From Lytechinus pictus (Eukaryota): a stretch of DNA of 64,000 bases. A program made the position numbers and the translations under genes. The notes below the pieces were generated by a model. That model saw only the letters and a list, made by a program, of their open reading frames with translations. It searched no databases and had not been told where the DNA came from. This document shows positions 1-64,000 of this stretch, piece by piece (position 1 is the stretch's first letter; each line of letters begins with the position of its first letter). Location: the NCBI RefSeq assembly GCF_037042905.1, contig NC_087245.1, forward strand, positions 26,848,001-26,912,000, in the 5' to 3' direction.

Positions 1-37
1 TGGCATACCGGAATCGCTATCATAATGTAGACAGATA

Positions 38-632
38 TTGCCTGGAGAAATGAATCGTTCTGATTTTCGAAAGAATTATAGGCTGAATTATGAAGAATAT
101 GAGTGGTTGTGTGACTACATCCGTAATGACGAAGTATTTGAACGTAGACAGGAAAATGGAAGAGTGCTGTCAGTAGAACTAAAGGTGGCAGCAGCGCTGC
201 GTTTTTTCGCTAGTGGCAGTTTTCAAAACGTTGTAGGGGACGTTGCTGGGATCAGTCAGCCTTCCCAAAGTAGGGCTGTTGCGGCTGTTACCGATGCAAT
301 CACCCGCAAGGCTTCTGATTTCATCAATTTTACTTTAGAACCAACCGCAACAAGCAAATCAAACTTTGCAGCAATTGCTGGAATGCCCAATACAATTGGA
401 TGTATTGATTGTACACATGTTTACATTCGTGCACCTCGAGAGAACGAGAACATATACGTCAACCGCAAGAATCGTCATTCAATTAATGTCCAAGGAATCG
501 TGGATTCTAAAATGAGATTTGTTAACGTTGTGGCAAAATGGCCAGGGTCTTCTCATGATTCCTACATATGGGAAACAAGCAATGTTCTGAATGATTTCAG
601 GATGGGAAGGATGCCACCAGGATGGTTATTGG
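38..632 (+). CDS. PIF/Harbinger transposase (HARBI1-like, DDE_Tnp_4), partial; exon encoding the rest of the DDE domain not found
   Basis: Motifs ALRFFASGSFQ, IGCIDCTHVYIRAP, YVNRKNRHSINVQ, KWPGSSHDSYIW and GWLLG. Probable GT donor at 633, just before the expected DSGY. Confidence 0.9.
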
Positions 633-1618
633 GTACGGATATATTTTTTTTCCCGATCATTTTAAGCATATTTCTCTGAAACTAAGAAAAGGTATTCCGG
701 GCATATAGGCCTATACATTCAAACAAACGAAACGGACTACCGTATAAATAATAATTAAAAAAAGTGTAGGATATGGGAGGGGGCGGATGTCCGGACACTT
801 TATATTTTTGAAGCCTTCTTTTTTTGTCTTTGGATTACACTAAAAATGTTAATTCAATAGTTGTAATCATCTTCTTTTTTTGTTATCGATAATATTTCCT
901 AACATTTTGTACTAAAAACTTGATGAAACTTCAATTCGCTTGTAAATATTTCCAAATGACTTTCTAAAATTGATCGTCCGGATACAATAACTGGGTATAT
1001 ATGATTTTTGTAAATACTTTTTATCATCATTATTATTTGATCATGTTTGATTGCGTGATGGGTGCGTTTGTTAATCAATTCCATATAAAGCTCACTATCT
1101 CACAACGATCCATATTGGAAAGATGTACAAAATATACAAAATGTATAGAGCTTTCTAGGATAGCACACAGGGTGGGCATTAACCCGAATTTTACTATGGT
1201 CTCAACTTTATGCCATATCAAAATATTCCCCCAAAATCAATGAAACTGTCTTCACACTAAGTAATATTTTTGTTTCTCCCTTTATTTTTTTTATTTCTTT
1301 GTTTCTTTTTTACTTCGTACCTTTTTGAATTGATTTATTCACTTACTTCATGCAATCTATATATCCTTCCATCTCTTTGTTTTTGTGGCTTCTTCAACCC
1401 TTTCTCTTTCATTCAATTCCTTCTTTCAACACTCCCTTCCTTTGCATTCTTCCTTTCATCTTTCTGTCTTCATTCATTCCTCCCTTGCCTAATTAAAAAT
1501 TATTGGAAACAAAACGATACTCTTGGCAAGTATTCCCTTAAATGAACCACTTAACAAGTACAGCAATATTTTATTGTTATGTCACGGGTCGTCGGTTTTA
1601 CCATTACACATCATTTGG

Positions 1619-2030
1619 TTAAAGGACAAGTCTATCCCAACAAAAAGTTGATTTGAAAAAAGGAGAAAAATCCAACAAGCAAAACACTGAAAATTTCATC
1701 AAAATCGGATCTAAAATAAGAAAGTTATGATATTTTAAAGTTTTGCTTAATTTCACAAAACAGTTATATGCACATACTGGCTAGTATGCAGACGAGGAGA
1801 CTGATGACGTCACCCATTCACTATTTCTTTTGCATTTTATTACATGAAATATGAAATATTCTCATTTTCTCCTCCTTGTCAAGTGAAAGAGAGTTTTATT
1901 TCCCCCTGAACATGTGGAATTACCATTATTTTAATAGTTTATGGTCAAGTGAGGTTGGTCCTTAATTGTCAAATCTGTAAAAATTGAAATATTGTATTAT
2001 TCAAACAAAAACAAAAAACAAATAGTGAGT
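1619..2030. mobile_element. Truncated TTAA-target (Kolobok-like) MITE, same family as 27861-28404
   Basis: Starts TTAAAGGACAAGTC; sequence matches the complete copy at 27861-28404 in inverted orientation. Confidence 0.6.
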
Positions 2031-2964
2031 CATATGCGGATCCAGGGGGGGCGAGGAGCCCGGGACCCCCCCCCCCTATTGGCGGAGCAAAAAAAAGAAA
2101 AGGAAAGGAAAGAAAGAAAAAAGGGGGAAAGAGGAGGGGAAAAGAAAAGAGAAAAAGAAGAGGAGGAAGACGAGTGAATATAAGATGAGGGGGAGACTTG
2201 GAAAATAAAAAGAATATTTTAAATTTTTATGTAACTATATAAAATTTTCTTTTACTCTCCCCTCTCCTATATCTATTTTTCCCTTTCTTCCCCTTGCTTT
2301 TCTCTCTTCTACTTTTCTCTCTCTTCCCCTCTCCTCTCCCTCCACACTCTTTTCTTTCCCCTCTCCCTTTCTTTTATTTTATTTTCTTTCATTTTCTTAT
2401 CTTTTTCTTTTCTCCTCTCCCTCTCTTGTTATCCTTCTCCTTTCCTCTATCTTTTTTTATCCCCTTTCTTTTCTTTCCCATCTGCCATCTCCTTTTCCTT
2501 TTATCCTCTCCCTTCAATTTTTTCAGCTCCTACTTTTTCTTATTCCCCTCCTTTCTCTTCCTTCACCTTTTCTCTCTTTTTCATCTTCCCTTCCCCCTCT
2601 CGTTCTTTCTTTTCTTATTCCTTTCTTTTCTGTCTGTCTTTTTTTTTTTTGGGGGGGGGGACATGCATCCGTTACTACGTTAGGATTTCAGTGAATGTCT
2701 GTTAAGAAGGAGCACGGAGGCTCCCATCCGTGGTTTTATTGTCTCATCGAGGAATTTCACCCACTTTATTTCTACCCGCCCTCTAAGATATATTCCCCTC
2801 CATTCTTATCAACTCTCTCATCGTTCTTTCCGCACCCCGCAAAATATAATAAATATGTTACATAATCAGGAAACCACTTTAGACACCATTTTGAATGATG
2901 AGTTTTCCTTACATTTTTAAGCCATAAAATACAATGTATTTAGATTTACGGTTGAGTAACTTAC

Positions 2965-3478
2965 CATATGATATCTTCTTTCTGCCCGTTGCTAGGCTGG
3001 CTAAAGTCGTAAGGGCCCCTAATTCACATGCTTTATTTGAACTTGAAGTGTCTGCTGCCATCTCTGAGAACCCTGTCGGTGTCTCGACTCCACCTAACAC
3101 TCCATCAAGCGCTTCCTGACCTATGAAATCGATTAACAACTCTTGCCACTGCTCGAGAGGAGCGGGTGGTGGTCCACCTCCAGTACCCCCCATCAATCTC
3201 TTCCAGTGGTTGTAGGCTTTCTTGACAGAGGATTTTAGGTTGCTAAGTTTAACCCTTAGCTCCTCGACGGATCGCTGGTTTCCTGCAGCGTAGCTAACCG
3301 CCTCTGAAATATTTTTCCAAGCTTGCATTTTCATATTGTGTGTCAAATTTGCACTAAGACTAAGAGGGTCACAAAGAGTCCCTTTTCTTGATATGCACTC
3401 TCTGATTAGGATATCAATCTCATCTTGAGTGAAATTCTCACTTCTCCTGTTGGTTTTCACTGATTTTGCCTTCGGCAT
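2965..3478 (-). CDS. Myb/SANT-like DNA-binding protein (Harbinger second gene), first exon
   Basis: MPKAK..RRSENFTQDEIDILI..AWKNISEAVS..RSVEELRVKLSNLK..GTGGGPPP. Minus-strand GTAAGT donor at 2964. Convergent with the transposase. Confidence 0.85.
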
Positions 3479-3683
3479 AACTGTGATCGACACCGTGTAA
3501 AAGAAGTTTTTTCTTGAAACACTGTGTAAGTCGACGGAGAATGCGGCGGAAAGAAGAGAGAGATGACGATAGGTCATACCCGTGAGTGTAATAGATAATA
3601 CTCGTGTATGTTGTTCTACGCGTTTTGTACACAGTACAACAACAGCAGGGTAGCCGCACCGCGGTGTCTGTATTAGTCTATGG

Positions 3684-4866
3684 CAACGAACGTAGAGGGC
3701 AGCAACACACAAGCGTGTTGCTATAAGGAAGGTCAACTCGATACGCGCATGCAGCTGAGCTGCGCGCGTATTTTATTGTTCATGCCAACGAAATCAAATG
3801 CCGATCCAATACAACAACAAATTAGTAGCGATCAAAAAACGAATATGAAAGAATATGACTACAACAATATCAAAGATAACTTAAAAAATATGTTGAGGAA
3901 TATACATACATATAAAAACATACTTTGATATTTAAAACTTTACAAATATAAGTTTCAGGAAACTAAAATCATTACCAAATCGGTGATTGTTGTTATCAGC
4001 GATTTCACCAGACGGCTGTATTAGGTGATTTTCGTCGAGACGATTTTGTGACCACTCGCAAAGCATTTCGGGATTGAATATAACCACCTTATTTTCTCTG
4101 AGCTCTTCGCTGAACCCATCATCAGTGCAGCTGCAGCGCAGCGCGCAGCCAATGCAATGCATCCGATGCATGGGTTGTTTTTTCGCCGTCCATGCCATGG
4201 TCTCGGACTCAGAGTTGAAATTTAGACCCGGATTTCGGGGATACAGCGCCTTTATTTCAGATTTATAGACTTAAAAGTCAAATGACATTTAAAATTTGAA
4301 ATCTAACCTTGAACAATCATCGTTGATAAACATCAGCGCTGAAGCCATTACACTTCAAATCAGGCCAGGCAAATTAGACGTCATTGTCTAAGTTACTAGA
4401 TCTATGACGAGTCGCCTGAAGCCCCAGCGCATCATCAACGTCACTAGCTAGCTGCGCGACCGGCCCAGACTCGGCGCACCCAGGCCAGAAAAATGACCTC
4501 GATTATTACGGTGGTTGTCTATGCATTTATTAGTGGTGCAGCGAAATTCAGCAGAAGAAAATAAGAGATATGAGGTATCCTCGTCACAGGCTTAATATTC
4601 CAAAATGAGGAAAAATGTCAAAATCATGATTATTTAAGCTAAATATTTTCTTTAAAAATAAAAGTAATATTTTTAATATTTATACCTAGAATAACCGATC
4701 TAATAATTTTTCATTAAAAAATATTTGAAATTAACAAATGAAAAAAAATCAACTCGACAAATTTCCCAAAACCCCACCTTATTTTTTAAAGTGGTCACAA
4801 AATTCGAGCGGAGTTGACCTTCCTTAGAGCAACACGCTTGTGTGTTGCTGCCCTCTACGTTCGTTG
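3684..4866. mobile_element. Non-autonomous DNA transposon, ~55-bp TIRs, 8-bp TSD (hAT or P superfamily), copy 1
   Basis: TIR CAACGAACGTAGAGGGCAGCAACACACAAGCGTGTTGCT at both ends. TSD GTCTATGG at 3676-3683 and 4867-4874. Confidence 0.92.
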
Positions 4867-5680
4867 GTCTATGGTCTGTACACGGGAAAGACGCAGCGCG
4901 TAAAGCAGACGATTCTACATTGTAAGAGCGCGTCTGATTGGTCAAATCAGTTTGAGTGGGGAGTGGCCTAAAGGGAGTTAATTGAGCGCTAATAGAGTTT
5001 TCAGAATACGAATTTGGAGGTCTATTAGCGCTCCATTAAATGGGTAACTTATGAGGATATTTAAGTGGAAACTTACGAGACTTTTCAGAATACCCACCCA
5101 GAGCACAGACTTACGACGGCGCGGCGCTGCAAATATGAAAGGAAAGCACAACGGATGCCAAGCAAAAGTGAAGTCAAAGCAACCACTTGCTCTTCATTTC
5201 CACTGTGCCTCCCACATGGCGAATCTCGTCCTCGAGCATGCTGTGACAGCTTGCCAGCCGATTCGTGATGCCATCCAATGGTGCAATGACCTCGGAGTTC
5301 TATTCAAGAGATCTGGAAGATACAAGGTTAGATTCAATTTCCGAATTTGTAATATAAAATTGAAGAAGTTACTCGAAAAGAGTCACTATAGTATGAATCA
5401 AATATTTTGAAAAAAACCTGCCTACTAAGAAAACCCATTTCCCCTTAAGGCCACTCTTCATCGATTTGCAAAAACTATGACACCATTTGGCGAAGTAAGT
5501 GGAATGTGTTCATTTTAGAAAGCAGAGATAATATTGTTTGAATAAATAGGATTCCAACTACAATTATAATATTTAGACATGATAAGTCATGATGGGGGTA
5601 ACTGGGCAATTTAGAAGTATATGGATATTAACCCATAATGTAGGCTAACAATATATCAACTTCAAGAAAATGTAAATTCT

Positions 5681-5714
<34 letters not shown>

Positions 5715-6620
5715 AGTCGTATCTTATTCCAAGATACGACTATCTTGGAATAAGCACCGGCTCAGAGGAGGATCTTCAAGATTTCATCGCATATGCTAAT
5801 AACTACCATCCATCCCTTAAGTTCACACATTGTATCTCGAGCACCAGTGTGGACTTCCTGGACATCTCCATCTCTATCGAAGATTTAGGTTTTTCAACTG
5901 ATGTCTTCTACAAACCTACTTCTTCTCACTCCTACTTGAAATATGACTCCTCCCATCCAGCGGCTTGTAAGAAGGCGATCCCCTACTCCCAGATGACCAG
6001 GCTACGTAGAATCTGCAGCGATGATGCTCGTTTTAAACAACGGGCTGCCGAGATGGGTGATTTCTTCGTGAAGAGAGGCTACCCTCAGGAACTCATTCAG
6101 CACTCCATTCAAAGATCTAGTGTGATCTCGCAGGACGAAGCTTTGACTGGGAAGATAAACAACAACAAGAGTCGTCGAGTTCCACTAGTGATGACTTATC
6201 ATTCCACGTCTGCACTCATTACAAGATCTATCAAAAACAACGCCAAGCTGTTCCTGTCATCTCCTTCTTGCAAGGAGATCTTTGGAGACAACCCCGTACT
6301 TCTGGCATATCGGAAAGACCGTTCTCTGCGTGACCATCTCGTTCGCTCCAAATTGCCGCCTAATCAACCCGCAGATGCACCTGGCACATCTCAATGCGGC
6401 AGGCCGAGACGCAATACCTGTCCCTACGTCATGAGGGGAGATGTCATCCAAGGACCCAGAAGAACTTGGCGCGTCAAGGCCTCCTTCAAGTGCACCACCA
6501 GAAACGTCGTATATGCTATACGATGCTCTCGCTGCTCTAAGCTTTATATTGGAGAGACCAAACGACGTCTAGCAGACAGAGTAACAGAGCACCTGCGTTC
6601 GATCCGACTTAACACACCTG

Positions 6621-8163
<1,543 letters not shown>

Positions 8164-8366
8164 CTGGCCTTCCAGTTGCAACGCATTTCAACCAACCTGG
8201 ACATTTCATCAACGATCTACAGGTATGCGTTGCCATCCCTTGCGACCGTGAGACGGATCGCAAACTCAAAGAAGAGAAGCTGATCTACAGTCTCGGGACC
8301 AAAGCTCGGGACCCTCGCACCCCACGGAATGAATGTGTCTTTCCGCGCCTTCCCAATGCCTGAGAC

Positions 8367-9552
8367 CAACGAACGTAGAGGGCAGCAACACACAAGCGTG
8401 TTGCTATAAGGAAGGTCAACTCGATACGCGCATGCAGCTGAGCTGCGCGCGTATTTTATTGTTCATGCCAACGAAATCAAATGCCGATCAAATACAACAA
8501 CAAATTAGTAGCGATCAAAAAACGAATATGAAAGAATATGACTACAACAATATCAAAGATAACTTAAAAAATATGTTGAGGAATATACATACATATAAAA
8601 ACATACTTTGATATTTAAAACTTTACAAATATAAGTTTCAGGAAACTAAAATCATTACCAAATCGGTGATTGTTGTTATCAGCGATTTCACCAGACGGCT
8701 GTATTAGGTGATTTGCGTCGAGACGATTTTGTGACCACTCGCAAAGCATTTCGGGATTGAATATAACCACCTTATTTTCTCTGAGCTCTTCGCTGAACCC
8801 ATCATCACAGTGCAGCTGCAGCGCAGCGCGCAGCCAATGCAATGCATCCGATGCATGGGTTGTTTTTTCGCCGTCCATGCCATGGTCTCGGACTCAGAGT
8901 TGAAATTTAGACCCGGATTTCGGGGATACAGCGCCTTTATTTAAGATTTATAGACTTAAAAGTCAAATGACATTTAAAATTTGAAATCTAACCTTGAACA
9001 ATCATCGTTGATAAACATCAGCCCTGAAGCCATTACACTTCAAATCAGGCCAGGCAAATTAGACGTCATTGTCTAAGTTGCTAGATCTATGACGAGTCGC
9101 CTGAAGCCCCGGCGCATCATCAACGTCACTAGCTAGCTGCGCGACCGGCCCAGACTCGGCGCACCCAGGCCAGAAAAATGACCTCGATTATTACGGTGGT
9201 TGTCTATGCATTTATTAGTGGTGCAGCGAAATTCAGCAGAAGAAAATAAGAGATATGAGGTATCCTCGTTACAGGCTTAATATTCCAAAATGAGGAAAAA
9301 TGTCAAAATCATGATTATTTAAGCTAAATATTTTCTTTAAAAATGAAAGTAATATTTTTAATATTTATACCCAGAATAACCGATCTAATAATTGTTCATT
9401 AAAAAATATTTGAAATTAACAAATGAAAAAAAAATCAACTCGACAAATTTCCCAAAACCCCACCTTATTTTTTAAAGTGGTCACAAAATTCGAGCGGAGT
9501 TGACCTTCCTTAGAGCAACACGCTTGTGTGTTGCTGCCCTCTACGTTCGTTG
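8367..9552. mobile_element. Copy 2 of the 1.18-kb TIR element
   Basis: Near-identical to 3684-4866, same orientation. TSD CCTGAGAC at 8359-8366 and 9553-9560. Confidence 0.92.
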
Positions 9553-9770
9553 CCTGAGACCAAGTGAACTTTTCTTTCTTTACCGATGGATCGATAGACT
9601 CTTTTGCCGTTTTTACTCTACGTCATAATAGTTGCCTGGACTTTACTCATTACGTCACAATATCATCTAACAATGCACCTGTCGTCGCGTTAGTTATGTT
9701 GTTGCGCATTATATTTATTGCGCGTTGGTATCACCACCAAATGATGCAACCTGTTTTGGATTTAATAAAT

Positions 9771-9809
9771 TCATCCCTGAAGAAGGTCTATGACCGAAAA
9801 TTTGGAAGA
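9771..9809 (+). ncRNA. Minimal type I hammerhead ribozyme in the Penelope 3' end
   Basis: TCATCC-CTGAAGA-A-GGTC-TAT-GACC-GAA-AATT-T-GGAAGA: CUGANGA and GAAA cores, stem II, palindromic AATT stem III, imperfect stem I. Confidence 0.7.
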
Positions 9810-9843
9810 TTATGTCTCCTTACGGCGTTTCTATTAAGTCTTT

Positions 9844-9897
<54 letters not shown>

Positions 9898-12710
9898 ATA
9901 TATATATATATACATGTATATATATATTATATATACACATTTTCCATTATTCCTTTGAAGTTTTTAGCAAGACCCTTATAATAGTGACAACGATATGGAA
10001 CTAGACAAAGGGATCTGTTCTTTTAGATATTTGGTGTCACATAGATATCATTTTCTACATGCAAAGAGTCAGAAACTTATAATCCCTTTCTTTCCAACAG
10101 GTCATATTTCAAGAAATCGCATCTAGGTCAAGTGAACCAGATCAGACTATAGTGACGAAGGCTGTGTTCCACCAGGCAGGAAAACCATCATACCCCTCTG
10201 TCCAACAAGGTGGCTTTGTCGTCTTCCAGCCATCATATCAGTTCTGGATAATTATGAAGCAGTTGTAGAGAGCCTGGAGGAGATGTCAACATCCAGCACG
10301 TCGGACAGCGCAGCTAAGGCAAATGGACTGTTGGATAGATTTCAGAAAGGAGGTACTTTGCTGGCCCTGACCATGGCGGCTAATCCAATAGCAGTCCTTG
10401 AACAGCTTAAAAGTGCCTGTCAAGCCCAGTCTTCAAATGTATCTGGTAAATTTATGAATCTTTTCTGATACGCTACTAGCAGACAGGATTGCTGTGCCAA
10501 GTCTTTATTTAAACTACATCAAAAATATGTGTTATACTGGTTCATTTTAATTCTTTATCAAAGAACACAGCGTAATTTTGATGACACATTTGATAAAGAT
10601 ATTTATTTAATGTTTCATTTTTGCTTTTCAAGTATGATGGCAGCCTCAGAAATCTGCTTGGAGCAGCTGAAGTTGTGGAGGACTGACAAATACTTCCAGG
10701 ATGTGTTTCGAGGAGCTTCCGCCAAGATTGAGGCATATAGTCTCGATCCCCTAGATCTGCCGAGAAAGAGGAAATGCCCTCGGAAGCTGGGAGGCCAAGC
10801 AAGTGATTTCCATGACAGCAAACCTGAAGAGCTTTACCGACAGCAATACTTTCTTTTCCTTGACCACCTGATGAGGGAGATGGAAGAACGGTTTGATGTA
10901 GCGTCAAACAAAGACCTGGCAACTTATGTTGAGCTCGAGCGCGTTCTTGTGACTGGCAAGATTGAGGAGCACCAAGAGGCAATCATCGAACAGTATCCAG
11001 AATTGACAAAAGGTCCCCTCTCGTTCAGTCTCGTTACAGCTGCAGATGTTCAACCAAAACAGGAAAGGTAGCACTGTTTATGATGCCAAGATCGCTTTCC
11101 AGAAGATGCATTCGGAGGTGCGAGCCCTTTTCCCACAGGTCGAGGCTCTTCTGAGACTATTGTTGGTTTGTCCAGTCAGCTCAAGCACGTGTGAAAGGAG
11201 CTTTTCTGCTCTTCGACGACTGAAGTCATGGCTTCGGAGCTCCATGACTCAAACACGCCTCAACTGCGGATTTTCGGACATTATTGAGACTACCTGAAAC
11301 AGATGTTGTTCTATTTTACCCTTTTTCTTATTCATTCCCAGAAAATTCAAAGAAAAAGAAAAATACCTTGGCGTTTCTATAGAGTAGAGGCTAATCACTT
11401 CATTTATTTGCCTGGTTATACACACTTTACCGATGTATGTCATGGTAGTATTGATATATATTAAGTTCGGCATTCAGTAAACCTTTGAACAAGAAAATAT
11501 ACCAAAAGGAAGATGTGCACAAAACGAAAGTCACCCCTACTTGTATATCCAAATACCTTGACTTGAACGATAAGTTTTGGTCAATAATATTTTGCAGGAG
11601 AGCATTGATGTCCTCATTTCCTATCTGTGGAAATGAGGTGCCTATAGTCATGAAAAAGTGAGCCCATATCAAATGCAAAAATTTCACTTTTAAAAAGTCA
11701 TAATGGTCGTTTGGTGATCAGTAGCTCATATGTATGGTGCTTTTGTTGTATGCGGTCGGATGTAATTAATATTAAACATTTTATCATGTGACCCCATCAG
11801 ATACCTCTCATGAAAATATTGAGGTTCAGTGAGCTCAATATAATATGATCATATTTTAACAATTTTTTAATGAGTGAAATCAATTAATGGTTTCAGAAAG
11901 AATAATCATTCATTTCTCTCTAAAGCGTATCTTCGGATATGAACATCGGATTTTTTTTCCATGTTATTCTTGTAATTGTTATGGACTTGAAAAACTGAAC
12001 TTGATTGATTTTTTCTTATATTGGCGAAAAGAAATCTCTTTTGAGTTTGGAAAGGGATGACAGTTTTGCATTCTATATGAGCACACTCATGCGGTACGTA
12101 AATTTCATTTTAGCACATTATATTAGCTGATATTACACACTGATGGTTCAAGAAAATGTTGGAGAAATATCATAACATGACAGTTGAGTTTTGATTGTTT
12201 TTATGTTTGTTTTTGTTTCATGCACTTATAAAGCATTTAAAACATGTTAAAATCCAGGGTTAAAATCGTCTAAGGAATGACAGTAAGCCCGATGGCGCAC
12301 GAGAAGCCACACAGTTTGTAATTTGTGCAAGTCTTAATTTGTCCGAATCTGCATTTTATCATCATGCATTAAGAAGAAAAAAGATATTGCCAGTCGGGTT
12401 AGATTTAAGAGAGAAGTTGTATACATCATGCTCAATAAACAGATCACTTTGTACATGGTCCAGACAATTTTTTCTTTCGGATGAGTTTAGAATAGGCTTA
12501 CTTGTAACACAAATTGAATTTTCAAAAAAATTATATAAGTACAGTACATTGCAACAATGAAGGAATTTCCAAGAACACCATGCATATCAACCACTCCCAA
12601 ATGTCCTAACTTGTGATTTTAGTGGGGGGTAATGTTAAAAGATCCCCATCCACAAGAACATTTGTGTCAATCATCCCCCCCAACCAAGAATACCGATCGA
12701 CACCCATGAA

Positions 12711-14221
12711 CAATGGTGTAATGAGGCGACAATTTTGAGAGGGCCAGATATCGCGTATCGGGCAGAATTTATCTTTTTTTTTAAAGTTCCGAGCGAGCAA
12801 AAATTTTGACATTTTTAATACAAAAATCAAATTTTGTGGTATCCAGAGAATAATATATTTCAATCTTCTCTCTTACCATTCCTTTTTTTTATGGTCTGTA
12901 CGTCATTGTGAACAGGATTCTTTGCGGCAGTAGCGTGAAGAGTAAAAAAAAAAGAAAAAAAACAACAAGGGGCGCAGTATGGCGCCGATGTGCTAAAAAA
13001 GCTGCTTAATACAAGTCCTGAGCGAGCAAAGCGAGTAAGAAAATAATCACCTTTTCATGAGAATCTAACTTTGAGATATGTTTTGTCATTATATTCAAAA
13101 AAAAATCATTTCCTACACTTTTCCTTTGCTTTCCTTTCCTCCTTGTTTTTTGTTCTTGGTTGTAGAACTTTTTGGGGCCATGGCCCAACCCTACCATACT
13201 CATATACGACAGTACTATGCGGTTGGGGTCCGGGGCAGAGCCCCCGGAACTTTTTAATATCAAAGCCATTTAAACCTAGCAGATTGTCGTTATTTTTATT
13301 CAAATATCGAGGGTATATACAGAATATAGCTTTTACACAACACATTTATTCAACCCAGTTGCGTAATGACCAAATATTTTGAAGGGGCACAACATAGCAA
13401 TGTGGGAATATTTGTTAAAAGTCGCCAGCGAGCAAAGCGAGCTGGAAAAACAGATTGCCAATTGAAATTAAATTATAATTATGTGATAGATTTTTCCATT
13501 ATAATATTAAGTAAATAACACATTTCATTGTTTCCATTCATTTCATTATACGTTGTCTCCTATAATTTCTTTTATTATCTCTTGTGTGTGGAACCAAGAC
13601 CCCCCCACCCCCACGCCTGTACGCCAGTGATTGAACGTAAAGCTTAATGTAGGGAGGGTCCCTATAGGGGGAAGTTATGGAGCCATTTGAAGGTTATAGA
13701 TGAAGAGCCCCTACTGCGTAATTTTATTTGCATAAAATTTAGCAAGCTTATAGCACAATGTAGTATGTAGTCCATCTTTCTTCCCGCTCTTTATTTTCAA
13801 TCCTCGGCAGCCCGGTCGTGTTAAGTGTTTTTTATGTCTTGTCCCTTTTTTTCGTTTTCCAATTTAGCTTTTGACTAATTCCATTCTAACTTCATTTCCC
13901 GCTATTTGCAATTTTGTCATCTTTTAACTTATTTCTCATCATGCTATTGCATTACATATAGGCCTTTTTCGAGATGATTTGTTCTTTCTCAAATGTTCTT
14001 CTTTCGTTCCTTTTCCCGCTTTCCTTCCTTCCTTTTCCGTTAAATCTGTTTTTTTATCTTCTTTTTCTTTTCACTTTTCCCTTTCTCTTTCCTCCTTTCC
14101 TTTTCCCCTTTCCTTCCCCTTTCTTTCTCCCTCCCTTTTCTCCTTTCCCGTTTTTTTATTTTCCCGGTGAAATCTGCCAAGGGGGCAGCTTGCCCCCTGC
14201 CCCCCGCCTGTTACGCCACTG
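12711..14221. mobile_element. Composite/degraded hAT-like MITE fragments
   Basis: CA(A/G)TGG(T/C)GTAA-like ends (CAATGGTGTAA ... TTACGCCACTG), G/C runs and GCGAGC motifs; boundaries approximate. Confidence 0.35.
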
Positions 14222-14899
14222 TTCACGGTATAATAACAATAAATAACAGTCATTGCATGGGAGGGGCCGGGGAGGTGACAGTCATAAGCACAATATTAAA
14301 GGCTTGAAAATGATGGACGCCCCTCAAGTAAAGATCATGGCCCTGAATATATATCAATAAAAGTTCATATATGAAAATCACACAAAAAGTAGGACCAGAA
14401 GGAAAAAATATCAAGCATGTCACGAAACATATTAAAAAAATTCCAGTCTAATTATAATAATCAATCGTCGACAAATCAAAATTTTAAGTAACAATCCAGA
14501 AGTACTTTACAAGCCAAAATCAATACTAAGTAATACCATCTCACCTCCGCGTAACGACCATCAGCGCACCCTACCACTTCCCGTTTAACCCCTTTTAGGG
14601 GAGTTGGGCAGTATCCTGCAACTACATGTAAGTAAGTAAGTAATTAAGAAAGTAAGTAATCTACCATGCAGCAAGATGGCGAGTCTAATATTTTTAAAAA
14701 AATTATAATTATTTTGGCATTGCAAAATATGTTGAGCTGATAAGTGATTTGACCTTTAAATATAAAACTTAGTATCATCTTTATATTCGCACATTAAAAA
14801 AAATGGACCATTCACATACAGTTAAATAGACTGGGGGATACACAATACATATCATACAAGTGCAAATAGGCGGTGGTCCCAACGCCTGGGACCACCGCA

Positions 14900-17800
14900 C
14901 AAAAACAACAAAGGGAAAAGAAAAGAAACATAGAAAAGCAATACAGGTCTGTTCGTCTACATTACCCAAAATCTAATAGATTCCATTAAAAAAAAATCTA
15001 TACATAGTAGTGTCCCTATAAGCAATACACTTTTCTGTTTGGTACACTTGTTTTAATTTTCTGATAAACAAGTCAAAACAAGGAAGGATATTAATATATC
15101 TACACAGATATAAAGTTTTCTTTGCTACAATAAGGCAATGATTCAATAACACATCTTGCTTGTTTTTAATTCCGAATAAAATCTCTTCATCCTTTACTTG
15201 GATAATTTCTTTTTTAAATTTAGTATGCCACCATCTTAGAAATTCATTCCAAAAATCTCGAGCATGCGAACATTCTACCAACAGGTGTTCAATTGTTTCC
15301 TGTTCTTGTTTACAAAAAGAACACATCTCATCGTCTACAACTTTCATTCTCTTTAACTTTGCATTTACTAGTAGGCATCTTGTATTTATTTTATATTGAA
15401 ATATTCTTGTTCTTGTATCTGGAATAACTTTAAAAGGCGACTCATAAATAAAACTAAAATCATCTTCACTTATATCATACCTTGATCTCTAATATATTTC
15501 AGAAGTAGGGGTTTGGTATTTATTTTCTTTTAATATCATATTTATGATCTTGGTTGACAATTTTGATATAAACATTTTTATTACCAAAAACTATAAAAAT
15601 ATCTAACTTTTTAAACAAATGTCGCCTCGAAACAACGAGCTTTAACTGTCTGTGGAATAGCAGAAACAATTGAACGCCAAAGAAGATAGTTTTTAAAGCT
15701 AACAGTGACAGATCATCTGTAAATCCAAGACAACCCAAATAAGTTGCCGTTTCTGCAAAGTTTGTAAATGTTAGGATAGGTAAAATATGATTCGAAAAAC
15801 ATTGACAAATGTAAGATATTTACATTAACAATTAGAACGTGACTCTTCTTTTCCAAACTGTCACACGCGATATTTGAGGATAATACAATAGAAAATGTAA
15901 TCTCGGCTGGTATAAGAAAATCTTTGTATTGTATTATGCTGAACTGGGTTAGTAGACCTATTTGCGAGAGACATGCGAGACATAAATAGTATTAAAGAAA
16001 ATCGTCACGTGCAAATAATACACGTGCAAATCATTTTTTTTTTAAACGTTTTTATGTTTTTATTAAGTATAACCATCTCATACACATATTACAAAACAAG
16101 TGTACAGTATGGATAAGTTACATTTTGATAACAAAAATACATACAATAACAACAAAGGGAAAAGAAAAGAAACATAGAAAAGCAATGCAGGTCTGTTCGT
16201 CTACATTACCCAAAATCTAATAGATTCCATTAAAAAAAAATCTATACATAGTAGTGTCCCTATAAGCAATACACTTTTCTGTTTGGTACACTTGTTTTAA
16301 TTTACTGATAAACAAGTCAAAACAAGGAAGGATATTAATATATCTATACAGATATAAAGTTTTCTTTGCTACAATAAGGCAATGATTCAATAACACATCT
16401 TGCTTGTTTTTAATTCCGAATAAAATCTCTTCATCCTTTACTTGGATAATTTCTTTTTTAAATTTAGTATGCCACCATCTTAGAAATTCATTCCAAAAAT
16501 CTCGAGCATGCGAACATTCTACCAACAGGTGTTCAATTTTTTCCTGTTCTTGTTTACAAAAAGAACACATCTCATCGTCTACAACTTTCATTTTCTTTAA
16601 CTTTGCATTTACTAGTAGGCATCTTGTATTTATTTTATATTGAAATATTCTTGTTCTTGTATCTGGAATAACTTTAAAAGGCGACTCATAAATAAAACTA
16701 AAATCATCTTCACTTATATCATACCAGGGGCGGATCCAGCTTTCGCCAATAGGGGGGGGGGGGGCCGAAAAATATTTTCATCAACATTTTTCTCGATTGG
16801 CCGCTATAATCTGATTATTATTATTTTTTTTTTGGGGGGGGTTTCAGGGGGTAGTCCTAACTAGAGACTAAAGTTTTAAGTATATGTTAGTTTTTATTGT
16901 TATAAACAAGATAAGGTATCTCATGTGGTCTTAAAAACTCTTAATATATAATGCGAGCGCGAAGCGCGAGCTCAAATTCTTTGATATTTTATGTCCTTAG
17001 ACCTGACGATTCTGAGGAGATTTTATAATCATGAAAAAGATAAGTATCCAACTAAACAATGCGAGCGCGAAGCGCGAGCCGAAATTTTATCATAGTAACG
17101 TGAAAAGGGACTCAATTAGGAGTGTTTTTAGTGATTAATGAAGAGGATACAAGTATCATCAATTAAATAATGAGAGTGCGAAGCGCGAGCTCAAAATTTT
17201 TGATATTCCGACCTGAAAACTGGACAGTCTAAGCGCGTTTGTATTTAAATACAGAAAAAGCTGTGTGTGTCAAACAATTAAATGCGAGCGCGAAGCACAA
17301 GCTCAATTTTTTGATATACTGACATGACAAAGGAGCATTTTGACAAATTTTGGTAAGAATTTCCAAAGACGATAGGTAACTCACAAATCAAACAATGCGA
17401 GCGCGCAGCGCGAGCTGAAAATTTTGATATAAACAATTTGTGTAAAACAAACAAAATAATTAAAGCTTGATGTGCGAGCTAAAATATTGTGTGCAAATTG
17501 ATTTCAGATCTGGATATATAAGTGTCATTTAATCCTCTTGAATGGGATTCATTGGCACGGGCAATGCGAGCGCGAAGCGCGAGCGAAATTTTTTATATAA
17601 AGTTCTTTTTCCAATTCTTCCCCTCACCCTTTTCTTGTTTCCTTTCGGGGTCGGGCCGGCCGTTACGAGGTTGTAAATTACACATCCTGGGTATGATACC
17701 TCTTTCCTACTTTTCTTTAGTGTTTTTCCTATAGTACACTTTTTCTGCAGGTTGTCAAAAATAGGGGGGGGGGGCCGGGGCCGGCTCGGCCCCCTCCTGG

Positions 17801-18800
17801 ATCCGCGCCTGCATACCTTGATCTCCAATATATTTCAGAAGTAGGGGTTTGGTATTTATTTTCTTTTATGATCTTGGTTGACAATTTTGATATAAACATT
17901 TTTTTATTACCAAAAACTATAAAAATATCTAACTTTTTCAACAAATGTCGCCTCTCGAAACAACGAGCTTTAACTGTCTGTGGAATAGCAGAAACAATTG
18001 AACGCCAAAGAAGATAGTTTTTAAAGCTAACAGTGACAGATCATCTGTAAATCCAAGACAACCCAAATAAGTTGCCGTTTCTGCAAACTTTGTAAATGTT
18101 AGGATAGGTAAAATATGATTCGAAAAACATTGACAAATGTAAGATATTTACATCAAAAATTAGAACGTGACTCTTCTTTTCCAAACTGTCACACGCAATA
18201 TTTGAGGATAATACAATAGAAAATGTTATCTCGGCTGGTATAAGAAAATCTTTGTATTGTATTATGCTGAACTGGGATAGTAGACCTATTTGCGAGAGAC
18301 GTGCGAGACATAAATAGTATTAAAGAAAATCGTCACGTGCAGATATTACACGTGCAAATAATTTTTTTTAAACGTTTTTATGTTTTTATTTAGTATAACC
18401 ATCTCATACACATATTACAAAACAAGTGTACAGTATGGATAAGTTACATTTTGATAAAAAAAAATACATACAAAAACAACAAAGGGAAAAGAAAAGAAAC
18501 ATAGAAAAGCAATACAGGTCTGTTCGTCTACATCACCCAAAATCTAATAGATTCCATTAAAAAAAAATCTATACATTGACAAACGTACGATATTTACATT
18601 AAAAATTAGAACGTGACTCTTCTTTTCCAAACTGTCACACGCGATATTTGAGGATAATACAATAGAAAATGTAATCTCGACTGGTTTAAGCAAATCTTTG
18701 TATTGTATTATGCTAAACTGGGTTAGTAGACCTATTTGCGAGAGACATAACTAGTATTAAAGAAAATCGTCACGTGCAAATAATACACGTGCAAATCATG
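14900..18800 (-). repeat. Tandem amplification (~1244-bp unit, two copies plus a deleted third) of an L1/Tx1-type LINE 3' fragment and adjacent block
   Basis: ORFs 14973-15347 and 16217-16591 are near-identical and carry zf-RVT CSFC..ETIEHLLVEC..FW. Minus-strand AATAAA and poly(A) near 16035-16065 and 18362-18390. Confidence 0.85.
16725..17811. mobile_element. MITE with CAGGGGCGGATCCAG-type TIRs and internal GCGAGCGCGAAGCGCGAGC repeats
   Basis: 5-bp TSD CATAC (16720-16724, 17812-17816). The empty site is visible in the first tandem unit near 15476-15490. Confidence 0.85.
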
Positions 18801-18895
18801 ATAACTATGAATATGTGTCACACGCGATATTTCAGGATAATAAACGTAGAAATATCAATAATCTACCTTGTCTATACTGTGTTGGTAGGCCCCTG

Positions 18896-19052
18896 GGGCC
18901 CGTTTCATAAAGGACTTGCAACTGTTGAAACTTTGCCATAATGGCAACTACCATGGATACAGGGCTTAGCAGCCAATCATTATCAAGGTTTCCATGGTAG
19001 TTGCCATAATGACAAAGTTACAACAGTTGCAAGTCCTTTATGAAACAGTCCC
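18896..19052. mobile_element. Palindromic Harbinger-type MITE directly upstream of the P450
   Basis: ~65-bp inverted arms GGGCCCGTTTCATAAAGGACTTGCAAC...; TSD CTG; central AGCCAATC. Confidence 0.85.
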
Positions 19053-19237
19053 CTGAAGGTCATATGCGAGACATGAATAGATATATAATAGAAAATCGTC
19101 ACATGCAAATATCTGCATTACATACGCGAACAAAGAAGGATGGCTGTGACCTTTTTCAAACGTATAAAATGCATTATGTATGTGAATCTCGGCGCACTCT
19201 GAAAGCATCAGAGAAAGCTTGAGGTAGTGGATCGAGA

Positions 19238-22200
19238 ATGTCATTCAACGCGATGATGAAACTTCTTTGGCTGGTGATGGTGGTCATGATAATGACCACG
19301 AGCAGCAATGGGGGCAAAGTCAGACCTAAACCCATTAACGATCGGTCGGACGAGAACGATTCGGACGACAGCAGATCTGACGAGAGTGACGAAACCCAGC
19401 CCGATCAAAATCTTCCACCCGGTCCTTCTTTTCCTTCTCCTAGTTGGTTCCTTTTCCTGAAATTATTTTTGAAAGATCTTCCGCCAACTGTAAGTATTAT
19501 ATGATAACTTGATTGATTTTAGCATTATCTCTTTCTTTGATCCTTTCTAAACGAAGATTGCTTCATTAAAATGTACTTGATTCAAAGAAAGATTTTTTCA
19601 AGCTTTTTCTTAAACATCAAAATGTTTTAGCAGCTCTTAATCTGCCAAAGAGGAAAGTGCTGAAATCATTTTCTTCTATAATTTATATTAAAAGCTTTTT
19701 GTAATTCATTTCATTTCATATTCCTTAATTTTCTCCATTTTCAACACCAAATTAAATGCCAAAACAATAAGTAAATACAACGTTCAGGAAATGACTCTTG
19801 GATGGAGAAGTTATTAAAATGAACATTGAGAGGCGTGCCAGATAATGGCGAGAGTGAGAAGTATCTTTCCTGATAAGTAGTGTAGTTCTTATACAGGACT
19901 GTAAATCAGATGACTTGGAGTAGAAGAGAACTGTGATGAGTTGAGAAGGAGCGACTACGGTGACGGACAGCCAAGCTGCTCAGAACGCCGAGACGCCTCA
20001 TCGGACATCCACTCTCCGCCGACTCTTCTACTCTTCGTCGTTCACCTTCTCATTATTGTCAGGACTTCACCTACTCCTGTCATCTCTCTCTATACATTTT
20101 ATATAGACACCGGCATATGAGCAGCTCTTTCAGGTTGCTCAAAAGAACATGGAACTTGGACTTGATGGTGGGATTCTTCAACTCGACGTCGACTATATCG
20201 GAACAAAGATGGCATTCATCAACAACATTGATTACTTGAGAGAGGCATTTGAACAAGATATATTCTTAGATATGGACATCAAGGCCAGCTATGCCAATTT
20301 ACCGCTGCCGTTGGCTGGTACGTATAAATCTTAATAAAGAAACCTTTGTACACATAATGAGCAGAACAACATTGATTCACATTAACCTTTAAAAATTTCG
20401 TATTAAGTGGGTGCTCATTAAATAGAATAAAATTGATTTTCATCACATAATAGACCGTGCTATTCCGGTGTTCGAGCTGATGATGCCATACCCCATTATC
20501 ATCTTATTTTGTTATATGAAACCATACACTCTTAAAAATGTTGGGCAACATATACTGTCCACAAAATAATTGGTTAAAACTTTATCAAATTCTGGGTAGT
20601 TTTAAACCAATGATGTGTGCTTTTGGCGAAAACTACACAGTATTGGTTGAAAACTACCAAGAGTTTGATAATTTTTTAACCAATTGTTGTGTGAACAGTA
20701 TGTTGCCCAACATTTTAAGAGTGTAGACGGGTCCAAGTTTTGGCAAGGGGGGGGGGGGGCGTGCGGGTCGAGTGTTTTTGCCTGTTTTGCCTACAAAAAT
20801 CATCACAAAAACATGATTATATATCACGTCGGAAAATCGAAGAGGCGCCCTGTGACGTTTTATCAAACAATACAATATTACTTGGATTAAGGAAGATGAA
20901 AGGACTTTTTATTAGAAAAAAGCATATATATAAAGAAAGTGCGATCGAAAGCGCGACCCAGTTTTCTTTCTTTTATAGCCTAGAAACGGAGTGATTGAAT
21001 ATAATTATCTGGTATCATGATGACGATCTATTTCGCGGTTGGAGAATGGCTGATATCACTGACCGCAAGGAAAGTCTGTAGTGATTCAGACCTGAGGTAA
21101 AGACTAAATAAGCTGGAAGGGGGTTACGAAATTATTTTGTTACTGCCCATATATCTGCAATTATAACTGTACAAAAATTTGGTTTAAAAATATGCAAATA
21201 AAAGTAACATTACTTGAAAGAAAGGAGACTATCGCATGTGCCGTTGCTGAAAAAGAAGTACCGATTAGATTTCACCGTCGCCGTTGTTGAAATCAATAGA
21301 TGCCGATTAGTTTTCATCGTTGAAATTAATAGACCCCAATTAGCTTTAACGGGTGCTGGTATTAACATTCATTAGGCGCCAATTAGTTTTAGCCGGCGTC
21401 AGTGTTGAAATTAAGTAGCGCCGATAAGTATTCACCGGCACCGTTACTAAAACCAATAGACGCTGATTAGTTTTCTCTAGTGAAATCAATAGGCACCAAT
21501 TAGCTTTAACCGGCGCCGGTATTGAAATCATTATGCGCCAATTAGTTTTAATCGGCGTTGGTGTTGAAATTGCGTAGCGCCGATATATTCGCCGGCCCCC
21601 AACGTTAGAATCAAGAGGCTTTTTTTTCACCAGCGAAGTTAATGCGACATTTTTTTTAATCACTTCGCTGACGCTTTCTATAACGCAGAGAATCCTTTAT
21701 CAAAAGCCCTTCAAGCAGCCTTTGTCAAAAATCGGATAATCAAAACAGCAGTGTCGTCCTGGATTCTGGACAAACGACATAATTATTTGCATATTTTTTC
21801 TGGTCTGCATCTTAAGACGATGTGCTTTCCCGGTCCACGAACTGTCGACAGTGACCACTGATTTCATGGGCATATTCTATAGATTATGAACGTTGCAAAA
21901 AGCGTCGGCGAAGTGGATGCTAAAATACGCCATCGAAATCAATAGACGACGATTAGTTTTCACCGGCACAAGGGCGCAATAGGGCCAATTAATTTAAACC
22001 GGCGCGCCGGTTTCGTCGCCGGTGTTGGAATTGAGTAGCGCCGATATGTATTCAACGGCGCCGGTATAGAATCAAGACGCTTTGATTGGTTTTTATCGGC
22101 GGCGGTTGAGAGGCAAACAGCACCGATATTTCTTGAACTGGTGCCGACGTTAAGTGGCGCTAATTATTCTTGATCGACGCCGATTTAAAGTCAGGCAGCG

Positions 22201-25200
22201 CCGTTTTTTTTTCTTGATCGGCGCTGATTGATAACCAGTTGGCGCTGATTACTATTGATTGGCACCGGCTATGACACAGGAAGCCCTAAATATTCTTAAC
22301 CAGCGACGGTTTAGAACCAGAAAAAAAAAGAACAAAGAAAACATATTAGGACGATTCAATCTTTATTTTTTTAGCAGTGTCGAAATAGCCCCCCCCCCCC
22401 TCCTGGATCTGCCAATGGAAATTGTTTTCCCTTTCTATGTAAAGAATTAATTTTCTTCATTTTTATGATTGAAACATGCATGGACTGTTCACATGGGGGC
22501 GTCACTTGGACATTTTGATGGAGAGTGAAGACCAAGATTTCGTTGCGATGGTGCCTACAGATATGTTTCACGCCCCTCCCTCCCGCGTGCATGACATTGA
22601 ATTTCAAACAATACGTCTGTGGATCGGTATGCCTCTTATATATTTTTCTGTGAAACTTTCTACAATGAGGAGAGAAATTTCTTATTTGAGAGCGAGCCAT
22701 GGATATCGGCATATCATGTAGGTAAACAAAAAACAGGAGTTATTTATTTTGTAAAAATTTCTTTGCAAATCAAAAAAATACATGACAAAATTTATATTGA
22801 TACCTGGCTTCGTCAAAATTGTATACACTGTCATTAATTTTTACAAGCGAGCGAGCGAGCGATGCAAGAAAAGGGTATACATTTACAGTGTCGCAAGATC
22901 AAATACAGCAGGGACAATGGTAAAGTTCGACCATCTCGCTCATCTTTATATTATTTTTTACTTTCCAAAACTATACTTAAGCAAAGGCAGATCCAGGGGG
23001 CCCGAGGGCCCCTGGCCCCCCTATTGGCGGAGCAAGAAAAAAAGAAAAAGGGGGAAAAGATCAGATGGCAAGATCTTGTCATCTGATCATCTCTCCCACA
23101 GGATGTAGACATGACGAGATCCGAGATCTTGCCATCTGATAATCTCTCCTAACATGCCTAAACGATATAGATATGACGAGTCCAAGATCTTATCATCTGA
23201 TCATCTTTCACACATGATGTAGACATGACGAGATCCAAGATCTTGTCATCTGATCCTCTCTCCCACAGGATGTAGACATGACGAGATCCAAGATCTTGTC
23301 ATCTGATCATCTCTCACACGGGATTTATGCATGGCGAGATCTAAGATCTTGTCATCTGATTATCTCCCCCATGGGATGTATACATGACGAGATCCAAAGG
23401 CGCCGCTCAAAAAAAAAAAAAAAAAAAAGAAAGAAAAGGCGCCACTTGAAAAAATGAAAATAAAGGAAAGTAAAGAAAAGGCGCCAATTAAAAAAATTAT
23501 ACACTGATATAATATTAGCAACAGTAAAGGAAAGACTATCCCCCCAAAAAACACAATCATATCATCTCCCTTATCTTTTCTTTTAACTACCCTTTTCCCA
23601 ACAACTTCGCCGGTTGAAAATAATCAGCAGTGCGCTGCTTGCATATAACTGGCGCCAATCAAGAATGATCAGCGCCACCTAAATCTGAATTGGCGCCGGA
23701 CAAGAATAATCAGCGCCATTTGGTTATAAATCGGCGCCAGTCAAGAAAAATGGGCACTGCCAGAGTCTTAACCGTCGCCGATTAAAAATAATCAGCTCCA
23801 CCTAAATCTAAATCGGCGCCGGGCAAGAATAATCGGCGCCATCTGGTTATAAATCGGCGCCGGTAAAGAAAATCGGCGCTGCCTGAGTTCTTAACCGGCG
23901 CCGATCAAGGATAATCAGCGCCATCTATATCTAAATCGGGGCTGGTCAAGAATAATCAGCGCCATCTGGTTATAAATCGGCGCTGCCTGAGTCTTAACCG
24001 GCGCCGATCAAGAATAATCAGCTCCACCTTAATCTAAATCGGCGCCGGACAAGAATAATCAGCACCACCTGGTTAAAAATCGGCGCCAGTCAAAAATAAT
24101 CGGCGCCTCCTGGTTCTAAATCGGCGCCAGTCGATTATGAATTGTCCGCTGCCTGAATCTTACGTGACGTCGGTAAAAATAATCAGCACTTACTTGTTCT
24201 AAATCGGCGCCGGTCAAGACAAATCGGCACTGCCTTTGTCTTAACCGGCGCCACCTAAATCTAGATCGGCGCCGGTCAAGAATGATCAGCGGCACCTGGT
24301 TATACATTTTATTTTGAATGGTCATAACGAATAACAAAGCTAATCGCATGCCCTTACAGAGTGGACTGAGTGGGGCGGGGCAGTTGCCCACAGATGTCAT
24401 GAAATCTTTAATTTGTTATTTAAAAAATCCCAGAATCATACAAAAGTGTAGAGCAAATCCTTTAATTCTGATCTTATTTTCCAATGCTTTAATAAGAAAA
24501 GGGTCAGTCACTTTTCCTTTTTACACATTCCACATTGTGCCACCTCTATGGCCTTTATTGTAAGACAGCTACTATCATGACTATAGTGTTTTATGAAGAT
24601 GATTCGATATTTTAGTCCAAAACTTTGCTAAAACCCGTTGCTAATACCGGGAGTGTATAATTACGCAAACAGACGTATATTCGTTAGACCTTAAACCACT
24701 AAATATCATTATCAATGTATAAATACAGTTTGTCAATACCTTTGTTTTAACGTTTAAATGTTTACGCCACAAAATTTGATTTATTTTCATCTTTCATTAA
24801 GTTAAATATTATTCATCTGATCACTCAGGAAGAAGTTAAAAAAAATAACGATACTTGTAAAACTGGAGAACTATTTCCAAAGCTCTGTCTTGAAGGATCT
24901 CTTTCTGAATTCAGGTCATAAACATTATATCCAGTTTCATCAAAGTAATTAGATAAAAATTACTCATCATTACAAATTGCATTATATTTAGTGAAAAGCA
25001 TCAATATATATATATATATAAATACCAAATCTGTATATAGGCCTGTACATCATGTACATGAAAATTGAATGATAATATATAAACCTGGATTGGTGACGTA
25101 TTCCAAATGATTCATGATGTAGTATCATTGTATAAACAGAGGCGTCGATCCTGGGGGGGGGGGGGGGCAGGGGGGCGATCGCCCCACCAATGAAAATATT

Positions 25201-28200
25201 GATGGGGCAAACATATCCTTTTGCCCCCCCCCCCAATGATTCCGCATGTGCAAAAATAAAATAAGATGGTAATGTTACACAGAAATCAGCAAGCGAGATT
25301 GAGCTACACAACTCGTTCTTTATCTAAAATCATGCTCAAATCCGCTTTTCAGATTGGAATATAAAAATTTTAAGCTCGCGCTTCGCGCTCGCATCATTTC
25401 TGTAGCAAAACCCTATACTTTCCATGATTAAATAGGTGAATAGAATGTCCCGTTTTCAGTTCTTAACCTTAAAAGAACACCCGCTTCGATTTGCAATAAT
25501 CTTTTGTTGGATATAATCCTGTTCTTTATTAAAAACTTCCATTAAACTGTCATTTTTTTTTCAGATCGAAATATCAAAATTTTAAGCTCGCGCTTCGCGC
25601 TCGCATCTATTGTTTTTTTAGATACCCATCTTAATCATTGGTACCAAAAATGCTTAGAATATCAAGCTTTCTGGTCAGAATATAAAGAAATTTCAGCTCG
25701 CCCTCGGCACTCGCATTATCTGTGTAGTGAGATATGTATCCTCCTCATGAGTTACTACAAACAGTCCTAAACAGGCACCTTTTTCCTGTTTTCAGGTCAG
25801 TATACTAAAAAATTTCAGCTCGCGCTCGCATCAATTTGTTGGTGAGATATGTGTCTCTATCTCATGAGTCTTATAAATAAATAAATATATATATATATAT
25901 GCACATGTGTGTGTGCGTGTTTGTGTGTGAGTTTGTTTGTTTTGTGTGATCGAGCGCCTTTGGAAAGTTGATTCATGATTTTGCCCCCCCCCCCCCCATT
26001 CTGAAAAAAGGACCGACGCCCCTGTGTATATATATATATAGTAAAAAAAAATTGTATCTCAGTTAAAATAACAAAAGTATTGGCCTCATCGCAATAAAAG
26101 GGTTAGTACACGAGATTTTGAAATCGCACATAACATGCATAATTTGTGTTACTTTTTGCTTGTTTCTTTCTTTAATAAGTTTTTCAATCTCTCTCTATAT
26201 ATATTTTAGAAAGATTATATGTTTGAATTGATGTATATTTTCTGTTATAATGAGATATGTTTAAGTGGACTTCAGGGAATGGTCGTACGCAGCAAGGGGG
26301 AGGGGGGCAAATTCCCGATCAGCTGAGTTGTGAAAACACTTTTTTTCCTTAACATTTCATGAAAACTATGAAAAATGTGCAAATGTGAGATGTGCACCAA
26401 ATACTTTTATTACACTTGTAAAAAAAATAATCACCCCATTGAGCAGCTCGGTCCGTTTACTCTATCGTTTCTATTTTACTTTTTTAAATAAGTTCGAGGC
26501 TTGCTCCCCCCCCCCCGGAAATATTATCTGCGTGTGGTCGTGCAAAATGGCATGACTGGAAATCATACATTTTGAAAAGAGCATTTGACAGGGTCAGACT
26601 TTACCCCTTTTTCAACATTTTCTTTTATGGCGACGGTTAAGTGCAAAAATATGTGCGCCGCTCGGCAGTGCGCCCCCCCCCCCCCCCTTTCGCCAAAAGC
26701 TGGATCCGCCTATGCTTGGGTCTGGCCGTGCCGGGAATTGAACCCCGGACTTTCATTGTTTTGTCTGGCGCATTAATATTACTCGGCCACGGCACCTCTC
26801 CAATTAAGGGAACGAGTGTTGGTTGAAGTGTAAATTATAAAATCAAGCAATAAAGATCAAATCTAAAACCATACATTTCTATCATATTTTTGCTCCACAG
26901 ATCTTTTTGATTTGGTCACCTCACTTTTCAATCAACAAAACGAGCAACAAACTCCTTTTTTTGTATATTCTCGACAAGGTCCATTTGTCAATATTTGTCA
27001 AATGCACTGATACGATGAGAAAATGATTCTGTTCATCTTTACTTAATTTTATTGAAACGGAGAACAGTTTCAAATCAGATCCGGGATGATTCTTCAGGTT
27101 GTCTGAACTGGCGGGGAATCTACAGTGCGTTGGCGCCAAGTGGTAACTTTGATTTCCCGCCAGTTCCGCTCCCTCACTTAACATCGACTATACAGTACTC
27201 ATTTGACAGCTTAATTCAGATTTGTGTACAACGGTCAGAGCATAAAACCGCCTCCACCGCACGTAGGGCAAAATCATTCCCTTGTCATGTCTAGAATATC
27301 CATATCCTGTTAAATTAACATTTCAACTCTTTTTCGATACAGGTACTATTCGAAACAATGGATCGGCTCATAAAGAAATCAAAGACTTTGTCATGCTCAC
27401 CATCAAGAACCCTGACTTCATGAAGGAAATTGTAGCTCCACGGATCGACGAGGCGATTCTAGTCTTGATAGATAAGTTGAAGGAAAGCACTGGCGATGTT
27501 ACGGTCATCGAATCGCTGCTAGGTTACAGCCAAGACATCTTTCAACGCATGGCCTTTGATGAACCTGGCAGTTATGATTTCTCACCAGGGTCTTTTGGAT
27601 CCAACCTCAATGCTATAACGTACCAATTGTTTGGACCAATCTTATTTACTCCCAGACCAGGCGATACATCCGAGGTGAGGATTTCTTCTTTTCAGTTTGT
27701 GACCAATCGACAGTATGGGTGTGCGGCCCCTAAGACCCACCTTTGACGCCTTGCCAGTCGTTCATAAGCATATCATTTCACGCTTTTGATTGGACAACGC
27801 GTTCTCCCCGGGTCCTTTATTTCCAAAACACCCCATTGTTAGAGAGCGGTCAGTTATTAAAGGTCAAGTCCACCCCAGAAAAATGTTGATTTGAATCAAT
27901 AGAGAAAAATCAAACTAGCACAACACCGAACATTTCATCGAAATCGGATGTAAAGAAAGTTATGACAGTTAGAAGTTTCGATTATTTTTCACAAAATGTT
28001 ACTTACTCATTATTTCTTTTGTGTTTTATTGTTTGAATTAAACAATATTTCAGTTTTACAGATTTGACAATAATGACCAACTTGACTGAACCACAATATG
28101 TTAAACAATGTTAAACAATATTAGTTCCACATCAGATCATTGAGGAATAAAACTTTATTTCCCGAGGAGAAAATTAAAATATTTCGTGTAATAAAATATA

Positions 28201-30659
28201 AAAGAAATAGTAAGATAGTTATGTCATCGCTCCCCTCATTGACCAGGATGTGCATATAACTGTTTTCTGTAATTAAGATAAACTTGAAAATGTCATAACT
28301 TGTTTATTTTACATCCGATTATGATAAAAAAAAATCAAGTGTTTTGCTTGTTGGATTTTTCTCTTTTTATTCAAATCAACTTTTTGTTCGGGTGGACTTG
28401 TCCTTTAACTGCTCATAAGCCACTTATTTCATACGGTTTTATAATTTTTGGCCACACATCTATAGGCCTACTGTTTCCTAATCCCAGTGCCTCCCCTCCT
28501 ACGAGGTGGTCGTATTCTCAATTCGTCTAACGTCACCATGGTTAAACCCATTTGGTTTGCTATCAATTACAATGATTAGGCCTAGTAGGTCTGATTGCCG
28601 TTTGATGCGTCCAACCATTGTAGGTCCAATTAGGTCTAATACTCACTTGATTTGTCATTTATTCTAATGCCAATATAGTCTTATTTCAATTTAGTGTACT
28701 TATTACTTTGTACTTGTAGACCAATCCTCGTTTTACTTATAACTTTCCCTCGCTCCTTTTTAAAGGGGGAGTGAACTGTGTGGTCTCTCATTGACTGTGT
28801 GTTATATATGTATAGTCTTAAAATATACGTTTTCAGATATCTACTAATACTACAGAGAATAAATTGACCCATATTGTATTTGTATAGAGAAACTAAAACG
28901 TTTTGAGAGGAAAAGTAATTGTTTTGCTACTTGGTAACATAATTATTGCGGTATAAATGTATTGAGTAGTTAATTAGCATGTTATAATTCAAGTGGGTCT
29001 ATACTAGTATACTACATTAGCATTATGGGTCAGGCCAGGTATGAGTAGTTGAGGACTCGAGATGGCACTATTGGTGCGTATCTGCTTTAAGATCGAAAAT
29101 GGTATCAGTGCAATAAAATTTTACAATTTGCTATCTGATGCATAATATAGTACCAAAAATAAACTTAAAGCTAAAATGATGAAATGAGGTTTATCTTGTT
29201 TGGCTCCAGATGTTTTAAAAGTCACTTTTTTATTTTTACCATTCTGTTAATTTCAGCTGAGAGGCGTGGCATCATACATTCAAGATCGTACATCAGCGGC
29301 TGCAAGCAACACAGATTCTCTTGCAGGACGGCTAAAAGATTACCTAGCTAACCTTGACTCCCCTATTGCACAGCCAGAGGACGCTTGGCGGTTTATGTTA
29401 GACATATTTTTGGCAGGCAGGACCATCGTTGCTGAAGGACTCGCTTATATTATTTACCGCCTTGCTGAAGATCAGGACCTTCAGAACAGGGTAATTTTTT
29501 TTTCGATACGTTTTTATAGGCCTGATCCCATTTGACCATGGAGGTAGCATGATTTGACTAAAAATTTAGATGATGGTTCAGCGGTAGAACGCCCGCCTCA
29601 GAACGGGAGGTCGCGGGTTCGATATATTTTTTAAACAGAAAAAAAGTTTTATTAATGATCCGTCAACACCGCTAAATGCTAAAATAGTAAATACAAGCAA
29701 AGAAATACAAACGTTTTGTCTAACTTCTTTCTATTATTATTTTTCCCACTTTTTCCCCCTCTCTGTTTTTATATATTTATCCCTCAGATTCGTCAGGAAA
29801 TCAATGAACTTGATTCTGACGTCACTTACGAAGATCGCTTGAAGATTCCACGCACGATGTCTTTCCTCTACGAGATTCTCCGCGCCCACACATTGATTCC
29901 ATTTGGACTGACACATGTGGCGACCGCTGATGGGAAAATAGGTGGCTTCGATATAAAGAAGAACACCAGGATCATTCCAAACCTGTATGCCATACATAAC
30001 AACCCGGACGATTGGAAAAACCCTGACGTCTTCAATGCCACGAGGTTTCTGCGATGGAATGGCGAAGAACTGACGTTTGACCCGATATCTGTCAATGCCA
30101 GTAGAGTGACAGCATTTTCTGCGGGTGAGTCTTTTTCTAAAGAGACAGGTAATCCACAGTTATACTTGCGTGGAAACAAAATAATCCACAGTAACTGAAA
30201 ATGTGTATTGCATTATTTATGTGTAACTCGTATATCACATTCTGTCTCAAGTGCTTTACCTGGCTTTTAGTCAATACGATCTCTGCAACAGGGATCACTC
30301 TGACAACATTGATAAATTGGGCTGATCCCAAATATTTTTATTATTGTTTTATCAAAGGATGAAGCCGAATTTTCAATGACAACCATACAGCTTTACCCAA
30401 ACCAGATTTCTAATAATTTGTGTTTAATTTCACTCCTATTTCACTCTCTCTTGTCCAACCCTTTGATATCCATGCAGGGAGAAGATCCTGTCCAGGAGAG
30501 CTGATCCCCCGGATGACTTTCCTCAAAACTACCCTAAGCCTGCTCCGACATTTCCGAATTACTCTGTCGTCGGAAATAAAATTCGATATCGAAGAAAATT
30601 TCAGTGCGTTCTTCTTGAAGTCACGGGAATATCAAGCTGTCTTTGAGCCCCTTTTGTGA
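19238..30659 (+). CDS. Cytochrome P450, probably clan 2, atypical, ~515 aa; exons 19238-19489, 20107-20317, 27343-27674, 29257-29490, 29788-30124, 30478-30659
   Basis: All introns GT-AG with compatible phases (0,1,0,0,1) and a stop-free 1548-nt ORF. PPGP hinge, DIFLAG I-helix, EILR (ExxR), heme motif FSAGRRSCPG across exons 5/6. Confidence 0.92.
20527..20723. mobile_element. Short MITE with CACTC...GAGTG termini flanked by TA (CMC/EnSpm-like)
   Basis: TIR CACTCTTAAAAATGTTGGGCAACAT / ATGTTGCCCAACATTTTAAGAGTG. Confidence 0.75.
21235..24300. repeat. Two degenerate ~40-bp GGCGCC-module arrays in opposite orientation (~21235-22270 and ~23600-24300)
   Basis: Right unit ~AAATCGGCGCCGGTCAAGAATAATCAGCGCCATCTGGTTAT; reverse-complement-related units on the left. 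Confidence 0.7.
23059..23397. repeat. 53-bp minisatellite, ~6 copies
   Basis: Unit GATCCAAGATCTTGTCATCTGATCATCTCTCCCACAGGATGTAGACATGACGA (e.g. starts at 23232 and 23285). Confidence 0.85.
25137..26024. mobile_element. hAT-type MITE (family with 48715-49936 and 51859-52750)
   Basis: TIR CAGAGGCGTCGATCC / GGACCGACGCCCCTG. Near-perfect 8-bp TSD TGTATAAA/TGTATATA. Confidence 0.8.
26718..26795 (-). mobile_element. tRNA-derived SINE head
   Basis: Minus strand: A-box-like TGGCCGAGTAA, B box GGTTCAATTCC, GTGCCG...CGGCAC pairing. Confidence 0.55.
27861..28404. mobile_element. TTAA-target (Kolobok-like) MITE
   Basis: TTAA-AGGTCAAGTCCACCC ... GGGTGGACTTGTCCT-TTAA. Confidence 0.8.
29572..29622 (+). 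mobile_element. tRNA-derived SINE fragment
   Basis: TGGTTCAGCGGTAGA (A box) ... GGGTTCGAT (partial B box). Confidence 0.55.
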
Positions 30660-30704
30660 TGGACCCATATCCTAACAAGATGAGAAGGAAGTCGGCCCTT
30701 AATG

Positions 30705-33015
30705 TAATGGAAAGTTCTATGTAGTCATACCTATGTTACACAGATTATAGTCTAGTTGCGTTGTCAAGATTTAACCATGATTTTTCTGAATGGCTTTTGA
30801 CAAATTATATTCACTTATATGCCTGGGAGTTGTTTTTTAATGAAGGCTTTCAGCATTTCGTAAAGATTTTTTCCAGGAAAATTTTGGCCATTAAAGGAAG
30901 TTTCTGAGGAGAATGACAAGCAAGTAAAAATAATAAAGAATGATGAACTAGAAAACTGTAGCACACATGTTTTTGTTGCCATATATATGTGGAATTGTTA
31001 AGACAGTGTGTACAATGAATTTCACTGATATTGCGATTTTCCTATATAGAAAATTATAAGACGTGCAAACGATATGATCACATTTTTAACCAAATTAAAA
31101 GTTAAAAGATATACATGCTTGCTATTTTGTTATCAGTTTCTAATGCGTAATTATAAATCCATCTTAGGTCTTTAAAATTAAAATCGATACATTGAAATAG
31201 TATCTTACAGTGTGGCCTTGTTGAACAAAAAGATGTTCTATATTCCCATTTATATATGCATTTTATCTTCAGAAATTTTGTAAATGAACTCCTGGGCCCC
31301 ATTTCATAAAAGTTACAGTCACGTCCATAAAATCATCAATTTTAATTGGCTATTCGAGGATGTTACCATGGTAGTGAACTGGTAGTGCATAGGGGCCCTG
31401 AAGTGAAAAATACCTAACCCAAATTAAAGGCGGGTTTGGGGGAGTTTGCCTCTCCCCTTTTCTTATTGGCAGTGAAAATAAAAACGAGAGAAAGAATTTA
31501 AAAAACAGAAGAAAGTGAAGAAAAAGAAGAAGAAGAAGGAAGGGGGGGGATAGGATTTTAAAAAAGACTATAAAGAAGGGGGCAAATGATACTGCCATTT
31601 ATAACACTTCAATTGAGTATTGTAATGAATAATGTTCCGGTTGAAATTTACTATTGTTATGAGTGTAATTGTGTTTTTTGTAAATGAAATAAAAGAAAAT
31701 TTTCATGTTCACGAAAGAATTGATTCATATACCCTTACATTTAATATACTGAGGAATTACCTCAATCATTAAGATCTATTCATCAACATTTTATCAATAT
31801 AGCAATGGCGGTGGATCCAGGAGGCCGAGGCGGCCGTCCCAAATAAGTTGCCGTTTCTGTAAACTTTGTGAATTTTAGGATAGGGAAAATATAATCTGTA
31901 AGAAAAATGACAAACATATGATATTTGCATTGAAAATTAAGAACGTGACTCTTCTTTTACAAACTGTCACACGCGACATTTGAGGATAATACAGGTACTG
32001 TAATCTCGGCTGGTTTAAGGACAACAATTTCTTGTAGTATGCTGAACTGGGTTGGTAGACCTATAGGCAAGATACATGCGAGACATCCATGACTATGACC
32101 TCTAAAAAAATATTAAATCACGATAAAACGTGACTTTTTTTTTACTAATGGAAAGTTCTATGTAGTTATACCTATGTTACACATTTTATAGTCTAGTTAC
32201 GTTGTCAAGATCTAACCATGATTTTTCTAAATGAATTTCGATTATATGCCTGGGATTTGTTTCTTTTTAAATGAAGGCTTTCAGCATTCCTTAAAGATTC
32301 TCTTTTATGGAGATTTTGGCCATTATAGGAGTTTCTGAGGAGAATGACATAATAAAAAATGATAAACTAGAAAACTACAACACGCAGGTTTTGTTAATAA
32401 AGTCTATGAAATTGTTCGAACAGTTGTGTTCAATGTAGTTCATATTACGATATACATGTATAGACAATTCCAAGACGTAAAAACGGTATAATCAAATTTC
32501 TAATTAAGAATTAAAAAAAAGGCTTGCTATTTTGTTATCAGTTTTCAATATGTGATTGTAAATCCATTTCAGCCTTCAAAGTAAAATAGATACATTGAAA
32601 TAATGTCTTACAGTGTGGTTTTATTTCTATCCTTTGTTGAATAAAAAAAGGTTCTATATTTGGAAAATGAATTCCCATGCAGGGCCCCCATTGCATAAAA
32701 GTTATAACTTCCATGAAATCGTTGATTCTGATTGGCTGTCCGAGGCTGTTGTCAAGGTAGTGAACTCATGCAATGGGGCCCTGAAAGAAGAAAATTGACC
32801 GAACCCAGATTTAGGGCCGATGGGGGGGGGGGGGGCGAACTTCCCGATCTTTTCTTATTGGCGGCGCAAATAAGAACAAGAAAATAATAGAAAAGGCAGA
32901 AGAAAGTGAAGAAGGATAAGAAGAAGAGGAGGAGGAAAAAGAAGAAAAGAAGGGCAAAAACGAAAAGAGAATACAAAGGATACAGAAAATTGAGAAGGAG
33001 GCAAATGATACAGCC
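30705..33015 (+). repeat. Diverged direct duplication of the P450 3' flank (30705-31596 and 32146-33015), with a copy of the P450 upstream block between them (31838-32087)
   Basis: Both copies start TAATGGAAAGTTCTATGTAGT and stay colinear to GGCAAATGATAC. 31838-32087 matches 15734-15983. Confidence 0.85.
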
Positions 33016-35005
33016 GCAAAACATCATTTGAAAATTGTAATTTATATTGTTCGGGTTTGTATTTGTCATGTGAAGCAGTCGTCCTAATCTGTAATTACAT
33101 GGGGTAGTTGTCTTGGATGGTAAAAACTCTCGGTGGTAATTGTCCGGGGTATTTCGCTTGTGGTAATTATCCGGGTGTACTATACTCGGGGGTAGTGATT
33201 TTAGTCACCCATGTGGTAACTTGGGTAGTAGTTGTCCGAGGTATTTGCCTGGGTGTCGATTAACCAACTCGGTTGATGTCTATGGCCGGCCGGAATTTCC
33301 CCTTAAGGTGGTACTTATTCGTGCGGGGAGGGGGGGGGGGTTGACTTGCAAGTTGGAAGTTGTCCTGGATGGAAGTGACCCTAGACAACACTACGCATAT
33401 TGACTTGAGAAAGATTATTCTAAACACCCCATGTTATCGTCTTGAACATATTGTTATCTCTCTCGGCAGGAAACACTGTGAGTGTGAAGCACGGGCGAAA
33501 TTTTTAATTTTAAATAATGACCTGAAGTTTTTCTTTCTTTCTTATTATTTCCCTCACCTTATTTAATTATATTGGCTTCGTCTTTCTTTTTTCTATCTTT
33601 CTTCTTTTTCTACCCTCCTTCCCTTATTTGCGCGGCCAATAGAGGGGGTGGGGCAGTTGCTTCGCCCCCTTCCCCTGGATCCGCCAATAACCGCCTCCAA
33701 CGGTAGGGAGGGACTTCGTGTAAAAACAGAATATAAAAGTCACGTTTATACGGCATTCGAAAACATATTTCTTGGGAATTAAACTTAAAAATCTCCGCGA
33801 AGGACAATAAACATGACTTAAAAAAATAATCGTTTTAAGTATGTGAGCAAGGAAAATTATTCCTACATTGCAAGAAAACGTAGAAAAGAAAAATGTAGGG
33901 TTAAATAAAATGTACGTTTCCCGGGGAATGGGGTATACTTGTTGACGGACGTGAGGCTACCATCTATACACTAAATTCACTTATAAGTATATCCTGCCCC
34001 ATTTGTTGCGAAAAGTTTCATTTTTTTAATGATATTTACAATTTAAGAAAAGAAACTTGCCGTCACCTCTTATTTTGTCTTCAAATAAGTAAACATTTTC
34101 TTTATTTTTAGGGTCCACATGCATGGGAAAATTATTTTCCCCTATGCCCCCCCCCCCCCTCCCCATTCCGGCACATATATTAAACATCTACTTTGGAACC
34201 TTTCCATAAAGGTTCTTCATACGGCAGTTGAGCACGTAAAGAAGTTTTTGGGGTACCCTTCTCCAGAGTTCCAAATACAGGAAAAAAAGGGTTTAATTCG
34301 CACCTTTTTCCTAAGAATGAATTGTTATGATTGTTATGGCAAAAGTGGTAATGATCAAGTTTTGCGGTATTTTTAATAATTCTTCGAGTGTAAGTCGACA
34401 AAGCGTTATAGGCCTACATCATATTCATATTCTCACAAGCCTATACGGGCAGACCAATCGATATGATGGTTTTGTAATGTGTAAATATTGTCACATCTTG
34501 TAGAGATTGACATACCGCCAGATGTTTAGGAGAATATCAAACACTATTGGAAAATCTCAAATCTTGACAGTCGGCTTAACAAATACGAAGTGATTTACAG
34601 AATAAATCAATTGGGATCTCTCCCACTGTCAAATTTTCAAACAAATCAAAATTCTAATTTACTAACGCCTGCACACAGATTACAAATTCATGACAAAGTT
34701 GTTTGCCCCTTCAGACAATGCCATTCCCTTTCCCTTAAAAGTATGGCATTGGAAACAGCTTTGTCTGTATAGGATTTTAGAAGAGTACAAAATAGGGGCG
34801 AGTAAAGAAATATGAGATATACACTAATATGTACACGTTTTCAAGAGCCTCTTAAAATCGTGATTTGGCAGAAGTCATCTGATCATTAATGACAGAAACG
34901 GAGATCTAATGTGGCACGGTTAATTGGAATGCTTTGACTCAATCAGAAGCCTTCGTTACTCCTTCATCTTGTTTCATTTTAGGAAGTGAATAACCTGAAA
35001 ATAAC

Positions 35006-38000
35006 ATGGCGTTTGTTATTTTCTTCATAGGTCTATTCTTCCCTCGTGTTGCATATTCTGGTAAGTTTAAGAGACCCGTCGCATATGCATTTATTTAACA
35101 AAAATAAAAATGTTCATGTACGTTTAATTTTGTATGTTTGTCTTGAAGTTTAAACCTGATTTTAGTGACTGGAGTACATATCAAACTTCGAAATAAAATG
35201 TTCTTGAGAGGGATTTATTTTTATATTTACTATTGAAAAAAGACAAATTCGGCTATTTTTTATTATCATTGACTGAATGGATATGCGGCTGCATTTATCG
35301 TTATCATTTTATAAGTAGGTAGATAAAAAAGGGCGACGAGCTCATTAATTGATTGATTAGTTGGTTGAACGTCATAACCATCACATCATCTACTGTTTCT
35401 TCGTCGACGTCATCATCACCACCACCTTCATCATCACCATCATCATTATCATCATACTCATCATCGTCATCACCACCATCATCATCTCATCATCATCATC
35501 ACCATCTTCGGGGACCTATGGGTGACGAACTCATTAATTGATTGATTAGTTGGTTGATCGTCATCAACATCACACCATCATCAACTGTTTCTTCGTCGAC
35601 GTCATCATCACCACCACCATCATCATCACCATCATCATTATCATCATACTCAACATCACCATCACCATCATTATCATCATCATCACCACCATCATCATCT
35701 CATCATCACCATCATCATCATCATCTCGTTGCACCCGGTCAGAGGAAGTCGGGTCTTCTCGTCACCCTCCTCCACGCACTTCGATTATTCATCTATTCCA
35801 GATCCACTTTTTATGTCCTCTTCTTTATTAACTGTTTATAGAATAGCAATCGGACTTTTTGACAAATAATCCCCCGCCAGAGGGGGACAGAGGGCAGCCA
35901 CCTATTATATGATTTATCAATTGATGGAATAAAATAGGGAAAGGGGGAAGAGGGACGCAAAGGAATAAAGCTAATACCATATACCTCTGTTTGTGTCGAA
36001 ATTTACATCACCTTTAGGTCATCCCATACCCTCTTTTATTTCAAAATACCATGGCGCCACCCTGGTTATATCCATCAATATTTTTTCATTGACTAATTCT
36101 GCTTTGTCTGCATATAATTATACAGCTATCATTGCCCGTCCCGCGGATCTCATTGATAACTGTCAATCATTTGAAACCGGTGACGATCTGAGCTACAATT
36201 GGGTGCTTCCTCGTCTCAGTCATGACGTGAAATTCGTCAAGTTTGAGGTGAGGGCTGAGCATGGAGCTCTAATCGGACTATCAAGACAAAATATGGTCCT
36301 GGATTCAATGTACGAAATCGGTAAGATGGTGTCTTGCTTTCGATATTTCATGATATAGAGTCAAAGAATAAGCAGGTTGATAACGAAAATGAAATGAGAA
36401 AAGATTACATATCTTCTAATGTAATCTTGTTTACTTTTCTAGTTTCTTGATAGGGACCTCCCCCCCCCCCAAAAAAAAAAAAGAGTCAAGAACAAAATGC
36501 ATTTACTTAGCACAATGTTCATACTTGGTTGGAATTTGGGATGCATGCGAGGAATCGGTGAATGGACGGCATGAATAGTAATTAGTACTATGAAAAAGGC
36601 ATGGAAATTAATTTGTCTTTTACAATCAAAGCGTTCATGAAATTAGATTACTTTTAATTAAACTCATGTTTTAATCATTCAACACCTGCTTTGTTGGAAA
36701 AGGGGAAATATATAACTTTTCACAATAGACGTGTATTTTTTTGCAGATGAATTGAATGTATCCTTATCTTCGATTTTTGTTAAATTTAATTCACGATTGT
36801 AAAGTATACATATACCAAACTGATTTTAAACCTACATTTTTATATCTCCGGATAAACTCCTAATTGTGTCTCTAGTATAGTAATTACGTAAGAAAATTGC
36901 ATTTTTAAACAATGGTGTTGTTATATTACTTCTAAATTTCCAAGAAATTGGAGCCAACTTCAACTCAAGGTCTATCATCCGCCGGTGTCGTCAGTGCATC
37001 GCAACTGCAGTCGACAACGAACCGGGCCGGTTGAGTGGAACCGAATCGCGGATGTTTTGGATACTCGTTTACCAGGGAATCGTGGCAGTCGGTTCCGACA
37101 ACTCTTTGGATCCGTTCTTGGTATGGATAGACCGGTATCCGCTTGAAATCAATCATGTCGGGTTTACAACAGGTGGCGTTGCAGGCTGGTGGAAGTTTTC
37201 AAAATATCCAGGTGACACGAAAATCATTATTTACAATTTGTCTTGTGATACTTCGGTGATGTTTTGTTCCTTTCTTTGTTTATTGTTTTTCCCCTCTCTA
37301 TTAGTCTAATTTCAAACTAGAAAGAACACAGTAGCCAAGTGTGTTCAGAGTGTGGATTCACAGTGTGGAACACAAGAGAAATCACCTTAACATTTTAAAA
37401 TTTTAGCACGTAAACAGTGTGAATCAAATATTTACACAGTCGAACAGTCACACAGTCAAGGTGTCCACAGTGTGTATATTTCTTCACACTGTTGAATTTT
37501 GGCACACTATGTGATCACACTTTGTTACACTGTGTTCTGTCCAGCAGGATTAAGTTTCTTATGTCATAAAAAGAGATTCACTCTTATTTACCAAGTGTAA
37601 ATCTACACAGTTCCATTGTTTTCAATGAAAGAATCAACCAAACTATTCCCTAATCTATCATCGATTCCTCCAGGAACTTTCACATACTCAACTACAGGAG
37701 ATAACTGCGTTGTGTATCCATTTGTAAATATTCCGAATGGGGATTTCGAGATTGACTTCTCACTCAAGTGGAAGGGTACAGCTGCACTGGAACTAGCTGA
37801 AGAACAAAACTCAAAGAATTGTTACTTTATTGGTAAGTGTATCATGCAAATCTATGTTTGTTTTATTGTGGAGAGGGGGTACAGTTGAGCCCCCACAAGT
37901 GGTATTATGGGGGTGTATGATCTTTAAATTTGAGTAATAGCCAAGTGAAAATACAAAAACAAGAATAAAAAGAATAAAGCAGTTATAAGAATATGTGGAA

Positions 38001-41000
38001 ATAATTTTCTTTAGGTCTTAGTGTAGCTATACATTTATTTTCGATTTTGAAAAATAAGTTATACTTGCGTTTGGGGGAACTCCGATTCTTTCACAGTACA
38101 CTGTCACCGCCCTGCTTACTGCGTGGCCCATGCATGATTTTTTAAAAATAAAATTGTCCACAAACTTGTATCATCTTTCAGACTTTCACTTGGCTACTGA
38201 CTGAAATGTATCTTCTGACGTCCCTGAACAATTTCTAATATATATATATATATATATATAATTCAAACTTGGGTCCTATAAAGAGGTATTTAAAATCTGT
38301 AAAAGTGCGCTAAAGGGGGTAGGGGAAGGCGGGGTAAGTTGATCATAGGGGCAAGTTGAGCCACCACCCCCAGGCCAATAATGAATGAGTCAGATTTTGT
38401 GCTGGTGACATGCATAGATGACCCATTACATAACCCTAAACCCCACCACATTGTTTTCAACTTTGAAACAAAAAGTACTTTTTTAGAGGAAAAAATACTA
38501 ATTTCAGCCAAAAGAGTAAAAAAGGGTGTGAAATAGATCAGTGCTTTTTACCGACACACGTCTCTAAATATGATAAAGAAATAAGAACAGTATTGTTAGT
38601 CCAGGTATGGATTCTCATTCTTGACATAGTCTTTTACATGATGGATGCATAAGAAATGTGTGGATGTGAAAATATCGCATAAGTTCGGACTGGGGTAATT
38701 TGTGCTAGCCAACATGGGGCAAGTTGAGCCACGGTAATTCTTATGGTAATGTATAACAATAAAATAAAAAAAACCTTAAAAAGCCATTGATATGCAGGCA
38801 GAACGGAGTAAATTCACATGACATTTCTTTTACTTTTAGAGGATGTTAGTATTTATAGAGAATTAGCAAGTGAAAATACTTTAAATAACAAAATGACTTG
38901 CCGGTTCTTCCCGCATACATTTCGTACATGGTTTTTGTGGCTCAACTTACCCCACAGATGGAGCAAGTTTGACATCGTTTTTTCAAAGGTCACAATGACT
39001 TTCAGTGTGGGGGTAGAAAGTTATATATAGGTGAAAAATATTTCCCATGAATCAAATTTAAAGGCAAGGTACTTAATACTACAATATTATTATATTATCA
39101 TATCAATTCTAACATGCAAAATGCAAAAAGTGTCACAACTTACCCCGCCTTCCCCTATCATTTACTTTGTGTATTATGACACTTCGCCATTAGTCCACAA
39201 GAAATGATTGTAAACATTGTGCGTACGTAGAATTAAAAAAAAAAGAATTATACTTTACTCCAATCCAATCCAGTCAAAAGGCCATTTGAGAAAGATTTTC
39301 CTTTCGATTACAAACCTCTGCGCATACACTATTCCATGTTTGGGTCGCTAAATCAATAATTAAACACTTCAGAATAATCAGCTTAGTCCATGCAATTCAT
39401 TGTCCCCTGCAGCAAAATTGATGATACTCTCAAACGAAATTCTGGAAAAAGCATCTACATTTATTATGATTTATTTTGCCTCAGACACTTAAATAATTCT
39501 CAGATATATAAATGAATTTATATTCTTAAAAGATCAGTGTATATATGGGTTTTAAGTCCTATTTTCTTGTATTTGTAGGAATTGATGATGCAGATACGAA
39601 TACATTTGATAGTACTGCTTTGTATTGCATTCTACCATTTCTATGGATATAATATTTTATAAACTGCACATTGTATTACGAAGTCTTTGTTCATGCGGAA
39701 AATGAATACGACCTCTCGGCCGAAATCCGCATCAACGAGCATCCAGTTGCCTCGACCACCTACTCGCCCCGCCAATCGATAGAAAGTGAAGATCCGGTAA
39801 ACTTCTATGTTAGGGTGGAGGATGAAATCCTTCAAGTTGGTGAGAGGTACCGGGAGCCTTTCCTGGAGTTACCAGGAGTAAATACGTCTCTTATTCGGCA
39901 CCTGGGCTTTTCTTCCTTTGTCTCCGATTCCGCTGATTGGTATTTTCCCGATATGGTTCCGGATGTCATTGGTAACTACGATTCTTAATATTTTATCTGT
40001 TGATTTCCTTCTGTTTGTCTTTCTTCGTCTGTATATCGGTATCGTTATCATCCCTCTCTTTTCCATAATTATGTACATGAGGTATATCTCTGTTGGTCTC
40101 GGCTGTCTATATGTCTCTATCTGATGTTATAATCTTTGTTCTGCTTGTAGGTCTATAACATATCTTGGTCTCCCTTTGTTGTCATTTGTCTGTATATTTC
40201 TCTATGTATGTACATGTATGTATCAATCTGAGCTTTTCTGTTTATATCTGTATGCATGTCTGTCTGTCTGTATGTCCCATTTCGCTATATAGCCCTTCAC
40301 TCAGTTCTCCTAATTGCTTCATGTTTCTTTCTTCTGTAAAAGGAAGTATCAATACAACTCATAGATTACAAACAATGAAGCGAGAGGTAAACAGTTCAAT
40401 TGAGACAGGTGATGAATAACGATGAGAAAAAATGAGAGTGGACAAATAGGAAAGAAGGAAAATTAGTATGAAAGAGAGATAGATTTATCTATTACCCCTA
40501 CTTTTTATTCCGAGCTATGAATCTAACTCACTTTTGGCTTGTCTTGTCCCCCTTTCAATAATTATACGCAATCACTGTTTTCTGCTAAGGAATATAATTT
40601 TATATTGATTTTACAGGATATGCAAAGTCCCTGGCAAACGTAGAAGACTGTCTTTGTTATCGAGGTGAGATATTCAAGATTTTCCTCGTCATTGTCGCTG
40701 GCCTTTGACGTCTAGTCCTAGGCCTCGGGGTATGATGTCAAACGAGACCAGGGTATCATTTCAGAAATAAGATATCGATAATAATTGTAAAAAAAATTCT
40801 GACTATTTTATTTTTCACGGAACATCATCTGCAGTAATTCTCTATCTTGGCATTGACCTCGATGACAATTATGTGGCATTGGATTTGGCCTTGTCTTTGG
40901 GATTAGAAGTCTAATCCTTTTTATCAGCCTTGGAGGTCTGAGGAACTCGTTAAACAAAATCATCAGTAAATATAGTGATGATGATAATGATATTGATGAT

Positions 41001-44000
41001 AATGATAATATTAATAATAATACATGGAGGAGGTGTCGGGTTTCTGTACAAAAAGAATCTCACTGTCACTGAAAACCACTTAGTTGATCGTGCCAGTTTT
41101 GAATACATGTCTGTGACTGTATCTAGTGGTACGACTTCTCTTGAGGTTTTGGTAATTTACAGACCACCTGGTTTCAAATGTTTTTCAATGTTCATGAACG
41201 AATTTTCGGATTTGCTGGATGAAAGATTATATACATTATCTCCTTTGGTTATAACTGGAGATTTAAATACACATCTAGATGATCTTTCTTCCCAGCACAC
41301 CCGAGGATTCAATGACCTTATCGACAGACATGGACTGCGCCAGTTAGTGACAGAGTCTACCCATGACCGTGGCCACATTCTTGATGTCATCCTGGTCAGG
41401 AACTCTGACAGACTGCTCCATAGTCGTCCGCGTGTCATACTTGGTATATCTGATCATCTCGCCATTAACTGTTTTCTCCGTTTTGACAAGCCCAAATGTG
41501 ATGTTTCCACATTCTCCTCTCGCAATATCAAGAGCATCAACAGGAATTACTTCATCAATGATATCAAAGACAGTAACATCATGTCTTCTGCTTCAGAGAG
41601 TGTAGATGCCGCTGTCTTACGTTACAACTTGGGACTCGGCACGTTGTTAGACTCTCATGCACCAGCCAGGACTCGTAAAGCAAGATCACACCAACAAAGT
41701 CCCTGGTACAGCCATGACATCACTGAAGCCAAGAAAGAGCGGCGGAGACTGGAGAGGAAATGGCGTGAAAACGGAAAGCTTGAGATTCACCGACAGATTT
41801 TTCAAACTCAGAGAGACCGGGTGAACTATCTTGTTTCGAAAGCGAAACGTATATACCACACCAAGCTCATCGAAGAATGCGGAAAAGACAACAAGAAGCT
41901 CTATAATGTCGCCAACCGACTCCTCAACCGGAAGCAAGCATCTCTTCTACCCACGCACTACGACGGCAATTTATTAGTAGAATCTTTTAGTAATTTTTTC
42001 CATGATAAGGTTAAAAATATTAGAGAATGTCTCAACCCAATTGTCATACCACCAGAACCTGTCACCTCTTCCACTTTGTCAACAATCCAGCACACCTCCG
42101 CTGATGAAGTCCTTTCACTTTTACGTAAATTGCCTCCAAAATCCTGTCCCTCAGATCCCATTCCTACAACTCTTTTAAAAGAATGCGCATCGACCGTTGC
42201 CCCAATCATATCTCAAATCATTAATCTCAGCATAGACCAAGCCACAGTACCCTCAGTTTTGAAAACTGCACTCGTTCGACCGTTGCTCAAAAAGCCGTCT
42301 TTAGACCATGAATCTTTGAAAAATTACCGACCTGTGTGTAATCTGCCATTTTTATTCAAAGTTCTCGAGAGAGTTGTTTTCTCTAGACTTTCCGACTATT
42401 TGCTTGAAAACAATTTACTTGACCCTCTACAATCTGCCTATCGCCCCCATCACAGCGTCGAGACTTTGCTCGTTAACGTGTCTAACTCCATTCTTCAAGA
42501 TATGGATTCCGGTCGTGTCGCGGCCATGGTCCTCCTCGATCTGTCCTCGGCCTTCGATACCATTGACCATCAGATTCTTCTGAATACACTGGAAAGTTTG
42601 GGTGTCCAAGCCAAAGCACTTGATTGGTTTAGATCATACCTTTCTAGCCATTCCCATTCTGTATACCTGAATGGCTTTACTTCCTCCTCTAGGTCGATAG
42701 TCTGTGGAGTACCCCAAGGCTCTGTGGGCGGGCCCACATTATTTTCTATTTACCTCACCGGTCTCCGGAATGTTTTCTCACGCTATCAAGTGCGTTACCA
42801 TCTCTACGCAGATGATATACAAATCCTAGTCTCTTTTCCACCAATCCAAACCCAAGCTATTCAAACCTTGCATCATTTGGAACAATGTGTCGCTGATATT
42901 GTCTCTTGGTTGAAGTCGCATTCACTGTCCCTAAATCACAGTAAATGCGAGTTCCTCCTTTTTGGTTCAAAAGCGCAGCTGAAAAAATTGAATATCGTCT
43001 CCATTTCCATTTCGGGTTATACAGTTCCTTTGTCTGATTCTTGCCGCGATCTTGGCGCTATGCTTGATTCACAAATGACCATGTCAAAGCAAATCACCAA
43101 CATCTGTAGATCGGTTCGCTACCAATTACGTAATATCGGTTTTATCCGTAAATATTTAACTCGTTCTTCAACAGAAAAGATTGTCCATTCGTTAATTTCT
43201 TCCCGCCTTGACTTTGGCAACAGCCTTCTCTACAACCTACCAAATACTTCAATATCACAGCTACAAAAACTACAAAATGCAGCTGCACGCATTATTTCTG
43301 GGACAAAGAAACACTCTCATATTACACCTATCCTTCAGAAGCTTCATTGGCTACCGGTCAAGGAACGCATTGTTTTCAAAATCCTTCTCTTCGTCCACCA
43401 CATTATTTACGGAACTGCCCCCCAATACAACATATCCTTATTGCACCAGTACCAACCAATACGTACCTTACGCTCTTCCAACTCTGTCCTTCTTCAAATA
43501 CCTTCTTCCAAGAAATCCTGGGGGGATCGTGCTTTTGCTCACGCAGCACCCACGCTATGGAATTCCCTTCCTTTGGTCTTGAGGAATTCCAATACTACTT
43601 CATCTTTTAAAACTAACTTAAAAACCTACTTGTTTAACACTGCATTCTGAAGACAGGCATTCATTTATCTATTTCAACTTCAATTTTTCTTGTTCTAGTT
43701 CACTTGTTTCTTACATTAAATTATAATTCTAGCTCCTCTTTTTCAAGCGCCTTGAGCATTTCAACAAAGTGGATAATGGCGCTATATAAATCTCATGTAT
43801 TATTATTATTATTATTATAACATTTATAAGGCGCTTACTACTGGTGTTTCTAAGCGCACTGTGTTCTGTTTATGGTTTGTACTTGGGTTAAAAAAAAAAA
43901 GTGGCAGGGGATAATGAAACAGGTAATACTACTATACTAATAATAAAAAATCAAAACTGGTGTGCACCTCCAATTGACCGACCCACAACTGTGAATCATT

Positions 44001-47000
44001 TATTAAACTGGTAGGTTTTGAGTAGGGTTTTGAACTGATTCACAGACTTGGCATTATGAATGTAAGATGGTAGCTTATTCCAAAGGGAAGGGGCAATTGA
44101 AGAAAAAGCGCGGTCACCATATTTTGTAGAGGTTCGAGGTCCAGGATTTAACTGCATTGTAGACGATGAACGAAGAGGTCTTGAGAAGGTACTATAGCGT
44201 AAGGAAATGAGATCTGTAAGATATTTTGGGGCTTGGCCATTGAGAATTTTGTAGGTGAGAAGGAGAACTTTGAAAGAGATACGGTGATGTATGGGGAGCC
44301 AATGAAGAGAACGCAGAATTGGAGTTATGTGCTCGGATTTCCTACTGAGAGAGACTAATCTAGCGGCAGAGTTTTGAACCCGTTGAAGTGGAACAAGGTA
44401 TGTATGAGGGAGGTTGGACAATATTGAGTTACAGTAATGTAGGTGACAGGAAACAAATGCATGTGTTAGTTTAGCAGTTATGGGTCGGTCAAGTAATTTC
44501 CTAATCCTTCCAATTTTAAAAATACCATATGACGCAGACCAGCAAATTTGCTTGATATGATCTTGAAGTGTATAATTGTTGTCAATCATTACATCAAGGT
44601 CGCGTACACACTCACTGCCCTTCAGGGAAACATTATCAGTAGATAAGTCCGGGAATGGAGTAGTGTTTCTGAATTTTGAGGATATGTGTATAATCTCAGA
44701 TTTTCGTTCATTAAGGCAGAGTTTGTTATTCAGAGACCAAATTTTAATGTCTTCAAGGCAGCTATGGGGCTTTATGGGCTGCTTCAGCCTTCGCATTGGG
44801 TTTGAGAGTAACATAAATTTGTGTGTCATCAGCGTACATTACGTGCTGAACACCTTGGTGAGAATCTATGAGTTTGGACAGTGGACTGGTATAAAGAATA
44901 AAAAGGAGTGGACCGACTACGGAACCCTGCGGAACGCCACAAATTAAGGGGAATGGTTCAGAAACCGTATCATTAATAATTACTTGTTAGGACCGACCAT
45001 GAAGATATGAGCGGATCCATTCCAAGACAGTTCCCGTGATGGAGAATTCCTTCTCAAGGCGATTTAGTAGCAGACTGTGGTCAATAGTGTCAAAAGCGGC
45101 TGTGTAATCAAGAAGGACCAATGCTATTTCGTCGCCCTTGTCCACAGCCAGCAGAAAGTCGTTGAAAAGTTTGACCAACGCAGTCTCTGTCGAGTGATGG
45201 TTCCTGTAAGAAGACTGAGGCACAGGAAACTTGCCGAATCCCTCAAGGTGAACTCTGAACTGTGACGATACAATTCTCTCAAGGACCTTACCGAGGAAAG
45301 GAAGGTTTGCGATGGGACGGTAGTTATTTAGCGAATTTGGGTCGAGTGTAGGCTTCTTTAGGAGAGGAAGGAGTAGAGATGACTTGAATGGTTCGGGAAA
45401 CAGATCGGAGGACAAAGAAATGTTGAACAGCTTAGTGATGAGAGGCAGGATATCGTGAAGAGTGTCTTTCAATAACCAGGTCGGAATTGTCGAAATGATG
45501 ATGATCATAGGCATACATGTCACATATATTTCTTTTAATGATTGTATTAATCACTCAAGTCCTTATTGTCAGCCATTCGACTTTCTATATTAAAATAGTT
45601 GTTATGAATTTATAGCGACCGGAGTGTTTGCACTAAATTAGTATACCTCTCAGTAGGAACTTTAGAACTCTGTGTATTATTGAATCAATGAAAAGACTGA
45701 CAAGGATGGGCAAAAGTATTTAGTTTTAGCAATAATGTTTCTGCTAATTGTATATTTTATTTCATACACATCGTTCCTTGTACTCATCGAAAAGACCCTT
45801 GTCCTGTACAGAATCTCACAAAATTCATCCCTCATACAGAAGGGAAGACGTCAATAGGCAGAATTGATGTAATTGTTGGGGCAAGGGGCACTACCCCCTG
45901 GATTCCCGCCTTTGCTATAGGGTCACCTAACTACAGTGCGTATCAAAAAAAAGTTTACACTTTGAAAAAGCCCTGGGAATTCAAAAATATACAACATGTG
46001 GGTAAATTTTTCACATATAATCTTAGGTTTGAGTCTCATCTATCCAATGAAAGTAAAAGTTTTGACAGAATGTTACACTTGAGTGAGCACTGTCCATTTT
46101 TGTAAAGCTCGCAGATATCTGTTTGCGCAGAAATGCTCGTTTTCACGCTGTGTCAAGGGGAAAGGGCGAAATCAAACTTACCCTGCGAAACATTTCTTAT
46201 ACGTTTCCCTTGCACTTTTAGTCAATTGAAATAAAACGGATACATTCAAGCATTTTGCAATAATTTTGCCACCAAAATTGAAATTTCAACATTTAGTAAG
46301 CACAACCTTTACCCATTTTTGTGCGAGCTGAATCTAAGGAAATAACTGAATCTGAACAAAAGTTTATATCAGACATTTCTAGCATTTTTTCACTGAGTTT
46401 TATCATTTAAAGTGGGTTTACATTTCATTTTCAATTTAATACTTGTTTCTCCACACTTTTCCCAAGCTTAGCAACGATTAACAAAATTAAAATCAAGCCT
46501 AAGCCATTTCATGTAAATCACAGCTCAGTGTAAAGCAAATATCGTCTCGATGGTCTCTGTGTGTGGGGGAGTGGGGTGGGGCACAATGCACTCTTCGAAG
46601 TGTTTTGGGCAAGGAAACAAGTTTAAAAAGGTAAAAGATATCTTCAAATCAATTTTACTAGCTAAATTCCACGTTTTCTTCATGATTAACGTCTTCTTTT
46701 ATTTGCATAACTATTTCAAAGTTCTGCGCAAATAATTTTTCACTAAATTTTCAAAAGTAAGTGGTGCTCACTCAAGCAGAAATATGTTTTGACAGTTATA
46801 TGGTCATTTGCTTAAATGGATCTGTACCAATGTGAAAATGTGGAACAATCTTCAGGATATTACAAATGTATAATTTTACAGGATTTTTTCAAAGTGTAAA
46901 CTTTTTTTGATACGCACTGTATAGTCTCATGCCCTCGGTCGATAGTAACCGACGTGAATAAAAAGCTTTGGATATAGGTGGAAAAAAAAACACCAAATAG

Positions 47001-48832
47001 CAGAATTGTAAAACTCAAGTCCGCCTGCACCACAAGACTGAATGGCGGGCTGAAATTCTACAACGCCATGTGACCCCCTTAATATGAACGTTGTGTATTC
47101 TTCACCTATATTAGACGTACAAGTGTTTTACACTGACGGAGTGAGCGCATCCTTGTTGGCCATCCACGGATACACAATGGGAGAGTACGAGCTTCAGTTT
47201 AAACTGAAGGCAGAAGGGCGAGCCAGGATTATCCTCACGGATTCACCAATGGGATCAACTGATGGTTATAATATTGGTAAGAAAGGGGGCTCTGAGGGGG
47301 GAAGAATATTGAGGTAGGGGCAGTCATTTTATACAGCTATGATAATGGATGTTCGAACACTTACCTAGAATTCGAGACCCCTTTGTTCAAGAACTTATTT
47401 TTATCTTTCCATGCTAGATCATCTTACCTGAATAAGGAGGCTTTCTTTACATCGTTCTTTAGATTTGTCTTCCTCAAAAGAACAGATTAGTGATATGAAT
47501 ACCATTTAAATAAATCCAACTCATTTCAATCCAACTCATTATCTGTCTGTGTTAGTCTTTGACGACGGCCGTGACTCCGGGGAATTTCAGACCTCCTATA
47601 TCTCCTTGAATGGTGTGGTACTTCAGAGCATAGAGAATGATCTTCTGAGCAAGTCTACCAATAGACCATTCTATATCAGGTAATGATAAAAAATAATCCC
47701 TCAATAAGTTTATAATAGCCACTAATTAAGTGATCCCACAATCAAGATTATATATTTCACACTGGATTTACCAAAATAATACATTTTAAGGAGATTTCAA
47801 TAACAGGCTCGTGTTTGTGACGGGTTTCGAATCTAAAGAAAATGGATATCTACTTCATCGGATACGAGGTGATTATTCTATTTTAGGTTTTATTTCATAA
47901 GAGTGGTTGAGTTGGTTTTATGTTCATATATCTATCTCTCTAAAGATTTTTTTTCAACAGTGGCCTTAATTGAGACCCATATCGAATAAATATAAGAACA
48001 GTGATCAACAAAATGGAATTAAATCAACATGATGGCTGTGCGCACTTGGCAAATATACCGGCAGTGCACTCATACTTGGAAGTTTAAATAATGTATTAAT
48101 GTTCGTAAGAAAATAGCGACTTTAAGAACGACTGGTGATCCTTTCTTGTGGTAAATTATATTCACCATTAAATGTTCATCGGTGATTATTTAGCGCGTAA
48201 GAAAGGTTCATCAGTCGTTCTTCAAGTTGCTCTTAACTTGCGAACAGCTTTATGAAACACCCACCAGTTACGCACAACACATGCTATCAGTGGGCAACAG
48301 GATGACAGTGGGCGTAGGCATTCACACTTGGCAAATATCATTTATTCAATTCTTCAAGTTTCATTGATGTATTCTTGATGCATTATTCCACTTTTATATA
48401 CCAGATATACTCAACAGACGCTATCAGTTGGCAATGAAGGCAGCCCTCCTATTCTCCTTGTGGAACAAGTACCATACGATTCTGTACAGTATATCCGCTT
48501 TCAAACAGAGCATGGCGAAAGAGGACGGTGGACATTCTATGATGTACAAGTTAAAAGCACCGGTAACTTTGTCGCAATTATTTTTGCAAATAAAATGTGT
48601 TAGTAGATATTATTCATTTTAAGTGCATGTCTCTAGATATTCGATAAGTGGACGTGTCAATTTTTTCCTTTTACTTGGCCTGGGTAGTATTACCTATCTA
48701 TCTTTCATTTACACCAGGGGCGTCTATCCATTTTTCATGTTTGGGGGCAAAATCTTGAATCAACGTTCCAAAGGCGCTCGATCACACAAAACAAAAAAAC
48801 AAACTCACGCACCCACCCACCCACACACACAC

Positions 48833-48870
<38 letters not shown>

Positions 48871-49204
48871 GTGTAAAGTTATACATGTACAACAGCTTTG
48901 GCAACTCTTTTAAGCATGGCGGCTTGTCATTGTTCGAAACCCACCTTCACCCGACAAAGGAAATTATAATTGGTATAGTGTCGAAAATCTGTCTATCTGA
49001 CGGTCAATCGGATCGGGGTCGCCCTAGCCACTAACCCATCTCTGTGGTCTAGTGGTTAAGGCACCGGCGTTCAAAGCTGGGGGCCCGGGTTCGATTCCCG
49101 GCAGAGACATTTTTTCGGCATCACCAATTTTTCCAAAGGGTAGATAGCTCTGGGGAACCTTGATTTAAGCTACGCCTACCATTGTTCTCTTCATCCATTT
49201 CTTT

Positions 49205-49254
<50 letters not shown>

Positions 49255-49266
49255 TGTGTGTGTGTA

Positions 49267-49303
<37 letters not shown>

Positions 49304-51970
49304 CTCATGAAAAAGAGACACATATCTCACCAACAAATTAATAGTATACTGACCTGAAAACAGAAAAAAGGTACCTGTTTAGGACTGTTTGTAGCGACTC
49401 ATGAGGAGGATACATATTTCACTAAACAGATAATGCGAGTGCAGAGAGCGAGCTGTAATTTCTTTATATTCTGAACTGAAAGCTTGATATTCTAAGCATT
49501 ATTGGAACTAATGATTAAGATAGGTATCTAAAAGAACAACTGATGCGATCGCGCGAGCTGAAATTTTAATGGACGTTTTTATAACAAGATATGTATCCAA
49601 TAAACTATTATTGCAAATCGTAGCGGGAGTTCTTTTGAGGTTTAGAACTAAAAACGGGACACCCTATTCACCTGTTTAATCAAGTATGGTTTTTTGCTAA
49701 AGAAATGATGCAAGCACGAAGCGCGAGCTGAAAATATTTATATTCCAATCTTAAAAGGCTTGATTTTGAGCAAGAACGAGTTGTGTATCTCAATCTCGCT
49801 TACCGATTTCTGCGTAACATTACATTCTTATGTTATTTTTGCACATCCGGAATTATTGGGGGGCAAATCGTTATGTTTGTCCCCAATATTTTCATTGGTG
49901 GGGCGATCGCCCCCCCCCCCAGGATCGACGCCTCTGACCTACACTGAATAGTTGATATGATTCTTTAAAGGTATGACTCTCTCTTTTGAAAACATGAGAC
50001 AGAAGTGGTGAACTACCCAAATGGCGCCTTTTCACTTTCTAAGCCTTAAAGTAATCATATTCTTGAATATATTCATTTGAAATATTTTTTGTGTATAAGG
50101 GAATGTGTGCATGCGTGTTAAAAATGTTGAGAGAGTGGGTGTGTATGTAGGTATGTGTGGTTTGTTTGGGGTGAGTATGCGCTTGTGAGGGTATGTGTGT
50201 GTGTGATGGTGTGGGTGAGTTAGTGTCTATGTGTAAATATGCTTTCGGGTGAGACCGAGTGTGTGAAGAAGCATCTTGTTGGGTGAGAGGAATGTATGAG
50301 GGTGTGTGGGGGTGTGTGTGTAATGGTGTGGGGTGTATGTTTGTGTGTCAGATTAACCATCCGGAAGACGTGACAAAGGGCTCGACCATACCGTACTTCT
50401 TCGATGCTTTTAGCATGATTAAGCAATGTGACCGACATCCTAACGTTGCGATTTGGCGCGGGCTTGCAATCATGCTACGGTCGTCGGAATATGACCTTTA
50501 TACCTTTTTTCTTCATTTTCATAGTTGGTGTGGAACCCATTCCTACGGATACCCATATCTACTCTTACCATACATCGGGACCACAACAACCTATCTATCC
50601 ATTTTCACCGTTGCCATTCGATAAGTTTGAATTCAATTTCGAGGTTCAGTCAGGGGGAGATGCATTTGTGTCACTTTCACCTCTGCCATTAGATCAGAAA
50701 AGCTACATGTTCGGTAAGACTATTTTGTTTGAATTGGTCAGGGTTAACAATTCATAATTCTGTCTGTGCTTACTGGAACCATGGACCTAAAAGTCTGCCA
50801 AAGAATGAAATATCTGAATGCAGGGAATAAAACATATTCATTTCATTTTCATCACTATCAACAAACCGAATAGTCAGCCTAAATTGAAAATGATCTTTAT
50901 GCCTCTTGAATTTAGGTACTCGAAAAGTTCTATAAATGTACAGCTGTCCATAGAAGGTGAATAATTGTTTTTTCATGTAATCCATAAATTGATCATGAAG
51001 TGATTAAAACATTGAAAGGCACATGAAAAGATAACTTTTTAAAAACTGCAATGCATAATTTTCCTTCCTGGCATAAATCATAAGTATCCAGATTCTCAAA
51101 ATTCTTTCTTGAAAAGACATGAATACAGTTTGAATTACTATAAACTGTGAGTGCAAATAATCTAATATCATTAATTTTTATATTCTACTGGCAGTTTTTG
51201 ACAGAATTACCGATGTACAGACATCTTCTGTTGTGCAATACGATGATCAAGTGTTTGATAAATACGAAGGTAGTCTCCTCTCAAAGGATGAATTTACAAA
51301 GATGTATGTAAGACGAGAAGATTCGATCATGGTGGCGGGAAAAATAGGAGAAGATCCTATCCTTGAGGTGAGACTAAGATATATACAACAATTTTGGAAG
51401 TAACTGGTCTAGCAATTCAAGAAACGAAAGATAATAATTTTTTTTTAACTTTGGGGCTCAATTCATTCATCCCCACGAGGATCACCTCCAAAATACGTTT
51501 AAAAGCTGATGGAAAGGATGAACTGACGGAGGGATGTCAAAGCTTTAGACCTTTACCCAACACGCATATTTAACCCTAATAGCCCCACTCACATGTACAC
51601 ACACCCACACTATCACACATTCCCATTGGTCTCCTCTACACACACACACACTTCCCACACATTTACTCACAAACACCCACACTATCAAATATAATAATAC
51701 ACAGAAAGGATTATTTTTTTAGTTTGTAAGACTAAATTTTCTTGCCTTTATGCGCCCATTACTGTTTTTAAAATCATAGTCAAATGTAAAGTTAAAATAA
51801 CACGTACTTCTCCTGTTAACTATTAGGCCCCTTTTACACCTTACATCATCCCGCATTGTAGGGGCGTCGATCCATTTTTCAGATTGGGGGGCAAAATAAT
51901 GAATCAACGGTCCCGTTCCAAAGGCGCTCGATCACACGAAACACACCCACACATACACCCCTCACATAGG

Positions 51971-52029
<59 letters not shown>

Positions 52030-55000
52030 CTCATGAGAAAGAGCCACATATCTCACCAACAAATTAATGCGAGCGCGAAGCGCGAGCTTAATTTTTTTTT
52101 GTATACTGACCTGAAAACTGGAAAAAGGTACCTGTTTTATAGGACTGTTTGTAGTAACTCATGAGGATGATACATGTCTCACTACCCAGATAATGCGAGT
52201 TCCGAGAGCGAGCTGAAGTTTCTTTATATTCTGACCCGAAAGCTTGATATTCTAAGCATCTTTGGTATCAAGGATTAAGATGGGTATCTAAAACAATAGA
52301 TGCGAGCGTGAAGCGCGAGCTGAAATTTTGATATTTCGATCTGAAAAAAAATTGACAGTTTAATGGACGTTTTTAATAAAGAACAAGATATATTGCAAAT
52401 CGAAGCGGGAGTTCTTTTGAGGCTTAGAATTGAAAACGGGACTTCTATTCACAATTTAATCATGAAAAGTATGGGTTTTTACTACAGAATTGATGCGAGC
52501 TTGAAGCGCGAGCTGAAAATTTTTATATTCCAATCTGAAAAAGCGGACATTTTGAAAGCGATTTTAAATAAAGAATGAGTTGTTTATCTCAATCTCGCTT
52601 GCTGATTTCTTTGTAACATTACAATCTTATTTTATTTTTGCACATGCGGAATTATTGGGGGGGGGGCAAAACGATATGTTTGCCCCCCCAATATTTTCAT
52701 TGGTGATGCGATCGCCCCCCCCCCCCTGCCCCCCAGGATCGACGCCTCTGCCGCATTGTCAATCCGGGGTCCTCCGTGTACAGTCCGGGATTACCGAGTA
52801 CACACCGGCTACTCATCCAGCGCCATCCTTGATGTACCGGCATATCCGGGAGAAAAATTTAGCATGTTCAATTTTTCATCCCGGAGTACACGGACGGATA
52901 ATCATCCGTGTTCATCCTTGTAGCTACCGTGTACGTCCGTGTAGCTACCGAATGCACCCGGGAGGCTTCTTATAAGAACCGGGAGTCCGTGTTGATACCG
53001 GCTGTATCCATGGTCAAACATTTTCTCATGAACAATAGTCCGTGTTCTTGGCCATGTATTTTTACGCTCAGACGTTGCAAAAAATGAAAGAAACTTTAAT
53101 CTAGACCAATGCCCTAAAGATATCCCATTAAAGACCGTAAGCTACCGTAAAGGTCCGTGTAAGGACCCAGTAACACCCGTGTTCTCCGTGTTGACTCCTG
53201 GTAGCTTATCAAGCAGATCCTTAGCCCTACCTTGTCTATCCTTGTAGAAACCGCACTTTTCCGTACATTTCCTTGTAAATACCCAGTTAAATCACGCACT
53301 GAGATCCGTGTTGTATCCTTGAAGATGTAGAATGGGCTTTAAGGCTTTTTTCACAGACGATGCGGTCTATTTTATTTACAAAGAAACTTTAGACGTAGTC
53401 TGGCAGATTACCAGTCCTTGATAACATTTATCCATTTTACTTCTGGATCTGGATCGTTTTGGTATAGTGCACCGGATGAGAGAGAGAGGGCTTATGGAGA
53501 TTAGCAGTACCGGAGAAGGTGGTCTTCAAAAGCTGCCTTGAAGGTTGCGACTGTCTGTAAAGTTGATATGGTGGCTGGAAGATGGTTCCAGTCCACCCTT
53601 GTTTGTACGAAAAATGAGTTCTTGTATTGATTAGTATTGAAATTCTCGACTGCAAAACAATTATTATGATTTTGGACTTGCCTTTCAACTAGGTTTGTTG
53701 ATTCAAACCCAGCAAATTTCTTTGCTTTTATTTGCCTCTTTTGTCTTGTATGTCTTAAGAAATTATTCAAAGGGAGGGCTGGTACCAACCCCCCGACTTC
53801 TATGAAGTAGGTTGAGAGTCTTGCACATTTCCTCCTTGATGCTAGTGTTTGCAGTTTGAGTTTTTTTATTCTTTTCTAAGTTTATATATAACAAACCCTC
53901 AATCTAGAAGAACTTCCGTGATTTTTTATTCTTTCTGAAGCATGCGATCTTCATGATCTTTTATTCTCGTCAAATATATGTTGCTTTGATATTTGCCAAA
54001 AAAACCCTCAGGTTTTCACGATTGATTGTACATTGTAGTCAATGGAATCAATCGTAGAAAAATGTTCTACGATCATTGCTAAGTTTTGTGTTACGGGCCC
54101 CTGGACTCTTTTATGAGGTATACGTATGCCACTCCCCATGATCTATTTTGAAAACGAATTACTTAGTATATGTTGACAGTTGAATGATGAAAATAAAATT
54201 GTACATCTAGTCTTTAATTCAAGAGAGTTCGGTGGCAGAAACATCAATCCATTTCCAAATAATCACAATATACATTTGCATTACTCAGAATTTCTACGCT
54301 AAAAAATAAATACGTTTAGGGGCATTTTGTTTCCATCTTAGGTTCAAGGTGTGAGTGAACCATTTCCACGATTTATAAACTTTGGGAATCTGAACGGTGA
54401 TATTACAAAATGGCGCTTCTTCAATGTTAGTCCGGCGGCTCGAGGTATGGTATACAAACTTCAACATTCGAGTTTGGGGACTGATGATAATGATGACATA
54501 AACTATTATATTTGCAAAATGTGTTAACTATTATTGCCTTTCTCTGTGTGGTAATAAATGTTGCGTGACTATCATATAAGTCAGATTTCGTTGTCTGTAT
54601 TCATGCTGGCCACAGACACACAGCTTAAGGTCAAAATGAGTAGCACAGTGAACTGTTCGCCCCATGCGTGTATGTATTTATGAATGTTATCTATTACAAT
54701 AAAATATAAACATGTACATTAAATGAAATTATATTTTTGAACTACATATCGTATTTGTTTGTGTTCGGTGGGAAAAGAATACAGCCCGGGAATGCAATTA
54801 CTGTCTCTTGAAAAAAACCATGAAAAATCCAGAGCTTACAAGAAGGTTGTATAAAAAACCCACAGGGATAATAGGACCAATGCAGATAAAACAGCCTGTC
54901 AAAGTTTTTACATTCAAGAATAATATGGGTAATCTCTTTTGATAAAACTAAAGCATATGACTTATATTTTCTTCTATCATTACTATGTAATCATTAAAGT

Positions 55001-58000
55001 ACTTGGAGAACACAATTTTAATAATATAATTATTTTATACCTATGGTAGCCACTTGCGCCCTTATGAACTGTCCTCCCAGCAGACCTTGTATAACATGAA
55101 TTAGATTACCCTTTTCCATTTTTATTACGTCGAGCGCCCGGCTAGACGGTCCAATCTTTAAAGTTCTTTAGTTTGGCTCGACCGGGGATCGAAGCCCAAC
55201 CTCCCATTAAAGAGACGAGCGCTCTACCACTGAGCCACCTTGATTTCCTTTGGTTTCAACAGGTGAGGTGTCGATATACCTTCAGGCATTAGATGAACCC
55301 GTCTATGATCTCCAGATACCCCCTGGGGACTTCACGTTTCTGTTTTCAGCACTCGTAACAGACGCAGCCTTCATGTTTTTCACATCGGAACCAAGATATC
55401 AGCAAGGAGTAGGATACCAATTATGTAAGTAATTCTAATAGACATTCACCAAATCAATGGATATATATCAGAGTCGGCTGATTTTTTTGTAACTTTTTCG
55501 CCCTGAGGTTATCGAGATAAACAATAATACCTTTTGTGTCAGAAATCTTTGGTTCATACAAAGTTGGCATTGCATCCTACAATAATTTCTAGTAATGTTC
55601 GTTCTCATTCGTGTGTTAGGGGGTGTGTGTATCTGCGTATGCTGGTGAAATCTTGGTTTGGGTCAGATATTAGCTTCACATTTGAAACATGATCTGAAAC
55701 TGATCAAGTAGATGCCCCTGACTCCCTCCTATCAGCAAAGACAAACACGTGTGTGTGGAATATTATTGTCCTTTCATTATATAGCACTAAGTGAGCATAA
55801 GGAGAGATGAGAAAAAAAAACTAATTACAGAAGTGATTTATGACGTACTGTCATGAAAAGCAGTGCATATATAGGACAAATCTGATTTGATATCATTTGA
55901 TATTTTGGATTACTAAAAGCTTTCATGAACAGTGACAGTATGGGCACCAGTCGTGTAGATGTTTCTTACAACGGTGTGGCCATCGCTTCTTACTCGGGAA
56001 ACCGCCTCAGCCTCGGTGACCGCGCCTACCTATTTGCCAAGTTGGTCGATTCAACACTCTGTATTGGAATCAGCGGGGAGGACACACCCCTGCTCCATCT
56101 GTCCCAGGTCGACGTTGGGAGTCTGAAGTACATCGGTCTCCAGCGGGTCACCACCGGCATAGACCTGTGGACGTTCTTTGGTCTTAAGTATATTGGAGAA
56201 GATGGTAAGTGTCCAATATATTACAGTCCTACGACATGTACAAATTATTATCACGTCGGTCCTATAAATAAATCAACTTGTTCGAAAGAAAATATGTTTT
56301 ACTGCTATGCCCATATGAATATTATGGTCCATTTTATCCTCTTCTTTTATTATAGTTATTATAGTAATAATGATGATGATAATAATAATAATAACGTCAT
56401 ATTTTACCCAGGGTAGCCAGCCACACCTGTCCCTAAACTGTTCTCCCCGCGGGCCCTGACTATTGATATTATTATTACGCGAAGTGCATATAAACAGACA
56501 ATGCTGGGGCATTTCGTCTATTTCATACACTAATCTCTGTAGGGTCTACATGTATATAATAATAATAATAATGTGTAGAGTGCTCAAGGCGCATAAAGAG
56601 CTAAGAGTTAAATAAAAAAGTTTTTAGAAGATTTTTGAAAGTATCGACAGAGGTACATTTTTTATGTCTTCAGGAAGGCTATTCCACAAAGTGGGGCATG
56701 CAAAAGCAAATGATCTTTCCCACCAGGTTTTTGAAACTTTTGGAACAACAAGGAAGCCAGAGGTGGATGAGCGCAAAGACCTGCTTGGTCTGTAGTAATT
56801 GATAAATGAAAGACTGTATTGTGGTGCTGATCCAAGAATACTATGAAAAGCAAGCAACAAAATCTTAAAGATAATCCGTTTTTTGATAGGGAGCCAGTGC
56901 AGTGAATTCAAGATGGGAGTGATATGAGAGCGTTTATTTGACAAAGTGACGATGCGAGCAGCTGCATTCTGAAGCTTCTTAAGCTTATATAACCGAGCCT
57001 GCGGTAAATTAAACAAAAGGACATTACAGAAATCAAGGCGGGAGGAAATCAAGGCATGTAAATCTTTTCGGTCGCAGACTTAGATAAATATTTCCGGATA
57101 AATCCTAGGTTACGAAGATGGTACCGAACTGATTTACATTTATTTGAGATTTGGGAAGACATTGTCATATAATTATGTGAATCAAAAGTTACTCCAAGAT
57201 TACGGCAAGTCTGAGGCAATTGAATTGTGTGGCCAGAAAATGAAAAGGAGTTGACATCAATTTTGTTGAGCTGCACTTTAGAGCCAAACATAAGAAATTC
57301 ACACTTATCTAGATTCAGTTTCAAGGAATGAGTTTGCATCCAGTCGTGAACATCAATCATACATGATTGAAGACGACGAATAGCATTATCAGCTGCTTGC
57401 TGAGTTGAATCAAAAGAAATCATAAGTTGAATATCATCAGCGTAAATATGGTAGTCAATTCCGTAACGGAGCATCACTTGCCGCAATCTAATCAGATAAA
57501 TTGAGAAAAGGGTCGGTCCGCCCACAGAGCCCTGCAGTACACCATGGGTCATATACCATTTCTTGAAGTACAAAGGCCAAAGGTGTGTATGGTATTAATT
57601 CATAGCTATATAGGGGCCTAAATGCGGATATGATAATTCAATTCATGGGAACAAGAATCTTTACAATATAAAAATCATTGTATTTTCTTGCATGCATTTC
57701 TATGATAAGGCCATGATGACCGAGTTCTGATCACTGACAAACCCGGACTAACTGGAGACCCGGTGATCACTCAAACACCTCCTCCAGAAGGCAATGCGAC
57801 GTTGGTAAACGGTTCTTCCGGCGGTGGTCAAGCGGTGGAGACAGGCATTAATGCAGGTGGTGGCGAAGGTGCAGTTCCTGCTGTTCAGCCACCGAACTAC
57901 GACAAACCTATAGAAATGTCAGGTGATTGCTTTCAAATATTTATAAGGAAATCAATAAGGTTTACCAAAATAAGTTGGCCTGTGAATATTGATATGGTTA

Positions 58001-61000
58001 GAAACATGATTAAGGTTGTTTGCCTTGAACTTTTAGCGACATTAGTGTGAAGACCGAATAAGAAATTCAATTGAAATGAGAAGATTCCATATAAGGCTCG
58101 GTTCTGTTCATATATCGTTGCAGGCAATGTGTTGAATGTAACGACAGACGGAACGGCAGGCTATGTGAACAAGATTGGACCTCTAGATCAAACGACTGGG
58201 AGTCGAGGCCAGTTTGCAGTCAAAGCTGATAAGAATGTTGCAGTGGCTCTCATCTCGCATAATGGATCTGATTCGGACTACTATGAAATACGTTAGTATT
58301 TAAAATAAGCAGCATATTATCAAATTTTCAGTCAGGGAAACACTTAACACCTCTTCAACAGGTTTACAAGCCCGCTATCCATCATGAATTACTTGTTCCT
58401 TTCAATATACAATTTTATAGATATACACTGTTTAAAGTTGCGCATCAGGTGGTTTTTCCTCTTTCCTCTTTAAATTATTTAATATTTTTTAAAAAAGCTG
58501 ACAATGTGAACTTTGTCAATAATACTACGACTAAGTGACCGTATTAACAAAACTGTTAGCTGTAACACCAGATAAATTCTATACCAGTGCACAAATGAGA
58601 GATGTCAGTATGTTATAATTATTAGCTCTGAAATGTTTAGTAATATTAAAAAAAAATTAATAACCGAGTTTCATTACACAATGCACGTCTCCTCAAAGAA
58701 ATAATAACTGAGACATACTTTGCACCTGGGGAAGGGATATCGGTATATACGAACTTTAACCCTTAATTCATCTGCTGTAATCTTCAAAGGGCTCTGCAGT
58801 CTTTCTCGAAGGTGAATTGATCATAATATAAATTCTGACCTTTAGTATAGTCAGCGGAATAATCTTCATTATATCAACGTTAGTTTATTTGTGTTATTAC
58901 CTTTCCATGATTTAAAAATTTGTAGCTTGCAATGATATTCTTAAGTGTGTGAACCGCTTTTATTTCGTCAGTAATTGGTACCGAAGAAAACTTGAAAACT
59001 GAATTGAAGAGATGCCTTGAATCTGTATGTTATACTGTACTAAGCGAAGACACCCCATATGTTCTGAAATCTATCAAGAAAACACTCTTTTTCATCGAAG
59101 TAATTCCTGCCATCGATGGCTCATTGAAGGTAAGATTTTACTTAACCGTTACATCAAATATCAATAATGTAGATTTAGGCATTGTCCTATCAGTCAAATG
59201 TTTTGTGAACCAAGAGGTTTATTAAGTGGTATTAGAGATTTATTTTTCACTGGTGAGATCGACCTTTAAAAAAAATTGGTATGTTTACATCTTCTGAAGA
59301 TAAGTTTTTTTTCATATAAAGCATGATACATGATATAAAATTAATGATTGGAAATGATAGATATACACCTATATCAATAAAAAGAAAGGTTGAAATCGTA
59401 CCTTGAAATTCTGTTATCCTTTATGGCTCTAATAAAAAAAAGACATCTCAAGCAAAATGAAACTCCAGGTTACTATCTTCAGTAGATGAGTCCAACTTGT
59501 TTGACAAAAGGAAACCGTGTTTATTACTATCTACTAAAGATGATTTCCCACTATTATTGGAGACCGCGCATGACTGTTAATTTAAAAAACATTTCCAAGT
59601 TAAACTGTTCTTTGAGAGAATTAATGTATCGACCATTTCTTCGTTTTATTAGAATTTATTAGAATTGATAAGGGTAAATATTTATACTTGTATCACTATG
59701 TCCATATCTTATAGAGATAAGATTTGTTCATCTTGGTAACCAGACGCTTGTTTTTTTGCAAATAATTTTCTGTGTTTCAATGCAGACACTTTGGTATAAA
59801 AAGAGGGGGTATCATTATTTTAATTCAAACTATGGATAGCACATTGACACACAAATCTCCAACATTAAGAGTTCAATAATCAGCTCATTATCATCCAAAT
59901 CATTCATAACAGGGAATAATAACTAAAAATATGTTATCCACCATGGTGGCATATGGAAAGAACACGAAAGACATAGACGATAGAATATAATAAAATTTAA
60001 TAATAACATTCTCGGCTTCCCAAAATTTTAACACGGAGGTAGACCATGGTCTAAGTTAAACTTAACCTGTAGAATATAGGTTTGAGGTGAGGTCTATGGC
60101 AAAGAACGATGTTCAGATGAGAGCAATAGCCGCTGCGGAAATTTCATGACATCGGAACTTTTGATTTATTAGATCCGTCTGGGGAAAGGAGACGTGTTGG
60201 ATACTGAAAGCATTACGTTGCTGTCTTATGAAGATTCGGAACCTCTCAAGATTGAGTATGTGGGAATCCGAACATACGGCGTGTTAGGCGATTGGACCAT
60301 TCACCACAAGCTTCTACTACCAGGTATATTTCTACGTCATCTATGGAACTCCCTCCCATCTTCTCTTCTTCAACCAGACAAATTTGAGCCCCTTTTAAAT
60401 CAAAGGGTCAAAGAATTATCCCATCATAGTTACGTCCATTGACACATTGGTTCTGATTGGCCACTGAGCCTCATACCATAGGTAGTTGTTCTTATGACGA
60501 AGTTACTATGATCTCTGTGATCTGAAATTTGTTGACTCATCTATTTGTATGGAAAAAATGGGCCAAAAAGTTTCGCATCCCCTTGATATTCGAATGCTAC
60601 CTCTTTTCGAAAGATCTGTGCCTTTAGATGTCGTAAATAGCATCATAAATGCTGAGAGCAATTGTTATCATTGTCAGTCACCCTCATCAATATCAAACTC
60701 ATCACCAACATAAATGCAAACTATACGTTAGGACGTCAAATCTGTTGGTACAGTACTGTACAATCAATCTAGAACAAATGCCTGATAACATCCCCTACCT
60801 ACTTCTAGCGTCTACTTCATCATGATTGTATACTTGCTGCCCCCGAATGAGAAAAAAAGGTAAAATAAAATCCATTCCCTTATAACTTACAGAGGATCTG
60901 ACCAATTTCCAGACGGAGACAGGTGGTGATTTTCAGTATCATCCCCTGCTTCATCACGAGAAGACATTAACGAATGCCGCGAAACCAAAGGGTGTGTCAC

Positions 61001-63901
61001 GCTTTGAGTTTGGTGTTATATCACATTCTCAGGTCATTCTCTCACTTTCTGCGGATCGCACGGATCAACATGATCGATATGAAATACGTGAGTATAACAT
61101 TTAATTTGGAACGACATTAAGCTTTTACTGAAATCAATTATGCCGCACGTAATTTTTAACACTTGGTCATCGACACATTAAATTCCCTTTATAGTAAACG
61201 TTTAAAACACATTCTTCCAAAGGTATTGGCGCTGATGGCAACACTAAACTAAGCCTTTATCGGTGCGAGGCAATGAACTGTACCCTTCTGGAAACAGCTC
61301 TGGAATACGGGGTGTTGAAACTGAGACAGCTAACGGCGTTTTTCTTAGAGCTCAGTTCGGTCAATGGTGGCGCCCTCTTCATCAGTTTAGGAAAGCTTGG
61401 TGGCATCGACATGATGGACAGGAGGTTGTTGTTGTATACCATCCAAGACCCATTGCAGGTGGCTATGGTGGGATTCCGTACACCAAACTCCGCCGGTTAC
61501 TGGGTTATCAACCAATTCATCCGATACGATTGTAAGTAGTAGGCAAAGAAATTTAAATCTGTAGAATGCTCTAGGGAACAGTTTAAATAATACCATGCCA
61601 TATTTAATATGACGATTATGTGACTACCTAATATACAGGCGGATATCTTGTGAGATTTCGTAAGGCAACACCGAAATAAATATAAGATTTATCTTTTATG
61701 TTGACTGGTATGTTGACTTAGACTTATATACTATTCCTTGAGCCTTGTTACTTAAGAAATTGCAGTTGGTTCGGTGTGCACCAAATCATAGATGTTCTCA
61801 GGTCTTAAATCAGTTGGTACCATAATGCGGATAAATCCACAGTACGAACCGTGGTACTTCCCCTCATCACATTCTCACCAAGACTGTCGCATGAATTGAG
61901 TACAGCAAGGAAAGAAGGAACAAAAAAAAGTCTAAAGGGGGAAACCTCTCTAGCCAGAAACTAGTCGAAAGAGAGTCAGTCATTCAGTATGCTTTCAATT
62001 TGTTTGGAGTAGTTTGACTCGGTACGGAGTCAGTTTTGAGATATGGCTGATATGTTGCTAAATATCCAAAGTAAAATTGCTGATTCGCATATAGTGATTT
62101 CCTAAATTACTGCCTATACCTTGCGTTAAAACTCACAGGTCAAGTTCCTGAAGCGGGAACCATAAGATGGCCCTGGTAGGATCGCGTTCCCTGCTAATTG
62201 AAGAATTTTTACCTCCCTGATATACATAATATTAAATGGAGTACTCTTGTTGCTTCGTAACGCTGATGCTACTTTAATCCACAGCTGCGACATCGAAGTT
62301 TATTACTCAACAAAGTCAACACTATGTTTACCAACTGGGTCCATTTGCAGCCGCAGATGAAGCAAGGATCGATTTCTCCATCCAGTCTGCTTGCGAGGCC
62401 GAAATCGTTTTTAAAGCTACAACAACAGCTGTCTCGGATAATTATACACTTGGTATGAAACTATTAGTAAAATATTCAAGTCTCATAAAGGCAATGTTAC
62501 TCCTTTGATTACGTTTTCGAAGTGAGTGATCGTGAACATTATGGTGTTTTTATTAGAAGTATGTTAACTGATACAATGTATAATTTCATTAATTCATGAT
62601 ATTATAAGAATAATCGAATATTGTATTTCCTTGTTTGAGACGATCATCATGTTCCACGGCTACCTTTATCACTGTCCTAAATCAATTTCAAACCGTACAT
62701 CGTCCATGTAACCCCCCCCCCCTCCTTTCTAGCCTTACCAAATTTACGCTCTATAGTGTTGATGAACTGTCACGATTATAGTTTGGAAATTTAAATGAAT
62801 ATATACCGTTTATCAATAGACAAGCCAGGAGTGCACATTTACACAGTCATACCTTTACCATAGGTTTGTATGTCATTAAGACCAAGAACAGCTTATCTCC
62901 TGTCTATCATTCTGACTTGAGTGATTCACATGTGAGAATTTAACCACCACCTAACAACATCGAGTGCTGGAAAAGGATAGGACTACTGTGGGGTTTCACT
63001 GTTCATGCTGAAATGATGTTTGAGTAAAGTTTGTTTGTCTTTGTTTCAGAAAAAAATGTGTCTTTTTCTAAGTTCCCTTATAAATTATGTAAGTGGAATT
63101 TGATAAACGTTTCCGTTTTAGTTAATCATGTACACTTTGGGAATCGGGTGTGATATCAAACTCGGAGTCGAATCCACAACCTTATTATTTGCCAAAATCC
63201 CGACTCTCTTGTTATTGTTAAATCATAGCAATCGGTACTGACAACAACCAAATGACGATCATCACTAAGTGCGTATCGTCAAGGTGTAATCAGCTTCACG
63301 TCATCCAGACCCCGGATATTCTCAGCTCCTTATTTCCCGCCTTTTTCTACATCAATATCATCTTTAAGGATGGGACGTTGTCGGCGAGAATAGGGAAAGC
63401 TAGTCTTGCTGGCAGCCTTCGGTCAGATGGATCCGCGCTCGTGGTGTTTGAAGATCTGGAACCGCTCCATGTTATGTATGCTGGATTCAGGACGACAAAG
63501 TGTTCTGGCGTTTGGACCTCATCAAAACAAATCATCTCAAAACCAGGTATATACTGACGTATTCACTGAATTCAGAATGTATGTTGGTACTTTGGCCTCT
63601 TTTATTCCAATTGGTCGAAGTGTAATCATCATTACACATTGAATCAAAGTGCACTGATTATTGTCTGATGTTCAGATAAAGAAGTCATTGAAACTGCAGG
63701 TAGTAATGAAATAAAAGTCTTTTGAATAAATTGTCACATTGTCTTTCATCCAAATGTTGTGTTTTGCAGAAGTTACCACTACAGCCAAGGCAGTGAAACA
63801 ACCCACATCTCAAGTAGTTCCACAGCCGGGTCCCACTGAGAATGGGTCCAATCAATCTGCTGCAGCTTTGACAGCGCCCTCTGCGCTGGAAGAAGAACCA
63901 A
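35006..63901 (+). CDS. Large secretory-pathway protein with at least 8 tandem FAMeT-like (Methyltransf_FA) domains; continues past window. Exons 35006-35060, 36126-36320, 36945-37211, 37674-37832, 39684-39971, 40617-40664, 47115-47276, 47556-47679, 48405-48562, 50525-50713, 51195-51367, 54342-54444, 55263-55424, 55920-56204, 57710-57922, 58124-58291, 58972-59129, 60173-60323, 60893-61087, 61223-61531, 62285-62452, 63229-63546, 63770-63901
   Basis: Signal-peptide exon [18 protein letters not shown]. Domain 1 reads [73 protein letters not shown]. All 23 exons are GT-AG and join in one open frame (4180 nt). Some acceptors (39684, 55920, 57710) are weak AAG sites. Confidence 0.85.
35330..35725. 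repeat. Tandem duplication (~189-bp period) containing (CAT)n microsatellite, intron 1
   Basis: CTCATTAATTGATTGATTAGTTGGTTGA occurs twice, 189 bp apart. Confidence 0.8.
38322..39155. mobile_element. Tc1/mariner-pogo type MITE
   Basis: TA-GGGGAAGGCGGGGTAAGTTG ... CAACTTACCCCGCCTTCCCC-TA. Confidence 0.85.
41023..43817 (+). mobile_element. L2-clade LINE, 5'-truncated within the APE domain, remaining ORF2 open
   Basis: [51 protein letters not shown]2-type 3' end AAGCGCCTTGAG...GGCGCTATATAAAT plus (TAT)n tail. Confidence 0.93.
43818..45490 (-). mobile_element. Degraded L2-clade LINE (RT and 3' end), tail-to-tail with the previous element
   Basis: [46 protein letters not shown]; frameshifts between the two ORFs. 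Confidence 0.88.
45934..46919. mobile_element. Tc1/mariner-type non-autonomous element
   Basis: TA-CAGTGCGTATCAAAAAAAAGTTTACACTTTGAAAAA ... TTTTTCAAAGTGTAAACTTTTTTTGATACGCACTG-TA. Confidence 0.88.
48715..49936. mobile_element. hAT-type MITE carrying an extra ~340-bp insert in its (TA)n
   Basis: TIRs CAGGGGCGTCTATCC / GGATCGACGCCTCTG; imperfect TSD ATTTACAC/ACCTACAC; colinear with 51859-52750 apart from 48868-49207. Confidence 0.8.
49038..49109 (+). tRNA. tRNA-like cloverleaf, anticodon TCA (49071-49073); probably repeat-borne or pseudo-tRNA
   Basis: Acceptor ATCTCTG/CAGAGAC, D arm GTCT/AGGC, anticodon arm CCGGC-GTTCAAA-GCTGG, 4-nt variable loop, T arm CCGGG-TTCGATT-CCCGG, then T6. Confidence 0.55.
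51826..53338. mobile_element. Old Harbinger-like non-autonomous element hosting a hAT MITE
   Basis: TTA flanks; imperfect TIRs GGCCCCTTTTACACCTT / AAGATGTAGAATGGGCT; many internal CCGTGT motifs. Confidence 0.5.
51859..52750. mobile_element. hAT-type MITE
   Basis: TIR TAGGGGCGTCGATCC / GGATCGACGCCTCTG; perfect TSD CCGCATTG. Confidence 0.9.
53437..53860 (-). mobile_element. CR1-group LINE 3' fragment
   Basis: [21 protein letters not shown] resembles the ORF2 C-terminal motif. Confidence 0.6.
55125..55240 (-). mobile_element. tRNA-derived SINE 5' fragment
   Basis: Minus strand GGTGGCTCAGTGGTAGAGCG...CTTCGATCCCCGGTCGAG, followed by body sequence. Confidence 0.65.
56555..57555 (-). mobile_element. 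Degraded L2 LINE 3' fragment related to 41023-43817
   Basis: [37 protein letters not shown]; frameshift near 57050; (TAA)n tail. Confidence 0.88.
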
Positions 63902-64000
63902 GTAAGTAACTAACTAAATGATCTATGTGGGTTTATTTTTTCAGTCATCGTTAATAAAATATGTATATAAGCATCTCTTCATCGATATTCACTTTATATT

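Follow-up and report, generated by a model that had tools for sequence, protein, structure and literature searches.

The window, that is, the whole 64,000-nt (64-kb) stretch of Lytechinus pictus DNA analyzed here, contained only one P450-like gene when it was searched by tblastn with the XP_063955362.1 protein. The gene lies on the + strand at positions 19238–30659 and consists of six exons; all of its introns have GT-AG ends, and the frame is open over 515 aa (Table 1). The spliced model showed 0 differences from RefSeq XP_063955362.1 (designated P0003 in our alignments), which is annotated as "cytochrome P450 2A5-like" of L. pictus.

Gene structure and transcript evidence

Exon 1 had been taken as coding in an earlier sequence-only reading, and the segment 19238–19489 does encode 84 aa with no stop and a GT donor at its end. 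The anatomy given for this exon was also borne out, but the quoted start was not: the first ATG is at 19238 and adds six residues (MSFNAM) upstream. An in-frame TGA occurs six codons 5′ of this ATG, and no strong pyrimidine-rich acceptor was found in 19170–19420, where the best candidate scored 0.53 against 0.63–0.79 at the real acceptors. This upstream stop, the TATAAAA element, and the lack of a strong acceptor nearby make exon 1 the probable first exon of the gene. An in-frame 45-nt microexon (27098–27142) was considered and dropped, as its acceptor was weak (0.53), it does not occur in RefSeq, and its inclusion would make the B-C region longer. An exon missing from the model within intron 3 was ruled out by contig spacing.

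Table 1. Features of the P450 gene (positions within the window)
Feature	Position	Strand	Remarks
TATA-like box TATAAAA	19163..19169	+	75 nt upstream of ATG
Exon 1, aa 1–84	19238..19489	+	Leader, acidic spacer, PPGP, hydrophobic helix 68–77
Predicted signal peptide, aa 1–25	19238..19312	+	(−3,−1) rule and flank charges; core 19262–19294
Spacer G26–L59, predicted disordered	19313..19414	+	pLDDT <50 at 27–41 and 43–50
PPGP hinge, aa 60–63	19415..19426	+	
Exon 2, aa 85–155	20107..20317	+	Met140 (20272–20274) at near-invariant B-C loop Arg
Exon 3, aa 155–265	27343..27674	+	C helix HKEIK, sequon N160, shortened F-G region
Exon 4, aa 266–343	29257..29490	+	I helix AGRTI (29413–29427); possible second acceptor 29264
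Exon 5, aa 344–456	29788..30124	+	E372/R375, His386, FNATRF (30031–30048), N426, N446
Exon 6, aa 456–515 and stop	30478..30659	+	Cys460 (30489–30491), Pro466 for Ala, N496

RNA support came from 4 runs of 24, the reads being swamped by intron repeats. Contig 11 of run X2 (1038 nt), which derives from a relative, joins exons 3 to 6, with coverage starting at 27425. Its exon 4–5 and 5–6 joints agree with the model; the exon 3–4 spacing is 278 against 285, that is, 7 nt short, so that the contig is frame-shifted at this joint. Splicing to the alternative acceptor (29264) would account for this shortfall, and so would a deletion of 7 nt. Two contigs of run X1 align with no mismatch to portions of exons 5 and 6. 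On exon 1, the stranded run X19 gave a bin depth of 1.43 in the expected direction (an estimated ~4 reads), and run X22 contained almost no reads. Neither the exon 1–2 joint nor the exon 2–3 joint was found among the joints listed (311 further joints fall outside this list), and read depth was very low in the two raw RNA runs that were mapped. Exons 1 and 2 are missing from two other gene models, P0002 of L. variegatus and the older P0004 of L. pictus, and exon 1 is known from one species only, L. pictus. Runs X15–X18 contained 46–48% of the words, a value near the exonic share of 0.44–0.56.

N-terminal leader and P450 domain

In order, the leader consists of MSFNAMMK, an 11-residue hydrophobic core (L9–M19), polar TTSSNGG, the spacer G26–L59, and PPGP beginning at residue 60; the short core followed by small or polar residues that had been read from the sequence is indeed present. 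The segment fits the description of a signal peptide, with Lys8, an h-region within 7–15 aa (L9–M19), and a polar c-region with (−3,−1) sites; this assignment is rule-based only and takes its definition from the accessible part of PMC2139883. By the (−3,−1) rule, candidate cleavage positions follow T20, S22, S23, or G25. A second membrane-spanning segment is absent, the eight most hydrophobic 19-mers all falling within residues 1–26. As the available text of PMC2139883 reports, short cores promote C-terminal translocation, and cleaved signals have cores of 7–15 residues. Human reverse anchors average ~25 aa according to the section available from PMC13220792, although most of these derive from GPCRs, and rabbit CYP2C2 given two N-terminal basic residues was translocated as a whole to the lumen and glycosylated (PMC2115505, accessible portion).

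The leader was compared with those of 49 other full-length P450s, 4 of which belong to the gene's own subfamily (45 non-family relatives); in total, 50 of 163 proteins, this one included, passed a filter for 460–560 aa, an initial Met, and a PPGP-like hinge. The linker from core to PPGP is 40 aa long, against a median of 10 and a maximum of 33 in the 49 relatives, and its net charge is −6 against a minimum of −1. The domain has a net charge of −15 and a pI of 4.94, the lowest value among the relatives being 5.22 (paralog P0014). The difference in flank charge over 30/40 residues is −5/−8, where the 45 non-family relatives span −2 to +8/−2 to +10; over 15 residues it is +1 (+3 after the core, +2 before) and lies within the −1 to +8 of the 45 relatives. 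The core length of 11 is also within the relatives' range (6/45 non-family rows score 10–11 on this crude measure), and the 19-residue insertion sum was equally poor in 11/49. Compared with a canonical anchor, the linker is neither short nor basic, yet the core length and the near-flank charge are in the normal range. The anchors of the gene's own subfamily are 23–25 aa long, and the core here has therefore shrunk by half. In the predicted structure, residues 3–22 form a single 20-aa helix.

The spacer is 34 aa long, as had been claimed, but "mostly acidic" proved too strong a description: it has 11 D/E and 5 K/R among its 34 residues, and the first nine residues are basic. Its three SDE motifs (S37, S47, and S50) were confirmed, and S-x-E was enriched over shuffles of the spacer (P=0.001). 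The Ser codons differ among the three motifs, and Tandem Repeats Finder detected no DNA tandem repeat in the spacer region; together, these observations hint that the motifs reflect selection on the spacer peptide. The spacer may resemble the acidic segment of osteopontin; the Pfam search of exon 1 returned one subthreshold match (YxzE, E 0.036) and no family of the osteopontin type. S-x-E is the consensus of the secretory kinase FAM20C and had been put forward as a sign of a secretory location. However, sites of the cytosolic kinase CK2 resemble S-x-E in acidic runs, so the motif gives no location.

All five sequons that had been counted are present (N40, N160, N426, N446, and N496), as is FNATRF in place of PERF, where the NAT sequon stems from a P-to-A change. 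Their number does not serve as a marker of secretion, as 3.25 are expected by chance (P=0.22; 20,000 shuffles), and at least four sequons in the domain also occur in 6/49 relatives. Sequons at the same four domain positions were found in 0/65 background rows. The suggested check of their conservation gave a divided result: P0002 keeps all four domain sequons, which says little because of its 92% identity, but the fragment P0033, the nearest outside relative, has Asp (DAT) at N426. The protein has no cysteine other than the heme ligand and therefore no disulfides.

The remainder of the protein has the clan-2 P450 fold (Pfam PF00067, E 3e-49 for the protein and 2.9e-24 for the p450 match on exon 5). 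The structure model, built from a 70-row alignment in place of an earlier 13-row model of pLDDT 61, had a pLDDT of 83.9 and a pTM of 0.84. It matched the fold of CYP21A2 (Z 38.2, rmsd 2.5 Å, 413 aa aligned) and also that of CYP2D6 (Z 38), and the best sequence matches were to clan 2 (CYP2R1, E 3e-21). CYP5, CYP8, and CYP74 were absent among the fold matches listed, which excludes nothing, and the ESM Atlas gave generic P450 clusters only, with nothing usable for residues 1–62. The heme-thiolate motif FxxGxRxCxG is found at F453–G462 with Cys460, and the E-R-R triad is formed by the EXXR residues E372/R375 and the meander R429. Cys460, Arg458, His386, EXXR, and R429 are retained in both L. pictus and L. 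variegatus.

The I-helix pattern [AG]-G-x-[DE]-T is not kept: the helix reads A-G-R-T-I, and Thr321-Ile322 replaces the acid-Thr pair. Position 322 is Ile in L. pictus and Asn in L. variegatus, with T/S in 66/68 other rows. The B-C loop Arg, present in 65/68 other rows, is Met140; WxxxR of the C helix is HKEIK (H164, K168), with Q168 in L. variegatus; and Pro is changed to Ala at 427 and Ala to Pro at 466 in the L helix. In total, 9/36 near-invariant columns are broken, against a background median of 2 and maximum of 7 and 5–7 in the subfamily, the columns having been defined on the same background rows that were used for this comparison. The F-G segment has 41 aa against a median of 55 (~14 aa short; 2/65 rows are as short), and the stretch from E to I has 93 against 116. 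In microsomal P450s, the F′-G′ helices are the second membrane contact. Among the conserved basic columns, 15/25 are kept (median 19), so the reductase face is not clearly lost; the basic residues K165, K176, R457, and R467 are retained. The loss of basic residues was rejected as evidence for translocation on this count, since Diadema keeps only 11.

Ile345 of thromboxane synthase and Asn287 of prostacyclin synthase occupy the Thr position according to the accessible text of PMC13049297, and both enzymes cleave an endoperoxide without a reductase (PMC13049297 and PMC9779611, available parts). I322/N322 was placed by the clan-2 alignment, and the positions in the two synthases were taken from PMC13049297 and not directly aligned. 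That CYP5A1, CYP8A1, and the CYP74 allene oxide synthase carry Ile or Asn in or close to the position of the I-helix Thr and cleave peroxides self-sufficiently (PMC13049297, in part) is an analogy only: these enzymes belong to other clans, are not among the best matches listed, and were outside the trees computed here, and thromboxane synthase keeps the acid before its Ile.

An echinoid subfamily

In an exhaustive search with P0002, ordinary P450s were outscored by three relatives of a single domain, namely Diadema P0010 (with P0158 and P0159), the L. variegatus paralog P0014, and the fragment P0033; the remaining top rows were fused gene models. The subfamily formed one clade in FastTree (support 100, 71 rows) and in IQ-TREE (100/99, 14 rows, long branches flagged), and two motifs were shared by 5/5 family rows and 0/65 others. 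The Diadema "CYP2U1-like" proteins XP_071502906.1 and XP_072167351.1 and the L. variegatus "CYP2J4-like" protein XP_041465979.1 share this clade and both motifs with the gene at ~29–30% identity. A short leader that looks cleavable is, within the subfamily, peculiar to this gene. In the Diadema relatives, the anchor is 23 aa long with the usual polarity, and both the acid-Thr pair and WxxxR are present. In the paralog P0014, a 25-aa anchor is flanked by charges of +3 on its N-terminal and −3 on its C-terminal side (difference −6, against −1 to +8 in 45 relatives); judged by these residues, this is a type II (reversed) distribution. P0014 also lacks the I-helix acid and has a pI of 5.2 and five sequons. 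Odd N-termini and odd I helices therefore coincide in the same two genes, this one and P0014, with an n of only 2. In the maximum-likelihood tree, with long branches flagged, the partner of P0014 was the canonical Diadema protein (support 96/95) and not this gene, so the anchor inversion is not shown as a single event.

The fragment P0033, with 53% identity, indicates a lineage older than the species pair. L. variegatus P0002 has an uninterrupted frame of 361 colinear aa (92% identity). P0003 and P0002 differ at 29/360 positions, many of them among I, L, V, M, and F; K168Q and I322N separate the sister species, and most of the other changes are conservative. Protein searches found no full-length ortholog outside Lytechinus. 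In the word-indexed protein searches P0002 was the sole match, and one of these searches missed members of our own alignment, so their blanks are weak. A rough pN/pS of 0.34–0.61 was obtained from the 49 mismatches of the X2 contig, after a deduction for overhang and UTR, its amino-acid changes being assumed to be those of P0002; P against neutrality was 0.0003–0.09, depending on the assumption. By this rough measure, the gene appears constrained but fast-evolving.

Topology and chemistry of the encoded protein

Dependence on the reductase confines the microsomal P450s of animals to the cytosolic side of the ER. Like the clan-2 microsomal enzymes CYP2R1, CYP2D6, CYP2B4, CYP1B1, CYP17A1, and CYP21A2, which were its best matches, the protein has PPGP, EXXR, and the heme loop; unlike them, it combines an 11-aa core with a 40-aa acidic linker and a pI of 4.9, lacks the acid-alcohol pair, the B-C Arg, and WxxxR, and has a shorter F-G region, at ~20% identity. 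The description of a translocated enzyme as very unusual for an animal P450 was fair, though CYP2W1 and the predicted secreted tick P450s are precedents. Human CYP2W1, also of clan 2, is described as having a reversed orientation that places it in the ER lumen, and ~10% of it as reaching the cell membrane (PMC13211710, a secondary account). Its topology was tested experimentally; that of this gene product is predicted from sequence. CYP2W1 remains membrane-bound. Tick saliva P450s in TickSialoFam 2.0 are predicted to have a signal peptide but no additional membrane helix, and reductase-free peroxide chemistry or lipid scavenging has been proposed for them, an idea labeled untested in the source itself (PMC9779611, accessible portion). 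Unlike this gene, they keep [AG]-G-x-[ED]-T, and the same portion describes no acidic spacer. In the literature searched, which lacked most subscription papers and proteome tables, we found no secreted echinoderm P450, none of four accessions, and no proteomic record of the protein.

The translocation that the sequence-only reading had proposed is favored by the length and charge of the linker, the pI, the F-G region, the polarity of P0014, and the lost acid-Thr pair, but not by the sequons, S-x-E, or the near-flank charge of +1. Taken together, these features make entry into the secretory pathway somewhat probable. Given translocation, peroxide chemistry would, by analogy, be fairly probable rather than mere binding. 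We tentatively prefer, as a candidate that still falls short of being probable as a whole, the explanation that the anchor became a cleaved signal peptide and that the product is a secreted P450 using peroxides without a reductase. The 11-residue core after Lys8 would insert so that its C-terminal end is translocated, with cleavage by signal peptidase at S22, S23, or G25. The acidic disordered spacer would then become the new N-terminus, which may carry phosphates and may hold the protein on a Ca2+-rich matrix, and the shortened F-G region would weaken membrane dipping, making the domain soluble. Without NADPH-P450 reductase, the ferric heme would act on a pre-oxidized substrate, such as a fatty-acid hydroperoxide, an endoperoxide, or H2O2, in a chemistry modeled on thromboxane synthase, prostacyclin synthase, and CYP74. 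As a translocated domain would be out of the reductase's reach, the I-helix change would make sense. However, thromboxane and prostacyclin synthases are ordinary ER-anchored enzymes, and the loss of Thr therefore does not imply a lumenal site; moreover, because positions 168 and 322 vary between sister species, a lack of constraint fits as well as new chemistry. In echinoderm eggs, lipid hydroperoxides are formed, as are allene oxides and extracellular H2O2.

A protein of normal topology is rather unlikely on this evidence. Residues 3–22 would then be a weak, uncleaved reverse signal-anchor, with the domain held in the cytosol by the basic stretch and the spacer serving as a cytosolic tether, in a divergent ER P450, perhaps an isomerase like thromboxane synthase. 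The unbroken helix of the model, the 15-residue charge difference and core length within the normal range, the retained basic residues K165, K176, R457, and R467, the chance-level sequons, and the single Cys all suit such a protein; against it, a linker so long or so acidic occurs in 0/49 relatives, the core is followed by polar TTSSNGG with (−3,−1) sites, the subfamily anchors are twice as long, and the F-G region is shortened.

A secreted, non-catalytic binder of heme or lipid, a carrier or scavenger whose phosphorylated acidic tail binds calcium or matrix, would explain the 9/36 broken columns, including the B-C Arg and the L-helix Ala to Pro, and the presence of K168Q and I322N between sister species amid mostly conservative changes; the scavenger role proposed for the predicted tick salivary P450s (PMC9779611, available text) offers an analogy. 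It is nevertheless unlikely, as Cys460, R458, His386, EXXR, and R429 persist in both species, and both Ile and Asn occur at the I-helix position in peroxide-cleaving P450s. A decaying duplicate, with erosion under way in the anchor and the catalytic residues and translocation, if it occurs, a by-product, would account for the very low read depth, the frame-shifted exon 3–4 joint of X2 contig 11, the 2/3 database models without exons 1 and 2, the high pN/pS, and the failure to find a full-length ortholog outside Lytechinus. This we regard as quite unlikely, given the six open exons with GT-AG ends, the open and colinear L. variegatus model, a pN/pS below 1, a confident fold, and a lineage that, from the 53% identity of P0033, predates the species pair.

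An extension of the preferred explanation to the whole group appears doubtful. An echinoid-specific subfamily would have abandoned the cytosolic side of the ER and exchanged NADPH/O2 monooxygenation for peroxide-driven catalysis, with P0014 as a type II lumenal protein and this gene product as a soluble secreted glycophosphoprotein. The latter would work, on a P450 scaffold, as a heme-thiolate peroxygenase or as an oxylipin isomerase, corresponding in animals to the peroxygenases that fungi secrete.

If secretion were true, the gene would provide a proven case of an animal P450 that is secreted; the precedents known from the search are the membrane-bound lumenal CYP2W1 and the tick predictions. 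L. pictus itself serves as a laboratory model. A subfamily with canonical, type II-like, and signal-peptide-like forms would be a natural series in which topology and electron source change together, and a soluble, reductase-free eukaryotic P450 would be of interest to biocatalysis. Apart from the tick database, the papers found on secreted or extracellular P450 concern trees and their fungi.

Hydrophobic segment after the hinge and features of related P450s

Directly C-terminal to the PPGP hinge of the P450, residues 68–79 form a helix of unusual hydrophobicity, a possible site of binding to a membrane or to a lipid surface, and the hinge-to-beta1 region spans 46 aa versus a median of 32 aa. 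Among the background clan-2 P450s, Thr or Ser was missing at the I-helix alcohol position in only 2 of 65 sequences (P0041, Haliotis asinina XP_067683550.1, and P0135). The L. variegatus paralog P0014 (XP_041465979.1) has a 25-aa anchor flanked by a type II charge distribution, an I helix without the acid, a pI of 5.2, and five sequons; this protein is a second candidate for a lumenal P450.

Splicing and repeats around the P450 gene

At the start of exon 4, two AG acceptors lie in tandem, 7 nt apart; a contig from the RNA run X2 is consistent with the distal acceptor, the use of which shifts the frame. An in-frame 45-nt stretch of intron 2, bounded by AG and GT, was considered as a possible microexon and is unsupported. 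By eye, intron 2 also contains arrays of degenerate GGCGCC-rich repeats, which run in both orientations, as well as an array whose units measure about 60 bp. Near-copies of a roughly 300-bp segment, likewise seen by eye, occur twice upstream of the P450 gene and also downstream, and may be the trace of a duplication or insertion that put the gene there. Frames within the transposon debris were judged by eye to be reverse-transcriptase-like and hAT-like.

Neighboring Methyltransf_FA gene

The product of the large neighboring gene is probably a secreted repeat protein.

Features in the window
Feature	Position	Strand	Remark
Transposon debris	1–18000; 40950–57600		
DDE_Tnp_4 transposase	26–676		within debris of 1–18000
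Roughly 300-bp near-copies	18000–18900; 31780–32100		
Hydrophobic helix	19439–19474		
Intron 2 repeat arrays	21300–24300; 23050–23400		
45-nt stretch	27098–27142		
Tandem acceptors	29257/29264		
Large multi-exon gene	about 34988–64000	+	first exon hydrophobic, signal-like by eye
Methyltransf_FA (PF12248)	36884–37306	+	Pfam; in large gene
Methyltransf_FA (PF12248), middle copy	39653–39985	+	under Pfam's cut-off
Methyltransf_FA (PF12248)	63222–63554	+	Pfam; in large gene
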